Assembly: GCA_038323715.1 (NCBI GenBank)
Contig: JBBQHF010000006.1
Span: 1-51,257 of the forward strand
Source of the DNA: Patescibacteria group bacterium
Lineage (GTDB): Bacteria; Patescibacteriota; Patescibacteriia; Patescibacteriales; UBA12465
DNA length: 51,257 nucleotides
Direction: 5' to 3'
Part shown: positions 1 through 51,257 of the stretch, one piece after another
Position numbering within the stretch: the stretch's first letter is position 1
How the letters are laid out: the number at the start of each line of letters is the position of its first letter
Notes under the pieces: generated by a model
The model's input: the letters and a program-made list of their open reading frames with translations, nothing else
What the model was told of the DNA's origin: nothing
Database searches by the model: none
Position numbers and translations under genes: made by a program

Positions 1-1250
<1,250 letters not shown>

Positions 1251-1394
1251 AGGGAGATATTTCTTCTTTTCCACGTGGAAAGAAGAGATGGTCGCCTCTA
1301 ACTTTAGTGTTAGAGTGGTTATCATCTACTTCGGTAGGTAGTAACAAAGCCGAATTGGTGCCAATTAGACTCACAATTCATTACATGATTATAG

Positions 1395-1419
1395 AAAAAC
1401 CGTTTTAGACGGTTTTTTT
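1395..1419 (+). terminator. intrinsic terminator after the 16S gene
   Basis: AAAACCGT-TTAG-ACGGTTTT hairpin followed by a T-run. Three 16S 3'-flank hairpins lie between 1262 and 1345, one with a UUCG loop. Confidence 0.6.
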
Positions 1420-1428
1420 GTTGTCATA

Positions 1429-1457
1429 TTGACAAATGTTATATAATGTTATATAAA
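1429..1457 (+). promoter_or_regulatory. sigma70-like promoter for the 142-aa ORF
   Basis: TTGACA (1429-1434), 17-nt spacer, TATAAA (1452-1457). Confidence 0.45.
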
Positions 1458-1501
1458 TAAGAATCGTACTTTGAAATATTAACACTAAAAATAACGACAA
1501 A

Positions 1502-1930
1502 ATGAAAGGACAACTACCACCGACCGGAAAAATGATTTTAGAAAGCGAGGAATCTCAATGGCGAATGTTAGTTCGTGGCTTAATCAACGAACTTATAACA
1601 TCGGCAATAATCGAAAGGCCAGGAGAAACAAAAGTAAGAATCCGTTTAATTATAACGGAAATTATGGCCCCAGAAAACAAACTAGAGAAAACTCGCTGCG
1701 TCACATTATCTAATTTACAGCAAGAAATGGCTAACGGTTTATCTCGTATTTCCGAATACGTGGTTAACTTAACAGAAAGTAATAAATGGATTTTTATCGG
1801 CCGAATAGAAGGCGAAGAAAAAAAACCAATTATTATTGCTTACTATCCAGTATTACAAATGACAGTGTACTCCCAAAAATTAGCCGGAGAAAGCGTGAAC
1901 AATTTTTCACCATTTACAAGTTTAAATTAG
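1502..1930 (+). CDS. hypothetical protein (142 aa), no family recognised
   Basis: ORF with its own promoter-like motif upstream and a terminator hairpin downstream. I recognise no conserved motif. Confidence 0.55.
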   Translation: MKGQLPPTGKMILESEESQWRMLVRGLINELITSAIIERPGETKVRIRLIITEIMAPENKLEKTRCVTLSNLQQEMANGLSRISEYVVNLTESNKWIFIGRIEGEEKKPIIIAYYPVLQMTVYSQKLAGESVNNFSPFTSLN

Positions 1931-1953
1931 TTAACAATTGCGTTAACTAAAAT

Positions 1954-1983
1954 AGAGCGACCACCAAGGCCGCTCTTTTTTTT
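1954..1983. terminator. bidirectional terminator-like hairpin between convergent genes
   Basis: AGAGCG-(11 nt)-CGCTCT followed by a T-run on + and preceded by an A-rich tract. Confidence 0.5.
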
Positions 1984-2009
1984 AGTAAAAATATTTTAGT
2001 CTTCAAAAA

Positions 2010-3389
2010 TTAACCTCTTTTTTTAATTATTTCAACCAACCCGGTTGTGGCATCAATTCTAACAACATCCCCACTCTTTAAAAAAGCAGTGGCATTCTTT
2101 ATCCCAATAATACAAGGCTTTTTCAGCTCTCGGGCCACAATCGCGGCGTGGCAAGAAATACCACCCTCTTCAGTTATAAACGCCCCAGCTCTACTCATTA
2201 ATGGCAGAAATTCCGGCCGCGTCATTGAGGTTAGTAAGATGTCACCCTTTCTAAAATTTTTAGCTTCACGGCGCGCATCTAAAATAACTTTTATTTTTCC
2301 TTGATAAATCCCGGGGCTAGCGGGGATGCCAGATAAAATATTTTTTTCTTCTGTCTGATTTAATTTAGCAATTTGTTGCCATAATTTATCACCCACATCG
2401 TTGTATCCCGGAGTAAACATAAGACCTAAACGTCTATGATTCTTTTCGTATTTTTTAGCTCTAGTAAGATACTCCCGTCTATTATCCAAAATTAATTCCT
2501 TAACTTCATCAATCGTTAACCATCTCAAATCCTTGTACTTAAGCTTGCTTTCTAAGCACACTGCTTTTAACCAAGTGTCTAATAAATCGACTGCCAAAAG
2601 TAATAATTTCTTTTTATCATCTCTAAATGTGGCCGACTGTTTAGCCAATTTTATCAAATGACTATAATCTTTGGATGGTTTAATTTTAATCAACTTACTG
2701 GATTGGTTGTGCTTAGCTGACTTCAATTCCTGTAAATAGTTTCTTAACCATTTTTCAGTAATTATATATGGACCTCTATAAGTATTTTGCAGCCAAGAAA
2801 AATTTTGCTTAAACTTATCTAGAACTACTTCAAAATCTTTATGTTTTTTATCAAGCTCTAATAAATAAAAACCAGCCTCACTCATAAAAGAATGCTGGTT
2901 ATTTGTTATTTTACTAGTAATAAATTGAAAGTCTTGCGGCTGTTTAATGCTTAATTCTAATAGGAATTTATCAAACGGATAATCAAAAGAAAAAAGAAGA
3001 TTGGCAACACGGGACAACGCAACTTGAGTATCAGTCCACCATCTTTCTAAGGCAATATTTTTAGATTTTCGTGCCTTTTCACATTTCTTAATCGCTAATT
3101 TTAATTCCTGATGCAACTTACTTAATTCTGTTAAATAATCATCATTTCCAATTAGCGCCTCTTTAATAATTCCACGACCAACTTTTGATATCTTCCCGCT
3201 CTGTTTAAAAGCGATTAAATTGCCGTTATCAAAATTATTCAAAAAATCACCCCAATAAACATTGTACTTACTAGTTGGCTTAATTGTAGAAGCTAAAACA
3301 TAAACAGAGGTAAAAAAGGGATAAGCTTGGTATTGCCATTTATAGGCCTGAGACCAATTTTCCTTAATGTTGTGCTCTGGTTTTTTCAT
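2010..3389 (-). CDS. PEP-utilising-enzyme mobile (swivel His) domain protein with an unassigned ~340-aa N-terminal region
   Basis: The C-terminus (GIPASPG...TSMTRPEF...FITEEGGISCHAAIVARELKKPCI) matches the phosphohistidine swivel domain of the PEP synthase / PPDK / rifampin phosphotransferase family. Confidence 0.75.
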   Translation of the reverse strand: MKKPEHNIKENWSQAYKWQYQAYPFFTSVYVLASTIKPTSKYNVYWGDFLNNFDNGNLIAFKQSGKISKVGRGIIKEALIGNDDYLTELSKLHQELKLAIKKCEKARKSKNIALERWWTDTQVALSRVANLLFSFDYPFDKFLLELSIKQPQDFQFITSKITNNQHSFMSEAGFYLLELDKKHKDFEVVLDKFKQNFSWLQNTYRGPYIITEKWLRNYLQELKSAKHNQSSKLIKIKPSKDYSHLIKLAKQSATFRDDKKKLLLLAVDLLDTWLKAVCLESKLKYKDLRWLTIDEVKELILDNRREYLTRAKKYEKNHRRLGLMFTPGYNDVGDKLWQQIAKLNQTEEKNILSGIPASPGIYQGKIKVILDARREAKNFRKGDILLTSMTRPEFLPLMSRAGAFITEEGGISCHAAIVARELKKPCIIGIKNATAFLKSGDVVRIDATTGLVEIIKKRG

Positions 3390-3392
3390 ATA

Positions 3393-4406
3393 TTAAGAAA
3401 TCCCAATCGCCTTCTTAATTTCGGCCAACTTTTTACTAGCAATGACCTCGGCCCTTTTCTGACCATTAGTTAATATTTTTTGAACCGCTTTATCAGAAAT
3501 CTTATTATATTTTTTTTGAAAATCAGTTAAAAACTTAACCACCACATCCGCTAAGTCTTTTTTAAATTCACCATAGCCCTTGCCCCGATAATCTTTCACT
3601 AAACGATGAATTTCACGAGTTCCTAATTGAGCATAGATAGTTAAAAGATTAGAGAGCGCTGGTTTTTCTTCTGGGTCGTATTCAATTTCTGTCCCCGAAT
3701 CAGTTACCGCGCGCATTATTTTTTTTCTTGCTACTTCTATATCATCCAGCAAGGCAATGCTGTTATTTTGATTAACATCACTTTTACTCATCTTCTTGGT
3801 GGCATCAAGTAAAGACATAACCCGTGCTCCTTCTTGTTTAATCACTGCTTGAGGGACAATAAAAACTTCTCCAAATTCATTATTAAAACGTTTAGCAATA
3901 TCGCGGGCTAATTCCACATGTTGTTTTTGGTCTTCACCCACGGGCACAATTTCCGTATCATACAACAAAATATCAGCCGCCATTAAAACGGGGTAATCAT
4001 ATAGCCCAACTGAAACCGATTCTTGATTCTTGCCGGCCTTATCTTTAAATTGAGTCATCTTATTTAAATCAGCAATATGCGCACCATAACAATTTAAAAT
4101 CCAGGCTAATTCGGTATGAGCCGAAACGGCCGATTGTTGAAAAATAATGGCTTCTTTGGGATTTACACCAGCTGCTAAATAAATTTTTGTAATTTCAATA
4201 ATACGACGGCGAAGTTCTTCGGGGTTCTGTTTAATAGTAATCGCATGATAATCAACGACTGAAAATATACAATTATATTTATCCTGCATTTTTACCCACT
4301 GAGAAATCGCCCCAATATAATTACCGATATTTAAGTTACCGCTCGGTTGAATACCGGAAAAAATTGTCTTTTTAGCCGCCTCCTTAATTTCTTTTTTAAT
4401 TTCCAT
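3393..4406 (-). CDS. trpS: tryptophan--tRNA ligase
   Basis: Class I aaRS of TrpRS length (337 aa). The N-terminus FSGIQPSGNLNIGNYIGA occupies the HIGH-region position, and KMSKS is present. Confidence 0.95.
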   Translation of the reverse strand: MEIKKEIKEAAKKTIFSGIQPSGNLNIGNYIGAISQWVKMQDKYNCIFSVVDYHAITIKQNPEELRRRIIEITKIYLAAGVNPKEAIIFQQSAVSAHTELAWILNCYGAHIADLNKMTQFKDKAGKNQESVSVGLYDYPVLMAADILLYDTEIVPVGEDQKQHVELARDIAKRFNNEFGEVFIVPQAVIKQEGARVMSLLDATKKMSKSDVNQNNSIALLDDIEVARKKIMRAVTDSGTEIEYDPEEKPALSNLLTIYAQLGTREIHRLVKDYRGKGYGEFKKDLADVVVKFLTDFQKKYNKISDKAVQKILTNGQKRAEVIASKKLAEIKKAIGIS

Positions 4407-4455
4407 ATATTTATTATTATATTTTTATATTACTGTAAAAATTGAGCAAAAGCAA

Positions 4456-4482
4456 TAAAAAACCCCGATTCACGAACCGGGG
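4456..4482 (-). terminator. orphan terminator-like hairpin ~50 nt upstream of the trpS start
   Basis: On the minus strand, CCCCG-GTTCGTGAAT-CGGGG is followed by TTTTTT. No annotated minus-strand gene lies upstream of it. Confidence 0.5.
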
Positions 4483-4794
4483 TAGGCAATCCATTTAATC
4501 ATTAACTGATTATGGATTTGGGAAGAAAGGACAAAAAAGTAAGAAAGCGCAACTAGCCTAACTGGGATTGAACCAATAAACAGCCATTTCCTCTGTTATT
4601 TACTAGCTAAAGTAACTAGGTTTCGCAAAGACCAGCTCGTAACAATGGATCTCTGTAACTATATTACACGTTTCTTACTTAACTCTCGTGCGAGAAGTAA
4701 ATAAATTCGAGAGCAATTACCTACATCATAACACGCTTACTGGTTTTGCCAAACTTGTTCTATTTAAGCATAAAATAACCAACAAAAAATTTGC

Positions 4795-4822
4795 TTGAAA
4801 TATTCACCCTTTATGATAATAT
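4795..4822 (+). promoter_or_regulatory. promoter-like motif for the tRNA-Pro/tRNA-Ala pair
   Basis: TTGAAA (4795-4800), 16-nt spacer, TAATAT (4817-4822), about 38 nt upstream of tRNA-Pro. Confidence 0.4.
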
Positions 4823-4859
4823 AAGAGCAGGTTTGAACATAGGCCTTTTTTTGTTATTA

Positions 4860-4930
4860 CGGGCTGTAGTATAATGGTAGTACGCGTGCATGGGGTGCAT
4901 GTAGCCCCGGTCCGATTCCGGGCAGCCCGA
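4860..4930 (+). tRNA. tRNA-Pro (anticodon GGG)
   Basis: Hand-folded cloverleaf. Acceptor CGGGCTG/CAGCCCG, D stem GTAT/GTAC, anticodon stem CGTGC/GCATG, loop AT-GGG-GT with G37. The T arm is CCCGG-TCCGATT-CCGGG, so the T-loop reads TCC rather than TTC. No CCA is encoded. Confidence 0.85.
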
Positions 4931-4952
4931 CCTTTATTCTATGCTAACTTTA

Positions 4953-5025
4953 GGGCTTGTAGCTCATCTGGTAGAGCGCTGCATTCGCATTGCAGAGGTA
5001 AGGGGTTCGAGTCCCCTCAAGTCCA
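4953..5025 (+). tRNA. tRNA-Ala (anticodon CGC)
   Basis: Acceptor GGGCTTG/CAAGTCC carries the G3:U70 Ala identity pair. Anticodon loop TT-CGC-AT, T arm AGGGG-TTCGAGT-CCCCT. Confidence 0.9.
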
Positions 5026-5082
5026 CATAATCCCAAGAACTATCGGGCACCCAGGTAGCCCGAACAAAAAATTTTATTAATT

Positions 5083-6549
5083 ATGATAGATTTTAAGAAA
5101 AAAATGGAAGAGACAGAAAAACAAGAGGCTCAAGAAAATGGCCCAGAAGAAATATTAGATATAGTTAAGAGTAAGAAAAAAAAGAAATTAACAACATACA
5201 TAATCGCAATTGTAGTTATTGGTTTAATTTTTTCCGGTCAAGTAATTATGTCTAGTCAAAGCACCTCCAACTGGTTTAATGAACAAGGCTTTTTTGGTAA
5301 ACTCAAGCATCTAGTTCCTAGTGTTGATAAACAATTAAAGGGTGAGGAAAATGACAGAATTAATATTTTACTTTTAGGCATGGGGGGGGAAGGACATGAC
5401 GGTGGATATTTAGCCGATACTATCATGTTGGTTAGTTTAAAACCTTCAACTAAAGAAGTTTCTTTAATTTCTATCCCGCGCGACATGCAAGTTCCGTTAG
5501 CAGAAGCTGGCTGGAGAAAGATTAATAATATTAATGCTTTTGCAGAAGCGAAAGAACCAGGTAGTGGTGGACCGACAACAATAACCTCTTTGAGTAAACT
5601 ATTTGATATAAATATTGATTATTATATACGGGCTGATTTTGTTGGTTTTAAAAATGTAATTGATGAAATCGGCGGCATCGAAGTAGATGTCGAAAATACC
5701 TTAGATGATTATGCTTATCCAATTTTAGGTCAAGAAGATAATCCTAATTATTACGCTCGTTATGAACATCTTCATATTGAAAAAGGTTTACAAAAAATGA
5801 ACGGATCAACTGCTCTTAAATATGCACGTAGCCGACACGGGGTAAATGGAGAGGGCTCTGATTTTGCTAGAGCTAAGAGACAGCAATTAATTTTAGCGGC
5901 CGTTAAAGACAAATTAATTTCCAAGCAAATATTATTAAATCCAGTTACTGTAGGAAAATTAATTAACCAATTCAGCCTTCACGTTTCCACTAATTTTGAT
6001 ATCTGGGAAATGTTAAAACTTTGGGATATGTTTAAGGGCTTAGATAAAAATCAAATTATCAGTAAAGTATTAAGTGATGCTCCTGATGGATTATTAACCT
6101 CCACAATTAGCAGCGAAGGTGCCTATATTCTTGTTCCGGTAACTGGTAATTTTTCTCAAATTAAAAATTTAATCAGAGACATCTTTAATAACGGACAAGC
6201 AACTCCATTAGAAAAAGTAGAAGAAATCCCCGCCATTACCAAAAAGGCAAGTGTCACTGTCAAAAACGGCACCTGGGTTAGTGGTTTAGCGGGTGAAACC
6301 TCAAACAAACTTGGACAATTAGGGTTTTCTATATATGAAACTAGTAATGCCCCGGTGAGAGATTACACCGATACAATATTTTTTGATCTTACTTATGGTC
6401 AAAAAAATGAAGCTTTAGACACAATCAAGAAGGCCACTGGCGCCACCCAAAGTTTTGAATTGCCCGACTGGGTAAAAGAATATAAAAACCAAACTAGCAC
6501 TGCTGACTTCCTTATAATTTTAGGAACTGATTCTAATAACGCTAACTAA
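5083..6549 (+). CDS. LytR-CpsA-Psr (LCP) family cell-envelope glycopolymer transferase with a C-terminal LytR_C-like domain
   Basis: N-terminal TM segment, then INILLLGMGGEGHDGGYLADTIMLVSLKP...ISIPRD, which is typical of the LCP domain. Confidence 0.85.
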   Translation: MIDFKKKMEETEKQEAQENGPEEILDIVKSKKKKKLTTYIIAIVVIGLIFSGQVIMSSQSTSNWFNEQGFFGKLKHLVPSVDKQLKGEENDRINILLLGMGGEGHDGGYLADTIMLVSLKPSTKEVSLISIPRDMQVPLAEAGWRKINNINAFAEAKEPGSGGPTTITSLSKLFDINIDYYIRADFVGFKNVIDEIGGIEVDVENTLDDYAYPILGQEDNPNYYARYEHLHIEKGLQKMNGSTALKYARSRHGVNGEGSDFARAKRQQLILAAVKDKLISKQILLNPVTVGKLINQFSLHVSTNFDIWEMLKLWDMFKGLDKNQIISKVLSDAPDGLLTSTISSEGAYILVPVTGNFSQIKNLIRDIFNNGQATPLEKVEEIPAITKKASVTVKNGTWVSGLAGETSNKLGQLGFSIYETSNAPVRDYTDTIFFDLTYGQKNEALDTIKKATGATQSFELPDWVKEYKNQTSTADFLIILGTDSNNAN

Positions 6550-6550
6550 T

Positions 6551-7969
6551 ATGGAAGAAAAACAAAAGGAGCTGCCGCTCGTAGTTATCTGTGGGCGCAC
6601 TAATGTAGGTAAATCAACTTTATTCAATTGTTTAACCGAAAAAAATCAGGCGCTCGTGTCTGACGTTGCGGGGACAACAAGAGACAGCAACCTTGGACTA
6701 GTAGAGTGGTCCAATAGCGCTTTTGAATTAGTTGATACGGCTGGTCTTTTAGATTGGAAATATTTAACTTCCAAAAAAATAGATGGGGAAAGCATAGATG
6801 ATAAAACTCAAAAGCAAGCTAAAAGATATCTGGACAAGGCTAATTTAATTTTGTTTGTAGTTGATGCGAAAGTTGGCCTATTACCAGAAGACAGGGAGTT
6901 GGCTAAGGCGATAAATCAACTCGGTAAATATAAAAGCAAAATATTACTCATTGCCAACAAGGTAGATAATTTTAAAAACGCTTCCGAGGCTGCTCAATTT
7001 AATAAACTGGGGCTAGGAGAGCCAACAACTGTTTCGGCGGCAAGTGGTATGGGGACTGGAGATTTACTAGATGTAATTATTGACTTGATAGACAAGAAGC
7101 GAGAATTTAAAAAACCGGTTGATGATAACCCGGAAGACCAAATTAATGTTTGTATTATTGGCAAGCCTAACGTTGGCAAATCATCTCTTTTGAATGCAAT
7201 TTTAGGATATGAAAGAGTAATCGTTAGCCCGATTGCTCATACCACTCGAGAGCCTCAACACACCGAGATTGTCTATCAAGAACAAACTATAAAATTAGTT
7301 GATACGGCTGGAATTTCTAAACAAGGAACAAAAACTAAAGGCTTAGAAAAACCCGGAATTTTGAAGTCACTTAAATCTCTTGATAAAGCAGAAATCGCTT
7401 TGTTAGTTTTTGATATGAGCGAACCATTAACCCATCAAGATGCTAAAATTATTCAAGAAATAGTAGATAGACAAAAAAGTCTTATTTTTATTGCCAACAA
7501 ATGGGACCAAGTTGAAGAACGAAATACTAAAAAATGGACCGAGATTATATATGACAAAATGCCATTCGCTACCTGGGTCCCTATTCAATTTATTTCAGCT
7601 AAAACTGGGGAAAAAGTAAATAAAATTTTAGATTTGATTTTACAAATAAACGAACAAAGAAGATTAACATTAAGTGAATCTCAATCTGATAAGTTTCTAA
7701 AACATGTAGTTAAAATTCATAAACCGGCTAAGGGGAAAGGTACGAAAGCTCCAAGAATTTATGAATTTAAACAAATAAAAAGCAACCCACCTTGTTTCAT
7801 TTTAAGGATTGGTCCTAATGACGACTTACATTTTTCTTATGTTAGATTTGTAGAAAATCGTTTACGAGAAAAGTATGGTTTAACCGGGACGCCAGTTAGT
7901 ATAACCGTGACGAAACACCGCAAATCACATACCACTTATCAAGAACCAAAAAGAACAGAAGATGATTAA
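6551..7969 (+). CDS. der: ribosome-associated GTPase Der/EngA
   Basis: Two tandem GTPase domains (GRTNVGKSTLFN...DTAG and GKPNVGKSSLLN...DTAG) plus a KH-like C-terminus. Confidence 0.95.
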   Translation: MEEKQKELPLVVICGRTNVGKSTLFNCLTEKNQALVSDVAGTTRDSNLGLVEWSNSAFELVDTAGLLDWKYLTSKKIDGESIDDKTQKQAKRYLDKANLILFVVDAKVGLLPEDRELAKAINQLGKYKSKILLIANKVDNFKNASEAAQFNKLGLGEPTTVSAASGMGTGDLLDVIIDLIDKKREFKKPVDDNPEDQINVCIIGKPNVGKSSLLNAILGYERVIVSPIAHTTREPQHTEIVYQEQTIKLVDTAGISKQGTKTKGLEKPGILKSLKSLDKAEIALLVFDMSEPLTHQDAKIIQEIVDRQKSLIFIANKWDQVEERNTKKWTEIIYDKMPFATWVPIQFISAKTGEKVNKILDLILQINEQRRLTLSESQSDKFLKHVVKIHKPAKGKGTKAPRIYEFKQIKSNPPCFILRIGPNDDLHFSYVRFVENRLREKYGLTGTPVSITVTKHRKSHTTYQEPKRTEDD

Positions 7970-7984
7970 AAAAATATTAATTAT

Positions 7985-8530
7985 ATGAAAATCGTCGTCG
8001 GGCTGGGTAACCCTGGAGATAAATACAAAAATACTCGTCATAACGCGGGCTGGCTTTTTCTTGATAATATAATTGGAGACGTGACTTGGCAAACTAGTAA
8101 AAAGTTTAATGCTCTAATATTTGAAAAAGATGATATTGTTTTTGTAAAACCCTTAACCTTCATGAATAATTCAGGCCAAAGTGTTCGAAAAATCATGGAT
8201 TATTATGGCTTAATCCCCAAAAAATTAGGACTATTTAATAAAAAGGATGAGGATTTAAACGAATCATTAACTGTTATTCAGGATGACATAGATATAGACT
8301 TAGGGGTGGACAAAATTGCTACTAATTCTAGTAGTGCTGGGCATCGCGGGATTGATTCCATTATTACTCACTTAAAAACTAAAAAATTTAAAAGAGTTAG
8401 ATTAGGAATTAAGAATGAGTTACTAAGAAAAGTTATCCCGACAGAAAAATTTGTTTTACAATCATTTGATAAAGCTGAACTAGAAACATTAAAGAAAATC
8501 AGCGCTCGCTACCGAATCTCCGATTTATAA
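7985..8530 (+). CDS. pth: peptidyl-tRNA hydrolase
   Basis: The N-terminus KIVVGLGNPGDKYKNTRHNAGW is the Pth signature. Confidence 0.93.
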   Translation: MKIVVGLGNPGDKYKNTRHNAGWLFLDNIIGDVTWQTSKKFNALIFEKDDIVFVKPLTFMNNSGQSVRKIMDYYGLIPKKLGLFNKKDEDLNESLTVIQDDIDIDLGVDKIATNSSSAGHRGIDSIITHLKTKKFKRVRLGIKNELLRKVIPTEKFVLQSFDKAELETLKKISARYRISDL

Positions 8531-8577
8531 TACAGTGTAGTTACCAGGGCTATAAACACATAGTAACAATTTACAAT

Positions 8578-8607
8578 CCCGCTAATAATTTAGCGGGGTT
8601 TTATTTT
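8578..8607 (+). terminator. intrinsic terminator after pth
   Basis: CCCGCTAA-TAAT-TTAGCGGG hairpin followed by GTTTTATTTT. Confidence 0.7.
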
Positions 8608-8647
8608 GTCTTTTTTATAATGTAAAAAACAACAAAACTATAATTTC

Positions 8648-9781
8648 ATGAAAAACGATGATCGCGCTGTAAATATTTTAAAATTAACAGCCTTCGCGCC
8701 ATTTGGACCAAAAAGAATAACCCTAATAGAAAAAAGGTTTTCTAATTTAGAAGATGTCTTTACGGCTAATAAAAAATTATTATTGAAAACTGGCATTTCT
8801 GAAAAAATAATGGATGACTTTATTGCCTGGAGAAAAACTTTTAACATTGCTAGTGTTTTACAATTACTAGAAAAAGAAAAAATTTCTTTTATTGACTGGC
8901 ATAGCCCGCTATACTCGAAACTATTGCTAGAAATATATGATCCACCACCAATTCTATTTTACCAAGGCAATATAGATATATTAAATCATGGCGAACATTA
9001 CCTCGCGGTAGTAGGCACCAGAAATAATACCGCTTACGGAGCTAAAGTAATCAGCGAACTAATCCCCCAACTTAAAAAACATAATTTTGTTATCATTAGC
9101 GGTCTCGCTATCGGCATTGATACCCTGGCTCATCAAGCGATATTAAATGCAGCAGGCTTAACTGTCGCCGTATTAGGTTCAGGTTTATGCGACCATCGAA
9201 TATACCCTAAAAATAATCGCACTCTTATAAAAGATATTATAAAAAATAATGGGCTAATTATTTCGGAATTTTTCCCCGATGTTAACGCGCAAAAACATAA
9301 CTTCCCCAGGCGTAATAGAATAATTTCCGGATTATCTGAGGCGGTTTTAGTAGTCGAAGCGCAAGAGAAATCTGGGTCCCTAATAACGTCGCGCTGTGCC
9401 CTAGAACAAAATAGAGATGTTTTAACAATACCGGGCAATATCTTTGCGGCTAATTCAAAAGGAACGAATTTACTAATTAAATCCGGGGCCAAGGTTATTA
9501 CTGATACCGAAGATATTATAGAAAATTTCAAAATAGAAATTAATTTAACTGAATCTGTAAGTAAAGAAGTAAGAAAAAACCTGTCTCAAACAAATAACCC
9601 AACCGAAGAGACTATTTACCAACTTATTCGCCAAGCCGATATGCGCTGCGAAACAATAACTAGCAATGAAATAGCAAAAAAAACAGAACTTGACACCTCC
9701 GAGATAAATAGTACACTAAGTATATTAGAGATAAATGGAGCAATTAAGAATACTGATGGATATTTAACGCCAATCCTCTAA
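8648..9781 (+). CDS. dprA: DNA-processing protein DprA/Smf
   Basis: Rossmann-like DprA core (VVGTRNNTAYG...ISGLAIGIDTLAHQ...FPRRNRIISGLS...VVEAQEKSGSLIT) with a C-terminal winged-helix-like tail. Confidence 0.92.
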   Translation: MKNDDRAVNILKLTAFAPFGPKRITLIEKRFSNLEDVFTANKKLLLKTGISEKIMDDFIAWRKTFNIASVLQLLEKEKISFIDWHSPLYSKLLLEIYDPPPILFYQGNIDILNHGEHYLAVVGTRNNTAYGAKVISELIPQLKKHNFVIISGLAIGIDTLAHQAILNAAGLTVAVLGSGLCDHRIYPKNNRTLIKDIIKNNGLIISEFFPDVNAQKHNFPRRNRIISGLSEAVLVVEAQEKSGSLITSRCALEQNRDVLTIPGNIFAANSKGTNLLIKSGAKVITDTEDIIENFKIEINLTESVSKEVRKNLSQTNNPTEETIYQLIRQADMRCETITSNEIAKKTELDTSEINSTLSILEINGAIKNTDGYLTPIL

Positions 9782-9804
9782 TCTTAAATAAAATTCTTGA
9801 AATT

Positions 9805-12015
9805 ATGAATTTAATCATTGTTGAGTCGCCAACCAAGGCTAAAACTATAAGTAAATTTTTGGGCAACAAATATAAAGTTGAATCTTCTTTTGGTCATATA
9901 AGAGATCTTCCGGGGAGAGAGCTCGGGGTTGATTTGGAAAATAATTTTGAACCAAAATATGTAATCCCAGCAAAAGCAAAAAAAACAGTTACTAATTTAA
10001 AATCTTTTGCGGCTAAGGCTGATGAAGTTATTTTAGCGTCTGATGAAGACCGCGAGGGAGAAGCGATTGCTTGGCATTTAGCTCAAGCCTTAAAATTAAA
10101 CGCAACTCAGACTAAGAGAATTGTTTTTCATGAAATAACCAAGGATGCCATTTTAGAAGCCTTAAATCATCCACGCCAAATAGATTTAAATATGGTGGAT
10201 GCTCAACAAGCCAGAAGAGTTCTTGACCGTTTAGTGGGCTATAAGCTATCACCATTTCTTTGGAAGAAGGTCGCTAAAGGGTTGTCTGCTGGCAGAGTCC
10301 AGAGCGTAGCTACTAGAATTATTATTGAACGCGAAAAAGAAATAAATAATTTTAAACAGGAAGACTATTGGACTATTAGCGCCGATTTAGATACTCAGAA
10401 AAAGGAACAATTTAGAGCCGACTTATTAAAAATTGAAGGGAAATCTTTTGATAAATTATCTCTAAAAGAAGACCGGGCGACTGAAATAAAACAAATATTA
10501 GAAAGCGCCACTTATACAGTAAAAAAAGTAGAGAAAAAAACCGTTAAAAAATCGGCCTCAGCTCCTTTTACAACCTCAACTCTCCAACAAGGGGCTAATC
10601 GCCATTTAGGCTATAGCGCCAAACAAACAATGATGGTCGCGCAAAAATTATATGAAAAAGGGTTTATAACTTACATGAGAACCGACTCTTTAAACCTTTC
10701 GCCAAAATTTTTAGGTGATGCCAAAGATTGGATTATTACTAATTTAGGCAAAGAATACCATGGCGGGGAGCGAGTATTCAAAAATAAAAGTAAAAATGCT
10801 CAAGAGGCGCATGAGGCTATTCGCCCTACCGAAGCCGCATTATCACCAGAAGACCTTAAAGATAAATTGGATAATACTGAAAATAGATTATATAAATTAA
10901 TTTGGCAAAGAGCGGTCGCTAGCCAAATGACCTCAGCTAATTTAGATGCAACCGTGATTGATATTGAAGCTAAAAATAAAGATACTGAATTTATTTTGCG
11001 TGTTAACGGGCAGATTATATCTTTTGATGGTTATTTAAAGGTTTGGCCAGAGCAAACAAAAGAACAAACTTTACCAAACATTCAAGAAAACGACCAACTA
11101 AATCTCCAACAAATTTTATCAGAAAAACACAGCACTAATCCGCCGGCCAGATATTCCGATGCTGGCTTGGTCAAGGAATTAGAAAAACATGGGATTGGTA
11201 GACCTTCCACCTACGCACCGACCATTGCCACTATAATCGCCAGAAACTATGTTGAAAGAGATGAGGGCAAGAGACTTAAACCAACAGCAATTGCTTTTGT
11301 GGTTACAGAATTATTGATAAAACATTTCCCCAACATCGTTGATTACAAATTTACCGCCCAAATGGAAGATAATTTAGACTTAATTGCTAATGGCGAAAAA
11401 AAATGGCAACCAATTATCGGTGATTTCTATTCAGAATTTAGTCAAAATTTAGAAAATAAATATAAAGAAATTAATAAAAGTGATATTATGCCAGAAGAAA
11501 AATCAGAAGAAATTTGTGATAAGTGTGGAGCAAAAATGATTATTAAAACTGGAAGATATGGCAAGTTTTTAGCTTGTAGTGCTTTTCCAGAATGTAAAAA
11601 CATTAAAAAAATGAGCGGGCAAGGAGAATCTACTCCCGATAAACCAGTTGACCCAAAAGTATTAGAATTGGAAAAGAAATATGAGGGCGAGGTATGTGAT
11701 AAGTGTGGATCTCCGATGAAGGTGAGAGTCGGAAAATATGGACCATTTCTAGCCTGCAGCGCCTATCCTAAATGTAAAAATATCAAAAATATAGGAACCG
11801 AAACCGGGAAAGAAGTAGAATGCCCAATTTGTCACGAAGGAAAAATAGTCAAAAAATTTAGCAAACGTGGAGCATTTTATGCTTGTAGCAATTACCCAAA
11901 ATGTAAAAATGCCTATCAAGGAGAACCAACCGGCAAAGATTGCCCAAAATGTGGAGCCCTAATGATTGCCAACGCTAGTGGGAAAGCAAAGTGTAGTAAC
12001 AAAGATTGTAAATAG
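9805..12015 (+). CDS. topA: DNA topoisomerase I with four C-terminal C4 zinc ribbons
   Basis: TOPRIM N-terminus (LIIVESPTKAKTI...SFGHIRDL...DEDREGEAI), a catalytic region containing YMRTDS, and four repeated CxxC...CxxC ribbons. Confidence 0.96.
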   Translation: MNLIIVESPTKAKTISKFLGNKYKVESSFGHIRDLPGRELGVDLENNFEPKYVIPAKAKKTVTNLKSFAAKADEVILASDEDREGEAIAWHLAQALKLNATQTKRIVFHEITKDAILEALNHPRQIDLNMVDAQQARRVLDRLVGYKLSPFLWKKVAKGLSAGRVQSVATRIIIEREKEINNFKQEDYWTISADLDTQKKEQFRADLLKIEGKSFDKLSLKEDRATEIKQILESATYTVKKVEKKTVKKSASAPFTTSTLQQGANRHLGYSAKQTMMVAQKLYEKGFITYMRTDSLNLSPKFLGDAKDWIITNLGKEYHGGERVFKNKSKNAQEAHEAIRPTEAALSPEDLKDKLDNTENRLYKLIWQRAVASQMTSANLDATVIDIEAKNKDTEFILRVNGQIISFDGYLKVWPEQTKEQTLPNIQENDQLNLQQILSEKHSTNPPARYSDAGLVKELEKHGIGRPSTYAPTIATIIARNYVERDEGKRLKPTAIAFVVTELLIKHFPNIVDYKFTAQMEDNLDLIANGEKKWQPIIGDFYSEFSQNLENKYKEINKSDIMPEEKSEEICDKCGAKMIIKTGRYGKFLACSAFPECKNIKKMSGQGESTPDKPVDPKVLELEKKYEGEVCDKCGSPMKVRVGKYGPFLACSAYPKCKNIKNIGTETGKEVECPICHEGKIVKKFSKRGAFYACSNYPKCKNAYQGEPTGKDCPKCGALMIANASGKAKCSNKDCK

Positions 12016-12036
12016 AAAACTTCTCAAATAAACAAC

Positions 12037-12069
12037 AAAAAAGAGCCTCTGTTAAGAGACTCTTTTTTT
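12037..12069. terminator. bidirectional terminator between topA and the convergent small gene
   Basis: AGAGCCTC-(6 nt)-GAGACTCT hairpin flanked by an A-run and a T-run. Confidence 0.6.
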
Positions 12070-12082
12070 ATATTCAACAAGT

Positions 12083-12397
12083 TTATTTTGTCTTGTTAGT
12101 TTTTGTGTCTGATTTTGATTCTTTTCTTGACCAATCTTTATTTCTAGCAAAAGCCATCGCTTGCTTAGCCACTTCAGCTAAAACCACCATATACGCCGAG
12201 CTGCTTTTCACCTTTTCTCTTACCAGCGAAATTACTTCCTCTGCCTTAGAGACCCCCAATTCAACCTGTTTAATCAATTTATGTATTCTTTGAGCGCTAG
12301 ATATAAAATAGTACAGTGATAGAGATAGGAAAAAAGTTAAAATAGCAATTGCTAAAGCTAAGACTAAATTTAAAACATCAGCTGAAGTAGAAAACAT
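12083..12397 (-). CDS. hypothetical membrane-anchored coiled protein (104 aa)
   Basis: N-terminal TM helix followed by a charged helical region. Family not assigned. Confidence 0.55.
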   Translation of the reverse strand: MFSTSADVLNLVLALAIAILTFFLSLSLYYFISSAQRIHKLIKQVELGVSKAEEVISLVREKVKSSSAYMVVLAEVAKQAMAFARNKDWSRKESKSDTKTNKTK

Positions 12398-12417
12398 ATT
12401 TTTATTATATTGATAAG

Positions 12418-14859
12418 TTAAAAGTTCCTTAATTTGGCTTCAAATCTAGAAGCCATATAATCAATCAACCCAGTTTGGATAGCGTCTACTTCAATAGAAG
12501 TAAGCGTTTTTTCTTCTGATTGATAATAAAGATGCAATGCTAAACTTTTTTCTCCTGACGAAAGTTTATCGCCAGTATAAATATCAAATAATTCAACTGA
12601 TTTTATAATTGGATTAAAATTAAGCATTTCCCTCTTAAAATCATTATACAATATTTCCTCCGAAACAACAAAGGCCAAGTCTCTAATCACTGGTGGATAT
12701 TTTGCAGCTTCTTGAAATCGCAAAGAAGGTAAACTTAAAATTATTTTAGATAGAATATTTATATTAATTTCCACCAAGCCAGTAGTCATCTTAATATTGG
12801 TTTTATTTTTTGCGTCCTCGTTTAGTACTCCAATAATACCAATTTCTTTCCCAAAAATAGAAATGGTCGCCGTTAATTTTTTATTAGACCAACCAGGAAT
12901 ATTTTCAAAACTAGAATATGAAACTTCTTCTTGGCCAATAAATGCTCTTAAAAAATTAGAAGCAATGCTTTTTATTTGTAAAAAAATATCTTTACTATTA
13001 GAAGCAATAGCGATACTTAATCTTTTTTCTTGATATGGTAAAGTAAGTTCGCTATCATTATCCTTCTTAAAATCTCCCGGAGCATTAAAAAATACGCCAC
13101 CTAATTCAAAGAATCCTAATTCATCATCTTTAAATTGATTATTCTTTATATTACTAACCAATCCGGGAATGAGTGATTGTCTTAACATGCTGTGAATTTC
13201 AGATAAAGGATTAGCTAATTTAAGATGATTAAAAAAATCAATATTAAGCTTTTTCAACTGTTCTTCTCCAACAAATGAATAATTAGAAACTTCATTTAAA
13301 TTGAATCTAAGGGCAAGAACGTCCTTCATCTTTCTCTCCAACATTCTTTCTTGATTTATTTCTGGAGCAATGAGTTTTTCTATGGGCAAAGCAGAAACAA
13401 TATTATCATAACCATAAATACGTAGTATTTCCTCGGCCAAATCTTCCTGACCATTAACATCCTTGGTTGCCCGCCAGGAAGGGATGGTCACTTCGAGCTG
13501 ATCTTTGTGCTTTGTTAACTTGAATCCCAGCCTAGTTAATATATTTACTACCTGGTCCCTTGGTATTTCCTGCCCGATTTTAGCAAACAGCCAATCATAA
13601 CTTAAATTTATCTTTTTAGCTTCAGACTCCTTCTCTCCGGAGTCAAATAAATCACTAGCTATCTTTATATCCGGACAAACTGTTTTTAAAATAGATATAA
13701 AACGAAACAAAGCATCTTCTGTTAAATTTAAATCTAATGATTTTTCAAAACGCGTCGATGCTTCTGTTCTTAAACCTAATTTTTGTGAGGTTTTTCTAAT
13801 AATAGCATCTTTAAAATTAGCCGATTCTAAAATAATGGACGTTGTGTTAACGCTCACTTCGCTATTTTTGCCACCCATAACACCAGCGATGGCGATTGAT
13901 TGGCGACCGTCAGTAATAACCAGGTCGCTATTTTCTAATTTTCTCTCTTTGCCGTCTAAGGTTTCCATGGACTCTTGCTTAGCTAAGCGCACAACTATCT
14001 TTTTAACATTAGCAGCATCAAACGCGTGCATGGGCTGACCACAATCAAACATGACGTAATTAGTTATATCAACAATATTATTAATTGGTCTTTGATTTAT
14101 TGCCACCAGTCTTTCTTTTAACCAATCAGGAGATTCGACAATTTTTATATTATCAATTTTAATTGCCATATACCTAGGGCAGGCTTCTTTATTTTCTATA
14201 ACAACATCAAGTTTATTATTTTTAGAGTTAACTAGTTCTATCTTTTCACCAATTATTTTTTCATATGGCTTTAGATTGGCGTCAAAAATAACACCCAGCT
14301 CACGCGCGAGACCGTAGTGACTTAATAAATCTGGTCTATTGGATAATGACTTATTATCAACTTCAAAAATTATATCATTCAATTTTAGATAATTAACAAA
14401 AGGCTCTCCAATTTTAGCTTTTTTCCCTAAAACCATGATACCATCGTGATCTTTTCCAAGACCGAGTTCATCCTCAGCACAAATCATGCCTTCAGACATT
14501 TCGCCTCTTATCTCGCTGGCCTTTATCTCTAAACCACCAGGCAAAATAGCGCCCACAAGAGCAACGGCAACTAATTGCCCATCAGCAACGTTAGGCGCCC
14601 CACAGACAATATTAAGTTTTTTGTCCCGAACATCAACCAGCACCAACCGTAAACGATCGGCATTGGGATGTTTTTTAACTTCTAAAACTTTACCGACAAC
14701 GACTTTATTAAATTTATCCGACTGATCTTCCCACCCCTCAACTTCCACCGTATGGGCTGTTAACTTATCAGCAATTTCATTAGGTGAAATTTTCGGAGAT
14801 ATTTTAATAAAATCTTTTAGCCAATTATAAGAAATATACATAAATTTAAAACTGTTCAA
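12418..14859 (-). CDS. pheT: phenylalanine--tRNA ligase beta subunit
   Basis: 813 aa. N-terminal tRNA-binding domain (KHPNADRL...VCGAPN), B3/4 and B5 regions, FDX-ACB-like C-terminus. Overlaps pheS by 14 nt. Confidence 0.95.
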   Translation of the reverse strand: MNSFKFMYISYNWLKDFIKISPKISPNEIADKLTAHTVEVEGWEDQSDKFNKVVVGKVLEVKKHPNADRLRLVLVDVRDKKLNIVCGAPNVADGQLVAVALVGAILPGGLEIKASEIRGEMSEGMICAEDELGLGKDHDGIMVLGKKAKIGEPFVNYLKLNDIIFEVDNKSLSNRPDLLSHYGLARELGVIFDANLKPYEKIIGEKIELVNSKNNKLDVVIENKEACPRYMAIKIDNIKIVESPDWLKERLVAINQRPINNIVDITNYVMFDCGQPMHAFDAANVKKIVVRLAKQESMETLDGKERKLENSDLVITDGRQSIAIAGVMGGKNSEVSVNTTSIILESANFKDAIIRKTSQKLGLRTEASTRFEKSLDLNLTEDALFRFISILKTVCPDIKIASDLFDSGEKESEAKKINLSYDWLFAKIGQEIPRDQVVNILTRLGFKLTKHKDQLEVTIPSWRATKDVNGQEDLAEEILRIYGYDNIVSALPIEKLIAPEINQERMLERKMKDVLALRFNLNEVSNYSFVGEEQLKKLNIDFFNHLKLANPLSEIHSMLRQSLIPGLVSNIKNNQFKDDELGFFELGGVFFNAPGDFKKDNDSELTLPYQEKRLSIAIASNSKDIFLQIKSIASNFLRAFIGQEEVSYSSFENIPGWSNKKLTATISIFGKEIGIIGVLNEDAKNKTNIKMTTGLVEININILSKIILSLPSLRFQEAAKYPPVIRDLAFVVSEEILYNDFKREMLNFNPIIKSVELFDIYTGDKLSSGEKSLALHLYYQSEEKTLTSIEVDAIQTGLIDYMASRFEAKLRNF

Positions 14860-15874
14860 GAAATTTTAAGTCGCCGCTATTAAATAAACGGACATCGGTA
14901 ACTCCATATTTAAGCATCGCTAAACGGGTTAAGCCAAAACCAAAAGCGAGTCCAGAATACTCTTCAGGATCAATTCCTCCGGCACGTAAAACGTCGGGAT
15001 GAATTAAACCAGCGCCAACAATTTCCAGCCAACCAGTATTTTTACAAACTCTACATCCCTGGCCCTCGCATAGAAAACAAGTATATTCACCATTGTTCCC
15101 TGGCTCAACAAAAGGATAAAACTTTGGCCTCATTCTCAACTTAGTATTAGGGCCAAATAATTTTTTTCCAACTAACTCTAAAATACTTTTTAAATTTGCA
15201 AAGTTTATTTTTTTATCGATAATAATACCTTCTAGCTGATAGAATGTATGCTCATGTCTAGCATCAGTAGCTTCATTTCTAAAACAACGACCAGGTATAA
15301 TGGCCTTAAGCGGGGCACCTAGTTTTTTCATGGTTCTTATCTGCACTGGAGAGGTGTGGGTTCTCATTACCATGTCGAAATCTCCATCTTTATTTTTAGA
15401 ATCAATATAAAAGGTATCTTGCATATCACGCGCCGGATGAAGTGGTGGTATGTTTAGAGCGGTGAAGTTAAAGTAATCACTTTCTAACTCTGGCCCATCA
15501 GCAATAATAAAACCCAAAGAAGTAAATAAGTCTTCCATTTCTCTTTGAATAATTGTTATTGGATGAAGGTGTCCTTGTCTTAATTTGTCTCCTGGCAAAG
15601 TCACATCAACAAAGGTTTTGCTATCTGGTTTAACGCCGATAGTTTTTTTTGCCTCTTCAAAACTCTGCTCTAATTCTTTCTTAATATTATTAGCCAGCTC
15701 GCCAAACTCCTTTCTTAGCTCAACGCTCAGATCTTTTAAATTTCTAAGCACAGAGCTTAATTCGCCTTTGCGAGAAAAATATTGTAGCTCTATCTCCCGT
15801 AAAGACTCGGAATCTTTAGCTTGGCTCAATTTTTCTAAAAATTCTTCTTTTAATTTTTGTAATTTATTTTTCAT
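14846..15874 (-). CDS. pheS: phenylalanine--tRNA ligase alpha subunit
   Basis: Class II motifs (HPARDMQDTFY, RTHTSPVQ, FRNEATDARH, GFAFGFGLTRLAM). Confidence 0.96.
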   Translation of the reverse strand: MKNKLQKLKEEFLEKLSQAKDSESLREIELQYFSRKGELSSVLRNLKDLSVELRKEFGELANNIKKELEQSFEEAKKTIGVKPDSKTFVDVTLPGDKLRQGHLHPITIIQREMEDLFTSLGFIIADGPELESDYFNFTALNIPPLHPARDMQDTFYIDSKNKDGDFDMVMRTHTSPVQIRTMKKLGAPLKAIIPGRCFRNEATDARHEHTFYQLEGIIIDKKINFANLKSILELVGKKLFGPNTKLRMRPKFYPFVEPGNNGEYTCFLCEGQGCRVCKNTGWLEIVGAGLIHPDVLRAGGIDPEEYSGLAFGFGLTRLAMLKYGVTDVRLFNSGDLKFLEQF

Positions 15875-15878
15875 ATTA

Positions 15879-16259
15879 TTAACGACTCTTGTTATAGCTG
15901 ATAAGGAATAGTTCTAAAATTGAAAAGATGAGGATTAAAAGTAATAGATTCAACCAATTGAATAAATTACTAGCTTTTAAAAATAAGGCAACCACAAAAA
16001 ATAGAGAAAATAAAAATGATTGTCTAAATGAAATTTTTACCAAGTTAAATACTAGCTCTTTTTTTAAAACAACAAATCTCAATAAAAATCCCATGATTGT
16101 TGCAAAGCCGCTTAAAGCTAAAAATAGAGAAAGATAAAAAAGCAAAAAGCCAATCCAATTTGTCGCCGACGGATCTATCATATTGGCTACGAAAAAAAAT
16201 ATTCCACTACAAATAGCCGTTAAAACAGACATTACAAACAAATAGTTTTTTAAAGTCAT
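15879..16259 (-). CDS. hypothetical polytopic membrane protein (126 aa) embedded in the valS-pheST operon
   Basis: Four hydrophobic segments. Overlaps the valS stop by 4 nt and lies 4 nt (15875-15878) upstream of the pheS start codon. Confidence 0.6.
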   Translation of the reverse strand: MTLKNYLFVMSVLTAICSGIFFFVANMIDPSATNWIGFLLFYLSLFLALSGFATIMGFLLRFVVLKKELVFNLVKISFRQSFLFSLFFVVALFLKASNLFNWLNLLLLILIFSILELFLISYNKSR

Positions 16260-18892
16260 AGATTAGATATTGTATTATTTATTTTTTCTAACTCACTTTT
16301 ATAATTTAATAGTTTTTCATTCTCAGCCGCCACAATTTTTTCAGGGGCGCGACTAACAAATTCTGAATTTGCCAATTTTTGCTCTTGCAAAGAAACGAGC
16401 CTAATTAGATTATCCCTCTCTCTAGTAAGTCTCTCTAGCTCTTTCTCTTTATCTATGGCCCCCAATAAATAAATCTCCACGCCGCCAACAATAATAGAAA
16501 TTGCGTCAACAATTTTGTCACCAGATTCATAAATTTCCGTTGACTCTATTCCGGTTTTGAGATTTCTGATTATTGCTTGATTGTCTAATAAAATCTGAGT
16601 AGACTTATGACCGTAAATAATAGCCTGTAATTTTTTAGCAGGCTCTATTTTATTTAAACTACGAGCATTCCTAATGGCCACAATAATATCCTGAATGATT
16701 TTAAACTCTTGTTCGTTTTCTAATTCTAAATAATTTTTTAGTGAATCTAATTGAGGCCAAGCTTCAACCATCAGTAAGCTGCTATTAAAGCTAGACCAAA
16801 TCTTTTCCGTAACAAACGGCGCAAACGGATGCCAAATTATTAATAATTTTCTTAAAATAAAAATCAAAATTTCCGACTTATCTTTTTCTACCTTAGCTAT
16901 TTCTAAATACCAGTCCGCTAATTTATTCCAAGTAAATTCATCGAGCGCGTCAGCCGCAAAAGCAAAATTAAATTCATCCAAATTTTTACTTACATTTTTA
17001 ATTGTTTCCGTTAACGAATTTAAAATCCACTTATCGGCCAGTGACTTTGGTTCTGGTGCTTGATTTATAGAATCTTTTTCGACACTCGCAATCGCGTCTG
17101 AAGATGACAAAATAAATCTAGCAATATTCCATAATTTATTAACAAAATTTCTCTTAGCCTCAACCTTATCTTCATTAAATTTTAAATCACTGCCAGTAGT
17201 TAGCCCAGTTAAAATGGCTAAACGAACCGCATCAGTCCCAAATTTTTCAATCATCTCTAGTGGGTCAACTCCATTGCCTTTAGATTTAGACATTTTTTTA
17301 CCTTCTTTATCTAAAACCATCCCATGCAAATAAACCTGGGAAAAAGGAACTTCGTTAAGAGCAAAAATAGACATCATTATCATACGTGAAACCCACAAAG
17401 TAATAATTTCATACCCTGTTTCTAAAACTTGGGTAGGGTGAAATTTAGCTAAATCATTAATTTTCTGACCATCAATATAATTGTGTGGCCAGCCTAAAGT
17501 TGAAAAAGTCCACATTCCAGAAGAAAACCAAGTATCTAGTGTGTCCTGATCCTGTTGCCAGCCTTCACCAACTGGAGCCTCTAACCCGCAATGGGTTTCT
17601 TCGCCTTTATGCCAAACAGGAATTTGATGACCAAACCAGATTTGGCGCGAAATACACCAGTCGTGAAGATTAGTCATCCAATCAATATATCGCTTTTGAT
17701 ATCTTTCTGGAGTAAATTTTATTTCATTACTGACAGCAACCTCTAGTGCTCTTTCTTTTAAAGATTTATCGCCGAGTCTCTTTATTTTTTTATCTACGCT
17801 AATAAACCATTGCTCTGAGGGCAAAGGTTCAATTACTGAATCACAACGGTAACATCTAGCTGAATTATGAACATAATCCTCATCAATATGATCAATTAGT
17901 CCTAATGCCTGCATATCTACCACAATCGCTTCTCTAGCCTCAGCGGTTGTTAGTCCTGCGTATTTTCCGCAGTTTTCCATCATTCTGCCCTCCTCGTTAA
18001 TAATCTTTTTGCCGGGCAAATTATGTCTAGCGGCTATTTCACTGTCTATAAAACTATGGGAGGGGGTTACTTTAATGACCCCAGAGCCAAAATCCATTTC
18101 AACCGCTTTATCGGCCACAACTTTTACCTTAAACTTACCCAAAACACCATCAATATCTAATTCTTGACCAATAAAGTGTTGGTAGCGGCTATCATCGGGA
18201 TGTACGGCCACCGCCGTATCGCCTAATTTAGTTTCTGGTCTAGAGGTGGCTAATACAAAAGGACCATATTTTAACCAATAAAGCTTGGACTTTTCTTCTT
18301 TATATTCTACTTCATCATCAGCTAAAGTGGAGTGACACCGAGGGCACCAATTAACCATTCTTTCCCCGCGATAAATAACCCCTTCATTATACATGTCTAC
18401 AAACATGCGCTTAACCGCCAATTGACGCTCATCATCAAATGTGAAGGCTAGCCGAGACCAATCTAAAGAAGCCCCCATTTTTCTAGTTTGGGTTAAAATT
18501 TCACTTTGAGTTTGTTTTAAAAATTTCCAAATCTCTTCTAATAATTTTTCTCTCCCTAAATCATGCCTAGTTTTACCCTGTTCCTTAAATATTTTCTTCT
18601 CAACGGCATTTTGAGTAGCAATCGCGGCATGATCGGTTCCTGGTAGCCAAAGCGTTCTAAAGCCTTTTAGGCGCTTATACCGTATCATTAAATCTTCTAT
18701 AGCCAACATTGCTGAGTGTCCCATGTGCAATTTTGCTGTAATATTAGGGGGCGGAAGGATAATTGTATAACTTTCAGCATCTTCGGCCACGTTTAAATTA
18801 TCCGGATTAAAAAACCCTGATTTTTCCCATTTTTCATAAATAGCATCTTCATTTTCCGAGGGGTTATATATTTTGTCTAATTCAGTATTCAT
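16256..18892 (-). CDS. valS: valine--tRNA ligase
   Basis: 878 aa. PPPNITAKLHMGHS (HIGH-type), KMSKSKGN, an editing-domain region and a C-terminal coiled coil. Confidence 0.96.
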   Translation of the reverse strand: MNTELDKIYNPSENEDAIYEKWEKSGFFNPDNLNVAEDAESYTIILPPPNITAKLHMGHSAMLAIEDLMIRYKRLKGFRTLWLPGTDHAAIATQNAVEKKIFKEQGKTRHDLGREKLLEEIWKFLKQTQSEILTQTRKMGASLDWSRLAFTFDDERQLAVKRMFVDMYNEGVIYRGERMVNWCPRCHSTLADDEVEYKEEKSKLYWLKYGPFVLATSRPETKLGDTAVAVHPDDSRYQHFIGQELDIDGVLGKFKVKVVADKAVEMDFGSGVIKVTPSHSFIDSEIAARHNLPGKKIINEEGRMMENCGKYAGLTTAEAREAIVVDMQALGLIDHIDEDYVHNSARCYRCDSVIEPLPSEQWFISVDKKIKRLGDKSLKERALEVAVSNEIKFTPERYQKRYIDWMTNLHDWCISRQIWFGHQIPVWHKGEETHCGLEAPVGEGWQQDQDTLDTWFSSGMWTFSTLGWPHNYIDGQKINDLAKFHPTQVLETGYEIITLWVSRMIMMSIFALNEVPFSQVYLHGMVLDKEGKKMSKSKGNGVDPLEMIEKFGTDAVRLAILTGLTTGSDLKFNEDKVEAKRNFVNKLWNIARFILSSSDAIASVEKDSINQAPEPKSLADKWILNSLTETIKNVSKNLDEFNFAFAADALDEFTWNKLADWYLEIAKVEKDKSEILIFILRKLLIIWHPFAPFVTEKIWSSFNSSLLMVEAWPQLDSLKNYLELENEQEFKIIQDIIVAIRNARSLNKIEPAKKLQAIIYGHKSTQILLDNQAIIRNLKTGIESTEIYESGDKIVDAISIIVGGVEIYLLGAIDKEKELERLTRERDNLIRLVSLQEQKLANSEFVSRAPEKIVAAENEKLLNYKSELEKINNTISNL

Positions 18893-18939
18893 AGTTTAAA
18901 ATTACCAAAAAAATAGGCTTAAGTCAATTGAAAATAAGC

Positions 18940-18968
18940 TTGACTGACAGCATAAATCATTATATATT
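18940..18968 (+). promoter_or_regulatory. sigma70-like promoter for the DHH-like gene
   Basis: TTGACT (18940-18945), 17-nt spacer, TATATT (18963-18968). Confidence 0.45.
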
Positions 18969-19011
18969 TATTAATCGGCCCTAACTCCAGGTCCCTTTCT
19001 TAAAAAACCCT

Positions 19012-20151
19012 ATGTTAACAGTAGAACAACAAATTTTTAACCAAATTGAAAAAGCACAAAATATACTGATAGTCTTTCCTGTTGATTGGGACGGCGATTC
19101 AGTGTCTGCCGCTTTAACTCTTTTTACATACCTAAAACAACAAAATAAAAATATTGAGATTGTAAGCTCTGCCCCCAATAAGGATGTAACCGCTTTATCT
19201 TTTTTGCCAAATTTTTTAGAAATAAAAAATAATCTAGAACATCTCAGGCGATTTATTGTGTCTTTAGATATTAGTAAAACAAAAGTTAGTCAGATTAAGT
19301 ATGTTGTAGAGGACAATCAATTAAATTTTATTGTTTCCCCGCAGGATGGCTGGTTTGAACCAAGTGATGTCAGCTCTAAGGCGGGAGAGTTTAGATATGA
19401 CTTAATAATAATAATTGGAGCTAATGATTTTGAATCACTGGGTAATGTTTATGACCAAAACGTTGAGTTCTTTTATAAAACACCCATTATAAATATTTCC
19501 CAGCAAGCAGCTAATGAAGAGTTTGGTCAAATCAATCTTATCAATTTAAATTGTGTTGCCGTTTCGGAAATTATCTACAATCTTATAAAATTAGATAAAA
19601 AAAATAAAATAGACGAAAATCTGGCCACCGGATTACTCGCTGGTATTATTATAAAAACTAGAAATTTTAAAACGGGCAACTTAACACCAGAAACTCTAAT
19701 GACGACTTCGGAATTAATTGGGCTCGGCGCCAGAAGAGATGAAATCATTAACCGACTATACAGATCTCGAAATCTCAGCGACCTAAAGTTGTGGGGAAAG
19801 GTATTAAATAATCTGCGTTTGGAAAATGACAACGAGCTCGCGTGGTCTTATTTAGCAAAATCAGACATCCAAGATATAAATGTTAATGAGCATAAGCTTG
19901 GTGACATGGTTGATGAGTTAATGTCTAATTTACCAGACACTAAAATCATCATTGTTCTAGTTGAAGATAAAATAGATAATACAAAGTTATTTGCTTTTTC
20001 CTTAAAAAACACCAACATTATTGAGTTATTTAAGATATATAAGCCAGAGGGGACCCTCAAAACTATATCAGCAAATATTAAATTAGATTTAAATACCGCC
20101 ACAACAGAAGTAATAAAAGAAACAAAAATAAAACTTGATAAATTAAAATGA
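19012..20151 (+). CDS. DHH/DHHA1-family (NrnA-like) protein with degenerate catalytic motifs
   Basis: The overall layout resembles NrnA (VDWDGDSVSAA at motif I, GIIIKTRNF at motif IV). The position expected for DHH reads NISQQ, and the DTG motif reads KTR. Confidence 0.6.
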   Translation: MLTVEQQIFNQIEKAQNILIVFPVDWDGDSVSAALTLFTYLKQQNKNIEIVSSAPNKDVTALSFLPNFLEIKNNLEHLRRFIVSLDISKTKVSQIKYVVEDNQLNFIVSPQDGWFEPSDVSSKAGEFRYDLIIIIGANDFESLGNVYDQNVEFFYKTPIINISQQAANEEFGQINLINLNCVAVSEIIYNLIKLDKKNKIDENLATGLLAGIIIKTRNFKTGNLTPETLMTTSELIGLGARRDEIINRLYRSRNLSDLKLWGKVLNNLRLENDNELAWSYLAKSDIQDINVNEHKLGDMVDELMSNLPDTKIIIVLVEDKIDNTKLFAFSLKNTNIIELFKIYKPEGTLKTISANIKLDLNTATTEVIKETKIKLDKLK

Positions 20152-20187
20152 TAATGATATAAAGTAAACTAACCACCAACTTCATAT

Positions 20188-20262
20188 TGCGCCTATAGCT
20201 CAGGTGGTTAGAGCACCGCTCTTATAAAGCGGGGGTCGATGGTTCAAGTCCATCTAGGCGCA
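20188..20262 (+). tRNA. tRNA-Ile-like, anticodon most likely UAU, with an apparent 8-nt anticodon loop
   Basis: Body closely resembles bacterial tRNA-Ile (GCTCAGGTGGTTAGAGC...GGTTCAAGTCC). The anticodon stem CCGCT/AGCGG encloses CCTTATAA, which is 8 nt rather than 7. Confidence 0.75.
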
Positions 20263-20266
20263 CCGA

Positions 20267-20340
20267 GGGCTCGTAGCTCAGTTGGTTAGAGCGCTACGTT
20301 GACATCGTAGAGGTCTGCAGTTCGAGTCTGCACGAGCCCA
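20267..20340 (+). tRNA. tRNA-Val (anticodon GAC)
   Basis: Acceptor GGGCTCG/CGAGCCC, anticodon stem CTACG/CGTAG, loop TT-GAC-AT, T arm TGCAG-TTCGAGT-CTGCA. It lies 4 nt after the preceding tRNA. Confidence 0.9.
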
Positions 20341-20346
20341 CCCCTA

Positions 20347-20376
20347 AAAACCGTCTGACTGAAGACGGTTTTTATT
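20347..20376 (+). terminator. intrinsic terminator after the tRNA pair
   Basis: AAAACCGTCT-GACTGA-AGACGGTTTT hairpin with a T-run. Confidence 0.7.
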
Positions 20377-20449
20377 TTACGCTTTTAAATTGCCTAGCAT
20401 TTACATTTCATTAAAAAATTGTTAAATTTAAGGTAGAATAAATAAAAAT

Positions 20450-20866
20450 ATGTTTTTCAAAAATAATCAAAAAGAACAACCAGTGGTTCAGGAAGATGAA
20501 CCATCTATCAGTGAGTGGTTAGAAACAGAGGAAAAGGAAATTGAGGGCCAATTAGCAGTTGATGTATTTTATGATGGACCAAAAATAATTATCAAATCTA
20601 CTATTGCGGGAGCCCAACCAGAAAATATAAAAATTTCTCTACATAACGATTTATTAATTATTAAAGGGAGGCGAGATGCCGCGGAAAATATTGCCGAAGA
20701 AAATTATCTTTTTCGGGAATGTCATTGGGGGCCATTTTCTCGCTCAATTATTTTACCCGCAGAAGTTGACAGTAAACACGTTGAAGCAGAAATAGAGAAT
20801 GGGGTACTTACGATTACTCTTATTAAATCTGAAAGCGAAAAGATAGAAATAAAAGTGAAAGATTAA
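20450..20866 (+). CDS. Hsp20/alpha-crystallin family small heat-shock protein
   Basis: Alpha-crystallin domain pattern (AVDVFYDG...ISLHNDLLIIKGRR...FSRSIILPAEVD...ENGVLTITL). Confidence 0.9.
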   Translation: MFFKNNQKEQPVVQEDEPSISEWLETEEKEIEGQLAVDVFYDGPKIIIKSTIAGAQPENIKISLHNDLLIIKGRRDAAENIAEENYLFRECHWGPFSRSIILPAEVDSKHVEAEIENGVLTITLIKSESEKIEIKVKD

Positions 20867-20875
20867 TTTTTTATT

Positions 20876-22747
20876 ATGCCTAAAAATAAAAAGGCTATTT
20901 TAATTGTTTCGGCGTCGGCAACTTTTATATTGTTGGCCGTTTTTTTAATTAGTTATTTATATTTTATTAATAATTATGAAGACAAATTACTTCCTAAAAC
21001 AAAAATAGGAAGTTTAGATTTGAGTAATCAGACTCATTCGGAAACAACCGCGATAATAAATAATGAAGTCAAAAAAATAATAGACGAAGGAATAAACTTT
21101 GAATACAATGGAAAAATTATAAACTTTCCCTTAAAGGCGGAGCTTCTAAGTGCTGATATCCCTGATATAAATTTAAAATATGCCGATGCAATTACTTATA
21201 ACAATCAGCAAACAGAAGCAGCGTTATTCAACAAAAAAGGTAATGAATTTTTTAAATATTTATTTGATATTATTGCCTTTAAACATACTTATAATAATCG
21301 GGTAGCCTATTTTTCTTACTCTCCCGAAATCATCCAGGAATGGTTAGTTAACAATTTTTCTGAACTAGAAATTCCACCGGAATCAGCTTATTTTTCTCTA
21401 GAAAATAATAATAGTACAAAAAAAATTATAAATAACCAAGAAAAAATTGGCAAAGAAATTGACACCGATGTTATACTGGCTGAATTAGAAAATAATTTAA
21501 GTCACTTAAATAATCACAACATAATTATAAAAACAAAATCAAAATATCCAGAAATTAAGCAGTCCGATTTAGAACCTTTAAGAACAAAGGTAGAAAGTAT
21601 TATAGATTTCGGGGATTTGACGGTTTATTTTAATAATCCAAAGACTAAAAATCGCACTGTTTGGAAAATATTAAATAAAAATTTAATAACTTGGATTAGT
21701 GCTGAAAAAAATAATGGAAAAATAGAATTATCTTTCAATGAGAATAAAATACATGATTATCTAGAAAAAAATATTGCCATTGATGTTGATAAGGAAGTTG
21801 TTCTTCCAAGATTTGAAATGAAAAATGGAAAAGTTTCCAGTTGGCAGGCGGGGGTTAATGGCCAAGCGCTTGATTTAGAAAAAAGTGCCAATTATATTAA
21901 GAACCAGCTATTAGAAACAAAGAATGAAATTGAATTAACAATTAATGAAATTAGCGCTGATGATTTTAATGCAGACGAAACCTTTAAGATTAAGGAACTA
22001 CTTGGAACTGGACATTCTAATTTTTCTGGCTCGCCTTCAAATAGAATTCATAATATAAATACTGGGGCTAATTCGGCTAACGGCATCCTAATTAAACCAG
22101 ATGAGGAATTTTCCTTAGTCAAAACATTAGGAGCAATTGATGCTTCTTCCGGATATTTAACCGAACTAGTAATCAAGGGAAATAAAACTATTCCTGAATA
22201 TGGTGGCGGTTTATGCCAAATTGCCACGACTTTATTTAGAGCAGCTTTATCGTCAGGACTACCCATTACCGCCAGAAGAAATCATTCTTATCGGGTAAGT
22301 TATTATGAACCAGCAGGAACAGACGCGGCCGTTTATGATCCTTGGCCAGATATTAAATTTTTAAATGATACCAAAAATTATATTCTTATCCAGTCTAAAA
22401 TAGAAGGAAATGATATTTATTTTGAATTTTGGGGGACAAGTGACGGTCGCATTGCTACCACAACCACACCCACGATATATAATATTGTAAAACCCGCCTC
22501 AACCAAATTAATTGAAAGTGATAATTTAAAACCTGGAGAAAAAAAATGTACAGAGAGAGCCCATAATGGAGCTGACGCCTATTTTGATTATACCGTTATC
22601 TATCCAGAGGGTTCAACTACTACACCAAGACAAGAGGTGCGATTTAATTCTCATTATGTTCCCTGGCAAGAAGTATGTTTAGTTGGTAAAGCGGCGCCAC
22701 AACCACAAACTCCACCAATCACTGCCACCTCAACTACAGCCAATTAA
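20876..22747 (+). CDS. VanW-domain protein (YoaR-like), membrane-anchored
   Basis: N-terminal TM segment. The C-terminal VanW core is GGGLCQIATTLFRAALSSGLPITARRNHSYRVSYY. Confidence 0.85.
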   Translation: MPKNKKAILIVSASATFILLAVFLISYLYFINNYEDKLLPKTKIGSLDLSNQTHSETTAIINNEVKKIIDEGINFEYNGKIINFPLKAELLSADIPDINLKYADAITYNNQQTEAALFNKKGNEFFKYLFDIIAFKHTYNNRVAYFSYSPEIIQEWLVNNFSELEIPPESAYFSLENNNSTKKIINNQEKIGKEIDTDVILAELENNLSHLNNHNIIIKTKSKYPEIKQSDLEPLRTKVESIIDFGDLTVYFNNPKTKNRTVWKILNKNLITWISAEKNNGKIELSFNENKIHDYLEKNIAIDVDKEVVLPRFEMKNGKVSSWQAGVNGQALDLEKSANYIKNQLLETKNEIELTINEISADDFNADETFKIKELLGTGHSNFSGSPSNRIHNINTGANSANGILIKPDEEFSLVKTLGAIDASSGYLTELVIKGNKTIPEYGGGLCQIATTLFRAALSSGLPITARRNHSYRVSYYEPAGTDAAVYDPWPDIKFLNDTKNYILIQSKIEGNDIYFEFWGTSDGRIATTTTPTIYNIVKPASTKLIESDNLKPGEKKCTERAHNGADAYFDYTVIYPEGSTTTPRQEVRFNSHYVPWQEVCLVGKAAPQPQTPPITATSTTAN

Positions 22748-22753
22748 AAATAA

Positions 22754-22787
22754 TAAAAAAACAACCCATAAGAAGGTTGTTTTTTTA
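22754..22787. terminator. bidirectional terminator between the VanW gene and yidC
   Basis: ACAACC-(8 nt)-GGTTGT hairpin flanked by an A-run and a T-run. Confidence 0.65.
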
Positions 22788-22806
22788 TTATTCTTTGATG
22801 AAGTTA

Positions 22807-23553
22807 TTATTTAACAATTTGGCCTTCAATCGGAGCCCCAGCAACCGGAGTGTGGTTTTTAAAGGTTAGATATTGTTGTAGAGCGGTTAAGGCGGTGATA
22901 ATAAACCAATATAAAGTCAAACCTCCAGGCAGAGATATTCCAATAAAAACAGTGACAGCTGGCATAATAAACAACATTTGTTTATTCATGATTGCCATCA
23001 TATTTTCATCTTTAGCTCCCGGACTAACCACCGCTGGCTTTTTAGTAATCATCATTTTAGCTTGTAAAAACTGAGCAGCTCCAGCTAAAACCGCTAAATA
23101 AATATTTGGTTTTGCTAAATCAATAAAACCTAAGGAAATAGTATTAATAATTTCTGGTTTGTGGATGAAGGAATAAACTAAATCTAAATTATTAGAAAGC
23201 CCGTCACGAAACACCTTATAAACAGCCCACAGAAAAGGCAGCTGAATTAACAGTGGTAAACAGGAAGAAAAAGGATTAACCTTATTTTCTTTATAAAGAT
23301 CCATGGTTGCTTTACTTAAGCCAGCCTTATCATCTTTATATTGTGCTTTCAAAGCATCTATTTTTGGTTGAAGGTCTTGTAAAGATTTTTGGGATTTAAT
23401 TGCCGTACGGCCTAAAGGCCAAAAAACCAATTTAATAACAACGGTTAACAATATAATTGCCACCCCAAAATCGTTAAATGGAATTATATTATATAAAAAA
23501 ACTAAAAGATTTAAAATTGGTTGATAAAAAATAGCTGTAAAAATGTTGGCCAT
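22807..23553 (-). CDS. yidC: membrane protein insertase YidC (short form)
   Basis: 60-kDa-IMP core pattern (KMQ.LQPK...YKE.KVNP...GCLPLLIQLPF-like), in the conserved position beside yidD-rnpA-rpmH. Confidence 0.92.
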   Translation of the reverse strand: MANIFTAIFYQPILNLLVFLYNIIPFNDFGVAIILLTVVIKLVFWPLGRTAIKSQKSLQDLQPKIDALKAQYKDDKAGLSKATMDLYKENKVNPFSSCLPLLIQLPFLWAVYKVFRDGLSNNLDLVYSFIHKPEIINTISLGFIDLAKPNIYLAVLAGAAQFLQAKMMITKKPAVVSPGAKDENMMAIMNKQMLFIMPAVTVFIGISLPGGLTLYWFIITALTALQQYLTFKNHTPVAGAPIEGQIVK

Positions 23554-23581
23554 AGATTTTTAGATTACAAGAATTTAATTA

Positions 23582-23836
23582 TTATTTAACTGGGTCATAC
23601 CCCCCCTTATTCCAGGGATTGCACCTAATAACGCGGTGGCTAGCCATAAAACCCCCCTTTATGACACCGTATTTCATTATAGCCTCTTTACTATACTGTG
23701 AGCAACTTGGAGTAAAACGACAAAAACCATAAGGATAAAATATCTTCAGCAACCCATGGTCAAAAGAGATTGTTTTTTGATAAATATTAATCAGTCCTAC
23801 TGCTAAATATTTACTAAAATTAGATAAAATTTTCAT
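23582..23836 (-). CDS. yidD: membrane protein insertion efficiency factor YidD
   Basis: Signature [15 protein letters not shown]...G...RCNPW, in the conserved context. Confidence 0.92.
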
Positions 23837-23844
23837 ATTTTAGT

Positions 23845-24189
23845 CTATTTTTTATAGGCTTTTATTTTTTTGAAGCCACTTTTTAGAGCTTCTTCTATTT
23901 CTTCTCTTTTCTTGTTTAATATAAGAGGAAGAACTATAAAAATAAAGTCTTTATCATCCTTTAAGTCAACCAAGCTATCTTTGATTATTTCTCGGAGTTG
24001 ACGTCTAATTCTGTTTCTTTCTACCGCTTTTTTGCTAACCTTAGTATTAATTAAGATGCCGAAACGACTATTTTCGCCATGGTTATCTACCATTTTAATA
24101 CCAATGATTTTACTATAAAAAGATTGGCCGGTCTTAAAAGCCCGGTCAAATTCTTTGTTTAATCTTATTCTGTTTTTTTGTTTTAGCAT
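23845..24189 (-). CDS. rnpA: ribonuclease P protein component
   Basis: 114 aa, basic, RNR-like motif (RNRIRRQLRE), directly downstream of rpmH. Confidence 0.9.
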   Translation of the reverse strand: MLKQKNRIRLNKEFDRAFKTGQSFYSKIIGIKMVDNHGENSRFGILINTKVSKKAVERNRIRRQLREIIKDSLVDLKDDKDFIFIVLPLILNKKREEIEEALKSGFKKIKAYKK

Positions 24190-24207
24190 GAATATGCTTG
24201 AAACGCT

Positions 24208-24345
24208 TTATTTAGAAAGGGTTGTTCTTCCTTTATCCCGGCGCCTTTTTAAAACATCTCGTCCGCCTTTCGTTTCCATTCTGCTAATAAATCCGTGCTT
24301 TTTACTGGCGCGCTTCTTATTTGGTTGGTAGGTTCTCTTTGGCAT
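24208..24345 (-). CDS. rpmH: 50S ribosomal protein L34 (45 aa; below the ORF-track size cutoff)
   Basis: My translation of the minus strand is [45 protein letters not shown], a clear L34 pattern (KRTYQP...HGF..RM.T..GR.VL.RRR.KGR..L). Confidence 0.93.
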
Positions 24346-24560
24346 AGTATTAATTTATCTTTTATTGTTTTAACAACATAACACTTTTATTTGTAAGAGT
24401 CAATTAGTGTTTTATCTCGTAAAAAGACTTTATACACTTTTTATTAACATATCCTTAACATGTGTCGTCCTTGTGATAAAGCAGTTTATCTAATATAATT
24501 AAATAAATAAAACATTATTATAAAGTTCCCTTGATACTAGGGTGCTAATTCCAAATCATT

Positions 24561-25967
24561 ATGAATAATGAACAAGTCTGGCAGGCCGTTTTAGGGGAAA
24601 TTGAAATAAGTCTTTCTAGAGCTAATTTTGTTACCTGGTTTAAGGATACTTTTATATCTTCTTTTGAAAATGGAATGATGATAGTTTGTGTTCCTAATGC
24701 TTTTGTGAAGAAGTGGTTGGAAGAAAAATATCATAAAAATATTTTAAGCGCTTTAAAAAATGTCACCAAACAAGACGTAACTGAAGTTATTTATAAAATA
24801 GAACTTAAAAAACACAACGCCTCTTTCCAAATTAACTCAAATGAAGATGTTAATAAAAATAATTCAGAGTCTATCATCCCTTTGGTTTCAGAAAAGCCAA
24901 CCTATCAAAACAATAATCAAACTTCATCAAATATTAATCGTTTCGGTTTAAACCCAAAATATCTTTTTGAAAATTTTGTTGTCGGTAAAGCAAATGAATT
25001 AGCACACGCTGCTTGTTTAGCGGTCACCAACAATCTAGGCAAAGCTTATAACCCATTATTTATCTATGGTGGTGTTGGGCTAGGGAAGACCCATCTTCTT
25101 CAGGCTATTGGAAATGAAGTAGCCAAAAGAACTGATAAAATTTTATATACCACTAGTGAAAAATTTACCAATAATTATATCCAAGCGGTCACCGGGGGAA
25201 AAGCTAAAGAATTTAAAAATTTATACCGCAATGTTGATTTACTTTTAATTGATGATATTCAGTTTATGGGTGGTAAAGATGGCACTCAAGAAGAATTTTT
25301 TCATACATTTAATGAACTACAACAAAACGACAAACAAATTATCATGACCTCTGATCGTCCCCCAAAGTCTATTCCGGCGATTGAAAAAAGGCTTATCTCT
25401 AGATTTGAATCTGGAATGGTGGCTGATGTTGGCAAGCCTGACATGGAAACAAAAGTAGTAATATTAGAAAAAAAAGCACTAGAAAAGGGTTTTACTTTAG
25501 ACAAGGAAATTTTAATGTATGTGGCTGAACATGTTCAAAATAATATTAGAGAGCTAGAGGGTGCCTTGAATAAAATAATTGCTTTTCACCAATTAAAAGG
25601 GATTGACCCCACAATAAAAAGTGTTAAGGAGGTGTTAGGTGATTTTATATCCAACATTCAATCAAGATCAATGTCCCCTAAAGATATTATAGAAGCTGTA
25701 TGTAAATTCTATGGCGTTACTATTAAAGATGTCATTGGTAATAGCCGAAAAAAAGAGGTTGTTTGGCCTAGACAAATTGCTATATATATAATAAGAGAGG
25801 AATTAAATACCTCTTACCCAACTATTGGTAATGAGCTTGGAGGAAGAGACCATACCACCGCGATGCACGCTTACAATAAAATTTTTCATGAAGTTAAAGA
25901 TAAGGGAAATGAAAAAATAAAACAAGAAATAGAATCCGTCAAACAACTTTTCCACCAAAATTATTAA
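24561..25967 (+). CDS. dnaA: chromosomal replication initiator DnaA
   Basis: AAA+ Walker A GGVGLGKTHLL, box VII, and the C-terminal DNA-binding helix (GGRDHTTAMHAYNKI). Confidence 0.97.
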   Translation: MNNEQVWQAVLGEIEISLSRANFVTWFKDTFISSFENGMMIVCVPNAFVKKWLEEKYHKNILSALKNVTKQDVTEVIYKIELKKHNASFQINSNEDVNKNNSESIIPLVSEKPTYQNNNQTSSNINRFGLNPKYLFENFVVGKANELAHAACLAVTNNLGKAYNPLFIYGGVGLGKTHLLQAIGNEVAKRTDKILYTTSEKFTNNYIQAVTGGKAKEFKNLYRNVDLLLIDDIQFMGGKDGTQEEFFHTFNELQQNDKQIIMTSDRPPKSIPAIEKRLISRFESGMVADVGKPDMETKVVILEKKALEKGFTLDKEILMYVAEHVQNNIRELEGALNKIIAFHQLKGIDPTIKSVKEVLGDFISNIQSRSMSPKDIIEAVCKFYGVTIKDVIGNSRKKEVVWPRQIAIYIIREELNTSYPTIGNELGGRDHTTAMHAYNKIFHEVKDKGNEKIKQEIESVKQLFHQNY

Positions 25968-26019
25968 TTTCTGTGCATTAGTCTGTTAACAATTAAACCT
26001 TACCCTCTTAATTACTTTT

Positions 26020-26232
26020 GATAAGTTGTGAATAAAAACACCACCTCACGACTTACCCACAAACAACGAAAAATAACACACCCCCACTACATAGACTTAT
26101 TAACAGTAAAAGCACAAAAATTACCAATCAAATCGCCAATATTTCAAATTATAGCAAGTTATCCACTCCCTTATTATTACTATTAATAATATATTATATA
26201 TATTAATAATATAATAAGAGACATATAAAAAT
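26020..26232. other. candidate oriC: DnaA-box-like sites plus an AT-rich unwinding tract in the dnaA-dnaN spacer
   Basis: Three 8/9 matches to TTATCCACA: TGTGAATAA (26027-26035, reverse), TTACCCACA (26053-26061) and TTATCCACT (26159-26167). A nearly pure A/T run follows at about 26170-26232. Confidence 0.6.
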
Positions 26233-27360
26233 ATGAAATTTATTTGTTTACAGGAAAATTTAAAAAGAGGATTAAGTATAGTGGGACACGCTACAACTAA
26301 AAATGTTAATCTCCCAATTCTAAATAACATACTAATAAAAGTTGAATCTGGTAATATAGAGTTTATTAGTACAAATCTTGAAATTGGGATTAAACACCAA
26401 TTAAGAGGTAAGGTAGAATCAGATGGAGAGTTTACAGTTGACGCTAAACTTATTTCAGAATATGTAAATCTCTTAAGTGGTGGCGAGAAAGTAAAAATTG
26501 AAGAGAAAGATAATGAATTAAGAGTTGAGTCTGGAAGTTATAAAACAAAAATCAAAGGCGAATCAGCTAAAGATTTTCCACTAATACCAACAATATCAGA
26601 AGAAAATCAGTATGTTTTCAAGATTGATGATTTAAAAAAAGCTTTAAATAGTGTAGTTTTTGCAGTTTCTAATAGTGAAAATAGAGTTGAATTAACGGGT
26701 GTTTTATTTAATTTTAGTGATAATACTTTAAGCCTAGCGGCGACAGATAGTTATCGGTTAGCCGAAAAAGAAATAAAAATAAAAAACAATCCCAACAACC
26801 AAGAACAAAAAGTGATTGTCCCTGCAAAAACAATTCAGGAATTATTAAGAATCCTTAATAATATAGATTTTGATGATGAAGCTGAAAATACTGATCAAAT
26901 AAAAATTAATATTTCTGATAATCAGATTTTATTTACATTTGATTCGGTTAGTCTAATATCCCGGGTTATTAACGGTCGTTACCCAGACTATAAACAAATA
27001 ATTCCTAATAAGAGTCAGACGGATGTTGTTGTTGGTAGACAGGAGTTAACTAGAGCTGTTAAAGCGGCTTCACTTTTTTCTAAATCTGGTATTAATGACA
27101 CCACTTTATTATTTTCTAAAAATAAAATTATAGTTTCCGCTTTTTCTGGGGCGAGCGGGGAGAGTCAGGCGGAAATAGGGGCAGAGGTAAGTGGCATTGA
27201 TAATGAAATTACGATTAATTATCGATATTTATTGGATGGACTTAATAATATTGGTAGTGATCAGGTAGTTTTGAAGTTGATAAACAATACAACTCCTTGT
27301 GTTTTAAAGTCACAAGAAGATGATGGTTATTTATATATCGTAATGCCTATTAGACAATAA
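26233..27360 (+). CDS. dnaN: DNA polymerase III beta sliding clamp
   Basis: 375 aa, three-domain clamp pattern (LAATDSYRLA, GRYPDY), immediately after dnaA. Confidence 0.95.
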   Translation: MKFICLQENLKRGLSIVGHATTKNVNLPILNNILIKVESGNIEFISTNLEIGIKHQLRGKVESDGEFTVDAKLISEYVNLLSGGEKVKIEEKDNELRVESGSYKTKIKGESAKDFPLIPTISEENQYVFKIDDLKKALNSVVFAVSNSENRVELTGVLFNFSDNTLSLAATDSYRLAEKEIKIKNNPNNQEQKVIVPAKTIQELLRILNNIDFDDEAENTDQIKINISDNQILFTFDSVSLISRVINGRYPDYKQIIPNKSQTDVVVGRQELTRAVKAASLFSKSGINDTTLLFSKNKIIVSAFSGASGESQAEIGAEVSGIDNEITINYRYLLDGLNNIGSDQVVLKLINNTTPCVLKSQEDDGYLYIVMPIRQ

Positions 27361-27380
27361 ATAATAATTTGATAAATAAA

Positions 27381-27411
27381 AAATAAGCCTTTTAAATGGG
27401 CTTATTTTTTT
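27381..27411. terminator. bidirectional terminator between dnaN and the PBP gene
   Basis: ATAAGCC-(9 nt)-GGCTTAT hairpin flanked by an A-run and a T-run. Confidence 0.65.
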
Positions 27412-27422
27412 ATTTCTACTAT

Positions 27423-30281
27423 TTATTTAGAAAAATTTACTTTTATATTTTCACTATTTTTTGTATTACCACTCCAGGTTTTAATTTCGCCATATAAAGT
27501 ATATTCCCCGGGGCTTATAGGCTCTTTCCAATAAACCTCAATATTACTACCAGTTATTGTATTAATATTGGCAATATTTTCTATCTTCTGTGTTTGTTCA
27601 TCTTTAACAAAAACGGTTAAGCGTGAAACATCCTGATAACCAGTCACATTAAAATTAACTCTCATGGGGAAATCAATCGAATTAATTGTGGTGCCATTTA
27701 AAGGTGAGGTGATTGTTATTGAATAATTATTTTTTGTTACCTGATTATTTGTTAATTTCAAATTAAAATTAACACTACTTTCTGTACAATTATCAACATC
27801 ATCGCAAGCCCTAACAGTTAAAGAATGATAACCATTTTGTAGGTCTGGTAATAATTCTTTTAGGTAACCACTGCTATCATATTTTGTTTTCCAAAGGCTA
27901 CCATTAATATAATAATCAAATCTAGCAACGCCTCTTGGGGCGGAGGCGGAGGCATTAATAGTTATTTCTTTTGTAGTAATCTCATCGTTATTGGTTGGTT
28001 GATTAATTAAAATAACTGGTTTATTTTCATCTTTATGTAGCTCATTATAATCTTTTAACAACAAAGAAGAGCTCGCGTGTTTCTCGGACCACCTAATCAC
28101 TGAACTCTCCCAGTTAGAAAATTGAGAGTCTTGAGTTGGGTCCTTAGGATTAGGGCCGAGGGGATTATTTTTATCTACATAAAATAAAATTGAATGCGCC
28201 TCTGGTACAGAAATTTCCGAAACTAATTCTAATGGAGTGAAGGCGGTTGCTGGTTGGCCAGTTGTGGTATCAATTTTTACTAATTGTGAAGGTATTTGTC
28301 CGTCTAAAATTGCCTTACCAGCCTTGTAATCATCTGGCCCTTTAAAATTCTCAATTGGAGTGTCACCAAGTACTTGTGACATATAAGCATTCCAAATTGG
28401 AGCCGCCACAACACTGCCGTCAGCCGCCCCCTTCATTTTATCGTTATTGCTGTTACCAACCCAAACACCAGTTACTAAAGATGGCGTGTAGCCAATAGTC
28501 CAGGCATCATGATAATCATTTGTTGTTCCTGTCTTAGCGGCGACTGGTCTATTACCTAAAGTTAAATTATTTTTTGCACCAAAAATAAATGAGCGCGCTG
28601 AATTATCTGATAAAATACTGTTAATCATTCTAGCAATTTGTGAATCTAAAACCTTTTTTTCTTCAGGTTTATACTCTTCAATAATTTTGCCATTTTTATC
28701 TTCTATTTTTAAGATGCTAACCACGGGGCTCATTTGTCCATCTCTAGCAAAAGCACTAAAAGCGTTGACATGTTCTATCATTTTTACCTCAGCGCCACCA
28801 AGAACTAAAGCTAAACCAAACCTATCCCTTTGGGTTAATGAGGTGTAACCCATTTTCTCAGCCAAATCAATCACATTATTTATTCCGGCTAAGTACAAAG
28901 CTTTGACAGCGGGAATATTTAAAGAACCAGCTAGTGCTTTTCTAACACTAACCGGGCCCCTCTCTCCAAGATCATAATTTCTAGGTTCGTATGGATTTGA
29001 AGGATCATTAGAGAAATTAGTATTTACATCGTATAAAATAGTGTCAGGTGAAAACCCCTTAGTAAATAAAGCAGCATAAACTATTGGTTTTATTGATGAA
29101 CCTGGTTGTCTAAGCCTGGTGGTAATATTTACTTGACCGTCTATTGTGTCATCAAAATAATCTCTTGAACCAACCATTGCTAATATTTGACCGGTTTTAG
29201 GATCAATAGAAACTAAAGCAGCATTATTAGCATTATATTTTTCTTGATATTTTTCTGTTTTTTCCTTTATAACCTCTTCGGCTATATTTTGTTTGTACAA
29301 ATCTAAGGTGGTATATATTTTTAATCCTTCTTGTTCTACCATTTTTTCTCCATATTTGTCCGCTAAAATATCCTTAATATACATTACAAAATGGGGAGCA
29401 GTTATGTTTGTCTCTGGCGCCATAAATTTTATTTCTTCATTTTTGGCAGCAATTTCTTGTTCTTCAGAGATATGTCCCTGCTCTTTCATTAATGTTAAAA
29501 CATAATCCTTTCTACCTAACAGTAAATCCTTGTTCGGTCCATACGGTGAGTACCTGCTAGGAGCTTGTGTGAGGGCCGCTAAGAGAGCGGCTTCTGCTAG
29601 GCTGATATCTTTAGCATGTTTGTTAAAATATTTCTGGCTAGCGGCTTCTATGCCGTAAGCGTTAGAGCCGTAAGGAATCTCATTTAGATACATTTGTAAA
29701 ATTTCATCTTTGGAAAATTTTTGTTCAAGCCTATAAGCTAAAACAATTTCTTTTATTTTTCTGGTCAACTTTTTTTCTGGAGTTAAGACGGCATTTTTAA
29801 TAAATTGTTGAGTTAAGGTAGAGCCTCCAGCAGTTTGTCCATATAAAACATTAGTGATTGCCGTTCTGATCATTGCTAAAATACTAAATCCACCATGGTT
29901 ATAAAAATTTTTATCCTCAATGGCGATTGGCGCCCATTTTACATAATCAGGTAAATCACTTAAAGAAATTAAAGTTCTTTTTTGATCACCATGAATTTCA
30001 TATAGAATATTTTCTCCAGTCCTATCATATATTTTTGTGCTTTGAGCAACCTCACGTTCTATCAGTTGATTTGGGTTTGGTATGTCTCGAGAAATCCAGG
30101 CAACATAGATAACTACTAGAAAAAAAAGAATAACGCCTAAACCAAGAAGTTTAACTAACAGTCTTTTTTTCCAGGACTTATTATTTTTATTATTTTTACG
30201 GCGTCCTTGGCCAGAGTTACTAACTACTACTTGATTTTTCCAAGTATCACTCCGATGAGCATTGAGTTGTGGAATTGGCAT
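27423..30281 (-). CDS. class A penicillin-binding protein (glycosyltransferase + transpeptidase) with a ~220-aa C-terminal beta-rich extension
   Basis: GT51 motifs (IAIEDKNFYNHGG, GGSTLTQQ, RKIKE), transpeptidase motifs (SSIKP, SLN, KTGTT), and an N-terminal TM anchor. Confidence 0.93.
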   Translation of the reverse strand: MPIPQLNAHRSDTWKNQVVVSNSGQGRRKNNKNNKSWKKRLLVKLLGLGVILFFLVVIYVAWISRDIPNPNQLIEREVAQSTKIYDRTGENILYEIHGDQKRTLISLSDLPDYVKWAPIAIEDKNFYNHGGFSILAMIRTAITNVLYGQTAGGSTLTQQFIKNAVLTPEKKLTRKIKEIVLAYRLEQKFSKDEILQMYLNEIPYGSNAYGIEAASQKYFNKHAKDISLAEAALLAALTQAPSRYSPYGPNKDLLLGRKDYVLTLMKEQGHISEEQEIAAKNEEIKFMAPETNITAPHFVMYIKDILADKYGEKMVEQEGLKIYTTLDLYKQNIAEEVIKEKTEKYQEKYNANNAALVSIDPKTGQILAMVGSRDYFDDTIDGQVNITTRLRQPGSSIKPIVYAALFTKGFSPDTILYDVNTNFSNDPSNPYEPRNYDLGERGPVSVRKALAGSLNIPAVKALYLAGINNVIDLAEKMGYTSLTQRDRFGLALVLGGAEVKMIEHVNAFSAFARDGQMSPVVSILKIEDKNGKIIEEYKPEEKKVLDSQIARMINSILSDNSARSFIFGAKNNLTLGNRPVAAKTGTTNDYHDAWTIGYTPSLVTGVWVGNSNNDKMKGAADGSVVAAPIWNAYMSQVLGDTPIENFKGPDDYKAGKAILDGQIPSQLVKIDTTTGQPATAFTPLELVSEISVPEAHSILFYVDKNNPLGPNPKDPTQDSQFSNWESSVIRWSEKHASSSLLLKDYNELHKDENKPVILINQPTNNDEITTKEITINASASAPRGVARFDYYINGSLWKTKYDSSGYLKELLPDLQNGYHSLTVRACDDVDNCTESSVNFNLKLTNNQVTKNNYSITITSPLNGTTINSIDFPMRVNFNVTGYQDVSRLTVFVKDEQTQKIENIANINTITGSNIEVYWKEPISPGEYTLYGEIKTWSGNTKNSENIKVNFSK

Positions 30282-30343
30282 ATATCTTTATTTTTTATTA
30301 TTATAGTATTATTATCCTTTTTATAGTATGATTTTGTCAAATT

Positions 30344-31153
30344 TTGTTTTATAATATATTTATTATGATAAATATTAATAGTTTAGAAAATAAAAAAATT
30401 AAAGAAATAGTTAGACTTAGAAAAGCTAATATTAGAAAAGAGTCTGGCTTGTTTTTAATTGATGGCAAACGAGAAATAAGCGCCGCCTTAGAAGCGGGCA
30501 TTAAGATTGAAGAAATATTTTATTGTCCCGACTTTAGTCCAGATGATAGTGGACTTTTGGAAGGTATTTCTTATGAAAGCCAAGTTGTTGTTTCTAAATC
30601 TGTTTTTCAGAAAATGGCATATAAAGAAAATCCAGACGGATTTCTAGCAACCGCAAAAAGTATCAATACCAGTTTAGATAAAATAAAATTAAGTAAAAAT
30701 CCTTTAATTGTTATTTTAGAATCCGTTGAAAAACCCGGTAATTTGGGAGCGATTATTAGAACTGCTTATGCGGCCGGCGTTGATGCTATAATAATTAATG
30801 ATAATCAAACTGATATATTTAATCCTAACGTTATCAGGGCTAGTGAGGGGCTTATTTTTAATACTCAGATAGCTTCGGCTAGTATTGAGGCCACAATTAA
30901 TTGGTTAAAAAGTAATCATATTAAAAGTTTTGCAGCGGCCACATCCGCTAGTTCTGATTATTTAAAATCAGATATGTCGGGCCCAACAGCTATTGTTTTG
31001 GGGTCAGAGGCTAATGGATTGAGCGATAAATGGCTTAAGGTGGTAAATAAGAAAATACTTATTTCTATGAAAAAAGGAATAGATTCCCTTAATGTTTCAG
31101 TTTCAGCGGCGATAATTATTTTTGAAGCAGTTAGACAAAGGAATATTAGTTAA
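30344..31153 (+). CDS. TrmH/SpoU-family RNA 2'-O-methyltransferase (RlmB-like); the true start may be a few codons downstream
   Basis: SPOUT motifs (LESVEKPGNLGAIIRTA, VLGSEANGLS, PMKKGIDSLNVSVSAAI-like). Confidence 0.88.
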   Translation: MFYNIFIMININSLENKKIKEIVRLRKANIRKESGLFLIDGKREISAALEAGIKIEEIFYCPDFSPDDSGLLEGISYESQVVVSKSVFQKMAYKENPDGFLATAKSINTSLDKIKLSKNPLIVILESVEKPGNLGAIIRTAYAAGVDAIIINDNQTDIFNPNVIRASEGLIFNTQIASASIEATINWLKSNHIKSFAAATSASSDYLKSDMSGPTAIVLGSEANGLSDKWLKVVNKKILISMKKGIDSLNVSVSAAIIIFEAVRQRNIS

Positions 31154-31164
31154 AAATTGGCAGT

Positions 31165-31193
31165 TTGACAATGACAGCTAATTCTATTATTAT
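31165..31193 (+). promoter_or_regulatory. sigma70-like promoter for tRNA-Arg/tRNA-His
   Basis: TTGACA (31165-31170), 17-nt spacer, TATTAT (31188-31193), about 20 nt upstream of tRNA-Arg. Confidence 0.5.
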
Positions 31194-31212
31194 AAGACAA
31201 GATTAGATATAT

Positions 31213-31284
31213 GCGCCCGTAGTTCAATGGATAGAACACCAGCCTTCTAAGCTGGTTATGAGGGTTCGATTCCCCCCGGGCGTA
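31213..31284 (+). tRNA. tRNA-Arg (anticodon UCU)
   Basis: Acceptor GCGCCCG/CGGGCGT (G1.U72 wobble), D stem GTTC/GAAC, anticodon stem CCAGC/GCTGG, loop CT-TCT-AA. The T arm GAGGG-TTCGATT-CCCCC has one A.C mismatch. Confidence 0.85.
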
Positions 31285-31305
31285 CGTTTTGAGAAAAACA
31301 AGCAT

Positions 31306-31377
31306 GGTGCCTATGGTGTAGTGGTAACACGCCAGGTTGTGGTCCTGTTATTGTGGGTTCGATTCCCACTAGGCACC
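31306..31377 (+). tRNA. tRNA-His (anticodon GUG) with genomically encoded G-1
   Basis: G-1 pairs with discriminator C73. Acceptor GTGCCTA/TAGGCAC, anticodon loop TT-GTG-GT, T arm GTGGG-TTCGATT-CCCAC. Confidence 0.9.
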
Positions 31378-31385
31378 CTATAAAT

Positions 31386-31415
31386 AAAAAGAGCAGATAT
31401 TATCTGCTCTTTTTG
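31386..31415 (+). terminator. intrinsic terminator after tRNA-His (module a)
   Basis: GAGCAGATA-T-TATCTGCTC perfect hairpin followed by TTTTT. Confidence 0.75.
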
Positions 31416-31428
31416 TTTAGGTAGTAGA

Positions 31429-31570
31429 GGAATCGAACAGGTTGGAAGCGAAATATGAGTTGAGGCGGAAGCCGAAACGAGTAATTGAGTGTCGGACAAA
31501 TATCCGGGGGATATTTGGACGCCAACCCAGGACAAGTGAGCTTTTTGCATTATGGCAAAAAGCGAGCGCG
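31429..31570 (+). repeat. 142-nt structured repeat, copy 1 (unclassified; candidate ncRNA or miniature mobile element)
   Basis: Identical to 32752-32893 at 141/142 positions by my alignment. About 49% G+C by my count (70/142). Contains two perfect 9-bp hairpins and a GNRA-capped hairpin. Confidence 0.85.
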
Positions 31571-31572
31571 CT

Positions 31573-31625
31573 TTCCCGATAGGCACCCCATTTGGAAAAG
31601 ACGAGCTTAAAGGCTCATTTTTTTA
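31573..31625 (+). other. tRNA-His 3'-end-like remnant plus weak hairpin and T-run (module b)
   Basis: TTCCCGATAGGCACCC compared with the genuine tRNA end TTCCCACTAGGCACCC (14/16). GAGC-TTAAAG-GCTC and a T-run follow. Confidence 0.6.
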
Positions 31626-31684
31626 TTTACTTTTTAACTAAACCAAGGTAAACTTATTGTATAATTATCATATTATTTTTAGTT

Positions 31685-32293
31685 ATGAAAAAATTAATAT
31701 TTATTGCAATTATTCCATTATTTTTAATTATCTCTGGTATTGTTTTTGCTGCCGAAGGTATAAAATATGATTTTGATGATGTTGAGGTTAAATATGCCGC
31801 CGAATTTACAGCCAAACCTATAAGTGTTGATTCTGATAATTGGATAGCCCAGATTGCAGGAGGCATTGATAAGCCTATAACTATTCTTTATGGAATTGTT
31901 AATCTTAAAAAAAATGGGGAAACTCAAATGTCTGAAGAATTTATTAAAGTTAGCGGTCAGGGTGGTTCAGAAAGATTTCTGATAAATAGCGCCACTTACG
32001 ATTATTACGAAGGAACGAGTAATTATTCGGAGATAAAATCATTTTTTTGGTCCGCTAAAAAATTAGTAGATAACAGTGTTATTAAAGATTTTACGTTACC
32101 AATTAGATCGGTTAGTTTATATAGGAAATTTGATGTATCCCAACAAATAAGTAATATAGTATTATCATTTTCTAATAATGGACAGGAAGCTACTAGTGAA
32201 TTTTCGTCTTCAATCCCCTCTAAAAATTTATATGAGGCAGATATTACCACATTAAATCAATCTGGTGCCACAACCGCAACAATCTCTAATTAA
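31685..32293 (+). CDS. hypothetical secreted protein (202 aa) with an N-terminal signal peptide
   Basis: MKKLIFIAIIPLFLIISGIVFA|AEG is signal-peptide-like. No family recognised. Lies between the two repeat copies. Confidence 0.6.
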   Translation: MKKLIFIAIIPLFLIISGIVFAAEGIKYDFDDVEVKYAAEFTAKPISVDSDNWIAQIAGGIDKPITILYGIVNLKKNGETQMSEEFIKVSGQGGSERFLINSATYDYYEGTSNYSEIKSFFWSAKKLVDNSVIKDFTLPIRSVSLYRKFDVSQQISNIVLSFSNNGQEATSEFSSSIPSKNLYEADITTLNQSGATTATISN

Positions 32294-32297
32294 ATTT

Positions 32298-32546
32298 ATG
32301 AATAAAATAATTATTATCATTATCGGGGTGGTGCTTATTGGAGGAATAGTGTTCGCTTTCAAAAATCTTTATAGCCCATTAGTAGTGGCCCCAGAATTAA
32401 CATCCACGGTCAACACTGAAAAAACAACGCCTTCTCAGACTCAGGTTAGCTCAACTTCAACCACAAGTATGGTTAAGCCAGTAGACATTTCAATAAATAT
32501 TCTTGATCGAATCGAAATAGCTATTCGAGCAAAGCTTCAAAAATAG
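32298..32546 (+). CDS. hypothetical small membrane-anchored Ser/Thr-rich protein (82 aa from MNKIIII...)
   Basis: The ORF-track start at 32265 overlaps the upstream gene by 29 nt. The internal ATG at 32298 begins directly with the TM helix, so I prefer it. Confidence 0.5.
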   Translation: MNKIIIIIIGVVLIGGIVFAFKNLYSPLVVAPELTSTVNTEKTTPSQTQVSSTSTTSMVKPVDISINILDRIEIAIRAKLQK

Positions 32547-32682
32547 AAACACCACGGCATTCCTTGTTGTTACTTATTTTGATTACAAAATATTTATAAT
32601 TTATACTTCAAAATCAAAACTCTTCTGAAAAATATCTAGCTCTATAGCTATGTTTTCCCAATCAAAAGTTCTGAACGCATCA

Positions 32683-32731
32683 CATAGTGGACCCTATAAT
32701 AAAAAAGAATAGATTTTATCTATTCTTTTTT
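32683..32731 (+). other. tRNA-His 3'-end-like remnant plus terminator hairpin (module c)
   Basis: CATAGTGGACCCTATAATAAAAAA-GAATAGAT-TTT-ATCTATTC-TTTTTT parallels CACTAGGCACCCTATAAATAAAAA-GAGCAGATA-T-TATCTGCTC-TTTTT of module a. Confidence 0.6.
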
Positions 32732-32751
32732 ATTATGGCTGGAACAGCCAG

Positions 32752-32893
32752 GGAATCGAACAGGTTGGAAGCGAAATATGAGTTGAGGCGGAAGCCGAAA
32801 CGAGTAATTGAGTGTCGGACAAATATCCGGGGGATATTTGGACGCCAACCCAGGACAAGTGAGCTTTTTGCATTATGGCAAAAAGTGAGCGCG
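32752..32893 (+). repeat. 142-nt structured repeat, copy 2
   Basis: Same orientation as copy 1. The single difference is T32886 against C31563. Confidence 0.85.
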
Positions 32894-32902
32894 ATGATTT
32901 CT

Positions 32903-32947
32903 GAGTAGCCACCCATAAAAAAGAGCACATAATGTGTACTCTTTTTT
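32903..32947. other. tRNA-His 3'-end-like remnant plus bidirectional terminator hairpin (module d)
   Basis: GAGTAGCCACCCATAAAAAA-GAGCACAT..ATGTGTACTC-TTTTTTGTTT parallels module a, including the TTTTTGTTT tail. Confidence 0.55.
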
Positions 32948-32972
32948 GTTTGCTTTGTGTATTTTTGAGACT

Positions 32973-33185
32973 TTATTTTTTTTCTTTATATTTTACCTCC
33001 CAAGTTAGGCCTGTTTTTATACCAGATATTGCTGGTAATAGATGATTAAGGACCTGCTCAGCTGTCATCCGAAATTTATTACCTTTGGCAGAAATTTTAA
33101 CCCAACCATCCTGGTCGCGAAAATATTTTTCAGTGAAATTTTTAGTGCCTATTGATATTATGTAGCTGTCATTTGTTAATTTCAT
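32973..33185 (-). CDS. hypothetical small protein (70 aa)
   Basis: ORF with TGATATAAT ending about 8 nt upstream of its ATG, so possibly leaderless. No family recognised. Confidence 0.45.
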   Translation of the reverse strand: MKLTNDSYIISIGTKNFTEKYFRDQDGWVKISAKGNKFRMTAEQVLNHLLPAISGIKTGLTWEVKYKEKK

Positions 33186-33290
33186 ATTTTAAATTATATC
33201 ACGGAGGGTTTTATATCGTCGAGGGCAGTGAGTTTATGGTCTCGGGATGATGTGATACATAAGATCTTATAATTAGATTTTAATTATTTT

Positions 33291-33872
33291 TTAGATTTTT
33301 AAGCGCTTAGACCATATTACTAAAGCGCTTAACATTTCACTAATTTTGTTTTTTGTATAATCGTCAATTAAATTGCCCTCGATATCAAATTTTTCCTGGA
33401 TAGCCCCAACCATTACCTCGGGACGATTTAAGGGGTGCATGTCTAAAGCAACTAAAATTTGACGTAAATGATATTGCATACGAGCGGTAGCGATATTACC
33501 CGTTGAACCACCCATAATCGCCGCTAGTTTGCCCTTAAAACTATTATCACCATATGGCCTTGACCCCCAATCAATGGCATTTTTCAAAACGCCAGATATA
33601 GAATAATTATATTCTGGGCCTACAAACAAAACAGCATCCGCCGCTTTAATTTTGTTTTTAAATTCTTGAACCGCGGCCGGTAAATTAATTTCAAAATCTT
33701 GATTAAAAAGCGGCAGCTGCCCAATTTCTGAAATTTCCAATTCAATTTCGGCTGGCGCTAACGCAACCGCGGCTTGCAATAAACCGGTATTAAATGAGTC
33801 TTTACGTAAACTACCAGAGATACCAACAACTTTAATTTTATTATTTTCTATCATATTATTCTGGTTAAGCAT
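33291..33872 (-). CDS. NAD(P)H-dependent FMN reductase family oxidoreductase
   Basis: KVVGISGSLRKDSFNTGLL...FVGPEYNYSISGVLKNAIDW is the flavodoxin-like FMN_red pattern. Confidence 0.88.
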   Translation of the reverse strand: MLNQNNMIENNKIKVVGISGSLRKDSFNTGLLQAAVALAPAEIELEISEIGQLPLFNQDFEINLPAAVQEFKNKIKAADAVLFVGPEYNYSISGVLKNAIDWGSRPYGDNSFKGKLAAIMGGSTGNIATARMQYHLRQILVALDMHPLNRPEVMVGAIQEKFDIEGNLIDDYTKNKISEMLSALVIWSKRLKI

Positions 33873-34032
33873 TATTAATACAAAGATTATACTCTTTTTT
33901 ACAGTAATTTACGAGTCCTTAGACTCGTTTTTCTTTGGACCGAGACCTTGATTACATCTTCAAAAAATTATATAATAAAATACCCATGATATTAGAATAA
34001 TAATAATTTGAATTTATTCTAATCATTTATAT

Positions 34033-34239
34033 TTGTTGTTTATGAATAAAAAATCTATCAAAATATTTGGCCTAGCCTTGATCATTATAGTCACACTAGT
34101 AATGTTAATTGTTTTTTATGTAGATTTTTTCATAAGAATTAAGATATTATCGTATCGGCTAGTTATAATATTTCTCACTCTGATATTATTATCAAATTTA
34201 AGTGCTAAAATTTTAGTAAATTATTTTAAACATAACTAA
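34033..34239 (+). CDS. hypothetical small two-TM membrane protein (68 aa), first gene of the GT2 cluster
   Basis: Two hydrophobic helices. Ends 6 nt before the GT2 start. Confidence 0.5.
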   Translation: MLFMNKKSIKIFGLALIIIVTLVMLIVFYVDFFIRIKILSYRLVIIFLTLILLSNLSAKILVNYFKHN

Positions 34240-34245
34240 AAACAT

Positions 34246-35652
34246 ATGTTTAAAAAATTTTTAATTTATTTTTCTTTATATGTAGTAACGCTTTGGATTA
34301 TTATATCTGTTTTTTTGTTGACGCCATCTGATAGCGAAAACTTTCCCGTTATTAGATTAATTATTATTTCTTTTGCCTCCGTTCTTTTGATAAAATATTT
34401 TGTCTACATGATAATCAGCCCGTGGCATGACGTTTTTGTGGCCTGGTCAGAATATAAAAATAGAAAAATATATAATTATAAAACATATAGACCCAGAGTA
34501 ACTGTTTTAGTCCCGGCCTGGAATGAAGAAAGTGGGATTATTACAACGCTTCAGTCGCTGATAAATAGTTCTTATAAAAAATTAGAAATAATAGTGATTG
34601 ATAATGCTTCAACGGATGATACTGCGGTTAATGTTGTTAGTTTTATTAAAAAATATAAAAAATTAGAAAAGTTTTATGGAGAAAACATTAAAATTATTTA
34701 TACCAGAGAGGACCAAAAAGGCAAAGGATATGCTCTTAATAAAGGCATCGCGATGGCTACTGGAGAAATTATAGTATCTATTGATGCTGATTGTTTTGTT
34801 CCTAAAGAAACTATACAAAATTTTGTTAATTATTTTAAAGACGACAAGGTAATGGCGGCCGTGGGCAATGTTAAAATAGGCAACACTAAATCTATTATTG
34901 AAGTTATTCAATATTTAGAGTTTCTATTTTCATTTTATTTTAAAAAATGTGATTCCTTGTTGGGTTCTATTTATATAATTGGTGGCGCTGCTGGAGCGTT
35001 TAGAAGAAAAATTTTTGATGACATTGGTGGTTATAGTGTTACTAATATAACAGAAGACATTAATTTATCTTTTAGAATACAACACGAGGGCCTGAAGATA
35101 ATTTATGCGGAGCAAGCGATTGTTTATACAGAAGGAGCCACTGATTTTACGGGCTTGATTCAACAAAGATTGAGGTGGAAAAAGGGTAGATTAGAAACAT
35201 TTTTAGAATATCGCAAGATGTTTTTTAGTAAAGATAAAAATCATAAAAAAGTTTTATCTTGGTTTGTTTTGCCGCTTGCGGTATTTGGGGATATGCAATT
35301 ATTTTTAGAATTATTTTTTATATTATTTGTCTATATTTATTCTTATCTGACAAAAGATTATTCCTCATTTATTTCTGGAATTATTGTGGTTAGTTCCATG
35401 TTCGCGGTGCAGATATTATTTGATGTGAGTGAAAAAAGAAAAAAAAGGTTATTTTTATTAGCGCCTATTGGCTGGCTATTGCTTTATGCTAGTACTTTTG
35501 TAGAATTTAGAGCTTTAATAAAATCATTGTGGGGCTATATTAAGAAGGAGGAAGTAGTTTGGCAGCAGTGGAATCGTAAAGGAGTTTTCTCTCAGTTCAC
35601 TCAAAATAAAACAATCCCGGTCGCCACGGTTACTAAAAAAAATAGAGATTAA
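34246..35652 (+). CDS. processive family-2 glycosyltransferase (PgaC/IcaA/NodC/HAS-like polysaccharide synthase)
   Basis: VTVLVPAWNEE...IIVIDNASTDDT, IVSIDADC (DxD), GGAGAFRR, and QQRLRWKKG (QxxRW), with TM helices on both sides of the catalytic domain. Confidence 0.85.
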   Translation: MFKKFLIYFSLYVVTLWIIISVFLLTPSDSENFPVIRLIIISFASVLLIKYFVYMIISPWHDVFVAWSEYKNRKIYNYKTYRPRVTVLVPAWNEESGIITTLQSLINSSYKKLEIIVIDNASTDDTAVNVVSFIKKYKKLEKFYGENIKIIYTREDQKGKGYALNKGIAMATGEIIVSIDADCFVPKETIQNFVNYFKDDKVMAAVGNVKIGNTKSIIEVIQYLEFLFSFYFKKCDSLLGSIYIIGGAAGAFRRKIFDDIGGYSVTNITEDINLSFRIQHEGLKIIYAEQAIVYTEGATDFTGLIQQRLRWKKGRLETFLEYRKMFFSKDKNHKKVLSWFVLPLAVFGDMQLFLELFFILFVYIYSYLTKDYSSFISGIIVVSSMFAVQILFDVSEKRKKRLFLLAPIGWLLLYASTFVEFRALIKSLWGYIKKEEVVWQQWNRKGVFSQFTQNKTIPVATVTKKNRD

Positions 35653-35657
35653 CACAT

Positions 35658-36929
35658 ATGTTTAAAGTACGGCTAATATTAAAGAATCGTTTAATGCTAG
35701 TTAGTGTTTTGGCTCTCGTCTTATTTGCTAGCTACTTTTTGTTTAGTCATAATAAAAAAATAAAAAATGCAGTTAATAATAATTACTCAGGGGTTGGATC
35801 CGCGCCAATTCAAAACGATAGTCAGCTGGTGGATATTAATATCGCGGTGCCTGACAACACTCAGGCCACAAATAGTGCCAATATCATAGTGCAAAATATT
35901 ATACAACCGGAAACAACCACCTTGAGAATAGGGAAAATTCCAGTTGTTATTTCGGAATTAAAAAATACAACCACTACTAACAAAATAACCATTGTTCAAT
36001 TACCAAGCGAGGTTATGGCTTGGGTTTATCCTGGTAATCCGACCTGCGCAGCAAAGAGGGAATACTCAGACGGCAGAAGGATTACTATTCTTAAACCAGA
36101 ATACTTTAATATTGATGAAAACGGCCAATTAATATTGCTGACGGAAAAAAACAATGGCTGTAATGGTTATTCATTGTCTAATGTTGCGGATTTAAAAAAA
36201 TATTCAACGCAACAGTATGTCACTATCTCGTCTTCTTATGCGGTTAGCATGAATTTATTTTTAGATAATAGTTTGGATGATTCAAATAATATTGACACCC
36301 TAGTTTCTTTTGTAGTTGATAATAATTTAACTGGTTTAGAAATAGATTTTGAAGATTTTGGTGGATGGGATAAGGAAGTTTATGATAAATACAAAAAATT
36401 CTTATTAAAATTAGGAACCGCCTTACATGAAAAAAAGAAAAAACTTATGATAGATGGCCCGGCCACATCTAACGTGGTTGAAGATGCTTGGTATGTTTGG
36501 CGTTATTCAGATTTTAATAATTTACCGGTAGATAAAATAGTTGTTATGGCCTATGACTATCAGTATGATCAAGGTGCTGGGCAGCCCGTATCACCGATAG
36601 CTTGGATTAAAAATACTATTAATTGGACACTTAAAAAAATTGATGATAAGTCAAAGCTTTCTTTAGGAATACCATCGTATGGTTATAAAGGAAGTGTTGG
36701 TGCTCATAAATTTTCTCTTTTAACTTATGAACAGATTAAGAAAGAGCCGGGTTTTGATACCGCGACACGAGACCCAGAATCGTTTGAAATGACTTGGAGT
36801 AATGGTAATAATATTTATTTCTATCAAGATGCTGAAAGTATGTCTAAAAAATTACAAACCATTCAAGCTGCCGGCATAAAATCTGTTTCAGTTTGGCACC
36901 TGGGCGGCAATTTGTGGTTTAATAATTAA
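35658..36929 (+). CDS. membrane-anchored GH18-like (chitinase-fold) protein
   Basis: N-terminal TM segment. LTGLEIDFEDFGGW resembles the GH18 DxxDxDxE strand, and MAYDY is also GH18-like. Confidence 0.7.
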   Translation: MFKVRLILKNRLMLVSVLALVLFASYFLFSHNKKIKNAVNNNYSGVGSAPIQNDSQLVDINIAVPDNTQATNSANIIVQNIIQPETTTLRIGKIPVVISELKNTTTTNKITIVQLPSEVMAWVYPGNPTCAAKREYSDGRRITILKPEYFNIDENGQLILLTEKNNGCNGYSLSNVADLKKYSTQQYVTISSSYAVSMNLFLDNSLDDSNNIDTLVSFVVDNNLTGLEIDFEDFGGWDKEVYDKYKKFLLKLGTALHEKKKKLMIDGPATSNVVEDAWYVWRYSDFNNLPVDKIVVMAYDYQYDQGAGQPVSPIAWIKNTINWTLKKIDDKSKLSLGIPSYGYKGSVGAHKFSLLTYEQIKKEPGFDTATRDPESFEMTWSNGNNIYFYQDAESMSKKLQTIQAAGIKSVSVWHLGGNLWFNN

Positions 36930-36981
36930 TAAACTTTTACTATTAATGCTATAATGAAGTTAGAACTTTAAAAAAATAGTA

Positions 36982-37680
36982 ATGAAACAGATTATTGGAA
37001 AAAGTGTTGGCAGGGTTTGGTTATTTATTTTAGCCATACTAGCAATTTACATTTTTAAAATTCGTAACCAAGTTAAGGTTATTGGACGAAAAAATCTCCC
37101 TAAAAATAATGGAATACTATATGTCTCAAATCACCACACGTTAATTGATTCTTTATTAATTGGGATTAGTGTGTCGTCAATTTTTGATGTATTTTTCCAT
37201 TATGATCGCATTCCTTGGAATGCTCCCGATTACGACAATTTTTTTAAGCATCCGATTGGACGGCAATTAATTCATTTATCAAAATGTGTGCCCGTTCATC
37301 GTCATACTGCTAAATTGGAAGTAATAAACAGGGATATCAACAATTTCTGCGAAACCCTAAAATATAGTAATTTAGTTTTATTTTTTGAGGGGACTAGAAC
37401 AAGAAATGGGCAAATAAGCGACTGTAAGTATGGGGTGGCAAAAACAATATCTCGAGTGAATCCTAATTATGTTGTCCCGATTTATTTACATGGAGTGCAG
37501 CCCATTATGCCAATAAAATCTGGTTTTAATTTTACTAAAATCTACGGTGGCCATAAAGGGCTATTGTTTATTGGCAAACCTATCATTTTTAGTGATTTAA
37601 GCGATGAAGAGATGATTAAAAATGAAGTAAAGAGTGCTGTTTTAGAATTACAAAAGCAGCAAGAAAAAATGAAAAAATAA
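36982..37680 (+). CDS. plsC: lysophospholipid (1-acyl-sn-glycerol-3-phosphate) acyltransferase
   Basis: HX4D motif (SNHHTLIDS), FFEGTRTRNG, and an N-terminal TM segment. Confidence 0.85.
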   Translation: MKQIIGKSVGRVWLFILAILAIYIFKIRNQVKVIGRKNLPKNNGILYVSNHHTLIDSLLIGISVSSIFDVFFHYDRIPWNAPDYDNFFKHPIGRQLIHLSKCVPVHRHTAKLEVINRDINNFCETLKYSNLVLFFEGTRTRNGQISDCKYGVAKTISRVNPNYVVPIYLHGVQPIMPIKSGFNFTKIYGGHKGLLFIGKPIIFSDLSDEEMIKNEVKSAVLELQKQQEKMKK

Positions 37681-37688
37681 TTTATTGT

Positions 37689-37720
37689 AAAAAGGGCGTA
37701 ACAATTGTTGCGCCTTTTTC
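37689..37720 (+). terminator. intrinsic terminator after plsC
   Basis: GGCGTAAC-AATT-GTTGCGCC hairpin followed by TTTTT. Confidence 0.7.
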
Positions 37721-37796
37721 ATATTAAGGCTGAGTTAGGCAAAAATGGCTATAAATGGTAAAATTTAGATTAAGAAATAAAATATAAAAATTTATT

Positions 37797-39470
37797 ATGG
37801 CAATTGATAAAGATAATTTTAAAATCGCTTATTTCAGCATGGAAATAGCTTTGGAGAGTGATATTAAAACCTATTCTGGGGGGCTGGGTATTTTAGCTGG
37901 TGACCTTTTGCGCTCAGCGGCTGATTTGAGATTTCACATGGTCGGCATAACGCTTTTGAATGATAAGGGATATTTTGATCAAAAAATAAATAACAATGGC
38001 AAGCAGGCGGAATTTCCTACCGCTAATTATAATTTTGCTAATTTAAAAAAATTAAAAGAGACAATTTCTATTAAGATAGGGCGAGACAAAGTTAAAATTG
38101 GCGCTTGGCAGTATACTATTAAAAACACAAATGGATTTGAAATTCCGGTTTATTTGTTGGACACAAATTTCCCTGATAATGATATGGTATATCGTCAGTT
38201 AACTGGAAAACTTTATGGCGGGGATAAAGAATATCGGTTGTTGCAGGAAATAGTTTTAGGCCGAGGCGGTTGGCAGTTTTTAAAAAAGCTCGGTTATAAT
38301 ATTGATAAATTTCATATTAATGAAGGGCATGGAAGCTTAGTGGCCATTAGTCAATTTTTAAATTCTAATAAAAAAAGTATAACCGCTAAATTAAAAGAGA
38401 CTAGAGAAAAATGCATTTTTACTACACATACTCCAGTAAAAACAGCCAACGACGCCTTTCCTCTTAACTTATTTTTGAAATATCAGCCTGATTTTCCTTT
38501 ACATATTAAAGAATTACAGGATGAGCGCGGGGTGAATATGACGATGATTGGTCTTTATTTTAGTGCATATATAAATGGGGTAGCACTTAGCCACGGCGAA
38601 GTTTCTAGCCATTTATTTCCAGGGTATCCCATTCATTCAATTACTAATGGAGTTCACTCACAAACATGGACATCTCCCGAGTTTCAAATTTTATTTGATA
38701 AACATATTCCTCATTGGAGAAAATCTAGTTTATCTTTGCGTAATGCTTTTATAATCCCGACTGAGGAAATTTGGGAAGCGCACCAACTTGCTAAAGAAAA
38801 ATTAATAAAATTAATTAAAGACAAAACCGGAGAGGATTTTAATAAAAATGTTTTTACCATTGGTTTCGCTCGTCGTTTTACGGCCTATAAAAGACCAGCG
38901 CTTTTGTTGAGTGATATGAAGCGCTTATTAAAAGTTCAGAAGAGGGCGGGCAAGATACAAATAGTATATGGAGGTAAGGCGCATCCAGCTGATGAAGGCG
39001 GAAAAGCAATCGTCGCTCTAGTTAATAAAATTAGTCAAGAATATAGAAATAAAATTAAAATAGTATTTTTGGAGGGTTATGAAATGGACATGGCTAAAGT
39101 TATGGTGGCCGGTGTAGATCTCTGGGTTAATACGCCGCTACCACCGAATGAAGCATCTGGCACTAGTGGTATGAAAGCCGCTCACAATGGCGTGCCACAG
39201 CTTAGTTCTTTTGATGGTTGGTGGCAAGAGGGGTATATTAGGGGAAAAACAGGCTGGACCATCAGAGGAGAAAAAATTTCCGGTTCTGGGAGCGTGGACG
39301 AAAAGGATGCTGCCAGTTTATATAATCTATTAGAAACGGAAATTATCCCGATGTATTACAAGGATAGAATATATTGGAAAAAGGTAATGAGATTTGTTAT
39401 TGGGGTGAATGCTTCGTTTTTTAATACTGAAAGGGTTATTAGAGAATATGCCCAAGATGCTTATTTATAA
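37797..39470 (+). CDS. glgP: alpha-glucan phosphorylase (GT35, short form)
   Basis: GGLGILAGD near the N-terminus, and EASGTSGMKAAHNG with the PLP lysine. Confidence 0.92.
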   Translation: MAIDKDNFKIAYFSMEIALESDIKTYSGGLGILAGDLLRSAADLRFHMVGITLLNDKGYFDQKINNNGKQAEFPTANYNFANLKKLKETISIKIGRDKVKIGAWQYTIKNTNGFEIPVYLLDTNFPDNDMVYRQLTGKLYGGDKEYRLLQEIVLGRGGWQFLKKLGYNIDKFHINEGHGSLVAISQFLNSNKKSITAKLKETREKCIFTTHTPVKTANDAFPLNLFLKYQPDFPLHIKELQDERGVNMTMIGLYFSAYINGVALSHGEVSSHLFPGYPIHSITNGVHSQTWTSPEFQILFDKHIPHWRKSSLSLRNAFIIPTEEIWEAHQLAKEKLIKLIKDKTGEDFNKNVFTIGFARRFTAYKRPALLLSDMKRLLKVQKRAGKIQIVYGGKAHPADEGGKAIVALVNKISQEYRNKIKIVFLEGYEMDMAKVMVAGVDLWVNTPLPPNEASGTSGMKAAHNGVPQLSSFDGWWQEGYIRGKTGWTIRGEKISGSGSVDEKDAASLYNLLETEIIPMYYKDRIYWKKVMRFVIGVNASFFNTERVIREYAQDAYL

Positions 39471-39475
39471 ATAAT

Positions 39476-40786
39476 ATGAAAAAAATATTTTTGTTTATAA
39501 CCTTTTTAGTGAGCATCGGAATTATTTTTTATTTCTGGTTTTTGCGCTCAGGTAGCTTGCTAAACACTGGCCAAACTGGTTTATTTATTGCTCTGGGAAG
39601 ATTAGCCGGTTTATTAGCAGTTTATTTTGTTTTGTGGCAATTAATTTTAGTGGGGCGCGTTAAGTTTTTGGAAAAAATTTTTGGCCTAGATAAATTGTTC
39701 ATAGTCCATCATTTTAATGGCTTGTTGGCCTGGATTCTTATTTGTCTTCACCCCATATTTATTATTATTGGTTATAAAATGGCCAACGATAATAGTCTTT
39801 GGTCTCAGATTTTAGAATTTTTATTTAACTGGGATGAATTGTTAACTGCCTTTTTAGCGATTATGATTTTTATTGTGGTCATTGGGGTTTCTACGACAAT
39901 AATTAAGAAAAGAATGAAATATGAAACCTGGTATGTTATTCATATCCTGGTTTATTTAGCAATTATTTTAGCTTTTAGCCACCAATTAGAGTATGGGTAT
40001 ACCTTGCAGAATAAAATATTTTTTGTTTATTGGTACTTATTGTATTGGGCCGCCTTTGGACTATTGGTCTTTTATAGATTTGTTAAGCCGGTTAAATTAT
40101 TTTTAAAACATAGATTCTATGTTTCTAAAATAGAGCAGGAATGCGAAAATGTTTTATCGGTTTATATTTCTGGGAACAGGCTGGCTGAATTCAATTTTTT
40201 AGGCGGGCAATTTGCTATATTTAGGTTCTTGGATTCCAAACTTGCTTTAGAGGGACACCCTTTTTCTTTCTCTCAAGCTAAAAATGGTGATGATATTAGA
40301 ATATCAATCAAAAGTCTTGGTGATTTTACATCTTCCTTATCTAGTAAGCTCAAAGTTGGAACTAAGGTTGTAATTGATGGCCCTCATGGAATATTCACAA
40401 ACAAAAGAACTGCTAATAATAAAATTGCTTTATTGGCTGGTGGGGTAGGAATTACTCCAATTAGAGCAATCGCTGAAAGTGCTCAAGATAAAGATACAAT
40501 TATCTTATATTCCGCTGTTTGTGTTAATGATTTTATTTTTAAAAAAGAATTTGATTCATTTAAGAGCGCTTCTACCACTCATTTCGTAAATGGACAAGCC
40601 AAGGATTGGAACGGCGAAAAAGGACGAATTGATGAAGAAAAAATAAAAAGATTAGTACCTGATTATTTGGAAAGGAGTTTTTATGTTTGTGGTCCACCGC
40701 TATTTCTTAAGAATATTATTAAGACCTTAAAAGATTTAGGTGTTCCAAAAAAGAATATTTATTTTGAAAAATTTTCTCTAAGCTAG
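39476..40786 (+). CDS. ferric-reductase-domain / FNR-like flavocytochrome (bacterial NOX-like)
   Basis: Six-TM N-terminal domain with conserved His residues. The C-terminal region has HPFSFS (FAD), GGVGITP (NAD(P)H) and CGPP. Confidence 0.82.
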   Translation: MKKIFLFITFLVSIGIIFYFWFLRSGSLLNTGQTGLFIALGRLAGLLAVYFVLWQLILVGRVKFLEKIFGLDKLFIVHHFNGLLAWILICLHPIFIIIGYKMANDNSLWSQILEFLFNWDELLTAFLAIMIFIVVIGVSTTIIKKRMKYETWYVIHILVYLAIILAFSHQLEYGYTLQNKIFFVYWYLLYWAAFGLLVFYRFVKPVKLFLKHRFYVSKIEQECENVLSVYISGNRLAEFNFLGGQFAIFRFLDSKLALEGHPFSFSQAKNGDDIRISIKSLGDFTSSLSSKLKVGTKVVIDGPHGIFTNKRTANNKIALLAGGVGITPIRAIAESAQDKDTIILYSAVCVNDFIFKKEFDSFKSASTTHFVNGQAKDWNGEKGRIDEEKIKRLVPDYLERSFYVCGPPLFLKNIIKTLKDLGVPKKNIYFEKFSLS

Positions 40787-40823
40787 TTTAATTAATAAAA
40801 TTAATAAATTAACTATAAATCAT

Positions 40824-41120
40824 ATGCCAAAAAAAACAAACGCCAAGACAAATACAAAAACTAACGAAAAAACTAATACCAAGAAAACCTTTAATGAACA
40901 ATTTAAAGTTTCTGGTGAAGAAATTTTAGATAGGGTTAAAAAGTTAATCAAAGAAGGGAACGTTCGTCGAATTATTATTAAGAACGAGAAGGGCAAAACG
41001 CTGATGGAAATCCCGGTTACTTTTGCTGTTGTTGGTGCTTTTTTTGCGCCGATGCTCGCGGCTATTGGCGCTTTAGCGGCCCTACTAACCAAAGCCACAA
41101 TTGAAGTAGAGAGAAAATAG
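40824..41120 (+). CDS. DUF4342-like small protein
   Basis: FKVSGEEILDRVKKLIKEGNVRRIIIKNEKGKTLMEIPVTFAVVGAFFAPMLAAIGALAAL matches my memory of the DUF4342 pattern. The mirror ORF on the minus strand is rejected. Confidence 0.7.
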   Translation: MPKKTNAKTNTKTNEKTNTKKTFNEQFKVSGEEILDRVKKLIKEGNVRRIIIKNEKGKTLMEIPVTFAVVGAFFAPMLAAIGALAALLTKATIEVERK

Positions 41121-41133
41121 TAAATTGTTAAAC

Positions 41134-41167
41134 AAAAAAAGAGGCTCATTATTGAGCCCCTTTTTTT
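41134..41167. terminator. bidirectional terminator between convergent genes
   Basis: GGCTCA-TTAT-TGAGCC hairpin flanked by an A-run and a T-run. Confidence 0.7.
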
Positions 41168-41176
41168 GTTTTATTG

Positions 41177-42550
41177 TTAAGCAATTATTTTTAAGATTTC
41201 AGCTGTTTTTTCTTGCATTTTTTCTGTGGTGACGGCTTCTAGATTTAGTCTCACTTTCTCTTCGGTATTAGAGCCTCTGACATTAAACCAAAAATCTGGA
41301 TAAGTAACGCTAATGCCATCCAATTTAGTAATTTGGCCATCAGAAAAAGCTTCTTCAATCTTTTTAAATACTACTTCCTTATCTTTAACCTCGCTATTGA
41401 TTTCACCCGAGGCAAAGTATTTATTATATGGCTCTATATATTCAGAGACAGCTTGGTTGATTGAAGAAAATTCAGTTAAGAGCTTCATTATCATAATGCT
41501 CGGATATTCAAAACAACCAAATTCAGTGTTTAAATAGAAGTGCCCAGAAGATTCTCCTGCAAAATAAATATTTTCTTTTATCATTTGTTCTTTAATGAGC
41601 GAGTGTCCAACTCTGGTGATAATTGCCTCTCCTCCGTTATCAGTTATTAAGTCTACTGTAATTTTTCCCGGTCTAACATCATAACCTATTTTTGCGCCCG
41701 GTTTATCTTGTAAAAAAATTTTAGCCAATAGCCCCCTGATTATCGCCGGATTAATTGTCTTTCCTTTATTGTCCACAAAAAATATTCTATCACCGTCACC
41801 ATCTGTAGAAATTCCTAAATCAGCTTTGTTAGTTAAAATAGATTTTTTTAATTGTTCTAAATTTTCTTCTTTTAGGGGGTCAGCCTCATGGGCGGGAAAG
41901 GAGCCGTCTAATTTAAAGTTAAGTGGAATTAATTTAATTGGTAATTTTTCTGACAGTTTTTGTAGATAAGTTGCTCCCATGCTGTTGGCGGCATCGGCCA
42001 CAATGGTTAGCGGTTTAATTTTTGTTATATCTATTCGACTTAAAGAATAATTTATCTCTTCATCCAAAACGCCAGATAATTCTATCACCGCCCCTTTTGT
42101 TTTGGAGGGAAGAAATTTATTTTCTATGATTTTTTCTTTAATAAAATCGATGCCAGTTTCACCACTAACAGGAAGTCCCATTTTTCTGACTAATTTAAAG
42201 CCATTCCATTCTTTTGGATTATGCGAAGCGGAAATCATTATTCCGCCGTCATATTTATATTTCCCCACTGTAAAATAAAAAGTTGGCGTTGAAACAGTCC
42301 CGACATCAACCACGTTTGCCCCACCATCCACCAATCCTCTAATCAAATTAATTTTGAGTAGTGGGGAAGATAAGCGCATGTCACAACCAACCGTGATTGT
42401 TAAACTCTTGTTCGGGTCGTAATCGGGGTCGTTTTTTCTCAGTTCAATAAAAGCTAGTCCTAATAAATAGGCTAACTCGTTATCAAAGTCTTCTCCGTAT
42501 ATACCACGAATGTCGTAGGCTTTAAATATTTTCGGATTTATTGGTAGCAT
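41177..42550 (-). CDS. phosphoglucomutase/phosphomannomutase
   Basis: FKAYDIRG, the active-site loop ISASHNP, metal loop ISTDGDGDR, and GESSGH. Confidence 0.93.
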   Translation of the reverse strand: MLPINPKIFKAYDIRGIYGEDFDNELAYLLGLAFIELRKNDPDYDPNKSLTITVGCDMRLSSPLLKINLIRGLVDGGANVVDVGTVSTPTFYFTVGKYKYDGGIMISASHNPKEWNGFKLVRKMGLPVSGETGIDFIKEKIIENKFLPSKTKGAVIELSGVLDEEINYSLSRIDITKIKPLTIVADAANSMGATYLQKLSEKLPIKLIPLNFKLDGSFPAHEADPLKEENLEQLKKSILTNKADLGISTDGDGDRIFFVDNKGKTINPAIIRGLLAKIFLQDKPGAKIGYDVRPGKITVDLITDNGGEAIITRVGHSLIKEQMIKENIYFAGESSGHFYLNTEFGCFEYPSIMIMKLLTEFSSINQAVSEYIEPYNKYFASGEINSEVKDKEVVFKKIEEAFSDGQITKLDGISVTYPDFWFNVRGSNTEEKVRLNLEAVTTEKMQEKTAEILKIIA

Positions 42551-43664
42551 AATGTAAAATACTTCCTAACCCGAGCCAAATAGCTAATAAGCTGATAATC
42601 CAGCCGACGATGGGAAGTGAATATAATAAAGAAAGAATAATCGTTCCTAATAATAGAGACCAAAACAAATGAGCTTGTATTTTTTTTGCTAAATCTTTTA
42701 TTAATAGTTCTCCTAATAAGATTGCGGCCACGGCTTTAGCAATAATCATGCCGGCCAACAACAAGCCCCCTAAAGCGATTGCTAGCGGTATGCCAATAAT
42801 AGATAGAGCCAAGAGAATTGCTAATGGCGGGATTGTTAATAAAGTAATTGCTCCAATTAATATAATTTTTCCTGGCCTTTGTTTAATATTTAAGACAATT
42901 TTTTTAGTTTGTTGCGGGAGTATAAACACAAAAATCAATCCAATCACCATAATTGAAAGGATGGAAAATAGTCTTCCCCAGGCCCAGGTGGTGGCATTAT
43001 TTTTTTCTTTTACAACCGGAATTTGATAATTAATTTGACCAGCAATATCAGCCCCTTCTGTTATATTGGCTTTATTTTGGGCAGTATAATTTAAATCCCC
43101 ATTAATAATAGCCTCTTTTGCGATTATTATATTTTGCGACTGCGACTCATTATATATTTTTATAATTACATTTTTACCAACTTTACCCGATATAATAGAA
43201 TCTCGGCCATAAACATTTAAACTACCATTTATAACACCCTTAACTTGAGAGCTTGAAGCTCCAATTAAAGCGTCCCAACCTATTCTAGCCCCATCACCAA
43301 CTACGACGTCAGAGCCAAAAGCATTTAAATTTCTGGCGATGACATTGTTAATTATGATTGAATTACCGACCACGCGAACATTTCCGCCGACATCTCCGGC
43401 TATATTTATATTTTGGGCAGCGACAATGATATCTCCTTCAACCCGACCGTTAACGGTAATTGATCGAGCCGCAGCTATTAAATCGCCAGTAATCACCCCG
43501 TCAACAGTAATGGTGTCGCCGACCGCAAACAAATTGCCAGATACCACATCGCTCTTAGATATGAAAACAGCCTGACTTGCATTAGTCCCGGCAGCTTTTA
43601 AAGCGGCAATTGGGAAAGCGATAATTATTAAAAATATTAATATTTTGAGTAGTTTCTTTTTCAT
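42522..43664 (-). CDS. signal-peptide-bearing bactofilin-like (polymer-forming, beta-helix repeat) protein with a C-terminal polytopic membrane domain
   Basis: Repeated V.G.I.GD/N units (VDGVITGDLIAAARSITVNGRVEGDIIVAAQNINIAGDVGGNVRVVG), then about four or five TM helices. Overlaps the PGM/PMM start by 29 nt. Confidence 0.65.
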   Translation of the reverse strand: MKKKLLKILIFLIIIAFPIAALKAAGTNASQAVFISKSDVVSGNLFAVGDTITVDGVITGDLIAAARSITVNGRVEGDIIVAAQNINIAGDVGGNVRVVGNSIIINNVIARNLNAFGSDVVVGDGARIGWDALIGASSSQVKGVINGSLNVYGRDSIISGKVGKNVIIKIYNESQSQNIIIAKEAIINGDLNYTAQNKANITEGADIAGQINYQIPVVKEKNNATTWAWGRLFSILSIMVIGLIFVFILPQQTKKIVLNIKQRPGKIILIGAITLLTIPPLAILLALSIIGIPLAIALGGLLLAGMIIAKAVAAILLGELLIKDLAKKIQAHLFWSLLLGTIILSLLYSLPIVGWIISLLAIWLGLGSILHYATNKSENI

Positions 43665-43735
43665 AGCAATCCTTGTTAAAATTAAAAAAATATTGTATTG
43701 TTAATTAGATTATACGATAATTATACTATAAAAAA

Positions 43736-45361
43736 ATGCCAGAAGCAATAAAAAAATTAATCTTAGAAAATATAGGGAATATTAAAAATAGGGACAAACT
43801 TGAGGATATTAAGCGTTCTTTGTGTAAAGAATTTAAAATTGATTCTATTCTTAATTCTGATATTTTAAAGCAATATCGTGAATTTTTGGAAAAAGGTTTG
43901 GTTGAAAAATCGGAGTCATTTGAAACGCTTCTTAGAAAAAGATCTATTCGTACTTTGTCTGGAATTGCCCCAGTAGCGGTTTTAACAAAATCATATCCTT
44001 GCCCTGGCACTTGTGCTTATTGCCCCAGAGAAAAAGATGTGCCCGTTAGCTATTTAGCTAATGAACCAGCAGTTATGAGAGCAATTCGTTGCCAATACGA
44101 CCCCTATAAACAGGTAGTTTTCCGTCTAAAAGCTTTAGAAAATAATGGGCATGAACCAGAAAAAATAGAAATTATTGTTATCGGCGGGACCTGGAGCTAT
44201 TTGCCTATAAAATATAAATATTGGTATATCGCTAATTGTTTTAGGGCGGCTAATGATTATAATCGTTTAAAAAAAAATAAACTCTCAAGCACAAAAAAGA
44301 CTGATAGTTTTAAGGCTAATATTAAATCTTTTTATAAACAAAATCTTAGCTTAAGCGCCTTGAAAGATGCTTTAACCCTGGAACAAAAGAAAAATGAATC
44401 GGCTAAATATAGAATTATTGGCTTAACTTTAGAAACCAGACCGGATTATATTAATGCGACAGAACTAATAGAGATGAGAACATTTGGTTGTACTAGGGTT
44501 GAAATGGGGGTGCAAGCAGTAGATGACAAAATTTTAAAAATAAATAAACGCGGGCACGGAATTAAAGAAATAGCCGATGCTACTAAACTGCTAAAAGAAT
44601 ATGGTTTTAAGGTAACTTATCATATAATGCCTGCGCTACCGGGGTCCACCTCTCAAAAAGATTTTATAATGTTTAAAAAATTATTTATTGATGAACGCTT
44701 TCAGCCTGATCAAATCAAATTTTACCCCACAGTAGTTACCCAGGGGAGTTTATTGTATAAGTGGTACAAACAAGGGAAGTATAAACCATATTCCGATAAA
44801 GTCCTGCAGGCCTTAATTGTTAAATGTAAAGAAATAGTTCCGACATATGTTCGTATTATTAGATTAATTCGTGACATTCCCGGGGAGTCCATTATCGCTG
44901 GCAATAAAATTACCAATTTAAGGCAAGTGATGCAACAACGGGGGGTAAAATGTAAATGTATTCGTTGTCGAGAGGTTAAGGATGGCAAGATTGTTGACCC
45001 TAAAATAAACGTGATTGAGTATTCAGCATCCGGGGGCAAGGAATATTTTATTAGCGCTGATAGTCAGGATGCTAAAGTTTTGTATGGATTTTGTCGTTTA
45101 AGACTAGATAACAATAGTCCGATTGCCCCCGCGCTTATTAGAGAATTACATGTCTATGGTAAATTAGTTTCTGTTGGCGGTGATAAAAAGGTTCAACACA
45201 GCGGCTTAGGTAAACAACTTTTAGCTCATGCTGAAGATATTATTAAAGCTCATCAAATATCAAAAGTAGCGATTATTTCTGGCGTTGGTGTTCGGGGATA
45301 TTATAAGAAAAGGGGTTATAAATTGAAATCAAGCTATATGACCAAGACGCTTAAAGGCTAA
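43736..45361 (+). CDS. elp3: Elp3-like radical SAM + GNAT acetyltransferase (tRNA U34 cm5-type modification enzyme homologue)
   Basis: The CPGTCAYCP radical-SAM cluster motif, a TIM-barrel region (GLTLETRPD, RVEMGVQ), and a C-terminal GNAT with the QHSGLGKQL acetyl-CoA loop. Confidence 0.88.
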   Translation: MPEAIKKLILENIGNIKNRDKLEDIKRSLCKEFKIDSILNSDILKQYREFLEKGLVEKSESFETLLRKRSIRTLSGIAPVAVLTKSYPCPGTCAYCPREKDVPVSYLANEPAVMRAIRCQYDPYKQVVFRLKALENNGHEPEKIEIIVIGGTWSYLPIKYKYWYIANCFRAANDYNRLKKNKLSSTKKTDSFKANIKSFYKQNLSLSALKDALTLEQKKNESAKYRIIGLTLETRPDYINATELIEMRTFGCTRVEMGVQAVDDKILKINKRGHGIKEIADATKLLKEYGFKVTYHIMPALPGSTSQKDFIMFKKLFIDERFQPDQIKFYPTVVTQGSLLYKWYKQGKYKPYSDKVLQALIVKCKEIVPTYVRIIRLIRDIPGESIIAGNKITNLRQVMQQRGVKCKCIRCREVKDGKIVDPKINVIEYSASGGKEYFISADSQDAKVLYGFCRLRLDNNSPIAPALIRELHVYGKLVSVGGDKKVQHSGLGKQLLAHAEDIIKAHQISKVAIISGVGVRGYYKKRGYKLKSSYMTKTLKG

Positions 45362-45372
45362 ACACTTTTATT

Positions 45373-45401
45373 TTGACAAAATAGAGTTCCAGAGATAATA
45401 T
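45373..45401 (+). promoter_or_regulatory. sigma70-like promoter for glyA-folD
   Basis: TTGACA (45373-45378), 17-nt spacer, TAATAT (45396-45401). Confidence 0.5.
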
Positions 45402-45426
45402 AAAGTCAGATAATAATCAAAAAAAT

Positions 45427-46671
45427 ATGCAATACGACCATCTAAAAAATCAAGACGAGCCAGTTTTCGAGATTATAGAGCGGGAAGAAAAACGTCAAAA
45501 TGAAGAGATTGAATTAATCGCTTCCGAAAATTACGTTTCCCCGGCAGTTTTAGAAGCGATGGCGACTGTCTTAACCAATAAATATAGCGAAGGTTATCCT
45601 GGCCATCGTTATTATGGTGGTAATTATATTATTGATGACATTGAGAATTTAGCGATTGAAAGAGTTAAAAAATTATTTGATGCTGAGCATGTAAATGTGC
45701 AACCTTTATCTGGGTCTCCGGCAAATGCTGCTGTTTATATGGCCTTTTTAAATCCCGGAGATAAAGTTTTAGGCTTGAAACTGGATCATGGCGGACATTT
45801 ATCTCATGGCCATAAGGTCAATTTTTCTGGACGTTTATATAATTTTGTTCAATATGGCGTTAATTCAGAAACTGGCATTATTGATATGGATGAGGTTAGA
45901 GAAATTGCTTTAAGAGAAAAACCAAAAATGATAGTCGCTGGTTTTAGCGCCTACTCTAGGGAAATTGATTGGCAAAAATTTAAAGATATTGCTGACGAAA
46001 TTGGGGCTTATACTTTTGCCGACATTGCTCACATCGCTGGGTTAATCGCGGGCAAACAATTAAAGAATCCAGTGCCAATTTTTGATGTTGTATCTACCAC
46101 CACGCACAAAACTTTACGTGGCCCAAGAGGGGCAATTATAATGTGTAAAGAAAAATATGCCAAGCAAATTAATAGCGCTGTTTTTCCGGGAATGCAGGGC
46201 GGTCCGCATGATCATATTACTGCCGCTAAAGCAGTTGCCTTTGGCGAAGCCTTGAAACCTGAATTTATAGAATATTCCGCTCAAATTATTAAGAACGCTC
46301 AAGCGATGGCCGCGGAATTTATTAAGCTAGGCTATAGAATAGTTTCCGGTGGTACTGATAATCATTTAATGGTAGTTGATTTATCAAATAAAAACACAGT
46401 TGGGAAAGAAGCGGAAAAGGTTTGGGAAAAAATTGGGATTTCTGTATCTCGCTCCACGATTCCTAATGATCCTAATCCACCGATGAATCCATCGGGCGTG
46501 AGAATTGGGACCCCAGCCATAACAACTAGAGGAATGAAAGAAGGTGAGATGAGACAACTCGTTTCTTATATGGATGAAGCACTTATAAATAAAGAAGATG
46601 AGCAAAAATTATCCGAAATAAAAGAGGCAATTAAAAAAATGTGTGAACAATTTCCGATTCCCACAAAATAA
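45427..46671 (+). CDS. glyA: serine hydroxymethyltransferase
   Basis: LIASENY, SGSPAN, and TTTHKTLRGPRG with the PLP lysine. Confidence 0.97.
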   Translation: MQYDHLKNQDEPVFEIIEREEKRQNEEIELIASENYVSPAVLEAMATVLTNKYSEGYPGHRYYGGNYIIDDIENLAIERVKKLFDAEHVNVQPLSGSPANAAVYMAFLNPGDKVLGLKLDHGGHLSHGHKVNFSGRLYNFVQYGVNSETGIIDMDEVREIALREKPKMIVAGFSAYSREIDWQKFKDIADEIGAYTFADIAHIAGLIAGKQLKNPVPIFDVVSTTTHKTLRGPRGAIIMCKEKYAKQINSAVFPGMQGGPHDHITAAKAVAFGEALKPEFIEYSAQIIKNAQAMAAEFIKLGYRIVSGGTDNHLMVVDLSNKNTVGKEAEKVWEKIGISVSRSTIPNDPNPPMNPSGVRIGTPAITTRGMKEGEMRQLVSYMDEALINKEDEQKLSEIKEAIKKMCEQFPIPTK

Positions 46672-46680
46672 AAATAATGT

Positions 46681-47484
46681 ATGGTACAAAATATAGACGG
46701 GAAAAAAATTGCTGAGAGAATTAAGGATGAAGTTGCTCTCTCAATTCATAAAATTAATGGACCAAGGCCTAACTTGGCCATTATTTTAGTTGGAGAAAGA
46801 GAGGATTCTAAAATTTACGTTAATTTAAAACAGAAGGAGGGAAAAAGAATTGGCGTGGATACTCATCTTTATCATTTAGATGCTGATGTTTCTGAAAAAG
46901 AATTATTTGATGTAATTAATTTTTTAAACAAAGATATTTTGATTGATGGAATTTTGATTCAGCTGCCTTTGCCGCCAAAATTTAATGCTGATAAAATTAT
47001 TGCTGCGTTGGACCCCTTTAAAGATGTAGACGGCTTCCATCCTAATCATCCAAATTATTTAGTATCCCCAGTTTTAGCTTCCGTGTCTGCTTGTTTAGAA
47101 GAAATTAAGATGTCGGGTGATAAAAAAACGGCTTGTATCCTTTATAATTCTGATATATTTGGCAGAGGATTAGAAGACGTAGCAAAAAAACAAGGATTTA
47201 TAATTTGTGAAAAAGATAAAATAGGAGAAGCGGATTTGATTGTGACAGCGCTCGGAGAACCGAATAAAATAAAAAAAGAAATGGTAAAAGAGGGGGTCGT
47301 TGTTATTGATATCGGGATTTCTAAAGTTGGTGATAAAGTTTATGGTGATGCTGATTATGAAGATTTAAAAAATAAAGCTTCTTATATAACCCCTGTTCCT
47401 GGAGGAATAGGGCCGATGACTATCGCCTTTTTATTCCAAAATGTTTTAGAGATTTTTTTGCGTCGTTTGGAGTTTGAAAAATAA
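46681..47484 (+). CDS. folD: bifunctional methylenetetrahydrofolate dehydrogenase/cyclohydrolase
   Basis: ILVGEREDSKIYV..K, GILIQLPLP, DVDGFHP, and PVPGGIGPMTIA. Confidence 0.93.
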   Translation: MVQNIDGKKIAERIKDEVALSIHKINGPRPNLAIILVGEREDSKIYVNLKQKEGKRIGVDTHLYHLDADVSEKELFDVINFLNKDILIDGILIQLPLPPKFNADKIIAALDPFKDVDGFHPNHPNYLVSPVLASVSACLEEIKMSGDKKTACILYNSDIFGRGLEDVAKKQGFIICEKDKIGEADLIVTALGEPNKIKKEMVKEGVVVIDIGISKVGDKVYGDADYEDLKNKASYITPVPGGIGPMTIAFLFQNVLEIFLRRLEFEK

Positions 47485-47532
47485 AAAATCACCTTCGGTT
47501 AAAAAGATGATTTAAGATGTTATGATGAGATT

Positions 47533-47799
47533 TTATTCTACATCATTTTTGGGAGATTCTTCTCCGCGATGCCACCATTTTTCGGCGGCTTCAGGATTGA
47601 TTCCCCAAATGCCAGCGCCGAGAAGTAGAATGCCGACAGCCATAAAGGAAAATGATCCAATATCCCGAGGGTCAATAATCATTAGATAAATTCCGCCCCA
47701 AATAAAGATGACGGATAAAAATGTTATCCCGATTAGTCGGAGAATTAATTCGCCGCGACCCAATGGGGATGTTCTGAAAAAAATAATTAAATTTTTCAT
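47533..47799 (-). CDS. hypothetical small membrane protein (88 aa)
   Basis: Two or three hydrophobic helices. No family recognised. Confidence 0.45.
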   Translation of the reverse strand: MKNLIIFFRTSPLGRGELILRLIGITFLSVIFIWGGIYLMIIDPRDIGSFSFMAVGILLLGAGIWGINPEAAEKWWHRGEESPKNDVE

Positions 47800-47872
47800 T
47801 TTGACTTTATTTTTTGGTTTTTAATTAAAGAACGAAGCATTAATGAATATATTATATCACTTTTAATCAATT

Positions 47873-49654
47873 TTGTCAATGCCACATAGAAAGCAACAAT
47901 TATTAGAGCTTTTAAAGATTCATTTTGGATATGAGTCTTTTAGGCCGGGGCAAGAAAAAGCGATTGATAATATTTTACAAGGCAAAGATACTTTGGTCGT
48001 TTTGCCGACCGGAGGAGGAAAATCTTTAATTTTTCAATTACCAGCCCTTATTTTAGAAGGAATTACAATTGTTATTTCTCCGCTAATTGCCCTAATGAAA
48101 GATCAGGTTGATTCCCTTGATAAGGTTGGTATTCCGGCAACTTTTATTAACTCTTCTATTTCGCCTGAGGAAACAGGTAGTCGTTTAGAAAAAGTTAAAT
48201 CGGGATTTTTCAAAATAGTTTATATTGCTCCTGAACGTTTTTATAATCAGAAATTTTTAGAAGAGCTCAAGCAGATTAAAGTTTCTTTATTTGCTGTTGA
48301 TGAGGCTCATTGTGTTAGCCAATGGGGGCATGATTTCCGTCCTAGCTATCTGCGACTGAGAGATGCAATTAGATTTGTTGGCAAGCCGCCAGTTGTTGCT
48401 TTAACGGCAACGGCTACGCCTGAGGTTAGAGATGATATTGCTTATCAGCTTAATTTAAAAGATGTGGACACGGTTATCACGGGATTTGCGCGACCTAATT
48501 TACAGATGGCGGTTATTCCATCTCAAAATGGGCAGAAGTTGGAACATATTTTAAATTTTTTAATTACCAATCCAGAAATAGGTTCAGGAATTATTTATGC
48601 CGGAACAAGGTCCAAAACGGATGAAATTATGGAGCTGCTGATGGATAACGATATCAAGGCAGTCGCTTATCATGCGGGAATGGATTCTAGTAGTCGCGAT
48701 TGGGTGCAAGAACAATTTATGAGTGGCATGGCCAAAGTTGTCGTGGCGACTAATGCTTTTGGCTTAGGAATTAACAAAAAAGATATTCGTTTTGTTATTC
48801 ATCATGATTTACCAGGAACGGTAGAGGCTTATTATCAAGAGGCGGGGAGAGCCGGGCGTGATGGCTTGCCAAGTTTCTGCTTATTATTTTACCACCAACA
48901 AGATAGATATTTACGGGAATTTTTTATTAAAGGGGATAATCCCGAGCCACGAATGATTATTGAAATTTATGATTTTATTTTACGCCGCGCCGAATTAGAA
49001 GTAGATACCAATGCTTCAATTTTGGTTACTTATGCTGAAATCAGTCAGAATTTATCGGAAAGCGTCCCTGAAATGGCCATTGGCACCGCTCTTAAAATTT
49101 TAGAAAAGGAAGGCTATATTTCTCGCCCTAATGAAAAAACTTCTAGCTCATTCTTAAAAGCTAATAAACCCTTAGCAGAAATTGATGCCTCAATCAGTAA
49201 AAGGTCTAAATCTCAAAAAGAAATTTGGGAAAAATTAGCCGTTAAATACGCCACAGAACTAGAGACTGGGTGGGAGTTCTCGCCCGAAGAGGTTTCGGTT
49301 GTTTTAAAAGTTAAGAAAGACTCACTTATTAGGGCCGTGAAGAAACTAGCCGAAAAGGACTTAGTAGAATATAAACCGCCGTTTAGAGGAACGGAAATTA
49401 AGGTTCTAAAAATCGTGGAACCAGAAGATATGAATTTAGATTTTAAGGCTTTAAAAGATAAGGCGGCTCGTGCTTATGAAAAACTAAATGAAATGGAGGC
49501 TTATGTTTATCACACTGGTTGTCGTCAAGAGTATATCTTAAATTATTTTGGCGATATGAAGGCTGAACCCTGTGGAAAGTGCGATAGTTGTTCTCGTGCT
49601 CAAAAAATTAAAAACACCAATTTTCCTAAACATGAATATTTAATTAGTGAATAA
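47873..49654 (+). CDS. recQ: RecQ-family ATP-dependent DNA helicase with an atypical C-terminal layout
   Basis: FGYESFRPGQ, PTGGGKS, DEAHCVSQWGHDFRP, TATAT, and QEAGRAGRDG. The 4-Cys zinc motif (CRQEYILNYFG...CGKCDSC) sits at the extreme C-terminus. Confidence 0.9.
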   Translation: MSMPHRKQQLLELLKIHFGYESFRPGQEKAIDNILQGKDTLVVLPTGGGKSLIFQLPALILEGITIVISPLIALMKDQVDSLDKVGIPATFINSSISPEETGSRLEKVKSGFFKIVYIAPERFYNQKFLEELKQIKVSLFAVDEAHCVSQWGHDFRPSYLRLRDAIRFVGKPPVVALTATATPEVRDDIAYQLNLKDVDTVITGFARPNLQMAVIPSQNGQKLEHILNFLITNPEIGSGIIYAGTRSKTDEIMELLMDNDIKAVAYHAGMDSSSRDWVQEQFMSGMAKVVVATNAFGLGINKKDIRFVIHHDLPGTVEAYYQEAGRAGRDGLPSFCLLFYHQQDRYLREFFIKGDNPEPRMIIEIYDFILRRAELEVDTNASILVTYAEISQNLSESVPEMAIGTALKILEKEGYISRPNEKTSSSFLKANKPLAEIDASISKRSKSQKEIWEKLAVKYATELETGWEFSPEEVSVVLKVKKDSLIRAVKKLAEKDLVEYKPPFRGTEIKVLKIVEPEDMNLDFKALKDKAARAYEKLNEMEAYVYHTGCRQEYILNYFGDMKAEPCGKCDSCSRAQKIKNTNFPKHEYLISE

Positions 49655-50361
49655 TGAATAGTAAACTTATTCAAAATTTGTTGGCCTTATCGCAAAATAG
49701 CTATAATCTAATTGCGACTAATTTTGACGCGACCAGAAAAAAAGAAATTTGGCCGATGATTAGAGAGGTTGCGGCCGCTGTTAAATCTGATGAGCGAGTT
49801 TTAGATGCTGGTTGTGGGAATGGTAGACTATTAGAAGTTTTTGCTGATAGAAAAATAGATTATTTAGGAATAGATAGTAGTCTGGAACTTATCAAGCTAG
49901 CAAAGAAAAATTATCCGCAAGCTAAATTTTTGGTAGCAGAGTTAATTAATTTGTCAGTAGCTGATTTAGAAAAATTTGGCGGCAAAAAATTTAATTACGT
50001 TTTTTGTTTAGCGGTTTTACAGCACATCCCTAGTCATGAGTTACGGACTAAAGTTTTAAAATCCTTGCGTGAATTTCTTTTGCCAAACGGGGAACTCATA
50101 ATTAGTAATTGGAACCTTTGGCACAGCGCACATCGTAGATTAATTTTTAAACAAGCGCTTAAAAAATTGTTAGGGACTAATAAAATGGATTTTGGGGATA
50201 TTGTTTTTCCTTGGAAAAAACAAAATGGAGAGATTGTGAGCGATAGATATTATCACGCCTTTTCTAAACAAGAATTACTCCGAGTCGCCAAGGACGCTGG
50301 GTTTTCAGAGATTGTGTACAAAAAGGATAAATATAATTATTGGTTAATTCTAAGGCAATAA
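49654..50361 (+). CDS. class I SAM-dependent methyltransferase
   Basis: VLDAGCGNGR motif I. The start overlaps the recQ stop by 1 nt (TAATG). Confidence 0.8.
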   Translation: MNSKLIQNLLALSQNSYNLIATNFDATRKKEIWPMIREVAAAVKSDERVLDAGCGNGRLLEVFADRKIDYLGIDSSLELIKLAKKNYPQAKFLVAELINLSVADLEKFGGKKFNYVFCLAVLQHIPSHELRTKVLKSLREFLLPNGELIISNWNLWHSAHRRLIFKQALKKLLGTNKMDFGDIVFPWKKQNGEIVSDRYYHAFSKQELLRVAKDAGFSEIVYKKDKYNYWLILRQ

Positions 50362-50390
50362 TATCCTTTAATCTCTAGTAGATTAATCGC

Positions 50391-51257
50391 TTATTTTTGC
50401 GCTAGCCAGCGAGCATTCCAATCCCACCCTCTCCGCATTGAATCAAAATCGCTTTTATTTTCGATTTTAGAGAGCACATTATATGGCTGTTTAAATGAAA
50501 TATTAGCGATTTTTTTATTCTCAACACTAGCGTTCCAAAGTAGGTCAATTAGCGTTTCTCGTTGTTTTTCAGGAAGAGAGCTTAAAAACTCTTTTTTCAT
50601 TTGTTTTGGCTCTAAAAAGAAGTTTTTTATCCGTTCCAAAGTAGAATTATCTTGGCTGGATTTTTTAGTTTCTAACTCTTCTATACTCTTCTTAATATCA
50701 ACGACCTCATTTTGAATTATCGTCTTTTTTGCTTCATAGTCAGAGACTTCTATTGTTTTGTCGAGATACACATCAAGTAAAGCATTCTTGCGCTCATCAA
50801 GCTTTCTAAGCCTGCTATGCAGGCTCAAGATAGACTCCTCTAAATAAGAAAGAGTGTTTTTACTTTCAGCCAACTTTGCCTTGTAGACGAGGTTTACTAT
50901 CTTATCGCCAAAGACAAGATTATCAAAAACAGAATCGTTTAACTCTTTAGATAAACTATCCTCAGTTAAGTAGGCTTTATGCTCATCACATCCGCCTTTG
51001 CCATTAGTACAGTAATAATAAATTAATCTTCCTTTCTTTTTAGTAGCTGTTAACTGACATCCGCATTTAGCGCATTTAAGTATACCCCGAAAGGCAAAAG
51101 CAATGGTTTGCTTTTTAATATTTGCTTTTTGCTTGGCGACTTCTCGGACATTATTAAATAATTGTTGAGTGATTATTGGCTCATGATTACCAAGATATTT
51201 TTCTTCTCCTCTTTCCATTATTCCACAGTAGAAAGATTCTCCAAGTATTTTATGAAT
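50391..51257 (-). CDS. large serine recombinase, C-terminal part (the N-terminal resolvase domain lies beyond the window end)
   Basis: Recombinase domain (FYCGIM..GNHEPIITQQLFNNV), zinc ribbon (LKCAKCGCQLT...YYYCTNGKGGC) and a coiled-coil tail. The frame stays open to base 51257 upstream of the ORF-track Met. Confidence 0.85.
   Translation of the reverse strand: MHKILGESFYCGIMERGEEKYLGNHEPIITQQLFNNVREVAKQKANIKKQTIAFAFRGILKCAKCGCQLTATKKKGRLIYYYCTNGKGGCDEHKAYLTEDSLSKELNDSVFDNLVFGDKIVNLVYKAKLAESKNTLSYLEESILSLHSRLRKLDERKNALLDVYLDKTIEVSDYEAKKTIIQNEVVDIKKSIEELETKKSSQDNSTLERIKNFFLEPKQMKKEFLSSLPEKQRETLIDLLWNASVENKKIANISFKQPYNVLSKIENKSDFDSMRRGWDWNARWLAQK

Follow-up and report, generated by a model that had tools for sequence, protein, structure and literature searches.

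Structured RNA cassettes bounded by tRNA 3'-end copies behind tRNA genes in Patescibacteria

The RtT RNA of Escherichia coli (rttR, tyrT operon, RF00391) is the described element closest to the one reported here: like it, RtT lies on the same strand as tRNA genes, just behind them, and is arranged in tandem. The tyrT locus of E. coli gives four RF00391 matches, and a figure of 3.14 repeat copies was reportedly given for this species by Egan and Landy in 1978. Each RtT unit likewise has a tRNA 3'-end copy at its end. The RtT consensus closes with the helix GGGGAAGGAU:AUCCUUCCCC, in which an inverted copy of the T-stem and acceptor is paired with the 3' copy, and it ends in the 3' tail of tRNA-Tyr, where the acceptor 3' strand with CCA is unpaired. 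According to two reports, RtT joins in processing the tyrT transcript and perhaps has a part in stringent control (bioRxiv 10.1101/2024.07.17.603846; PMC3318445, citing Bosl and Kersten 1991). Nevertheless, there are clear differences from the present family. The inner fold of RtT is not that of the cassette core described below, and RtT contains a direct copy of the variable arm and T-stem 5' strand of tRNA-Tyr (compared by eye), whereas the present core contains an antisense T-loop. The present family also occurs at many tRNA species, has a terminator shaped as a perfect palindrome, and has both filled and empty alleles. RF00391 matched none of the cores, at E-values of up to 10 in the window region and up to 1 at 13 diverse loci, and our models R1 and R2 found nothing real at the E. 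coli tyrT locus, so that the two families share a design without detectable homology.

Tyrosine-integrase islands and prophages at tRNA genes share another part of the design. They are likewise flanked by a tRNA 3'-end repeat that starts in a tRNA loop, the element restores the tRNA with a copy of its own and displaces the native end, and tandem accretion and present/absent alleles are observed. In relatives, T-loop integrase islands occupy the same tRNAs as the cassettes. A T-loop sublocation class of tRNA-gene tyrosine integrases is said to have been described by Williams in 2002. Integrase-less derivatives of such islands are represented by CIMEs and tycheposon satellites. The present unit differs from the islands in being only ~220 bp long, without integrase or protein cargo, in carrying a covarying RNA and an antisense T-arm, and in having a repeat that starts from nt ~59 rather than ~54. 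The cassette would link integrase-less accretion at tRNA genes with the nature of the E. coli RtT repeats.

Two further groups show a resemblance, which we take to be a likeness of form: the folded single-strand recombination sites (integron attC and the attP(+) of the CTX phage) and the guide RNAs of recombinases (IS110 bridge RNA and IS200/605 omega RNA). The likeness lies in a conserved single-strand fold in which two short segments matching both strands of the target are brought together, and in the lack of a protein gene within the unit. The attP(+) hairpin of the CTX phage is used by XerCD. A difference is that the target-matching segments of the present unit lie at the ends of the fold and not in internal loops.

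The tRNA-His locus and its two cassettes

The window is a 51,257-nucleotide stretch of a patescibacterial genome (contig JBBQHF010000006.1, positions 1 to 51,257). Its tRNA-His region has the following features.

31165..31193, + strand: sigma-70-like promoter (TTGACA-17-TATTAT), 11/12 consensus matches, serving the tRNA-Arg/tRNA-His unit
31307..31378, + strand: tRNA-His(GTG)
31363-31378, + strand: module a, the tRNA-His 3' part from the T-loop, TTCCCACTAGGCACCC; left repeat copy
31381..31419, + strand: e1 of cassette 1, a near-perfect palindrome with the shape of a bidirectional terminator; 19-nt arms, 95% complementary
31427..31438, + strand: c'b' of cassette 1, GAGGAATCGAAC, antisense to the tRNA T-loop and T-stem 3' strand (~53-64); 5' strand of helix P0
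31427..31574, + strand: structured core (X) of cassette 1, 171 bits
31573..31589, + strand: module b, TTCCCGATAGGCACCCC, right repeat of cassette 1, matching the tRNA-His 3' end
31598..31625, + strand: native tRNA-His terminator, GAAAAGACGAGCTTAAAGGCTCATTTTTTT, a hairpin at 31603-31616 and then a T-run; the same as in empty-site relatives
31685..32546, + strand: two small genes between the cassettes, for a 202-aa signal-peptide-like protein and a ~82-aa membrane-like protein
32691..32736, + strand: module c, an e1-type palindromic terminator of cassette 2; 19-nt arms, 100% complementary
32737..32749, + strand: P(-1), a small GC hairpin, GGCTGGAACAGCC, -7.4 kcal/mol, just 5' of the cassette 2 core
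32750..32897, + strand: structured core (X) of cassette 2, 173.7 bits, including its c'b' AGGGAATCGAAC (32750-32761)
32898..32914, + strand: module d, TTTCTGAGTAGCCACCC, a decayed tRNA-His 3'-end copy read as the right repeat of cassette 2
32915..32950, + strand: palindromic terminator 3' of module d, 86% complementary to the e1 of module a (inverted repeat)
32973..33185, - strand: 70-aa ORF beside the array, with an 84%-identical copy in genome G009

An earlier note on this DNA had given the order as a - repeat1 - b - two genes - c - repeat2 - d. This order was confirmed; between the core at 31429-31570 and that at 32752-32893, the identity is 99%. Module a is, as described there, the true 3' end of tRNA-His plus a palindromic terminator; the latter, e1 of cassette 1, begins 2-3 nt past the tRNA end. 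The sole strong promoter upstream of cassette 1 is the one at 31165..31193, and a promoter scan saw none in front of either core. The 202-aa and ~82-aa proteins encoded between the cassettes matched no Pfam family.

Module b, which the earlier note had described as tRNA-His 3'-end-like with a weak hairpin, agrees with the tRNA-His 3' end at 14/16 positions, a score reached by 1/2000 shuffles. It is the displaced native tRNA-His 3' end, because the terminator behind it is the one carried by the empty sites of other genomes. A cassette occupies the tRNA-His site of G000, G004, G014 and G019, and the site is empty in G002, G005, G007, G010, G013 and others; in the last five named genomes, tRNA-His is followed directly by the terminator that here follows module b. 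Empty-site alleles had been envisaged in the earlier note as tRNA-His joined to module d. Such alleles do exist, but the tRNA is joined to the terminator of module b. Moreover, the T-stem allele of module b, CCCGA, is that of the relatives, whereas the present tRNA-His has CCCAC, compensated. The survival of CCCGA in module b is expected if an incoming unit replaced the 3' part of the tRNA, and we infer that the tRNA-His 3' part at 31363-31378 was supplied by the cassette.

The terminator of module c (32691-32735) is 80% identical to that of module a over 45 nt, but the tRNA-like bases just upstream (32667-32694), which had been taken for a decayed T arm, are at chance level, with 724/2000 shuffles reaching their score. 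Module d is marginal on its own (47/2000 shuffles reach its score); it is read as the right repeat of cassette 2 because in most members of the family whose upstream tRNA was identified, a copy of the 3' end of that tRNA stands at this very position. If the modules were mere chance likenesses of AT-rich terminator regions, unrelated to tRNA, the behaviour of module c and the marginal score of module d would be accounted for, but the shuffling result for module b would not, and neither would the cognate repeat found after some 30 further copies at other tRNAs. We give this reading practically no credence, and it is refuted for the set formed by modules a, b and d.

The structured core and its family

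The core folds into a three-way junction, in which P1 surrounds P2 and P3, plus a hairpin, P4, and the purine-rich junctions are conserved. A closing helix, P0, is formed by c' and the displaced tRNA end, with the acceptor 3' strand as a tail; in cassette 1, module b provides both the 3' strand of P0 and the single-stranded tail. Compensatory pairs were found at 24/39 positions among the six copies of this genome alone, and covariation extends to all 39 of the 39 core pairs over 83 distinct sequences, in which 90% of the cells are pairing, compared with 35% when the partners are slid. Since G-U pairs outnumber A-C in the core (146 versus 27), it is the + strand that folds. The compensatory changes persist even where the right repeat is missing, so that the word scar, which the earlier note had used for the locus, is wrong for this conserved, covarying RNA. 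Rfam, searched at gathering and at permissive thresholds over the window and 13 diverse loci, returned only tRNAs and tmRNA and no match to the core; no Rfam model of a group I intron, catalogued ribozyme or riboswitch matches it. The core is thus a conserved structured RNA that is new to Rfam 15 and to the full-text literature searched.

Two other readings of the core were rejected. For a tRNA, a tmRNA or an intron-bearing tRNA on the minus strand, both ARAGORN and Rfam came back empty, and the G-U pairs favour the + strand. As for a protein-coding reading, the ORFs that run over the core are a by-product of its high GC content and form no family other than the core itself.

This 860-kb genome has six copies, whose hosts are tRNA-His, Trp, Glu, Gly and a Ser-like end; every copy repeats the 3' end of its own tRNA. 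About 90 copies of the same design were found in relatives, many in tandem or at contig ends, which bears out, as far as anatomy is concerned, the first of the two alternatives in the earlier note, namely that miniature, integrase-less units of ~200 nt sit within an attL/attR-like tRNA duplication. The number within the genus ranges from 0 to 15 per genome, seven genomes having none. Across the class, the element is present in 55/301 genomes, and it also occurs in other classes of the phylum; it is always located behind a tRNA or tmRNA gene, with at least 17 tRNA species plus tmRNA as hosts, and it ranks among the most frequent repeats of these very small genomes. A loose pattern scan of genome contigs and viral contigs gave one real match, which was not viral. 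Three observations go beyond the earlier note: the core has an antisense T-arm copy at its 5' end, the family extends over the genome and the phylum, and there is a parallel with RtT.

Throughout the family, the cassette is ~220 bp long, holds no protein gene and is bounded by tRNA 3'-end copies. It starts with the tRNA 3' part from nt ~59 in the T-loop to the discriminator; this is followed by e1, a palindromic terminator of ~40 nt, by a spacer of 10-20 nt, sometimes with a small hairpin, by c'b', a 12-nt antisense copy of the T-loop and T-stem of the local tRNA, and by the four-helix core of ~130 nt, behind which come the displaced tRNA 3' end and its own terminator. The repeat reaches CCA where the gene encodes CCA and otherwise stops at the discriminator. 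Among the 46 copies with an identified upstream tRNA, the right repeat agrees with that tRNA at no fewer than 13/15 positions in 32. The arms of the long e1 palindrome, which characterises the cassette, have a family median of 18 nt, compared with 7 nt in the downstream terminators, and a hairpin of the P(-1) type was found at <= -3 kcal/mol in 25/79 members (about one third). The c'b' segment matches the cognate T-arm at 11.2/12 positions on average and non-cognate ones at 9.8, and the match is perfect in 18/46 cognate pairs versus 1.8% of the non-cognate pairs. The P0 duplexes follow suit, with means of -8.5 kcal/mol (cognate) and -6.6 (non-cognate).

Within one genome, the cassettes at two different tRNA-Ser genes share the same e1, and an e1 is also common to tRNA-Glu cassettes across genomes, which argues that e1 is part of the cassette. 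The left arms (e1 and spacer) are specific to the type of tRNA and conserved between species, whereas the cores cluster by genome, those at different tRNAs within one genome having an identity of 40-89%. In G006, tRNA-Ser(gct) has the acceptor 3' strand and the e1 of the tRNA-Ser(tga) cassette. The design is not that of a MITE: the sole inverted pair, c'/c, is tRNA-derived and differs at each site, and the flanking repeat is a 17-nt tRNA end, with no fixed-length duplication. The possibility that the left part (e1, spacer and c'b') was newly made by inverted copying of the tRNA 3' region together with the native terminator was rejected, since the loop is inverted in only two or three cases (including tRNA-Val in G014 and tRNA-Gly in G000) and most e1 bear no relation to the terminator downstream. 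Re-templating of the flanks at each hop was likewise rejected, because core identity between tRNAs does not exceed 89% and ordinary divergence and recombination suffice.

The search for a mobilising enzyme

As the earlier note had stated, no tyrosine integrase is present in the cassette or in the window. The only PF00589 protein of the whole genome is Xer-like, lies on contig C1 and has a counterpart in nearly every relative; besides it, the genome encodes a 107-aa fragment of a serine recombinase. In G015, which has 11 copies of the element, only Xer and one reverse transcriptase were found, and no serine recombinase. Neither integrases, reverse transcriptases, serine recombinases nor TnpB correlate with the element. 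TnpB (PF07282) is absent from 39/41 genomes, including all element-rich genomes of the genus; no protein recurs among the ORFs adjoining the cores, and no integron integrase and no partner of the TnpB/IscB or IS110 type was seen beside them in a test that covered TnpB and neighbouring ORFs. With respect to a role of Xer, a search of this genome for the known dif consensus sequences gave no match.

Immediately beside tRNA-Glu, Gly, Asn, Val and Ser, relatives carry tyrosine integrases of 370-390 aa. The repeat begins in the T-loop in the Gly and Asn islands, for which the far border was found, and seems, as read by eye, to extend back to the anticodon arm in the tRNA-Glu island. In the bounded integrase islands the repeat starts at about T54, whereas that of the cassette starts at about nt 59, and the islands themselves lack both an inverted T-arm and a core. 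In both G006 and G004, a cassette and an island of this kind stand in tandem; the core is not the far end of the island, which has a right repeat of its own. The T-loop integrase family is present in 13/301 class genomes and the element in 55/301, but both occur together in only 2, and the integrase was therefore rejected as an obligate partner. The proposal of mobilised miniature elements made in the earlier note consequently holds for their anatomy, while their mobilisation in trans would have to be reconciled with this lack of co-occurrence.

Possible origin and spread of the cassettes

The best explanation, which as a whole we judge to have an even chance of being right, is that of a non-autonomous cassette at the tRNA T-loop whose cargo is an RNA that mimics a tRNA end. 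The unit would integrate site-specifically, the T-loop serving as attB and the tRNA 3' end carried by the cassette as the identity block of attP. The recombinase would come from elsewhere, most likely from the T-loop tyrosine integrases of the islands that occupy the same tRNAs in relatives, and the cores would be shuffled between copies by homologous recombination. The core RNA would be produced by read-through from the tRNA promoter past e1 and would then be excised as a stable RNA, the closing helix and 3' tail of which would mimic the T-stem and acceptor end of a tRNA, as in E. coli RtT. A cassette of this kind supplants the 3' end of the tRNA, retains a T-arm copy in antisense and builds the displaced end into its own fold; if its RNA is processed by the enzymes of tRNA maturation, the family would represent selfish or regulatory RNAs that ride on tRNA operons. 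Several findings count against the explanation: no recombinase tracks the element, the integrase islands differ from the cassette in repeat start and in lacking an inverted T-arm and a core, no promoter was seen in front of either core, and a double-stranded attP leaves the covariation of b' with T-loop bases outside the cassette unexplained. In addition, the cores at different tRNAs are only 40-89% identical, which does not point to recent hopping.

The failure to find a mobilising enzyme would be of no concern if the element were a resident RNA gene of tRNA operons, of the RtT type, which is not mobile but inherited vertically; unequal crossing-over at the repeated tRNA ends would duplicate it in tandem and also delete it, and gene conversion would homogenise the copies of a genome. 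The design shared with E. coli RtT, the strong purifying selection on structure, even without a right repeat, and the contrast between tRNA-type-specific left arms and genome-wise clustering of the cores are all in keeping with such a gene. We nevertheless regard it as unlikely, since it does not sit well with hosts as diverse as at least 17 tRNA species plus tmRNA, with the range of 0-15 copies within one genus of which seven genomes have none, with filled and empty alleles at the same tRNA-His, or with the CCCGA allele of module b, which equals that of the relatives and differs from the current CCCAC. Spread by DNA uptake and recombination, with the tRNA gene as the left homology arm and the 17-20-nt copy as the right one, (homology-facilitated illegitimate recombination), would also dispense with a site-specific enzyme; the arms are matched exactly to the local tRNA and conserved between species, and tRNA-Ser(gct) in G006 has parts of the tRNA-Ser(tga) cassette. 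However, a right arm of 17 nt is very short, and c'b' and the conserved core would be left unexplained, which makes this route very improbable.

The covariation of b' is addressed directly by guided or folded-site integration, in which a housekeeping or unrecognised enzyme, rather than a dedicated integrase, would insert the unit. The c'b' segment is the complement of nt 53-64 in the top strand of the tRNA gene, and the 3' copy is identical to nt 59-73 and thus complementary to the bottom strand, so that both could be presented either by a guide RNA or by a folded single DNA strand, the P0 stem of which would mimic the duplex T-arm of the gene. In agreement with this, b' covaries with T-loop variants outside the cassette (by our own count, all 9 tRNAs with GTCCGA, GTTCAA or TTTCGA loops are matched), c'b' shows its cognate excess over non-cognate pairs, the + strand folds with P0 reproducing the c:c' duplex of the target, tandem arrays are common, and the element is present in genomes that have Xer as their only recombinase. 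Against it, no enzyme was identified, TnpB is absent and no protein recurs beside the cores, this genome gives no match to the known dif consensus, and the match of b' may come from template-switch correction in a quasi-palindrome (b c d - e1 - c' b'). On balance we consider guided integration quite unlikely; should insertion be directed by the matched ends, this type of guided integration would be new. Still more specific is the idea that the fold as such, be it RNA or a single DNA strand, holds the 12-nt antisense T-arm next to the sense nt 59-73, so reads both strands of the gene and directs insertion by an enzyme of the host or one not yet recognised, with RtT as a possible decayed relative. 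This we regard as a long shot; if true, the cassette would be a targeting device, that is, a protein-less, re-targetable integration module.

Returning to the preferred T-loop cassette, two practical aspects and one minor feature may be added. The cassettes break assemblies, many copies lying at contig ends, and they may drive the turnover of tRNA T-stems. The 70-aa ORF beside the array is probably another small tRNA-linked cassette, since its copy in G009 has a tRNA-Gln 3'-end copy on either side.

The tRNA-His locus and its displaced end

We show here an insertion in the T-loop that rebuilds its host tRNA, together with a conserved plus-strand fold whose closing helix uses the displaced tRNA end. 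The two repeats in the window share 99% identity and lie downstream of a tRNA-Arg/tRNA-His pair.

Features of the tRNA-Arg/tRNA-His locus in the window
31165-31193, strong promoter-like site upstream of tRNA-Arg and tRNA-His
31213-31285, tRNA-Arg, upstream neighbour of tRNA-His
31307-31378, tRNA-His, downstream of tRNA-Arg
31311-31586, minus strand, stop-free frame passing through the GC-rich core
31429-31570, repeat 1 (142 nt), downstream of tRNA-His
32752-32893, repeat 2 (142 nt), downstream of repeat 1

The earlier note placed four tRNA-His 3'-end-like modules around these repeats in the order a, repeat 1, b, two genes, c, repeat 2, d, which is indeed the order in the window. When each module was locally aligned to the tRNA-His 3' end and compared with 2000 shuffles, the resemblance was significant for module b (31573-31589, TTCCCGATAGGCACCCC; 1/2000 shuffles score as well) and marginal for module d (32898-32914; 47/2000). 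For module c, the tRNA-like part did not stand (724/2000, not significant), but the likeness of its terminator to that of module a did (80% over 45 nt).

The locus was compared in 11 relatives (genomes are numbered G, contigs C and extracted loci L; G000 is the window's own genome). The terminator found behind module b in the window, GAAAAGACGAG(T/C)TTAAAAGCTCGTTTTTT, comes immediately after tRNA-His in G002, G010, G013 and G005, and a similar form does so in G007. Module b and the terminator behind it are therefore the displaced native end of tRNA-His. The inserted segment comprises the tRNA 3' part, a palindromic terminator (e1), a spacer, a 12-nt antisense segment (c'b') and the core. One e1 is common to two different tRNA-Ser genes of G006, and another to the tRNA-Glu cassettes of G004, G015 and G016; e1 moves with the cassette, consistent with module b as the native end. 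In this synteny comparison, which the earlier note had suggested, the tRNA-His locus is polymorphic among relatives, without conservation of the whole arrangement, and the proposal of miniature elements was right as to their anatomy.

The working tRNA-His has the T-stem GTGGG/CCCAC (tRNA part 31351-31378), and module b (31573-31589) retains the allele CCCGA, as in several relatives (TCGGG/CCCGA). This difference suggests that the 3' half was replaced by the insertion and that the 5' strand compensated later. The tRNA-His T-stem varies among most relatives compared.

The assembly holding the window (860 kb, 23 contigs, 35% GC) contains six cassette copies by BLAST and covariance model, two of them in the window.

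Cassette copies elsewhere in this genome
C1, behind tRNA-Trp, right repeat TTCCCTCATCCCGTGC
C4, behind tRNA-Glu-UUC, right repeat TTCCCCTAGGGACTAC
C18, behind tRNA-Gly-GCC, right repeat TTCCCCTTACCCGCTC
Edge of C12, followed by a tRNA-Ser-like end

In alignments with flanks, a tRNA and a hairpin lie upstream of each copy, and the 3' end of that same tRNA lies downstream. A chance likeness among AT-rich terminators is ruled out by the cognate tRNA 3' end behind every copy of this genome. In the window and at other loci, both strands of the GC-rich cores are spanned by stop-free frames of 70-150 aa; ORF finders would call them genes, and we rejected them as structured-RNA artefacts. At the window start, positions 1-1248 hold the 3' three quarters of a 16S rRNA gene, followed only by tRNA-Pro and tRNA-Ala at 4860-5026; no 23S or 5S was found at gathering score downstream of it anywhere in the window.

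Cassette anatomy and the folded core

The layout is constant over about 90 copies in 21 of 41 related genomes.

Parts of the cassette, 5' to 3'
1, tRNA, intact
2, e1, a long near-perfect palindrome immediately 3' of the discriminator
3, spacer of 10-20 nt, with a small GC hairpin in about one third of copies
4, c'b', 12 nt, consensus GGGAATCGAAC, reverse complement of the local tRNA T-loop and T-stem 3' strand
5, core, about 130 nt
6, direct tRNA copy from T-loop nt ~59 to the discriminator (right repeat)

The median arm length is 18 nt for e1 and 7 nt for terminators farther downstream. Where a lineage encodes CCA in its tRNA genes, the right repeat contains it too. At tRNA-Val of G014 (L074) and tRNA-Gly of G000:C18 (L013), e1 and the downstream terminator are exact or near-exact reverse complements of each other that differ only in the orientation of the loop, a flip/flop relation as after hairpin-mediated copying that is absent from most other cassettes.

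Of its 12 positions, the c'b' segment shares 11.2 with the cognate T-arm and 9.8 with those of other tRNAs; perfect matches make up 18 of the 46 cognate pairs and 1.8% of the non-cognate ones. By our count from the table, the unusual-loop tRNAs (GTCCGA, GTTCAA, TTTCGA) are matched by their own c'b' in 9/9 cases. The c'b' segment tracks the local tRNA.

Compensatory changes occur in 24 of the 39 core pairs among only six sequences, and all 39 vary on both sides among 83 distinct sequences; 90% of cells pair, compared with 63% after shuffling and ~35% with the partners displaced by 1-3 columns. Because G-U pairs exceed A-C pairs (146 versus 27), the folding strand is the plus strand, i.e. that of the tRNA. 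The fold is a three-way junction, with P1 around P2 and P3, followed by hairpin P4; the P2 loop GGAA is invariant in the six copies of this genome, and the purine-rich junctions GGACAAGUGAG and GCGAGCGCGA are conserved. In the closing helix P0, c' forms 6-11 bp with the tRNA-end copy lying downstream (mean duplex energy of -8.5 kcal/mol for cognate and -6.6 for non-cognate pairs), and the acceptor 3' strand of the tRNA remains as a tail beyond it. The orthologous tRNA-Gly cassettes L115 (G005) and L116 (G015) have no downstream tRNA-end copy within 18 kb; since their core fold is nevertheless maintained through compensatory changes, the core is selected independently of the repeat.

No Rfam 15 family matches the core in the window or in 13 diverse loci. 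The label of a 'scar' in the earlier note, whose observation was otherwise largely right, has to be dropped: the two units in the window are intact and belong to a large, uncatalogued family of structured-RNA cassettes matched to their tRNAs, a family akin in design to RtT (RF00391), the tRNA-linked repeat of the E. coli tyrT operon.

Distribution and mobilization

Genomes of the genus carry 0-15 copies, many in tandem or at contig ends; seven have none, one of these being a single contig. The element occurs in 55 of 301 genomes and 43 of 237 genera of the class, and with a broader model other classes of the phylum are also positive. By our count, at least 17 tRNA species serve as hosts, and one copy lies behind a tmRNA gene. 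In a core-only tree, copies cluster mostly by genome and less by tRNA; cores at different tRNAs share 40-89% identity, and left arms are tRNA-type-specific. We read this as probable exchange of cores between cassettes via homologous recombination, with very recent hopping not evidenced.

The only tyrosine recombinase in this genome is Xer-like and common to nearly all relatives. No reverse transcriptase, serine recombinase or TnpB tracks copy number, and no recurrent protein was found beside cores. In G006 (L288, C7:45000-64500) and G004 (L289, C13:11000-24000), islands of 7-15 kb open with a Pfam-checked tyrosine integrase of 371-389 aa that directly adjoins tRNA-Glu or tRNA-Gly. They sit in tandem between the tRNA and an older cassette, and we rejected the core as their far end, as each has its own right repeat. 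The G004 repeat begins at ~T54; the G006 repeat, at tRNA-Glu, seems to extend as far back as the anticodon arm. Neither an inverted T-arm nor a core was found in the integrase islands. On the sole basis of ORF sizes and first residues, their cargo includes restriction-modification-like genes. This integrase family adjoins tRNA-Gly, Val, Asn, Ser and Glu in several relatives, so a T-loop-specific integrase circulates in these bacteria, yet the element occurs in only two of the 13 class genomes (of 301) with the family; trans-mobilization of the cassette by T-loop integrases is therefore plausible but unproven.

Beside module d, a 70-aa ORF (32973-33185, minus strand) has an 84%-identical copy in G009 (L027, ~1018-1227), flanked by two degenerate tRNA-Gln 3'-end copies; small protein-coding cassettes also seem to accumulate between tRNA-end repeats.

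Proposed working and comparison with RtT

The cassette would be a non-autonomous, integrative element whose recombinase is supplied from elsewhere. As no promoter of its own was seen in the cassette, its cargo would be an RNA that read-through transcription from the tRNA promoter produces, and, since the end of this RNA imitates a tRNA, tRNA-processing enzymes may trim it. The T-loop bases to which the b' part corresponds are not in the cassette, and a plain double-stranded attP does not demand such a match. Three readings of this match are left: a mechanism based on a folded site or a guide, base-pairing to the tRNA precursor, or correction by template switching inside the large quasi-palindrome that the tRNA end, e1 and c'b' make up.

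The K-12 tyrT/tyrV locus contains four RtT units. The consensus closing helix of RF00391, GGGGAAGGAU with AUCCUUCCCC, joins an inverted copy of the tRNA-Tyr T-stem/acceptor to a direct copy of the tRNA 3' end and, with the tail CACCACCA, equals P0 and its tail in design. Homology, in contrast, is not detectable: RF00391 has no match to the cores, and neither of our two models matches RtT. RtT is reported to be freed from the tyrT transcript, with its role still unclear (PMC3318445; bioRxiv 10.1101/2024.07.17.603846). By eye, each RtT unit of the K-12 locus (L296, 1286700-1287620, minus strand) looks like a tRNA-Tyr 3' half (variable arm, T-stem 5' strand, TTCGA) that an insert of ~70 nt divides behind A58, the same T-loop position as the cassette junction in the Patescibacteria family.

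Follow-up and report, generated by a model that had tools for sequence, protein, structure and literature searches.

The window, the 51,257-nt stretch of Patescibacteria DNA analysed here, carries on its + strand a tRNA-His(GTG) gene at 31307..31378, with G-1 at 31306, which was identified by ARAGORN and matched the Rfam tRNA model with 63 bits. This gene is the target of the element described below. Its positions 58-74 (31362-31378, ATTCCCACTAGGCACCC) form the left copy of a 17-nt repeat, and its positions 53-63 (GTTCGATTCCC) are the complement of the 5' end of an RNA encoded downstream. Directly 3' of the tRNA, 31379..31427 holds a cassette-borne palindromic terminator, term1 (arms within 31386-31414; inverted repeat I6, direct-repeat family D2), and a 13-nt linker; term1 takes the place of the native tRNA-His terminator, and relatives with an empty site have a different, native terminator at this position. 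The first copy of the RNA core follows at 31428..31570 (162.6 bits with model R1, with a consensus structure and covariation). It comprises a 5' guide-like segment (31428-31438, AGGAATCGAAC), helix P1 (31440-31445 with 31522-31527), the P2 rod with tandem G.A steps and a GGAA loop (31448-31490), P3 (31493-31521, including a hairpin at 31497-31517) and P4 (31540-31563). The right copy of the 17-nt repeat (TTTCCCGATAGGCACCC, 31572..31588) is identical to tRNA-His 58-74 at 14 of 17 positions and is contiguous with a native CCA (31588-31590) and a native trailer; from 31589 on, the window is orthologous to the trailer and terminator that stand directly after tRNA-His in the related loci L040, L034 and L038. 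The displaced native terminator, recognised by a terminator scan and by orthology to the empty-site terminators, lies at 31591..31625 (hairpin 31603-31616 and a T run) and is the likely 3' end of the RNA from copy 1.

A separate cassette with two ORFs (31685-32293 and 32265-32546, without a Pfam match) occupies 31626..32694 on the same strand and ends in a decayed tRNA-His 3' remnant that was read from the sequence (32668-32694); it is not part of the RNA element. A second palindromic terminator, 80% identical to term1, lies beyond it with a linker containing a small GGCTG-GAA-CAGCC hairpin (32698..32750; D2, I2 and folding). The second copy of the core is found at 32751..32893 (161 bits with model R1), and its 5' segment is 32751-32761 (GGGAATCGAAC). 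This copy has a decayed tRNA-His-like tail (ATTTCTGAGTAGCCACCC, 32897..32914), recognised by sequence, by folding and by the test for helix P0 described below, the start of which forms a helix with the 5' segment that includes G.U pairs (GGGAAUCG and GAUUUCU). The third D2 member, again a palindromic terminator, follows at 32915..32950; every feature listed here is encoded on the + strand.

The first-pass annotation had reported two near-identical 142-nt copies in the same orientation, and both a repeat search and a reading of the sequence recovered them as a direct repeat (31429-31570 and 32752-32893, 99% identical, 1323 nt apart) with a single difference, C31563 versus T32886. As that annotation had also noted, the difference falls on the closing pair of P4, where G31540-C31563 becomes G.U in copy 2. 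While the repeat itself stood, its extent did not, the conserved unit being slightly larger: model R1 matches 31428-31570 and 32751-32893, the two cores differing at the first base as well as at T32886, and a tRNA-derived tail continues beyond the core to 31588 in copy 1 and 32914 in copy 2. A 52-nt piece of the element matched only the two copies within the window, with 0 matches expected by chance. The G+C content was 0.49 against 0.2-0.4 in the surrounding sequence and approximately 33% in the genome, in agreement with the earlier description of a GC-rich element in an AT-rich genome. The only sequence found from other strains of the window organism is a 2.8-kb contig that breaks off within copy 2.

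An exact 25-mer from the element identified 32 further loci (25 metagenome and 7 genome), and all those with a taxon label were from Patescibacteria. Model R1 collected 27 non-redundant copies scoring 69-177 bits. The four helices that had been drawn by hand in the window (GGTTGG/CCAACC, the GGAA-capped hairpin with G.A/A.G steps, 31497-31517 and 31540-31563) were recovered by RNAalifold from 21 homologues and by pair counting in 27, and all four covary across the 27 copies. In this set 96.1% of paired cells form standard pairs, compared with 81% in shuffled and about 35% in slid controls, double changes occur in 30 of 37 pairs, and the covariation score of 0.457 (0.169 in shuffles) was reached by none of 500 shuffles. 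The core thus described is a three-way junction (P1-P2-P3) with the additional hairpin P4, rich in tandem G.A steps, and contains about 50 invariant positions that lie largely in unpaired junctions. Single-sequence folding was only modestly better than for shuffles (z -2.3 to -3.0 on the + strand, -1.9 to -2.3 on the - strand), and the case for structure therefore rests on covariation and not on folding energy.

We give almost no credence to the proposal that the element encodes a small protein, or that it is a duplication of chance or segmental origin without a function of its own. ORFs do cross both copies, and several frames are free of stops in the majority of homologues, 21 of 27 for + frame 2 and 17-23 of 27 for the - frames. 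The earlier statement that copy 1 has no start codon proved incorrect, since a TTG-started ORF crosses it, yet this lends no support to coding. The core lengths of 138, 141 and 143-146 nt keep no frame, column variability by position modulo 3 (0.40/0.34/0.25) has no clear codon pattern, and there is no conserved start codon. Furthermore, paired columns vary more than unpaired ones (0.66 versus 0.47) and the changes in stems are compensatory. A merely local duplication is contradicted by conservation of the family over at least 27 loci at 11 different tRNAs.

The suggestion that the product is an RNA of the + strand is favoured by several features: the GNRA loop, the tandem G.A steps, co-orientation with the tRNA (19 of 19 copies with an identifiable upstream tRNA), and an excess of G.U over A.C cells (26 versus 13), a preference of just 2:1 in an alignment that had been fitted to the + strand model. 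A terminator-like hairpin lies 22-32 nt 3' of the core in 13 of the 27 copies. The stretch from the upstream terminator to the core contains no match to the sigma-70 promoter consensus, nor does a TANNNT recur at a constant distance; a strong promoter for tRNA-Arg/His is present at 31165-31193.

The element had been proposed as an unclassified structured RNA, and with covarying helices, a favoured + strand and no Rfam, phage or plasmid match this description holds. The Rfam search that had been advised gave no match over the core in the window, at gathering thresholds or at E<=10, and loci L003, L008, L009 and L026 gave none at gathering thresholds or at E<=1; the Rfam 15 models tested included hammerhead, SRP, tmRNA, RNase P, 6S, group I/II, YrlA and HEARO/omega RNAs. 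Matches at the core edges were at chance level (sraA, 26.2 bits, over the upstream terminator and first ~25 nt; ctRNA_pGA1, 16.2 bits). A hammerhead core is absent, as had been stated: only UGA-GGC..GCC-GAAAC is present, the CUGA uridine turn is missing and the Rfam hammerhead models were unmatched. A phage or plasmid origin was rejected after two members gave no blastn match in phage or plasmid collections and the 25-mer was not found in IMG/VR. A tRNA-like or tmRNA-like gene on the minus strand was likewise rejected, GTTCGATTCC having no T-stem or acceptor partner and ARAGORN and Rfam returning nothing. Our full-text literature search found no description of such an element.

It had been recommended that other copies be checked for neighbouring tRNA genes, and every homologue was found to lie just 3' of a tRNA end or a tRNA remnant. 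Where the upstream tRNA was identified (19 loci), the core begins 47-59 nt beyond it on the same strand, and eleven different tRNAs are used: His, Trp, Glu (CTC in L023), Ser (two), Gln, Gly (two), Asp, Val and Ala. The order of parts is the tRNA, a long palindromic terminator, a linker of 7-20 nt, the ~143-nt core and a 17-nt direct copy of tRNA positions 58-74. This copy matches the tRNA at 17/17 positions in 10 of the 19 loci and at 14-16/17 in 4, and is decayed in 5. With the insert bracketed by a direct repeat of tRNA 58-74, the tRNA gene stays intact and its original terminator is shifted downstream. In L022, where one contig carries two copies, terminator and core are common to both, and each repeat fits the T-stem of its own tRNA (CCCCG versus CCCAC); the repeat thus appears to be derived from the target. 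ORF cassettes at the same tRNAs have other repeat boundaries, no antisense 11-mer and no such structure, and by this comparison the repeat boundaries and the 11-mer are specific to the RNA cassettes.

The tRNA-His site is empty in four syntenic relatives (L034, L036/L037, L038 and L040), which share the order SpoU, tRNA-Arg, tRNA-His. Their native terminator is orthologous to window 31591-31625, the terminator after the repeat, and the window thus carries an insertion of ~212 bp. Conversely, the relative L008 has two copies at tRNA-Ala(CGC), and the tRNA-Ala of the window (4953-5026) has none. Modules are mosaic between copies, and gene conversion could therefore mimic some of the signs of mobility. 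Taken with the linkage to tRNA genes, these observations make it very probable that the element is a mobile, tRNA-linked cassette for a structured RNA. The best reading is that each copy is the sole gene of a ~210-bp, protein-less mobile cassette that inserts into tRNA 3' ends in Patescibacteria. Its RNA represents a new family, and the cassette itself a new variant among mobile elements targeted to tRNA genes. The earlier structured-RNA reading was supported by the tests on every point; what it missed was that the RNA is the cargo of a ~210-bp insertion flanked by the 17-nt repeat of the tRNA 3' end, that its 5' end is antisense to the T-arm, and that the unit is mobile.

Candidate partner proteins were sought near the loci. 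An all-against-all BLAST of 237 neighbour ORFs revealed no shared protein family, and the 25 commonest of the 112 Pfam families matched by 107 neighbour ORFs included no recombinase, reverse transcriptase or nuclease, the neighbours being typical island cargo (GNAT, AbiEii-type AAA, HTH/M78, methylase). None of the 46 window ORFs of at least 90 aa that were scanned is an integrase, and the only trace of a recombinase in the window is a Zn-ribbon fragment of a serine recombinase. As no recombinase, reverse transcriptase or nuclease gene is consistently nearby, any enzyme proposed to move the cassette is hypothetical.

The 5' end of the RNA supplies a second link to the tRNA. RNA nucleotides 1-11 and tRNA 53-63 form 199 of 209 possible Watson-Crick pairs across the 19 loci, a total reached by none of 5000 permutations, and the midpoint of the complementary stretch falls on the repeat's left edge (57|58). 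The 5' segment changes with the adjacent tRNA and follows the T-loop variants AAT, ATT and AGT. L026 has the T-loop TTCAATT, and its RNA carries AATTGAAC to match; this compensatory change affects position 57, outside the repeat. Pairing with tRNA 53-57 rests on the invariant CGAAC and on this one compensatory case, and L023 and L025 have mismatches within it. The 3' tail is identical to the top strand at 58-74 and hence complementary to the bottom strand, which may simply reflect the insertion repeat. In addition, the first ~6 nt of the core pair with the start of the downstream repeat in a helix, P0, which closes the RNA; it has 6-8 bp in most copies, and again none of 5000 permutations reached the observed total. 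The 11-mer remains complementary at 10-11 of 11 positions even where the repeat has decayed to 5-7/17 (L009, L018, L020, L001), and in the Trp group, L001 and L016 a decayed repeat stands beside a near-consensus core and an intact 11-mer. Since repeat-decayed copies keep both core and 11-mer, an ongoing cellular function accounts for them no less well than a guide that is purely selfish.

Insertion guided by the RNA itself is a tentative proposal which we regard as possible but doubtful. As an overall explanation, a mobile cassette whose + strand RNA product recognises the tRNA T-arm, with guided insertion as a proposed function, comes out best, at a little under an even chance of being right. 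In this scheme the core would be transcribed on the + strand, co-directionally with the tRNA, ending at the displaced terminator; an RNA of ~165-200 nt is expected, starting near GGGAAUCGAAC and ending at the downstream terminator. The 5' 11-mer would act as a guide for the T-arm sequence, in the top strand of the tRNA gene or in its transcript, and the tRNA-identical 3' tail could pair with the opposite DNA strand. These pairings may position a trans-encoded enzyme, or possibly the RNA itself, for staggered breaks at 57|58 and 74|75, whose repair would yield the 17-nt duplication. The version in which an element free of protein genes has its RNA programme its own insertion, through a trans-acting recombinase or transposase or through its own catalytic core, and so leaves the 17-nt duplication, strikes us as rather unlikely.

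Alternatively, an ordinary tRNA-targeting integrase could move the cassette in trans, the RNA being cargo with a cellular role aimed at the tRNA. Ordinary tyrosine integrases likewise leave a 17-nt-type repeat from the T-loop to the tRNA 3' end, so that the repeat seen here is the classical footprint of a T-loop-targeting integrase; integration sublocations in tRNA genes, including those of such integrases, were reportedly surveyed by Williams in Nucleic Acids Research in 2002. The 11-mer would then pair with the T-arm of its cognate tRNA while that tRNA is nascent or unfolded, either in cis by read-through or in trans, and control its folding, processing, modification or decay, or else serve as a decoy for a nuclease directed at the T-arm or acceptor. 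The persistence of the 11-mer after decay of the repeat argues that complementarity is maintained after insertion, and the lack of a detected promoter in front of the core fits read-through from the tRNA-Arg/His promoter. In folds of tRNA-His through the 5' segment, the centroid structure pairs the T-arm with the 5' segment around the terminator and the minimum-energy structure keeps the cloverleaf, the two competing at similar energy. However, a strong bidirectional terminator stands between tRNA and core, mature T-arms are folded and modified and hence poor antisense targets, and no integrase was found near the ~30 loci among the 25 commonest of 112 Pfam families. The L022 repeats fit their own T-stems, whereas a carried attP copy would need later correction, and the presence/absence pattern and tandem arrays look selfish and not housekeeping. 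On balance we consider this explanation unlikely.

The cassette shares much with tyrosine-integrase islands and prophages at the T-loop sublocation and with their integrase-less derivatives (CIMEs, MITE-like remnants). These too insert in the 3' part of tRNA genes, leave a direct repeat from the T-loop to the 3' end that restores the tRNA, as is found here, and accrete in tandem at one tRNA, and some are non-autonomous. The present unit differs in being only ~210 bp, with no integrase at ~30 loci (same Pfam scope), in carrying a highly conserved structured RNA with a 5' end antisense to tRNA 53-63, and in the use of one core family at 11 tRNAs with the repeat matched to each.

The position of the 11-mer also invites the idea that the core might be a small ribozyme which splices or ligates itself and sits in the T-loop much like an intron, with the 11-mer as an internal guide that aligns GUUCG57 with A58-C63 so that tRNA 1-57 is joined to the downstream 58-74. 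In group I introns (IGS) and group II introns (delta-EBS1), a contiguous guide pairs across the junction with the last nucleotides before it and the first after it. The geometry here is exactly that of a group I IGS (P10 then P1) or of group II delta-EBS1, in the same 5'-to-3' order, the 6 nt that follow the junction pairing with the 5' half of the 11-mer and the 5 nt that precede it with the 3' half. The repeat edge gives an independent definition of the junction 57|58, invariant junction nucleotides are about as numerous as in a ribozyme, and the downstream copy in the window carries the native CCA. Even so, nothing would call for splicing when the core is already preceded by an intact tRNA and a terminator, and the downstream 'exon' is decayed in 5 of 19 loci with the core intact. 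The 5' junction lacks a U.G, a terminal G is not conserved, no Rfam group I, group II or small-ribozyme model matched (E<=10 in the window, E<=1 at four other loci), and known self-splicing cores are well above 143 nt. Such a ribozyme is highly improbable.

We hold it very unlikely, too, that the conserved structure functions at the level of single-stranded DNA, serving as a folded attachment site comparable to integron attC or to the attP hairpin of CTX phage, in which pairing of the 11-mer with the repeat rebuilds a T-arm-like duplex for a host recombinase. Over 58-63 the 11-mer and the repeat do reconstitute the two tRNA-gene strands and leave single-stranded extensions, and sheared G.A pairs, GNNA-type loops and G.T wobbles are stable in DNA as well. 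Integrons hold arrays of small, promoter-less cassettes, some non-coding, with a structured or palindromic end element; the cassettes here are also small, form arrays with ORF cassettes, have no detected promoter between upstream terminator and core, and end in a structured or palindromic element. In contrast to folded att sites, which conserve shape and not sequence, this core has its ~50 invariant positions largely in unpaired junctions. No RYYYAAC/GTTRRRY (R/L) core sites are present, GTTGGAA and CGCCAAC failing the consensus; there is no attI, no IntI gene among the window ORFs, and no IntI/Xer-type gene among the window ORFs or in the 25 commonest of 112 Pfam families of the neighbours. 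The one-strand G.U excess and the terminator beyond the tail are consistent with a transcript, ORF cassettes use the same sites without any such structure, and tRNA genes anchor the arrays.

If the core reading is true, this is a widespread, previously unannotated family of structured RNAs in Patescibacteria, with at least two subtypes, and to our knowledge its cassettes are the smallest that target tRNA genes. They would explain recurrent assembly breaks and unexplained GC-rich islands beside CPR tRNA genes, and would provide a marker of genome plasticity in organisms regarded as having few mobile elements. The 11-nt T-arm antisense would point either to a new RNA-guided integration mechanism, of interest for genome engineering, or to a new, adjacent antisense or mimic control of tRNA. 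Should the RNA programme insertion, it would represent a new class of RNA-guided, T-arm-targeted integration in CPR, re-targetable via ~11 nt. The tandem G.A architecture, which is unusually dense, is also an attractive structural target.

Among RNA-guided systems, the IS110-family bridge RNAs are structured ncRNAs encoded by the element beside a DEDD/serine recombinase gene, with two internal loops for target and donor, a 2-nt core overlap and no long duplication (PMC11208160, PMC11208158). Like them, the present RNA is a structured ncRNA (~150-180 nt) encoded by its element. Bridge RNAs covary with the target through two segments that pair with opposite target strands, either side of and overlapping the exchange point; the two ends of the present RNA may correspond to these, its 5' 11-mer being complementary to the top strand, but its tail may match the bottom strand simply as the insertion repeat. 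Its putative pairing segments are, however, the RNA termini, with a 6-nt overlap and a 17-nt repeat; no donor-binding loop was identified in it, and neither PF01548 (DEDD) nor PF02371 (Transposase_20) occurs in the window ORFs or in the 25 commonest of 112 neighbour Pfam families. Unlike TnpB/IscB omega RNAs, it has no adjacent TnpB/IscB-type ORF (neighbour BLAST; 25 commonest of 112 Pfam families) and matches neither the IS605-orfB nor the HEARO model of Rfam.

Casposons (Cas1-solo transposons), for example that of Aciduliprofundum boonei, integrate at tRNA 3' ends with a 15 bp target-site duplication, and their target choice needs the TPsiC-loop-encoding sequence just upstream of the duplicated segment (PMC5137440). 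The long duplication at the tRNA 3' end, 17 nt here with its left edge in the T-loop, may be comparable. Casposons are large, encode Cas1 and PolB, have terminal inverted repeats, and are targeted by protein to a duplication that overlaps the tRNA by 5 bp only (PMC5137440). By comparison, no Cas1 or PolB was found here (46 window ORFs; 25 commonest of 112 neighbour Pfam families), the duplication lies wholly inside the tRNA (58-74), T-loop recognition is apparently by RNA, and the unit ends are not inverted repeats. A minus-strand primer-binding site of the retroviral type was also considered and rejected: the complementarity ends at C74 and does not include CCA, and no reverse transcriptase lies close by. 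A further candidate was an extended inverted match between the linker and the whole tRNA 3' end, which would form a 17-bp acceptor/T-stem minihelix. Inspection by eye made it plausible at the His, Trp and Gly loci, but cognate pairs scored the same as permuted ones (p=0.29) and it was rejected.

The repeat picked out by the first-pass annotation is real. Its 142-nt direct copies at 31429-31570 and 32752-32893, lying 1323 nt apart, were 99% identical, with C31563 versus T32886 as the sole difference, just as originally read, and a 52-nt piece of the element matched at these two places only within the window (0 matches expected by chance). A G+C content of 0.49, against 0.2-0.4 in the flanking DNA, bore out the description of a GC-rich element, and Rfam 15 yielded no match to it at gathering thresholds or at E<=10, in line with the earlier failure to recognise a known family. 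Just upstream lie tRNA-Arg(TCT) (31213-31285) and tRNA-His(GTG) (31307-31378), which are driven by a strong promoter at 31165-31193. Single-sequence folding of the element was modestly better than that of shuffled sequence on both strands (z -1.9 to -3.0), and since z was only modest on either strand, thermodynamics alone proves little. The initial interpretation was supported and considerably extended, the main new finding being the genomic context of the element.

The 25-mer GAGTTGAGGCGGAAGCCGAAACGAG was present in 25 JGI metagenome contigs and in 7 contigs of GTDB species representatives, four of them labelled Patescibacteria and the rest carrying generic or doubtful labels; it was absent from IMG/VR, and two family members had no blastn match in phage and plasmid collections. 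A search with R1, a covariance model of the ~143-nt core, returned 27 non-redundant copies scoring 69-177 bits. RNAalifold on 21 sequences recovered all four helices that had been drawn by hand, as a three-way junction in which P1 (GGUUGG/CCAACC) encloses P2 and P3, with hairpin P4 next. In P2, 2x2 G.A/A.G steps break up a long rod that ends in a GGAA loop; P3 and P4 are variable in sequence, with tandem G.A at the bases of both. In the R1-derived alignment standard pairs occupied 96.1% of paired cells, against 81.0% after shuffling and 33-39% in a control with partners slid by 1-3 columns; 30 of the 37 pairs had changed on both sides, and the covariation score was 0.457 versus 0.169 for shuffled alignments, none of 500 shuffles scoring as high. 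Column entropy was higher at paired (0.66) than at unpaired positions (0.47), and about 50 positions of the core were invariant, many of them unpaired. The core is a structured RNA family, new in that it is found neither in Rfam 15 nor in the literature searched, and an intron-like ribozyme is a less likely reading of it. A peptide gene is unlikely: core lengths of 138-146 nt keep no frame, variability by codon position has no clear period, and the compensatory substitutions in the stems also oppose coding.

A diverged subtype of the core, 'b', retained the scaffold at three loci in other genomes or metagenomes (L008:2153-2290, L003:405-548 and L012:1865-1980), its two full-length copies scoring 69-96 bits and the L012 copy, cut by the contig end, 24.9. 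In this subtype P2 and the P3 loop are altered, the 5' CGAAC, the GCGGA(A)GC hairpin and the tail are unchanged, and the copy usually stands in tandem with one of subtype 'a' at the same tRNA. The earlier preference for a + strand RNA held for the family: on this reading G.U cells outnumbered A.C cells (26 versus 13), the tetraloop is a GNRA loop, the core was co-oriented with the upstream tRNA in 19/19 copies having an identifiable one, and a hairpin and T run began 22-32 nt past the core in 13 of the 27 copies. The transcript is thus likely to be read from the + strand.

The proximity to tRNA genes, raised in the first reading as a point to check in other copies, proved general, every copy following a tRNA gene or the decayed 3' remnant of one, and the position of the core at tRNA 3' ends is obligate. 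The layout was the same throughout: tRNA or remnant, a long perfect palindrome directly after it that looks like a bidirectional terminator, a linker of 7-20 nt, the core, a direct copy of the same tRNA's 3' end beginning 2-3 nt after the core and, usually, a second terminator. Across 19 loci with an identified tRNA the core started 47-59 nt past it, the hosts being tRNA-His, Trp, Glu(TTC), Ser(TGA), Ser(GCT), Gln, Gly(GCC), Gly(TCC), Asp, Val and Ala, with Glu(CTC) in addition at locus L023. The repeat corresponds to tRNA positions 58-74, i.e. the last three T-loop bases, the 3' strands of T-stem and acceptor, the discriminator and C74, and was identical at 17/17 positions in 10 of the 19 loci, at 14-16/17 in four and decayed in five. 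At 31386-31414, 32698-32733 and 32915-32950 in the window, and at most other loci, the palindrome arms of 17-21 bp include an A tract and a T tract, making them terminator-like on both strands; no consensus promoter was found between terminator and core. At L001, L025 and L027 the element ends a conserved cluster of tmRNA, tRNA-Leu(TAA) and tRNA-Gly(GCC) (no tmRNA was called in L001), and these loci differ from one another in terminator and repeat state. The terminator after the L027 repeat resembles the one that immediately follows the L001 tRNA, the pattern expected had an older arrangement been shifted downstream by a new unit.

The core opens with 11 nt that are antisense to, and covary with, the adjacent tRNA. 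They were Watson-Crick complementary to tRNA positions 53-63 at 199/209 positions, a value reached in 0/5000 permutations of the tRNAs among loci; the 11-mer is GGGAUUCGAAC for TTCGAAT tRNAs, GGGAAUCGAAC for TTCGATT tRNAs and GGGACUCGAAC for TTCGAGT tRNAs. At L026, where the host tRNA-Gly has TTCAATT, it is GGGAAUUGAAC, a telling case, as the 17-nt repeat does not extend to position 57. The midpoint of the complementary stretch falls at 57|58, the left edge of the repeat. A further helix, P0 (6-8 bp in most copies), joins the first ~6 nt of the core to the start of the downstream repeat, the total pairing again being reached in 0/5000 permutations. In the centroid fold of tRNA-His through the 5' segment, T-arm and 11-mer are paired around the terminator hairpin, whereas the minimum-energy fold retains the cloverleaf, so a read-through transcript would have two competing conformations. 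The tRNA-Gly(GCC) adjoining the element at L025 (368-440, - strand) has an unusual T-loop, TCCGACT; the 11-mer and repeat there fit TTCAATT/ATT instead, and no other locus has 3 mismatches between guide and tRNA.

Empty sites are present in relatives. Syntenic loci in four relatives were reached through homologues of the SpoU/TrmH methylase gene that immediately precedes the window tRNAs (protein identity 60-68%, the nearest only 68%). All have the order dnaA, dnaN, PBP1A, SpoU, tRNA-Arg, tRNA-His, and the element was not found at these four loci at E<=10. Immediately after tRNA-His these relatives read ...CACC-C(CA)-AGTGGAAAAGACGAG... and then have a hairpin and a T run. The window ortholog of this trailer lies at 31588-31625, past the right-hand repeat of copy 1, which implies that ~212 bp were inserted in the window; the insertion comprises terminator, linker, core and one repeat copy, placed between tRNA-His position 74 and the native CCA/terminator. 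Locus L008, a relative sharing the order 16S, tRNA-Pro, tRNA-Ala, LytR, has two copies, of subtypes a and b, after tRNA-Ala(CGC), and the identical window tRNA-Ala (4953-5026) has none. The trailer of the latter (5027-5075) reads ATAATCCCAAG...CGGGC-ACCCAGGTA-GCCCG-AAC; it has no core, and its ATAATCCC and CGAAC recall element junction motifs, which could be chance or a footprint.

At L022 two copies on one contig are alike in terminator and core, including a lineage-specific P3 sequence, and each repeat fits the T-stem of its own tRNA-Ser (CCCCG versus CCCAC), which speaks for a repeat copied from the target and not brought in by the element. Mosaic copies also occurred: L014 and L015, on one contig, have P1-P3 in common and differ in 11-mer, P4 and repeat, and L009 and L020 have common flanks and differ in terminator and P3. 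The unit, we infer, is a mobile but non-autonomous cassette; a folded single-stranded-DNA att site is a less likely explanation of it. L033 (contig SRR19962012_17072), the only other assembly with the window's FMN-reductase gene, corresponds to window 32856-35618 and ends inside RNA copy 2, indicating that the repeat breaks short-read assemblies.

We further infer a role for the two ends of the RNA in recognition of the tRNA gene or its transcript. The reading that we tentatively favour is RNA-directed insertion: pairing would involve the top strand and the 5' 11-mer across 57|58, and the bottom strand and the 3' tail over 58-74, and the 17-nt duplication would arise from staggered breaks at 57|58 and 74|75. 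This is plausible in the light of casposons, which make a ~15-bp duplication at the tRNA 3' end with the TPsiC-loop region as targeting determinant (PMC5137440), and of IS110 bridge RNAs, element-encoded RNAs that pair with staggered stretches of both target strands (PMC11208160). In contrast to these systems, the element carries neither Cas1 nor an IS110 recombinase, and by the test of these signature genes it belongs to neither group. In the main rival reading, which we rate somewhat less probable, the cassette owes its movement to an ordinary integrase and what the RNA acts on is the tRNA itself; the 11-mer being intact where the repeat has decayed speaks for it. The RNA family sits in a new variant of tRNA-targeted mobile element, and that RNA-guided insertion here represents a truly new mechanism is rather doubtful.

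All-against-all BLAST of 237 neighbour ORFs revealed no recurrent protein family next to the element, and no recombinase-type family was among the 25 commonest of the 112 Pfam families matched by 107 neighbour ORFs. The 46 window ORFs of at least 90 aa that were scanned are housekeeping genes or island cargo, the sole recombinase-like item being a 275-aa ORF 17 kb off (50391-51218, - strand). At the window edge, this ORF matched Zn_ribbon_recom (recombinase zinc beta-ribbon) and no other Pfam family, and probably represents a large serine recombinase fragment.

ORF cassettes at the same tRNAs, such as window 31626-32694, a 49-aa cassette at L034, an M23-peptidase cassette at L002 and a GNAT cassette at L012, lack the 11-mer and the 58-74 boundaries, so both features are specific to the RNA cassette. 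The window example has two ORFs and no Pfam match, its products being a membrane protein of ~90 aa and a 202-aa protein whose N-terminus resembles a signal peptide, and ends in a decayed tRNA-His remnant (32668-32694). This remnant reaches back to GTTC.GA, a repeat boundary unlike that of the RNA cassettes, and points to a second way of integrating at the same tRNA, of a conventional kind. In L034 (8017-8460), a relative without the RNA element, the cassette follows tRNA-His and lies between copies of a repeat, at least 22 nt long, that comprises the acceptor strand and left terminator arm (TTAGG/CCACCCAAAGTAGAAAAAACGAG); the TAGCCACCC variant is common to L034 and the tail of window copy 2.

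Window 22807-31153 is the replication-origin region of the Patescibacteria chromosome (yidC, rnpA, dnaA, dnaN, PBP1A on the - strand, SpoU/TrmH), an order shared with four relatives, Candidatus Falkowbacteria CP066698 among them. From SpoU and the tRNAs to the glycan phosphorylase gene (37797-39470) the distance is 318 nt in the Falkowbacteria genome versus 6.6 kb in the window, where a variable island after tRNA-His (31379-37790) holds the two RNA cassettes, the two-ORF cassette, an FMN reductase (- strand), GT2, GH18 and an acyltransferase.
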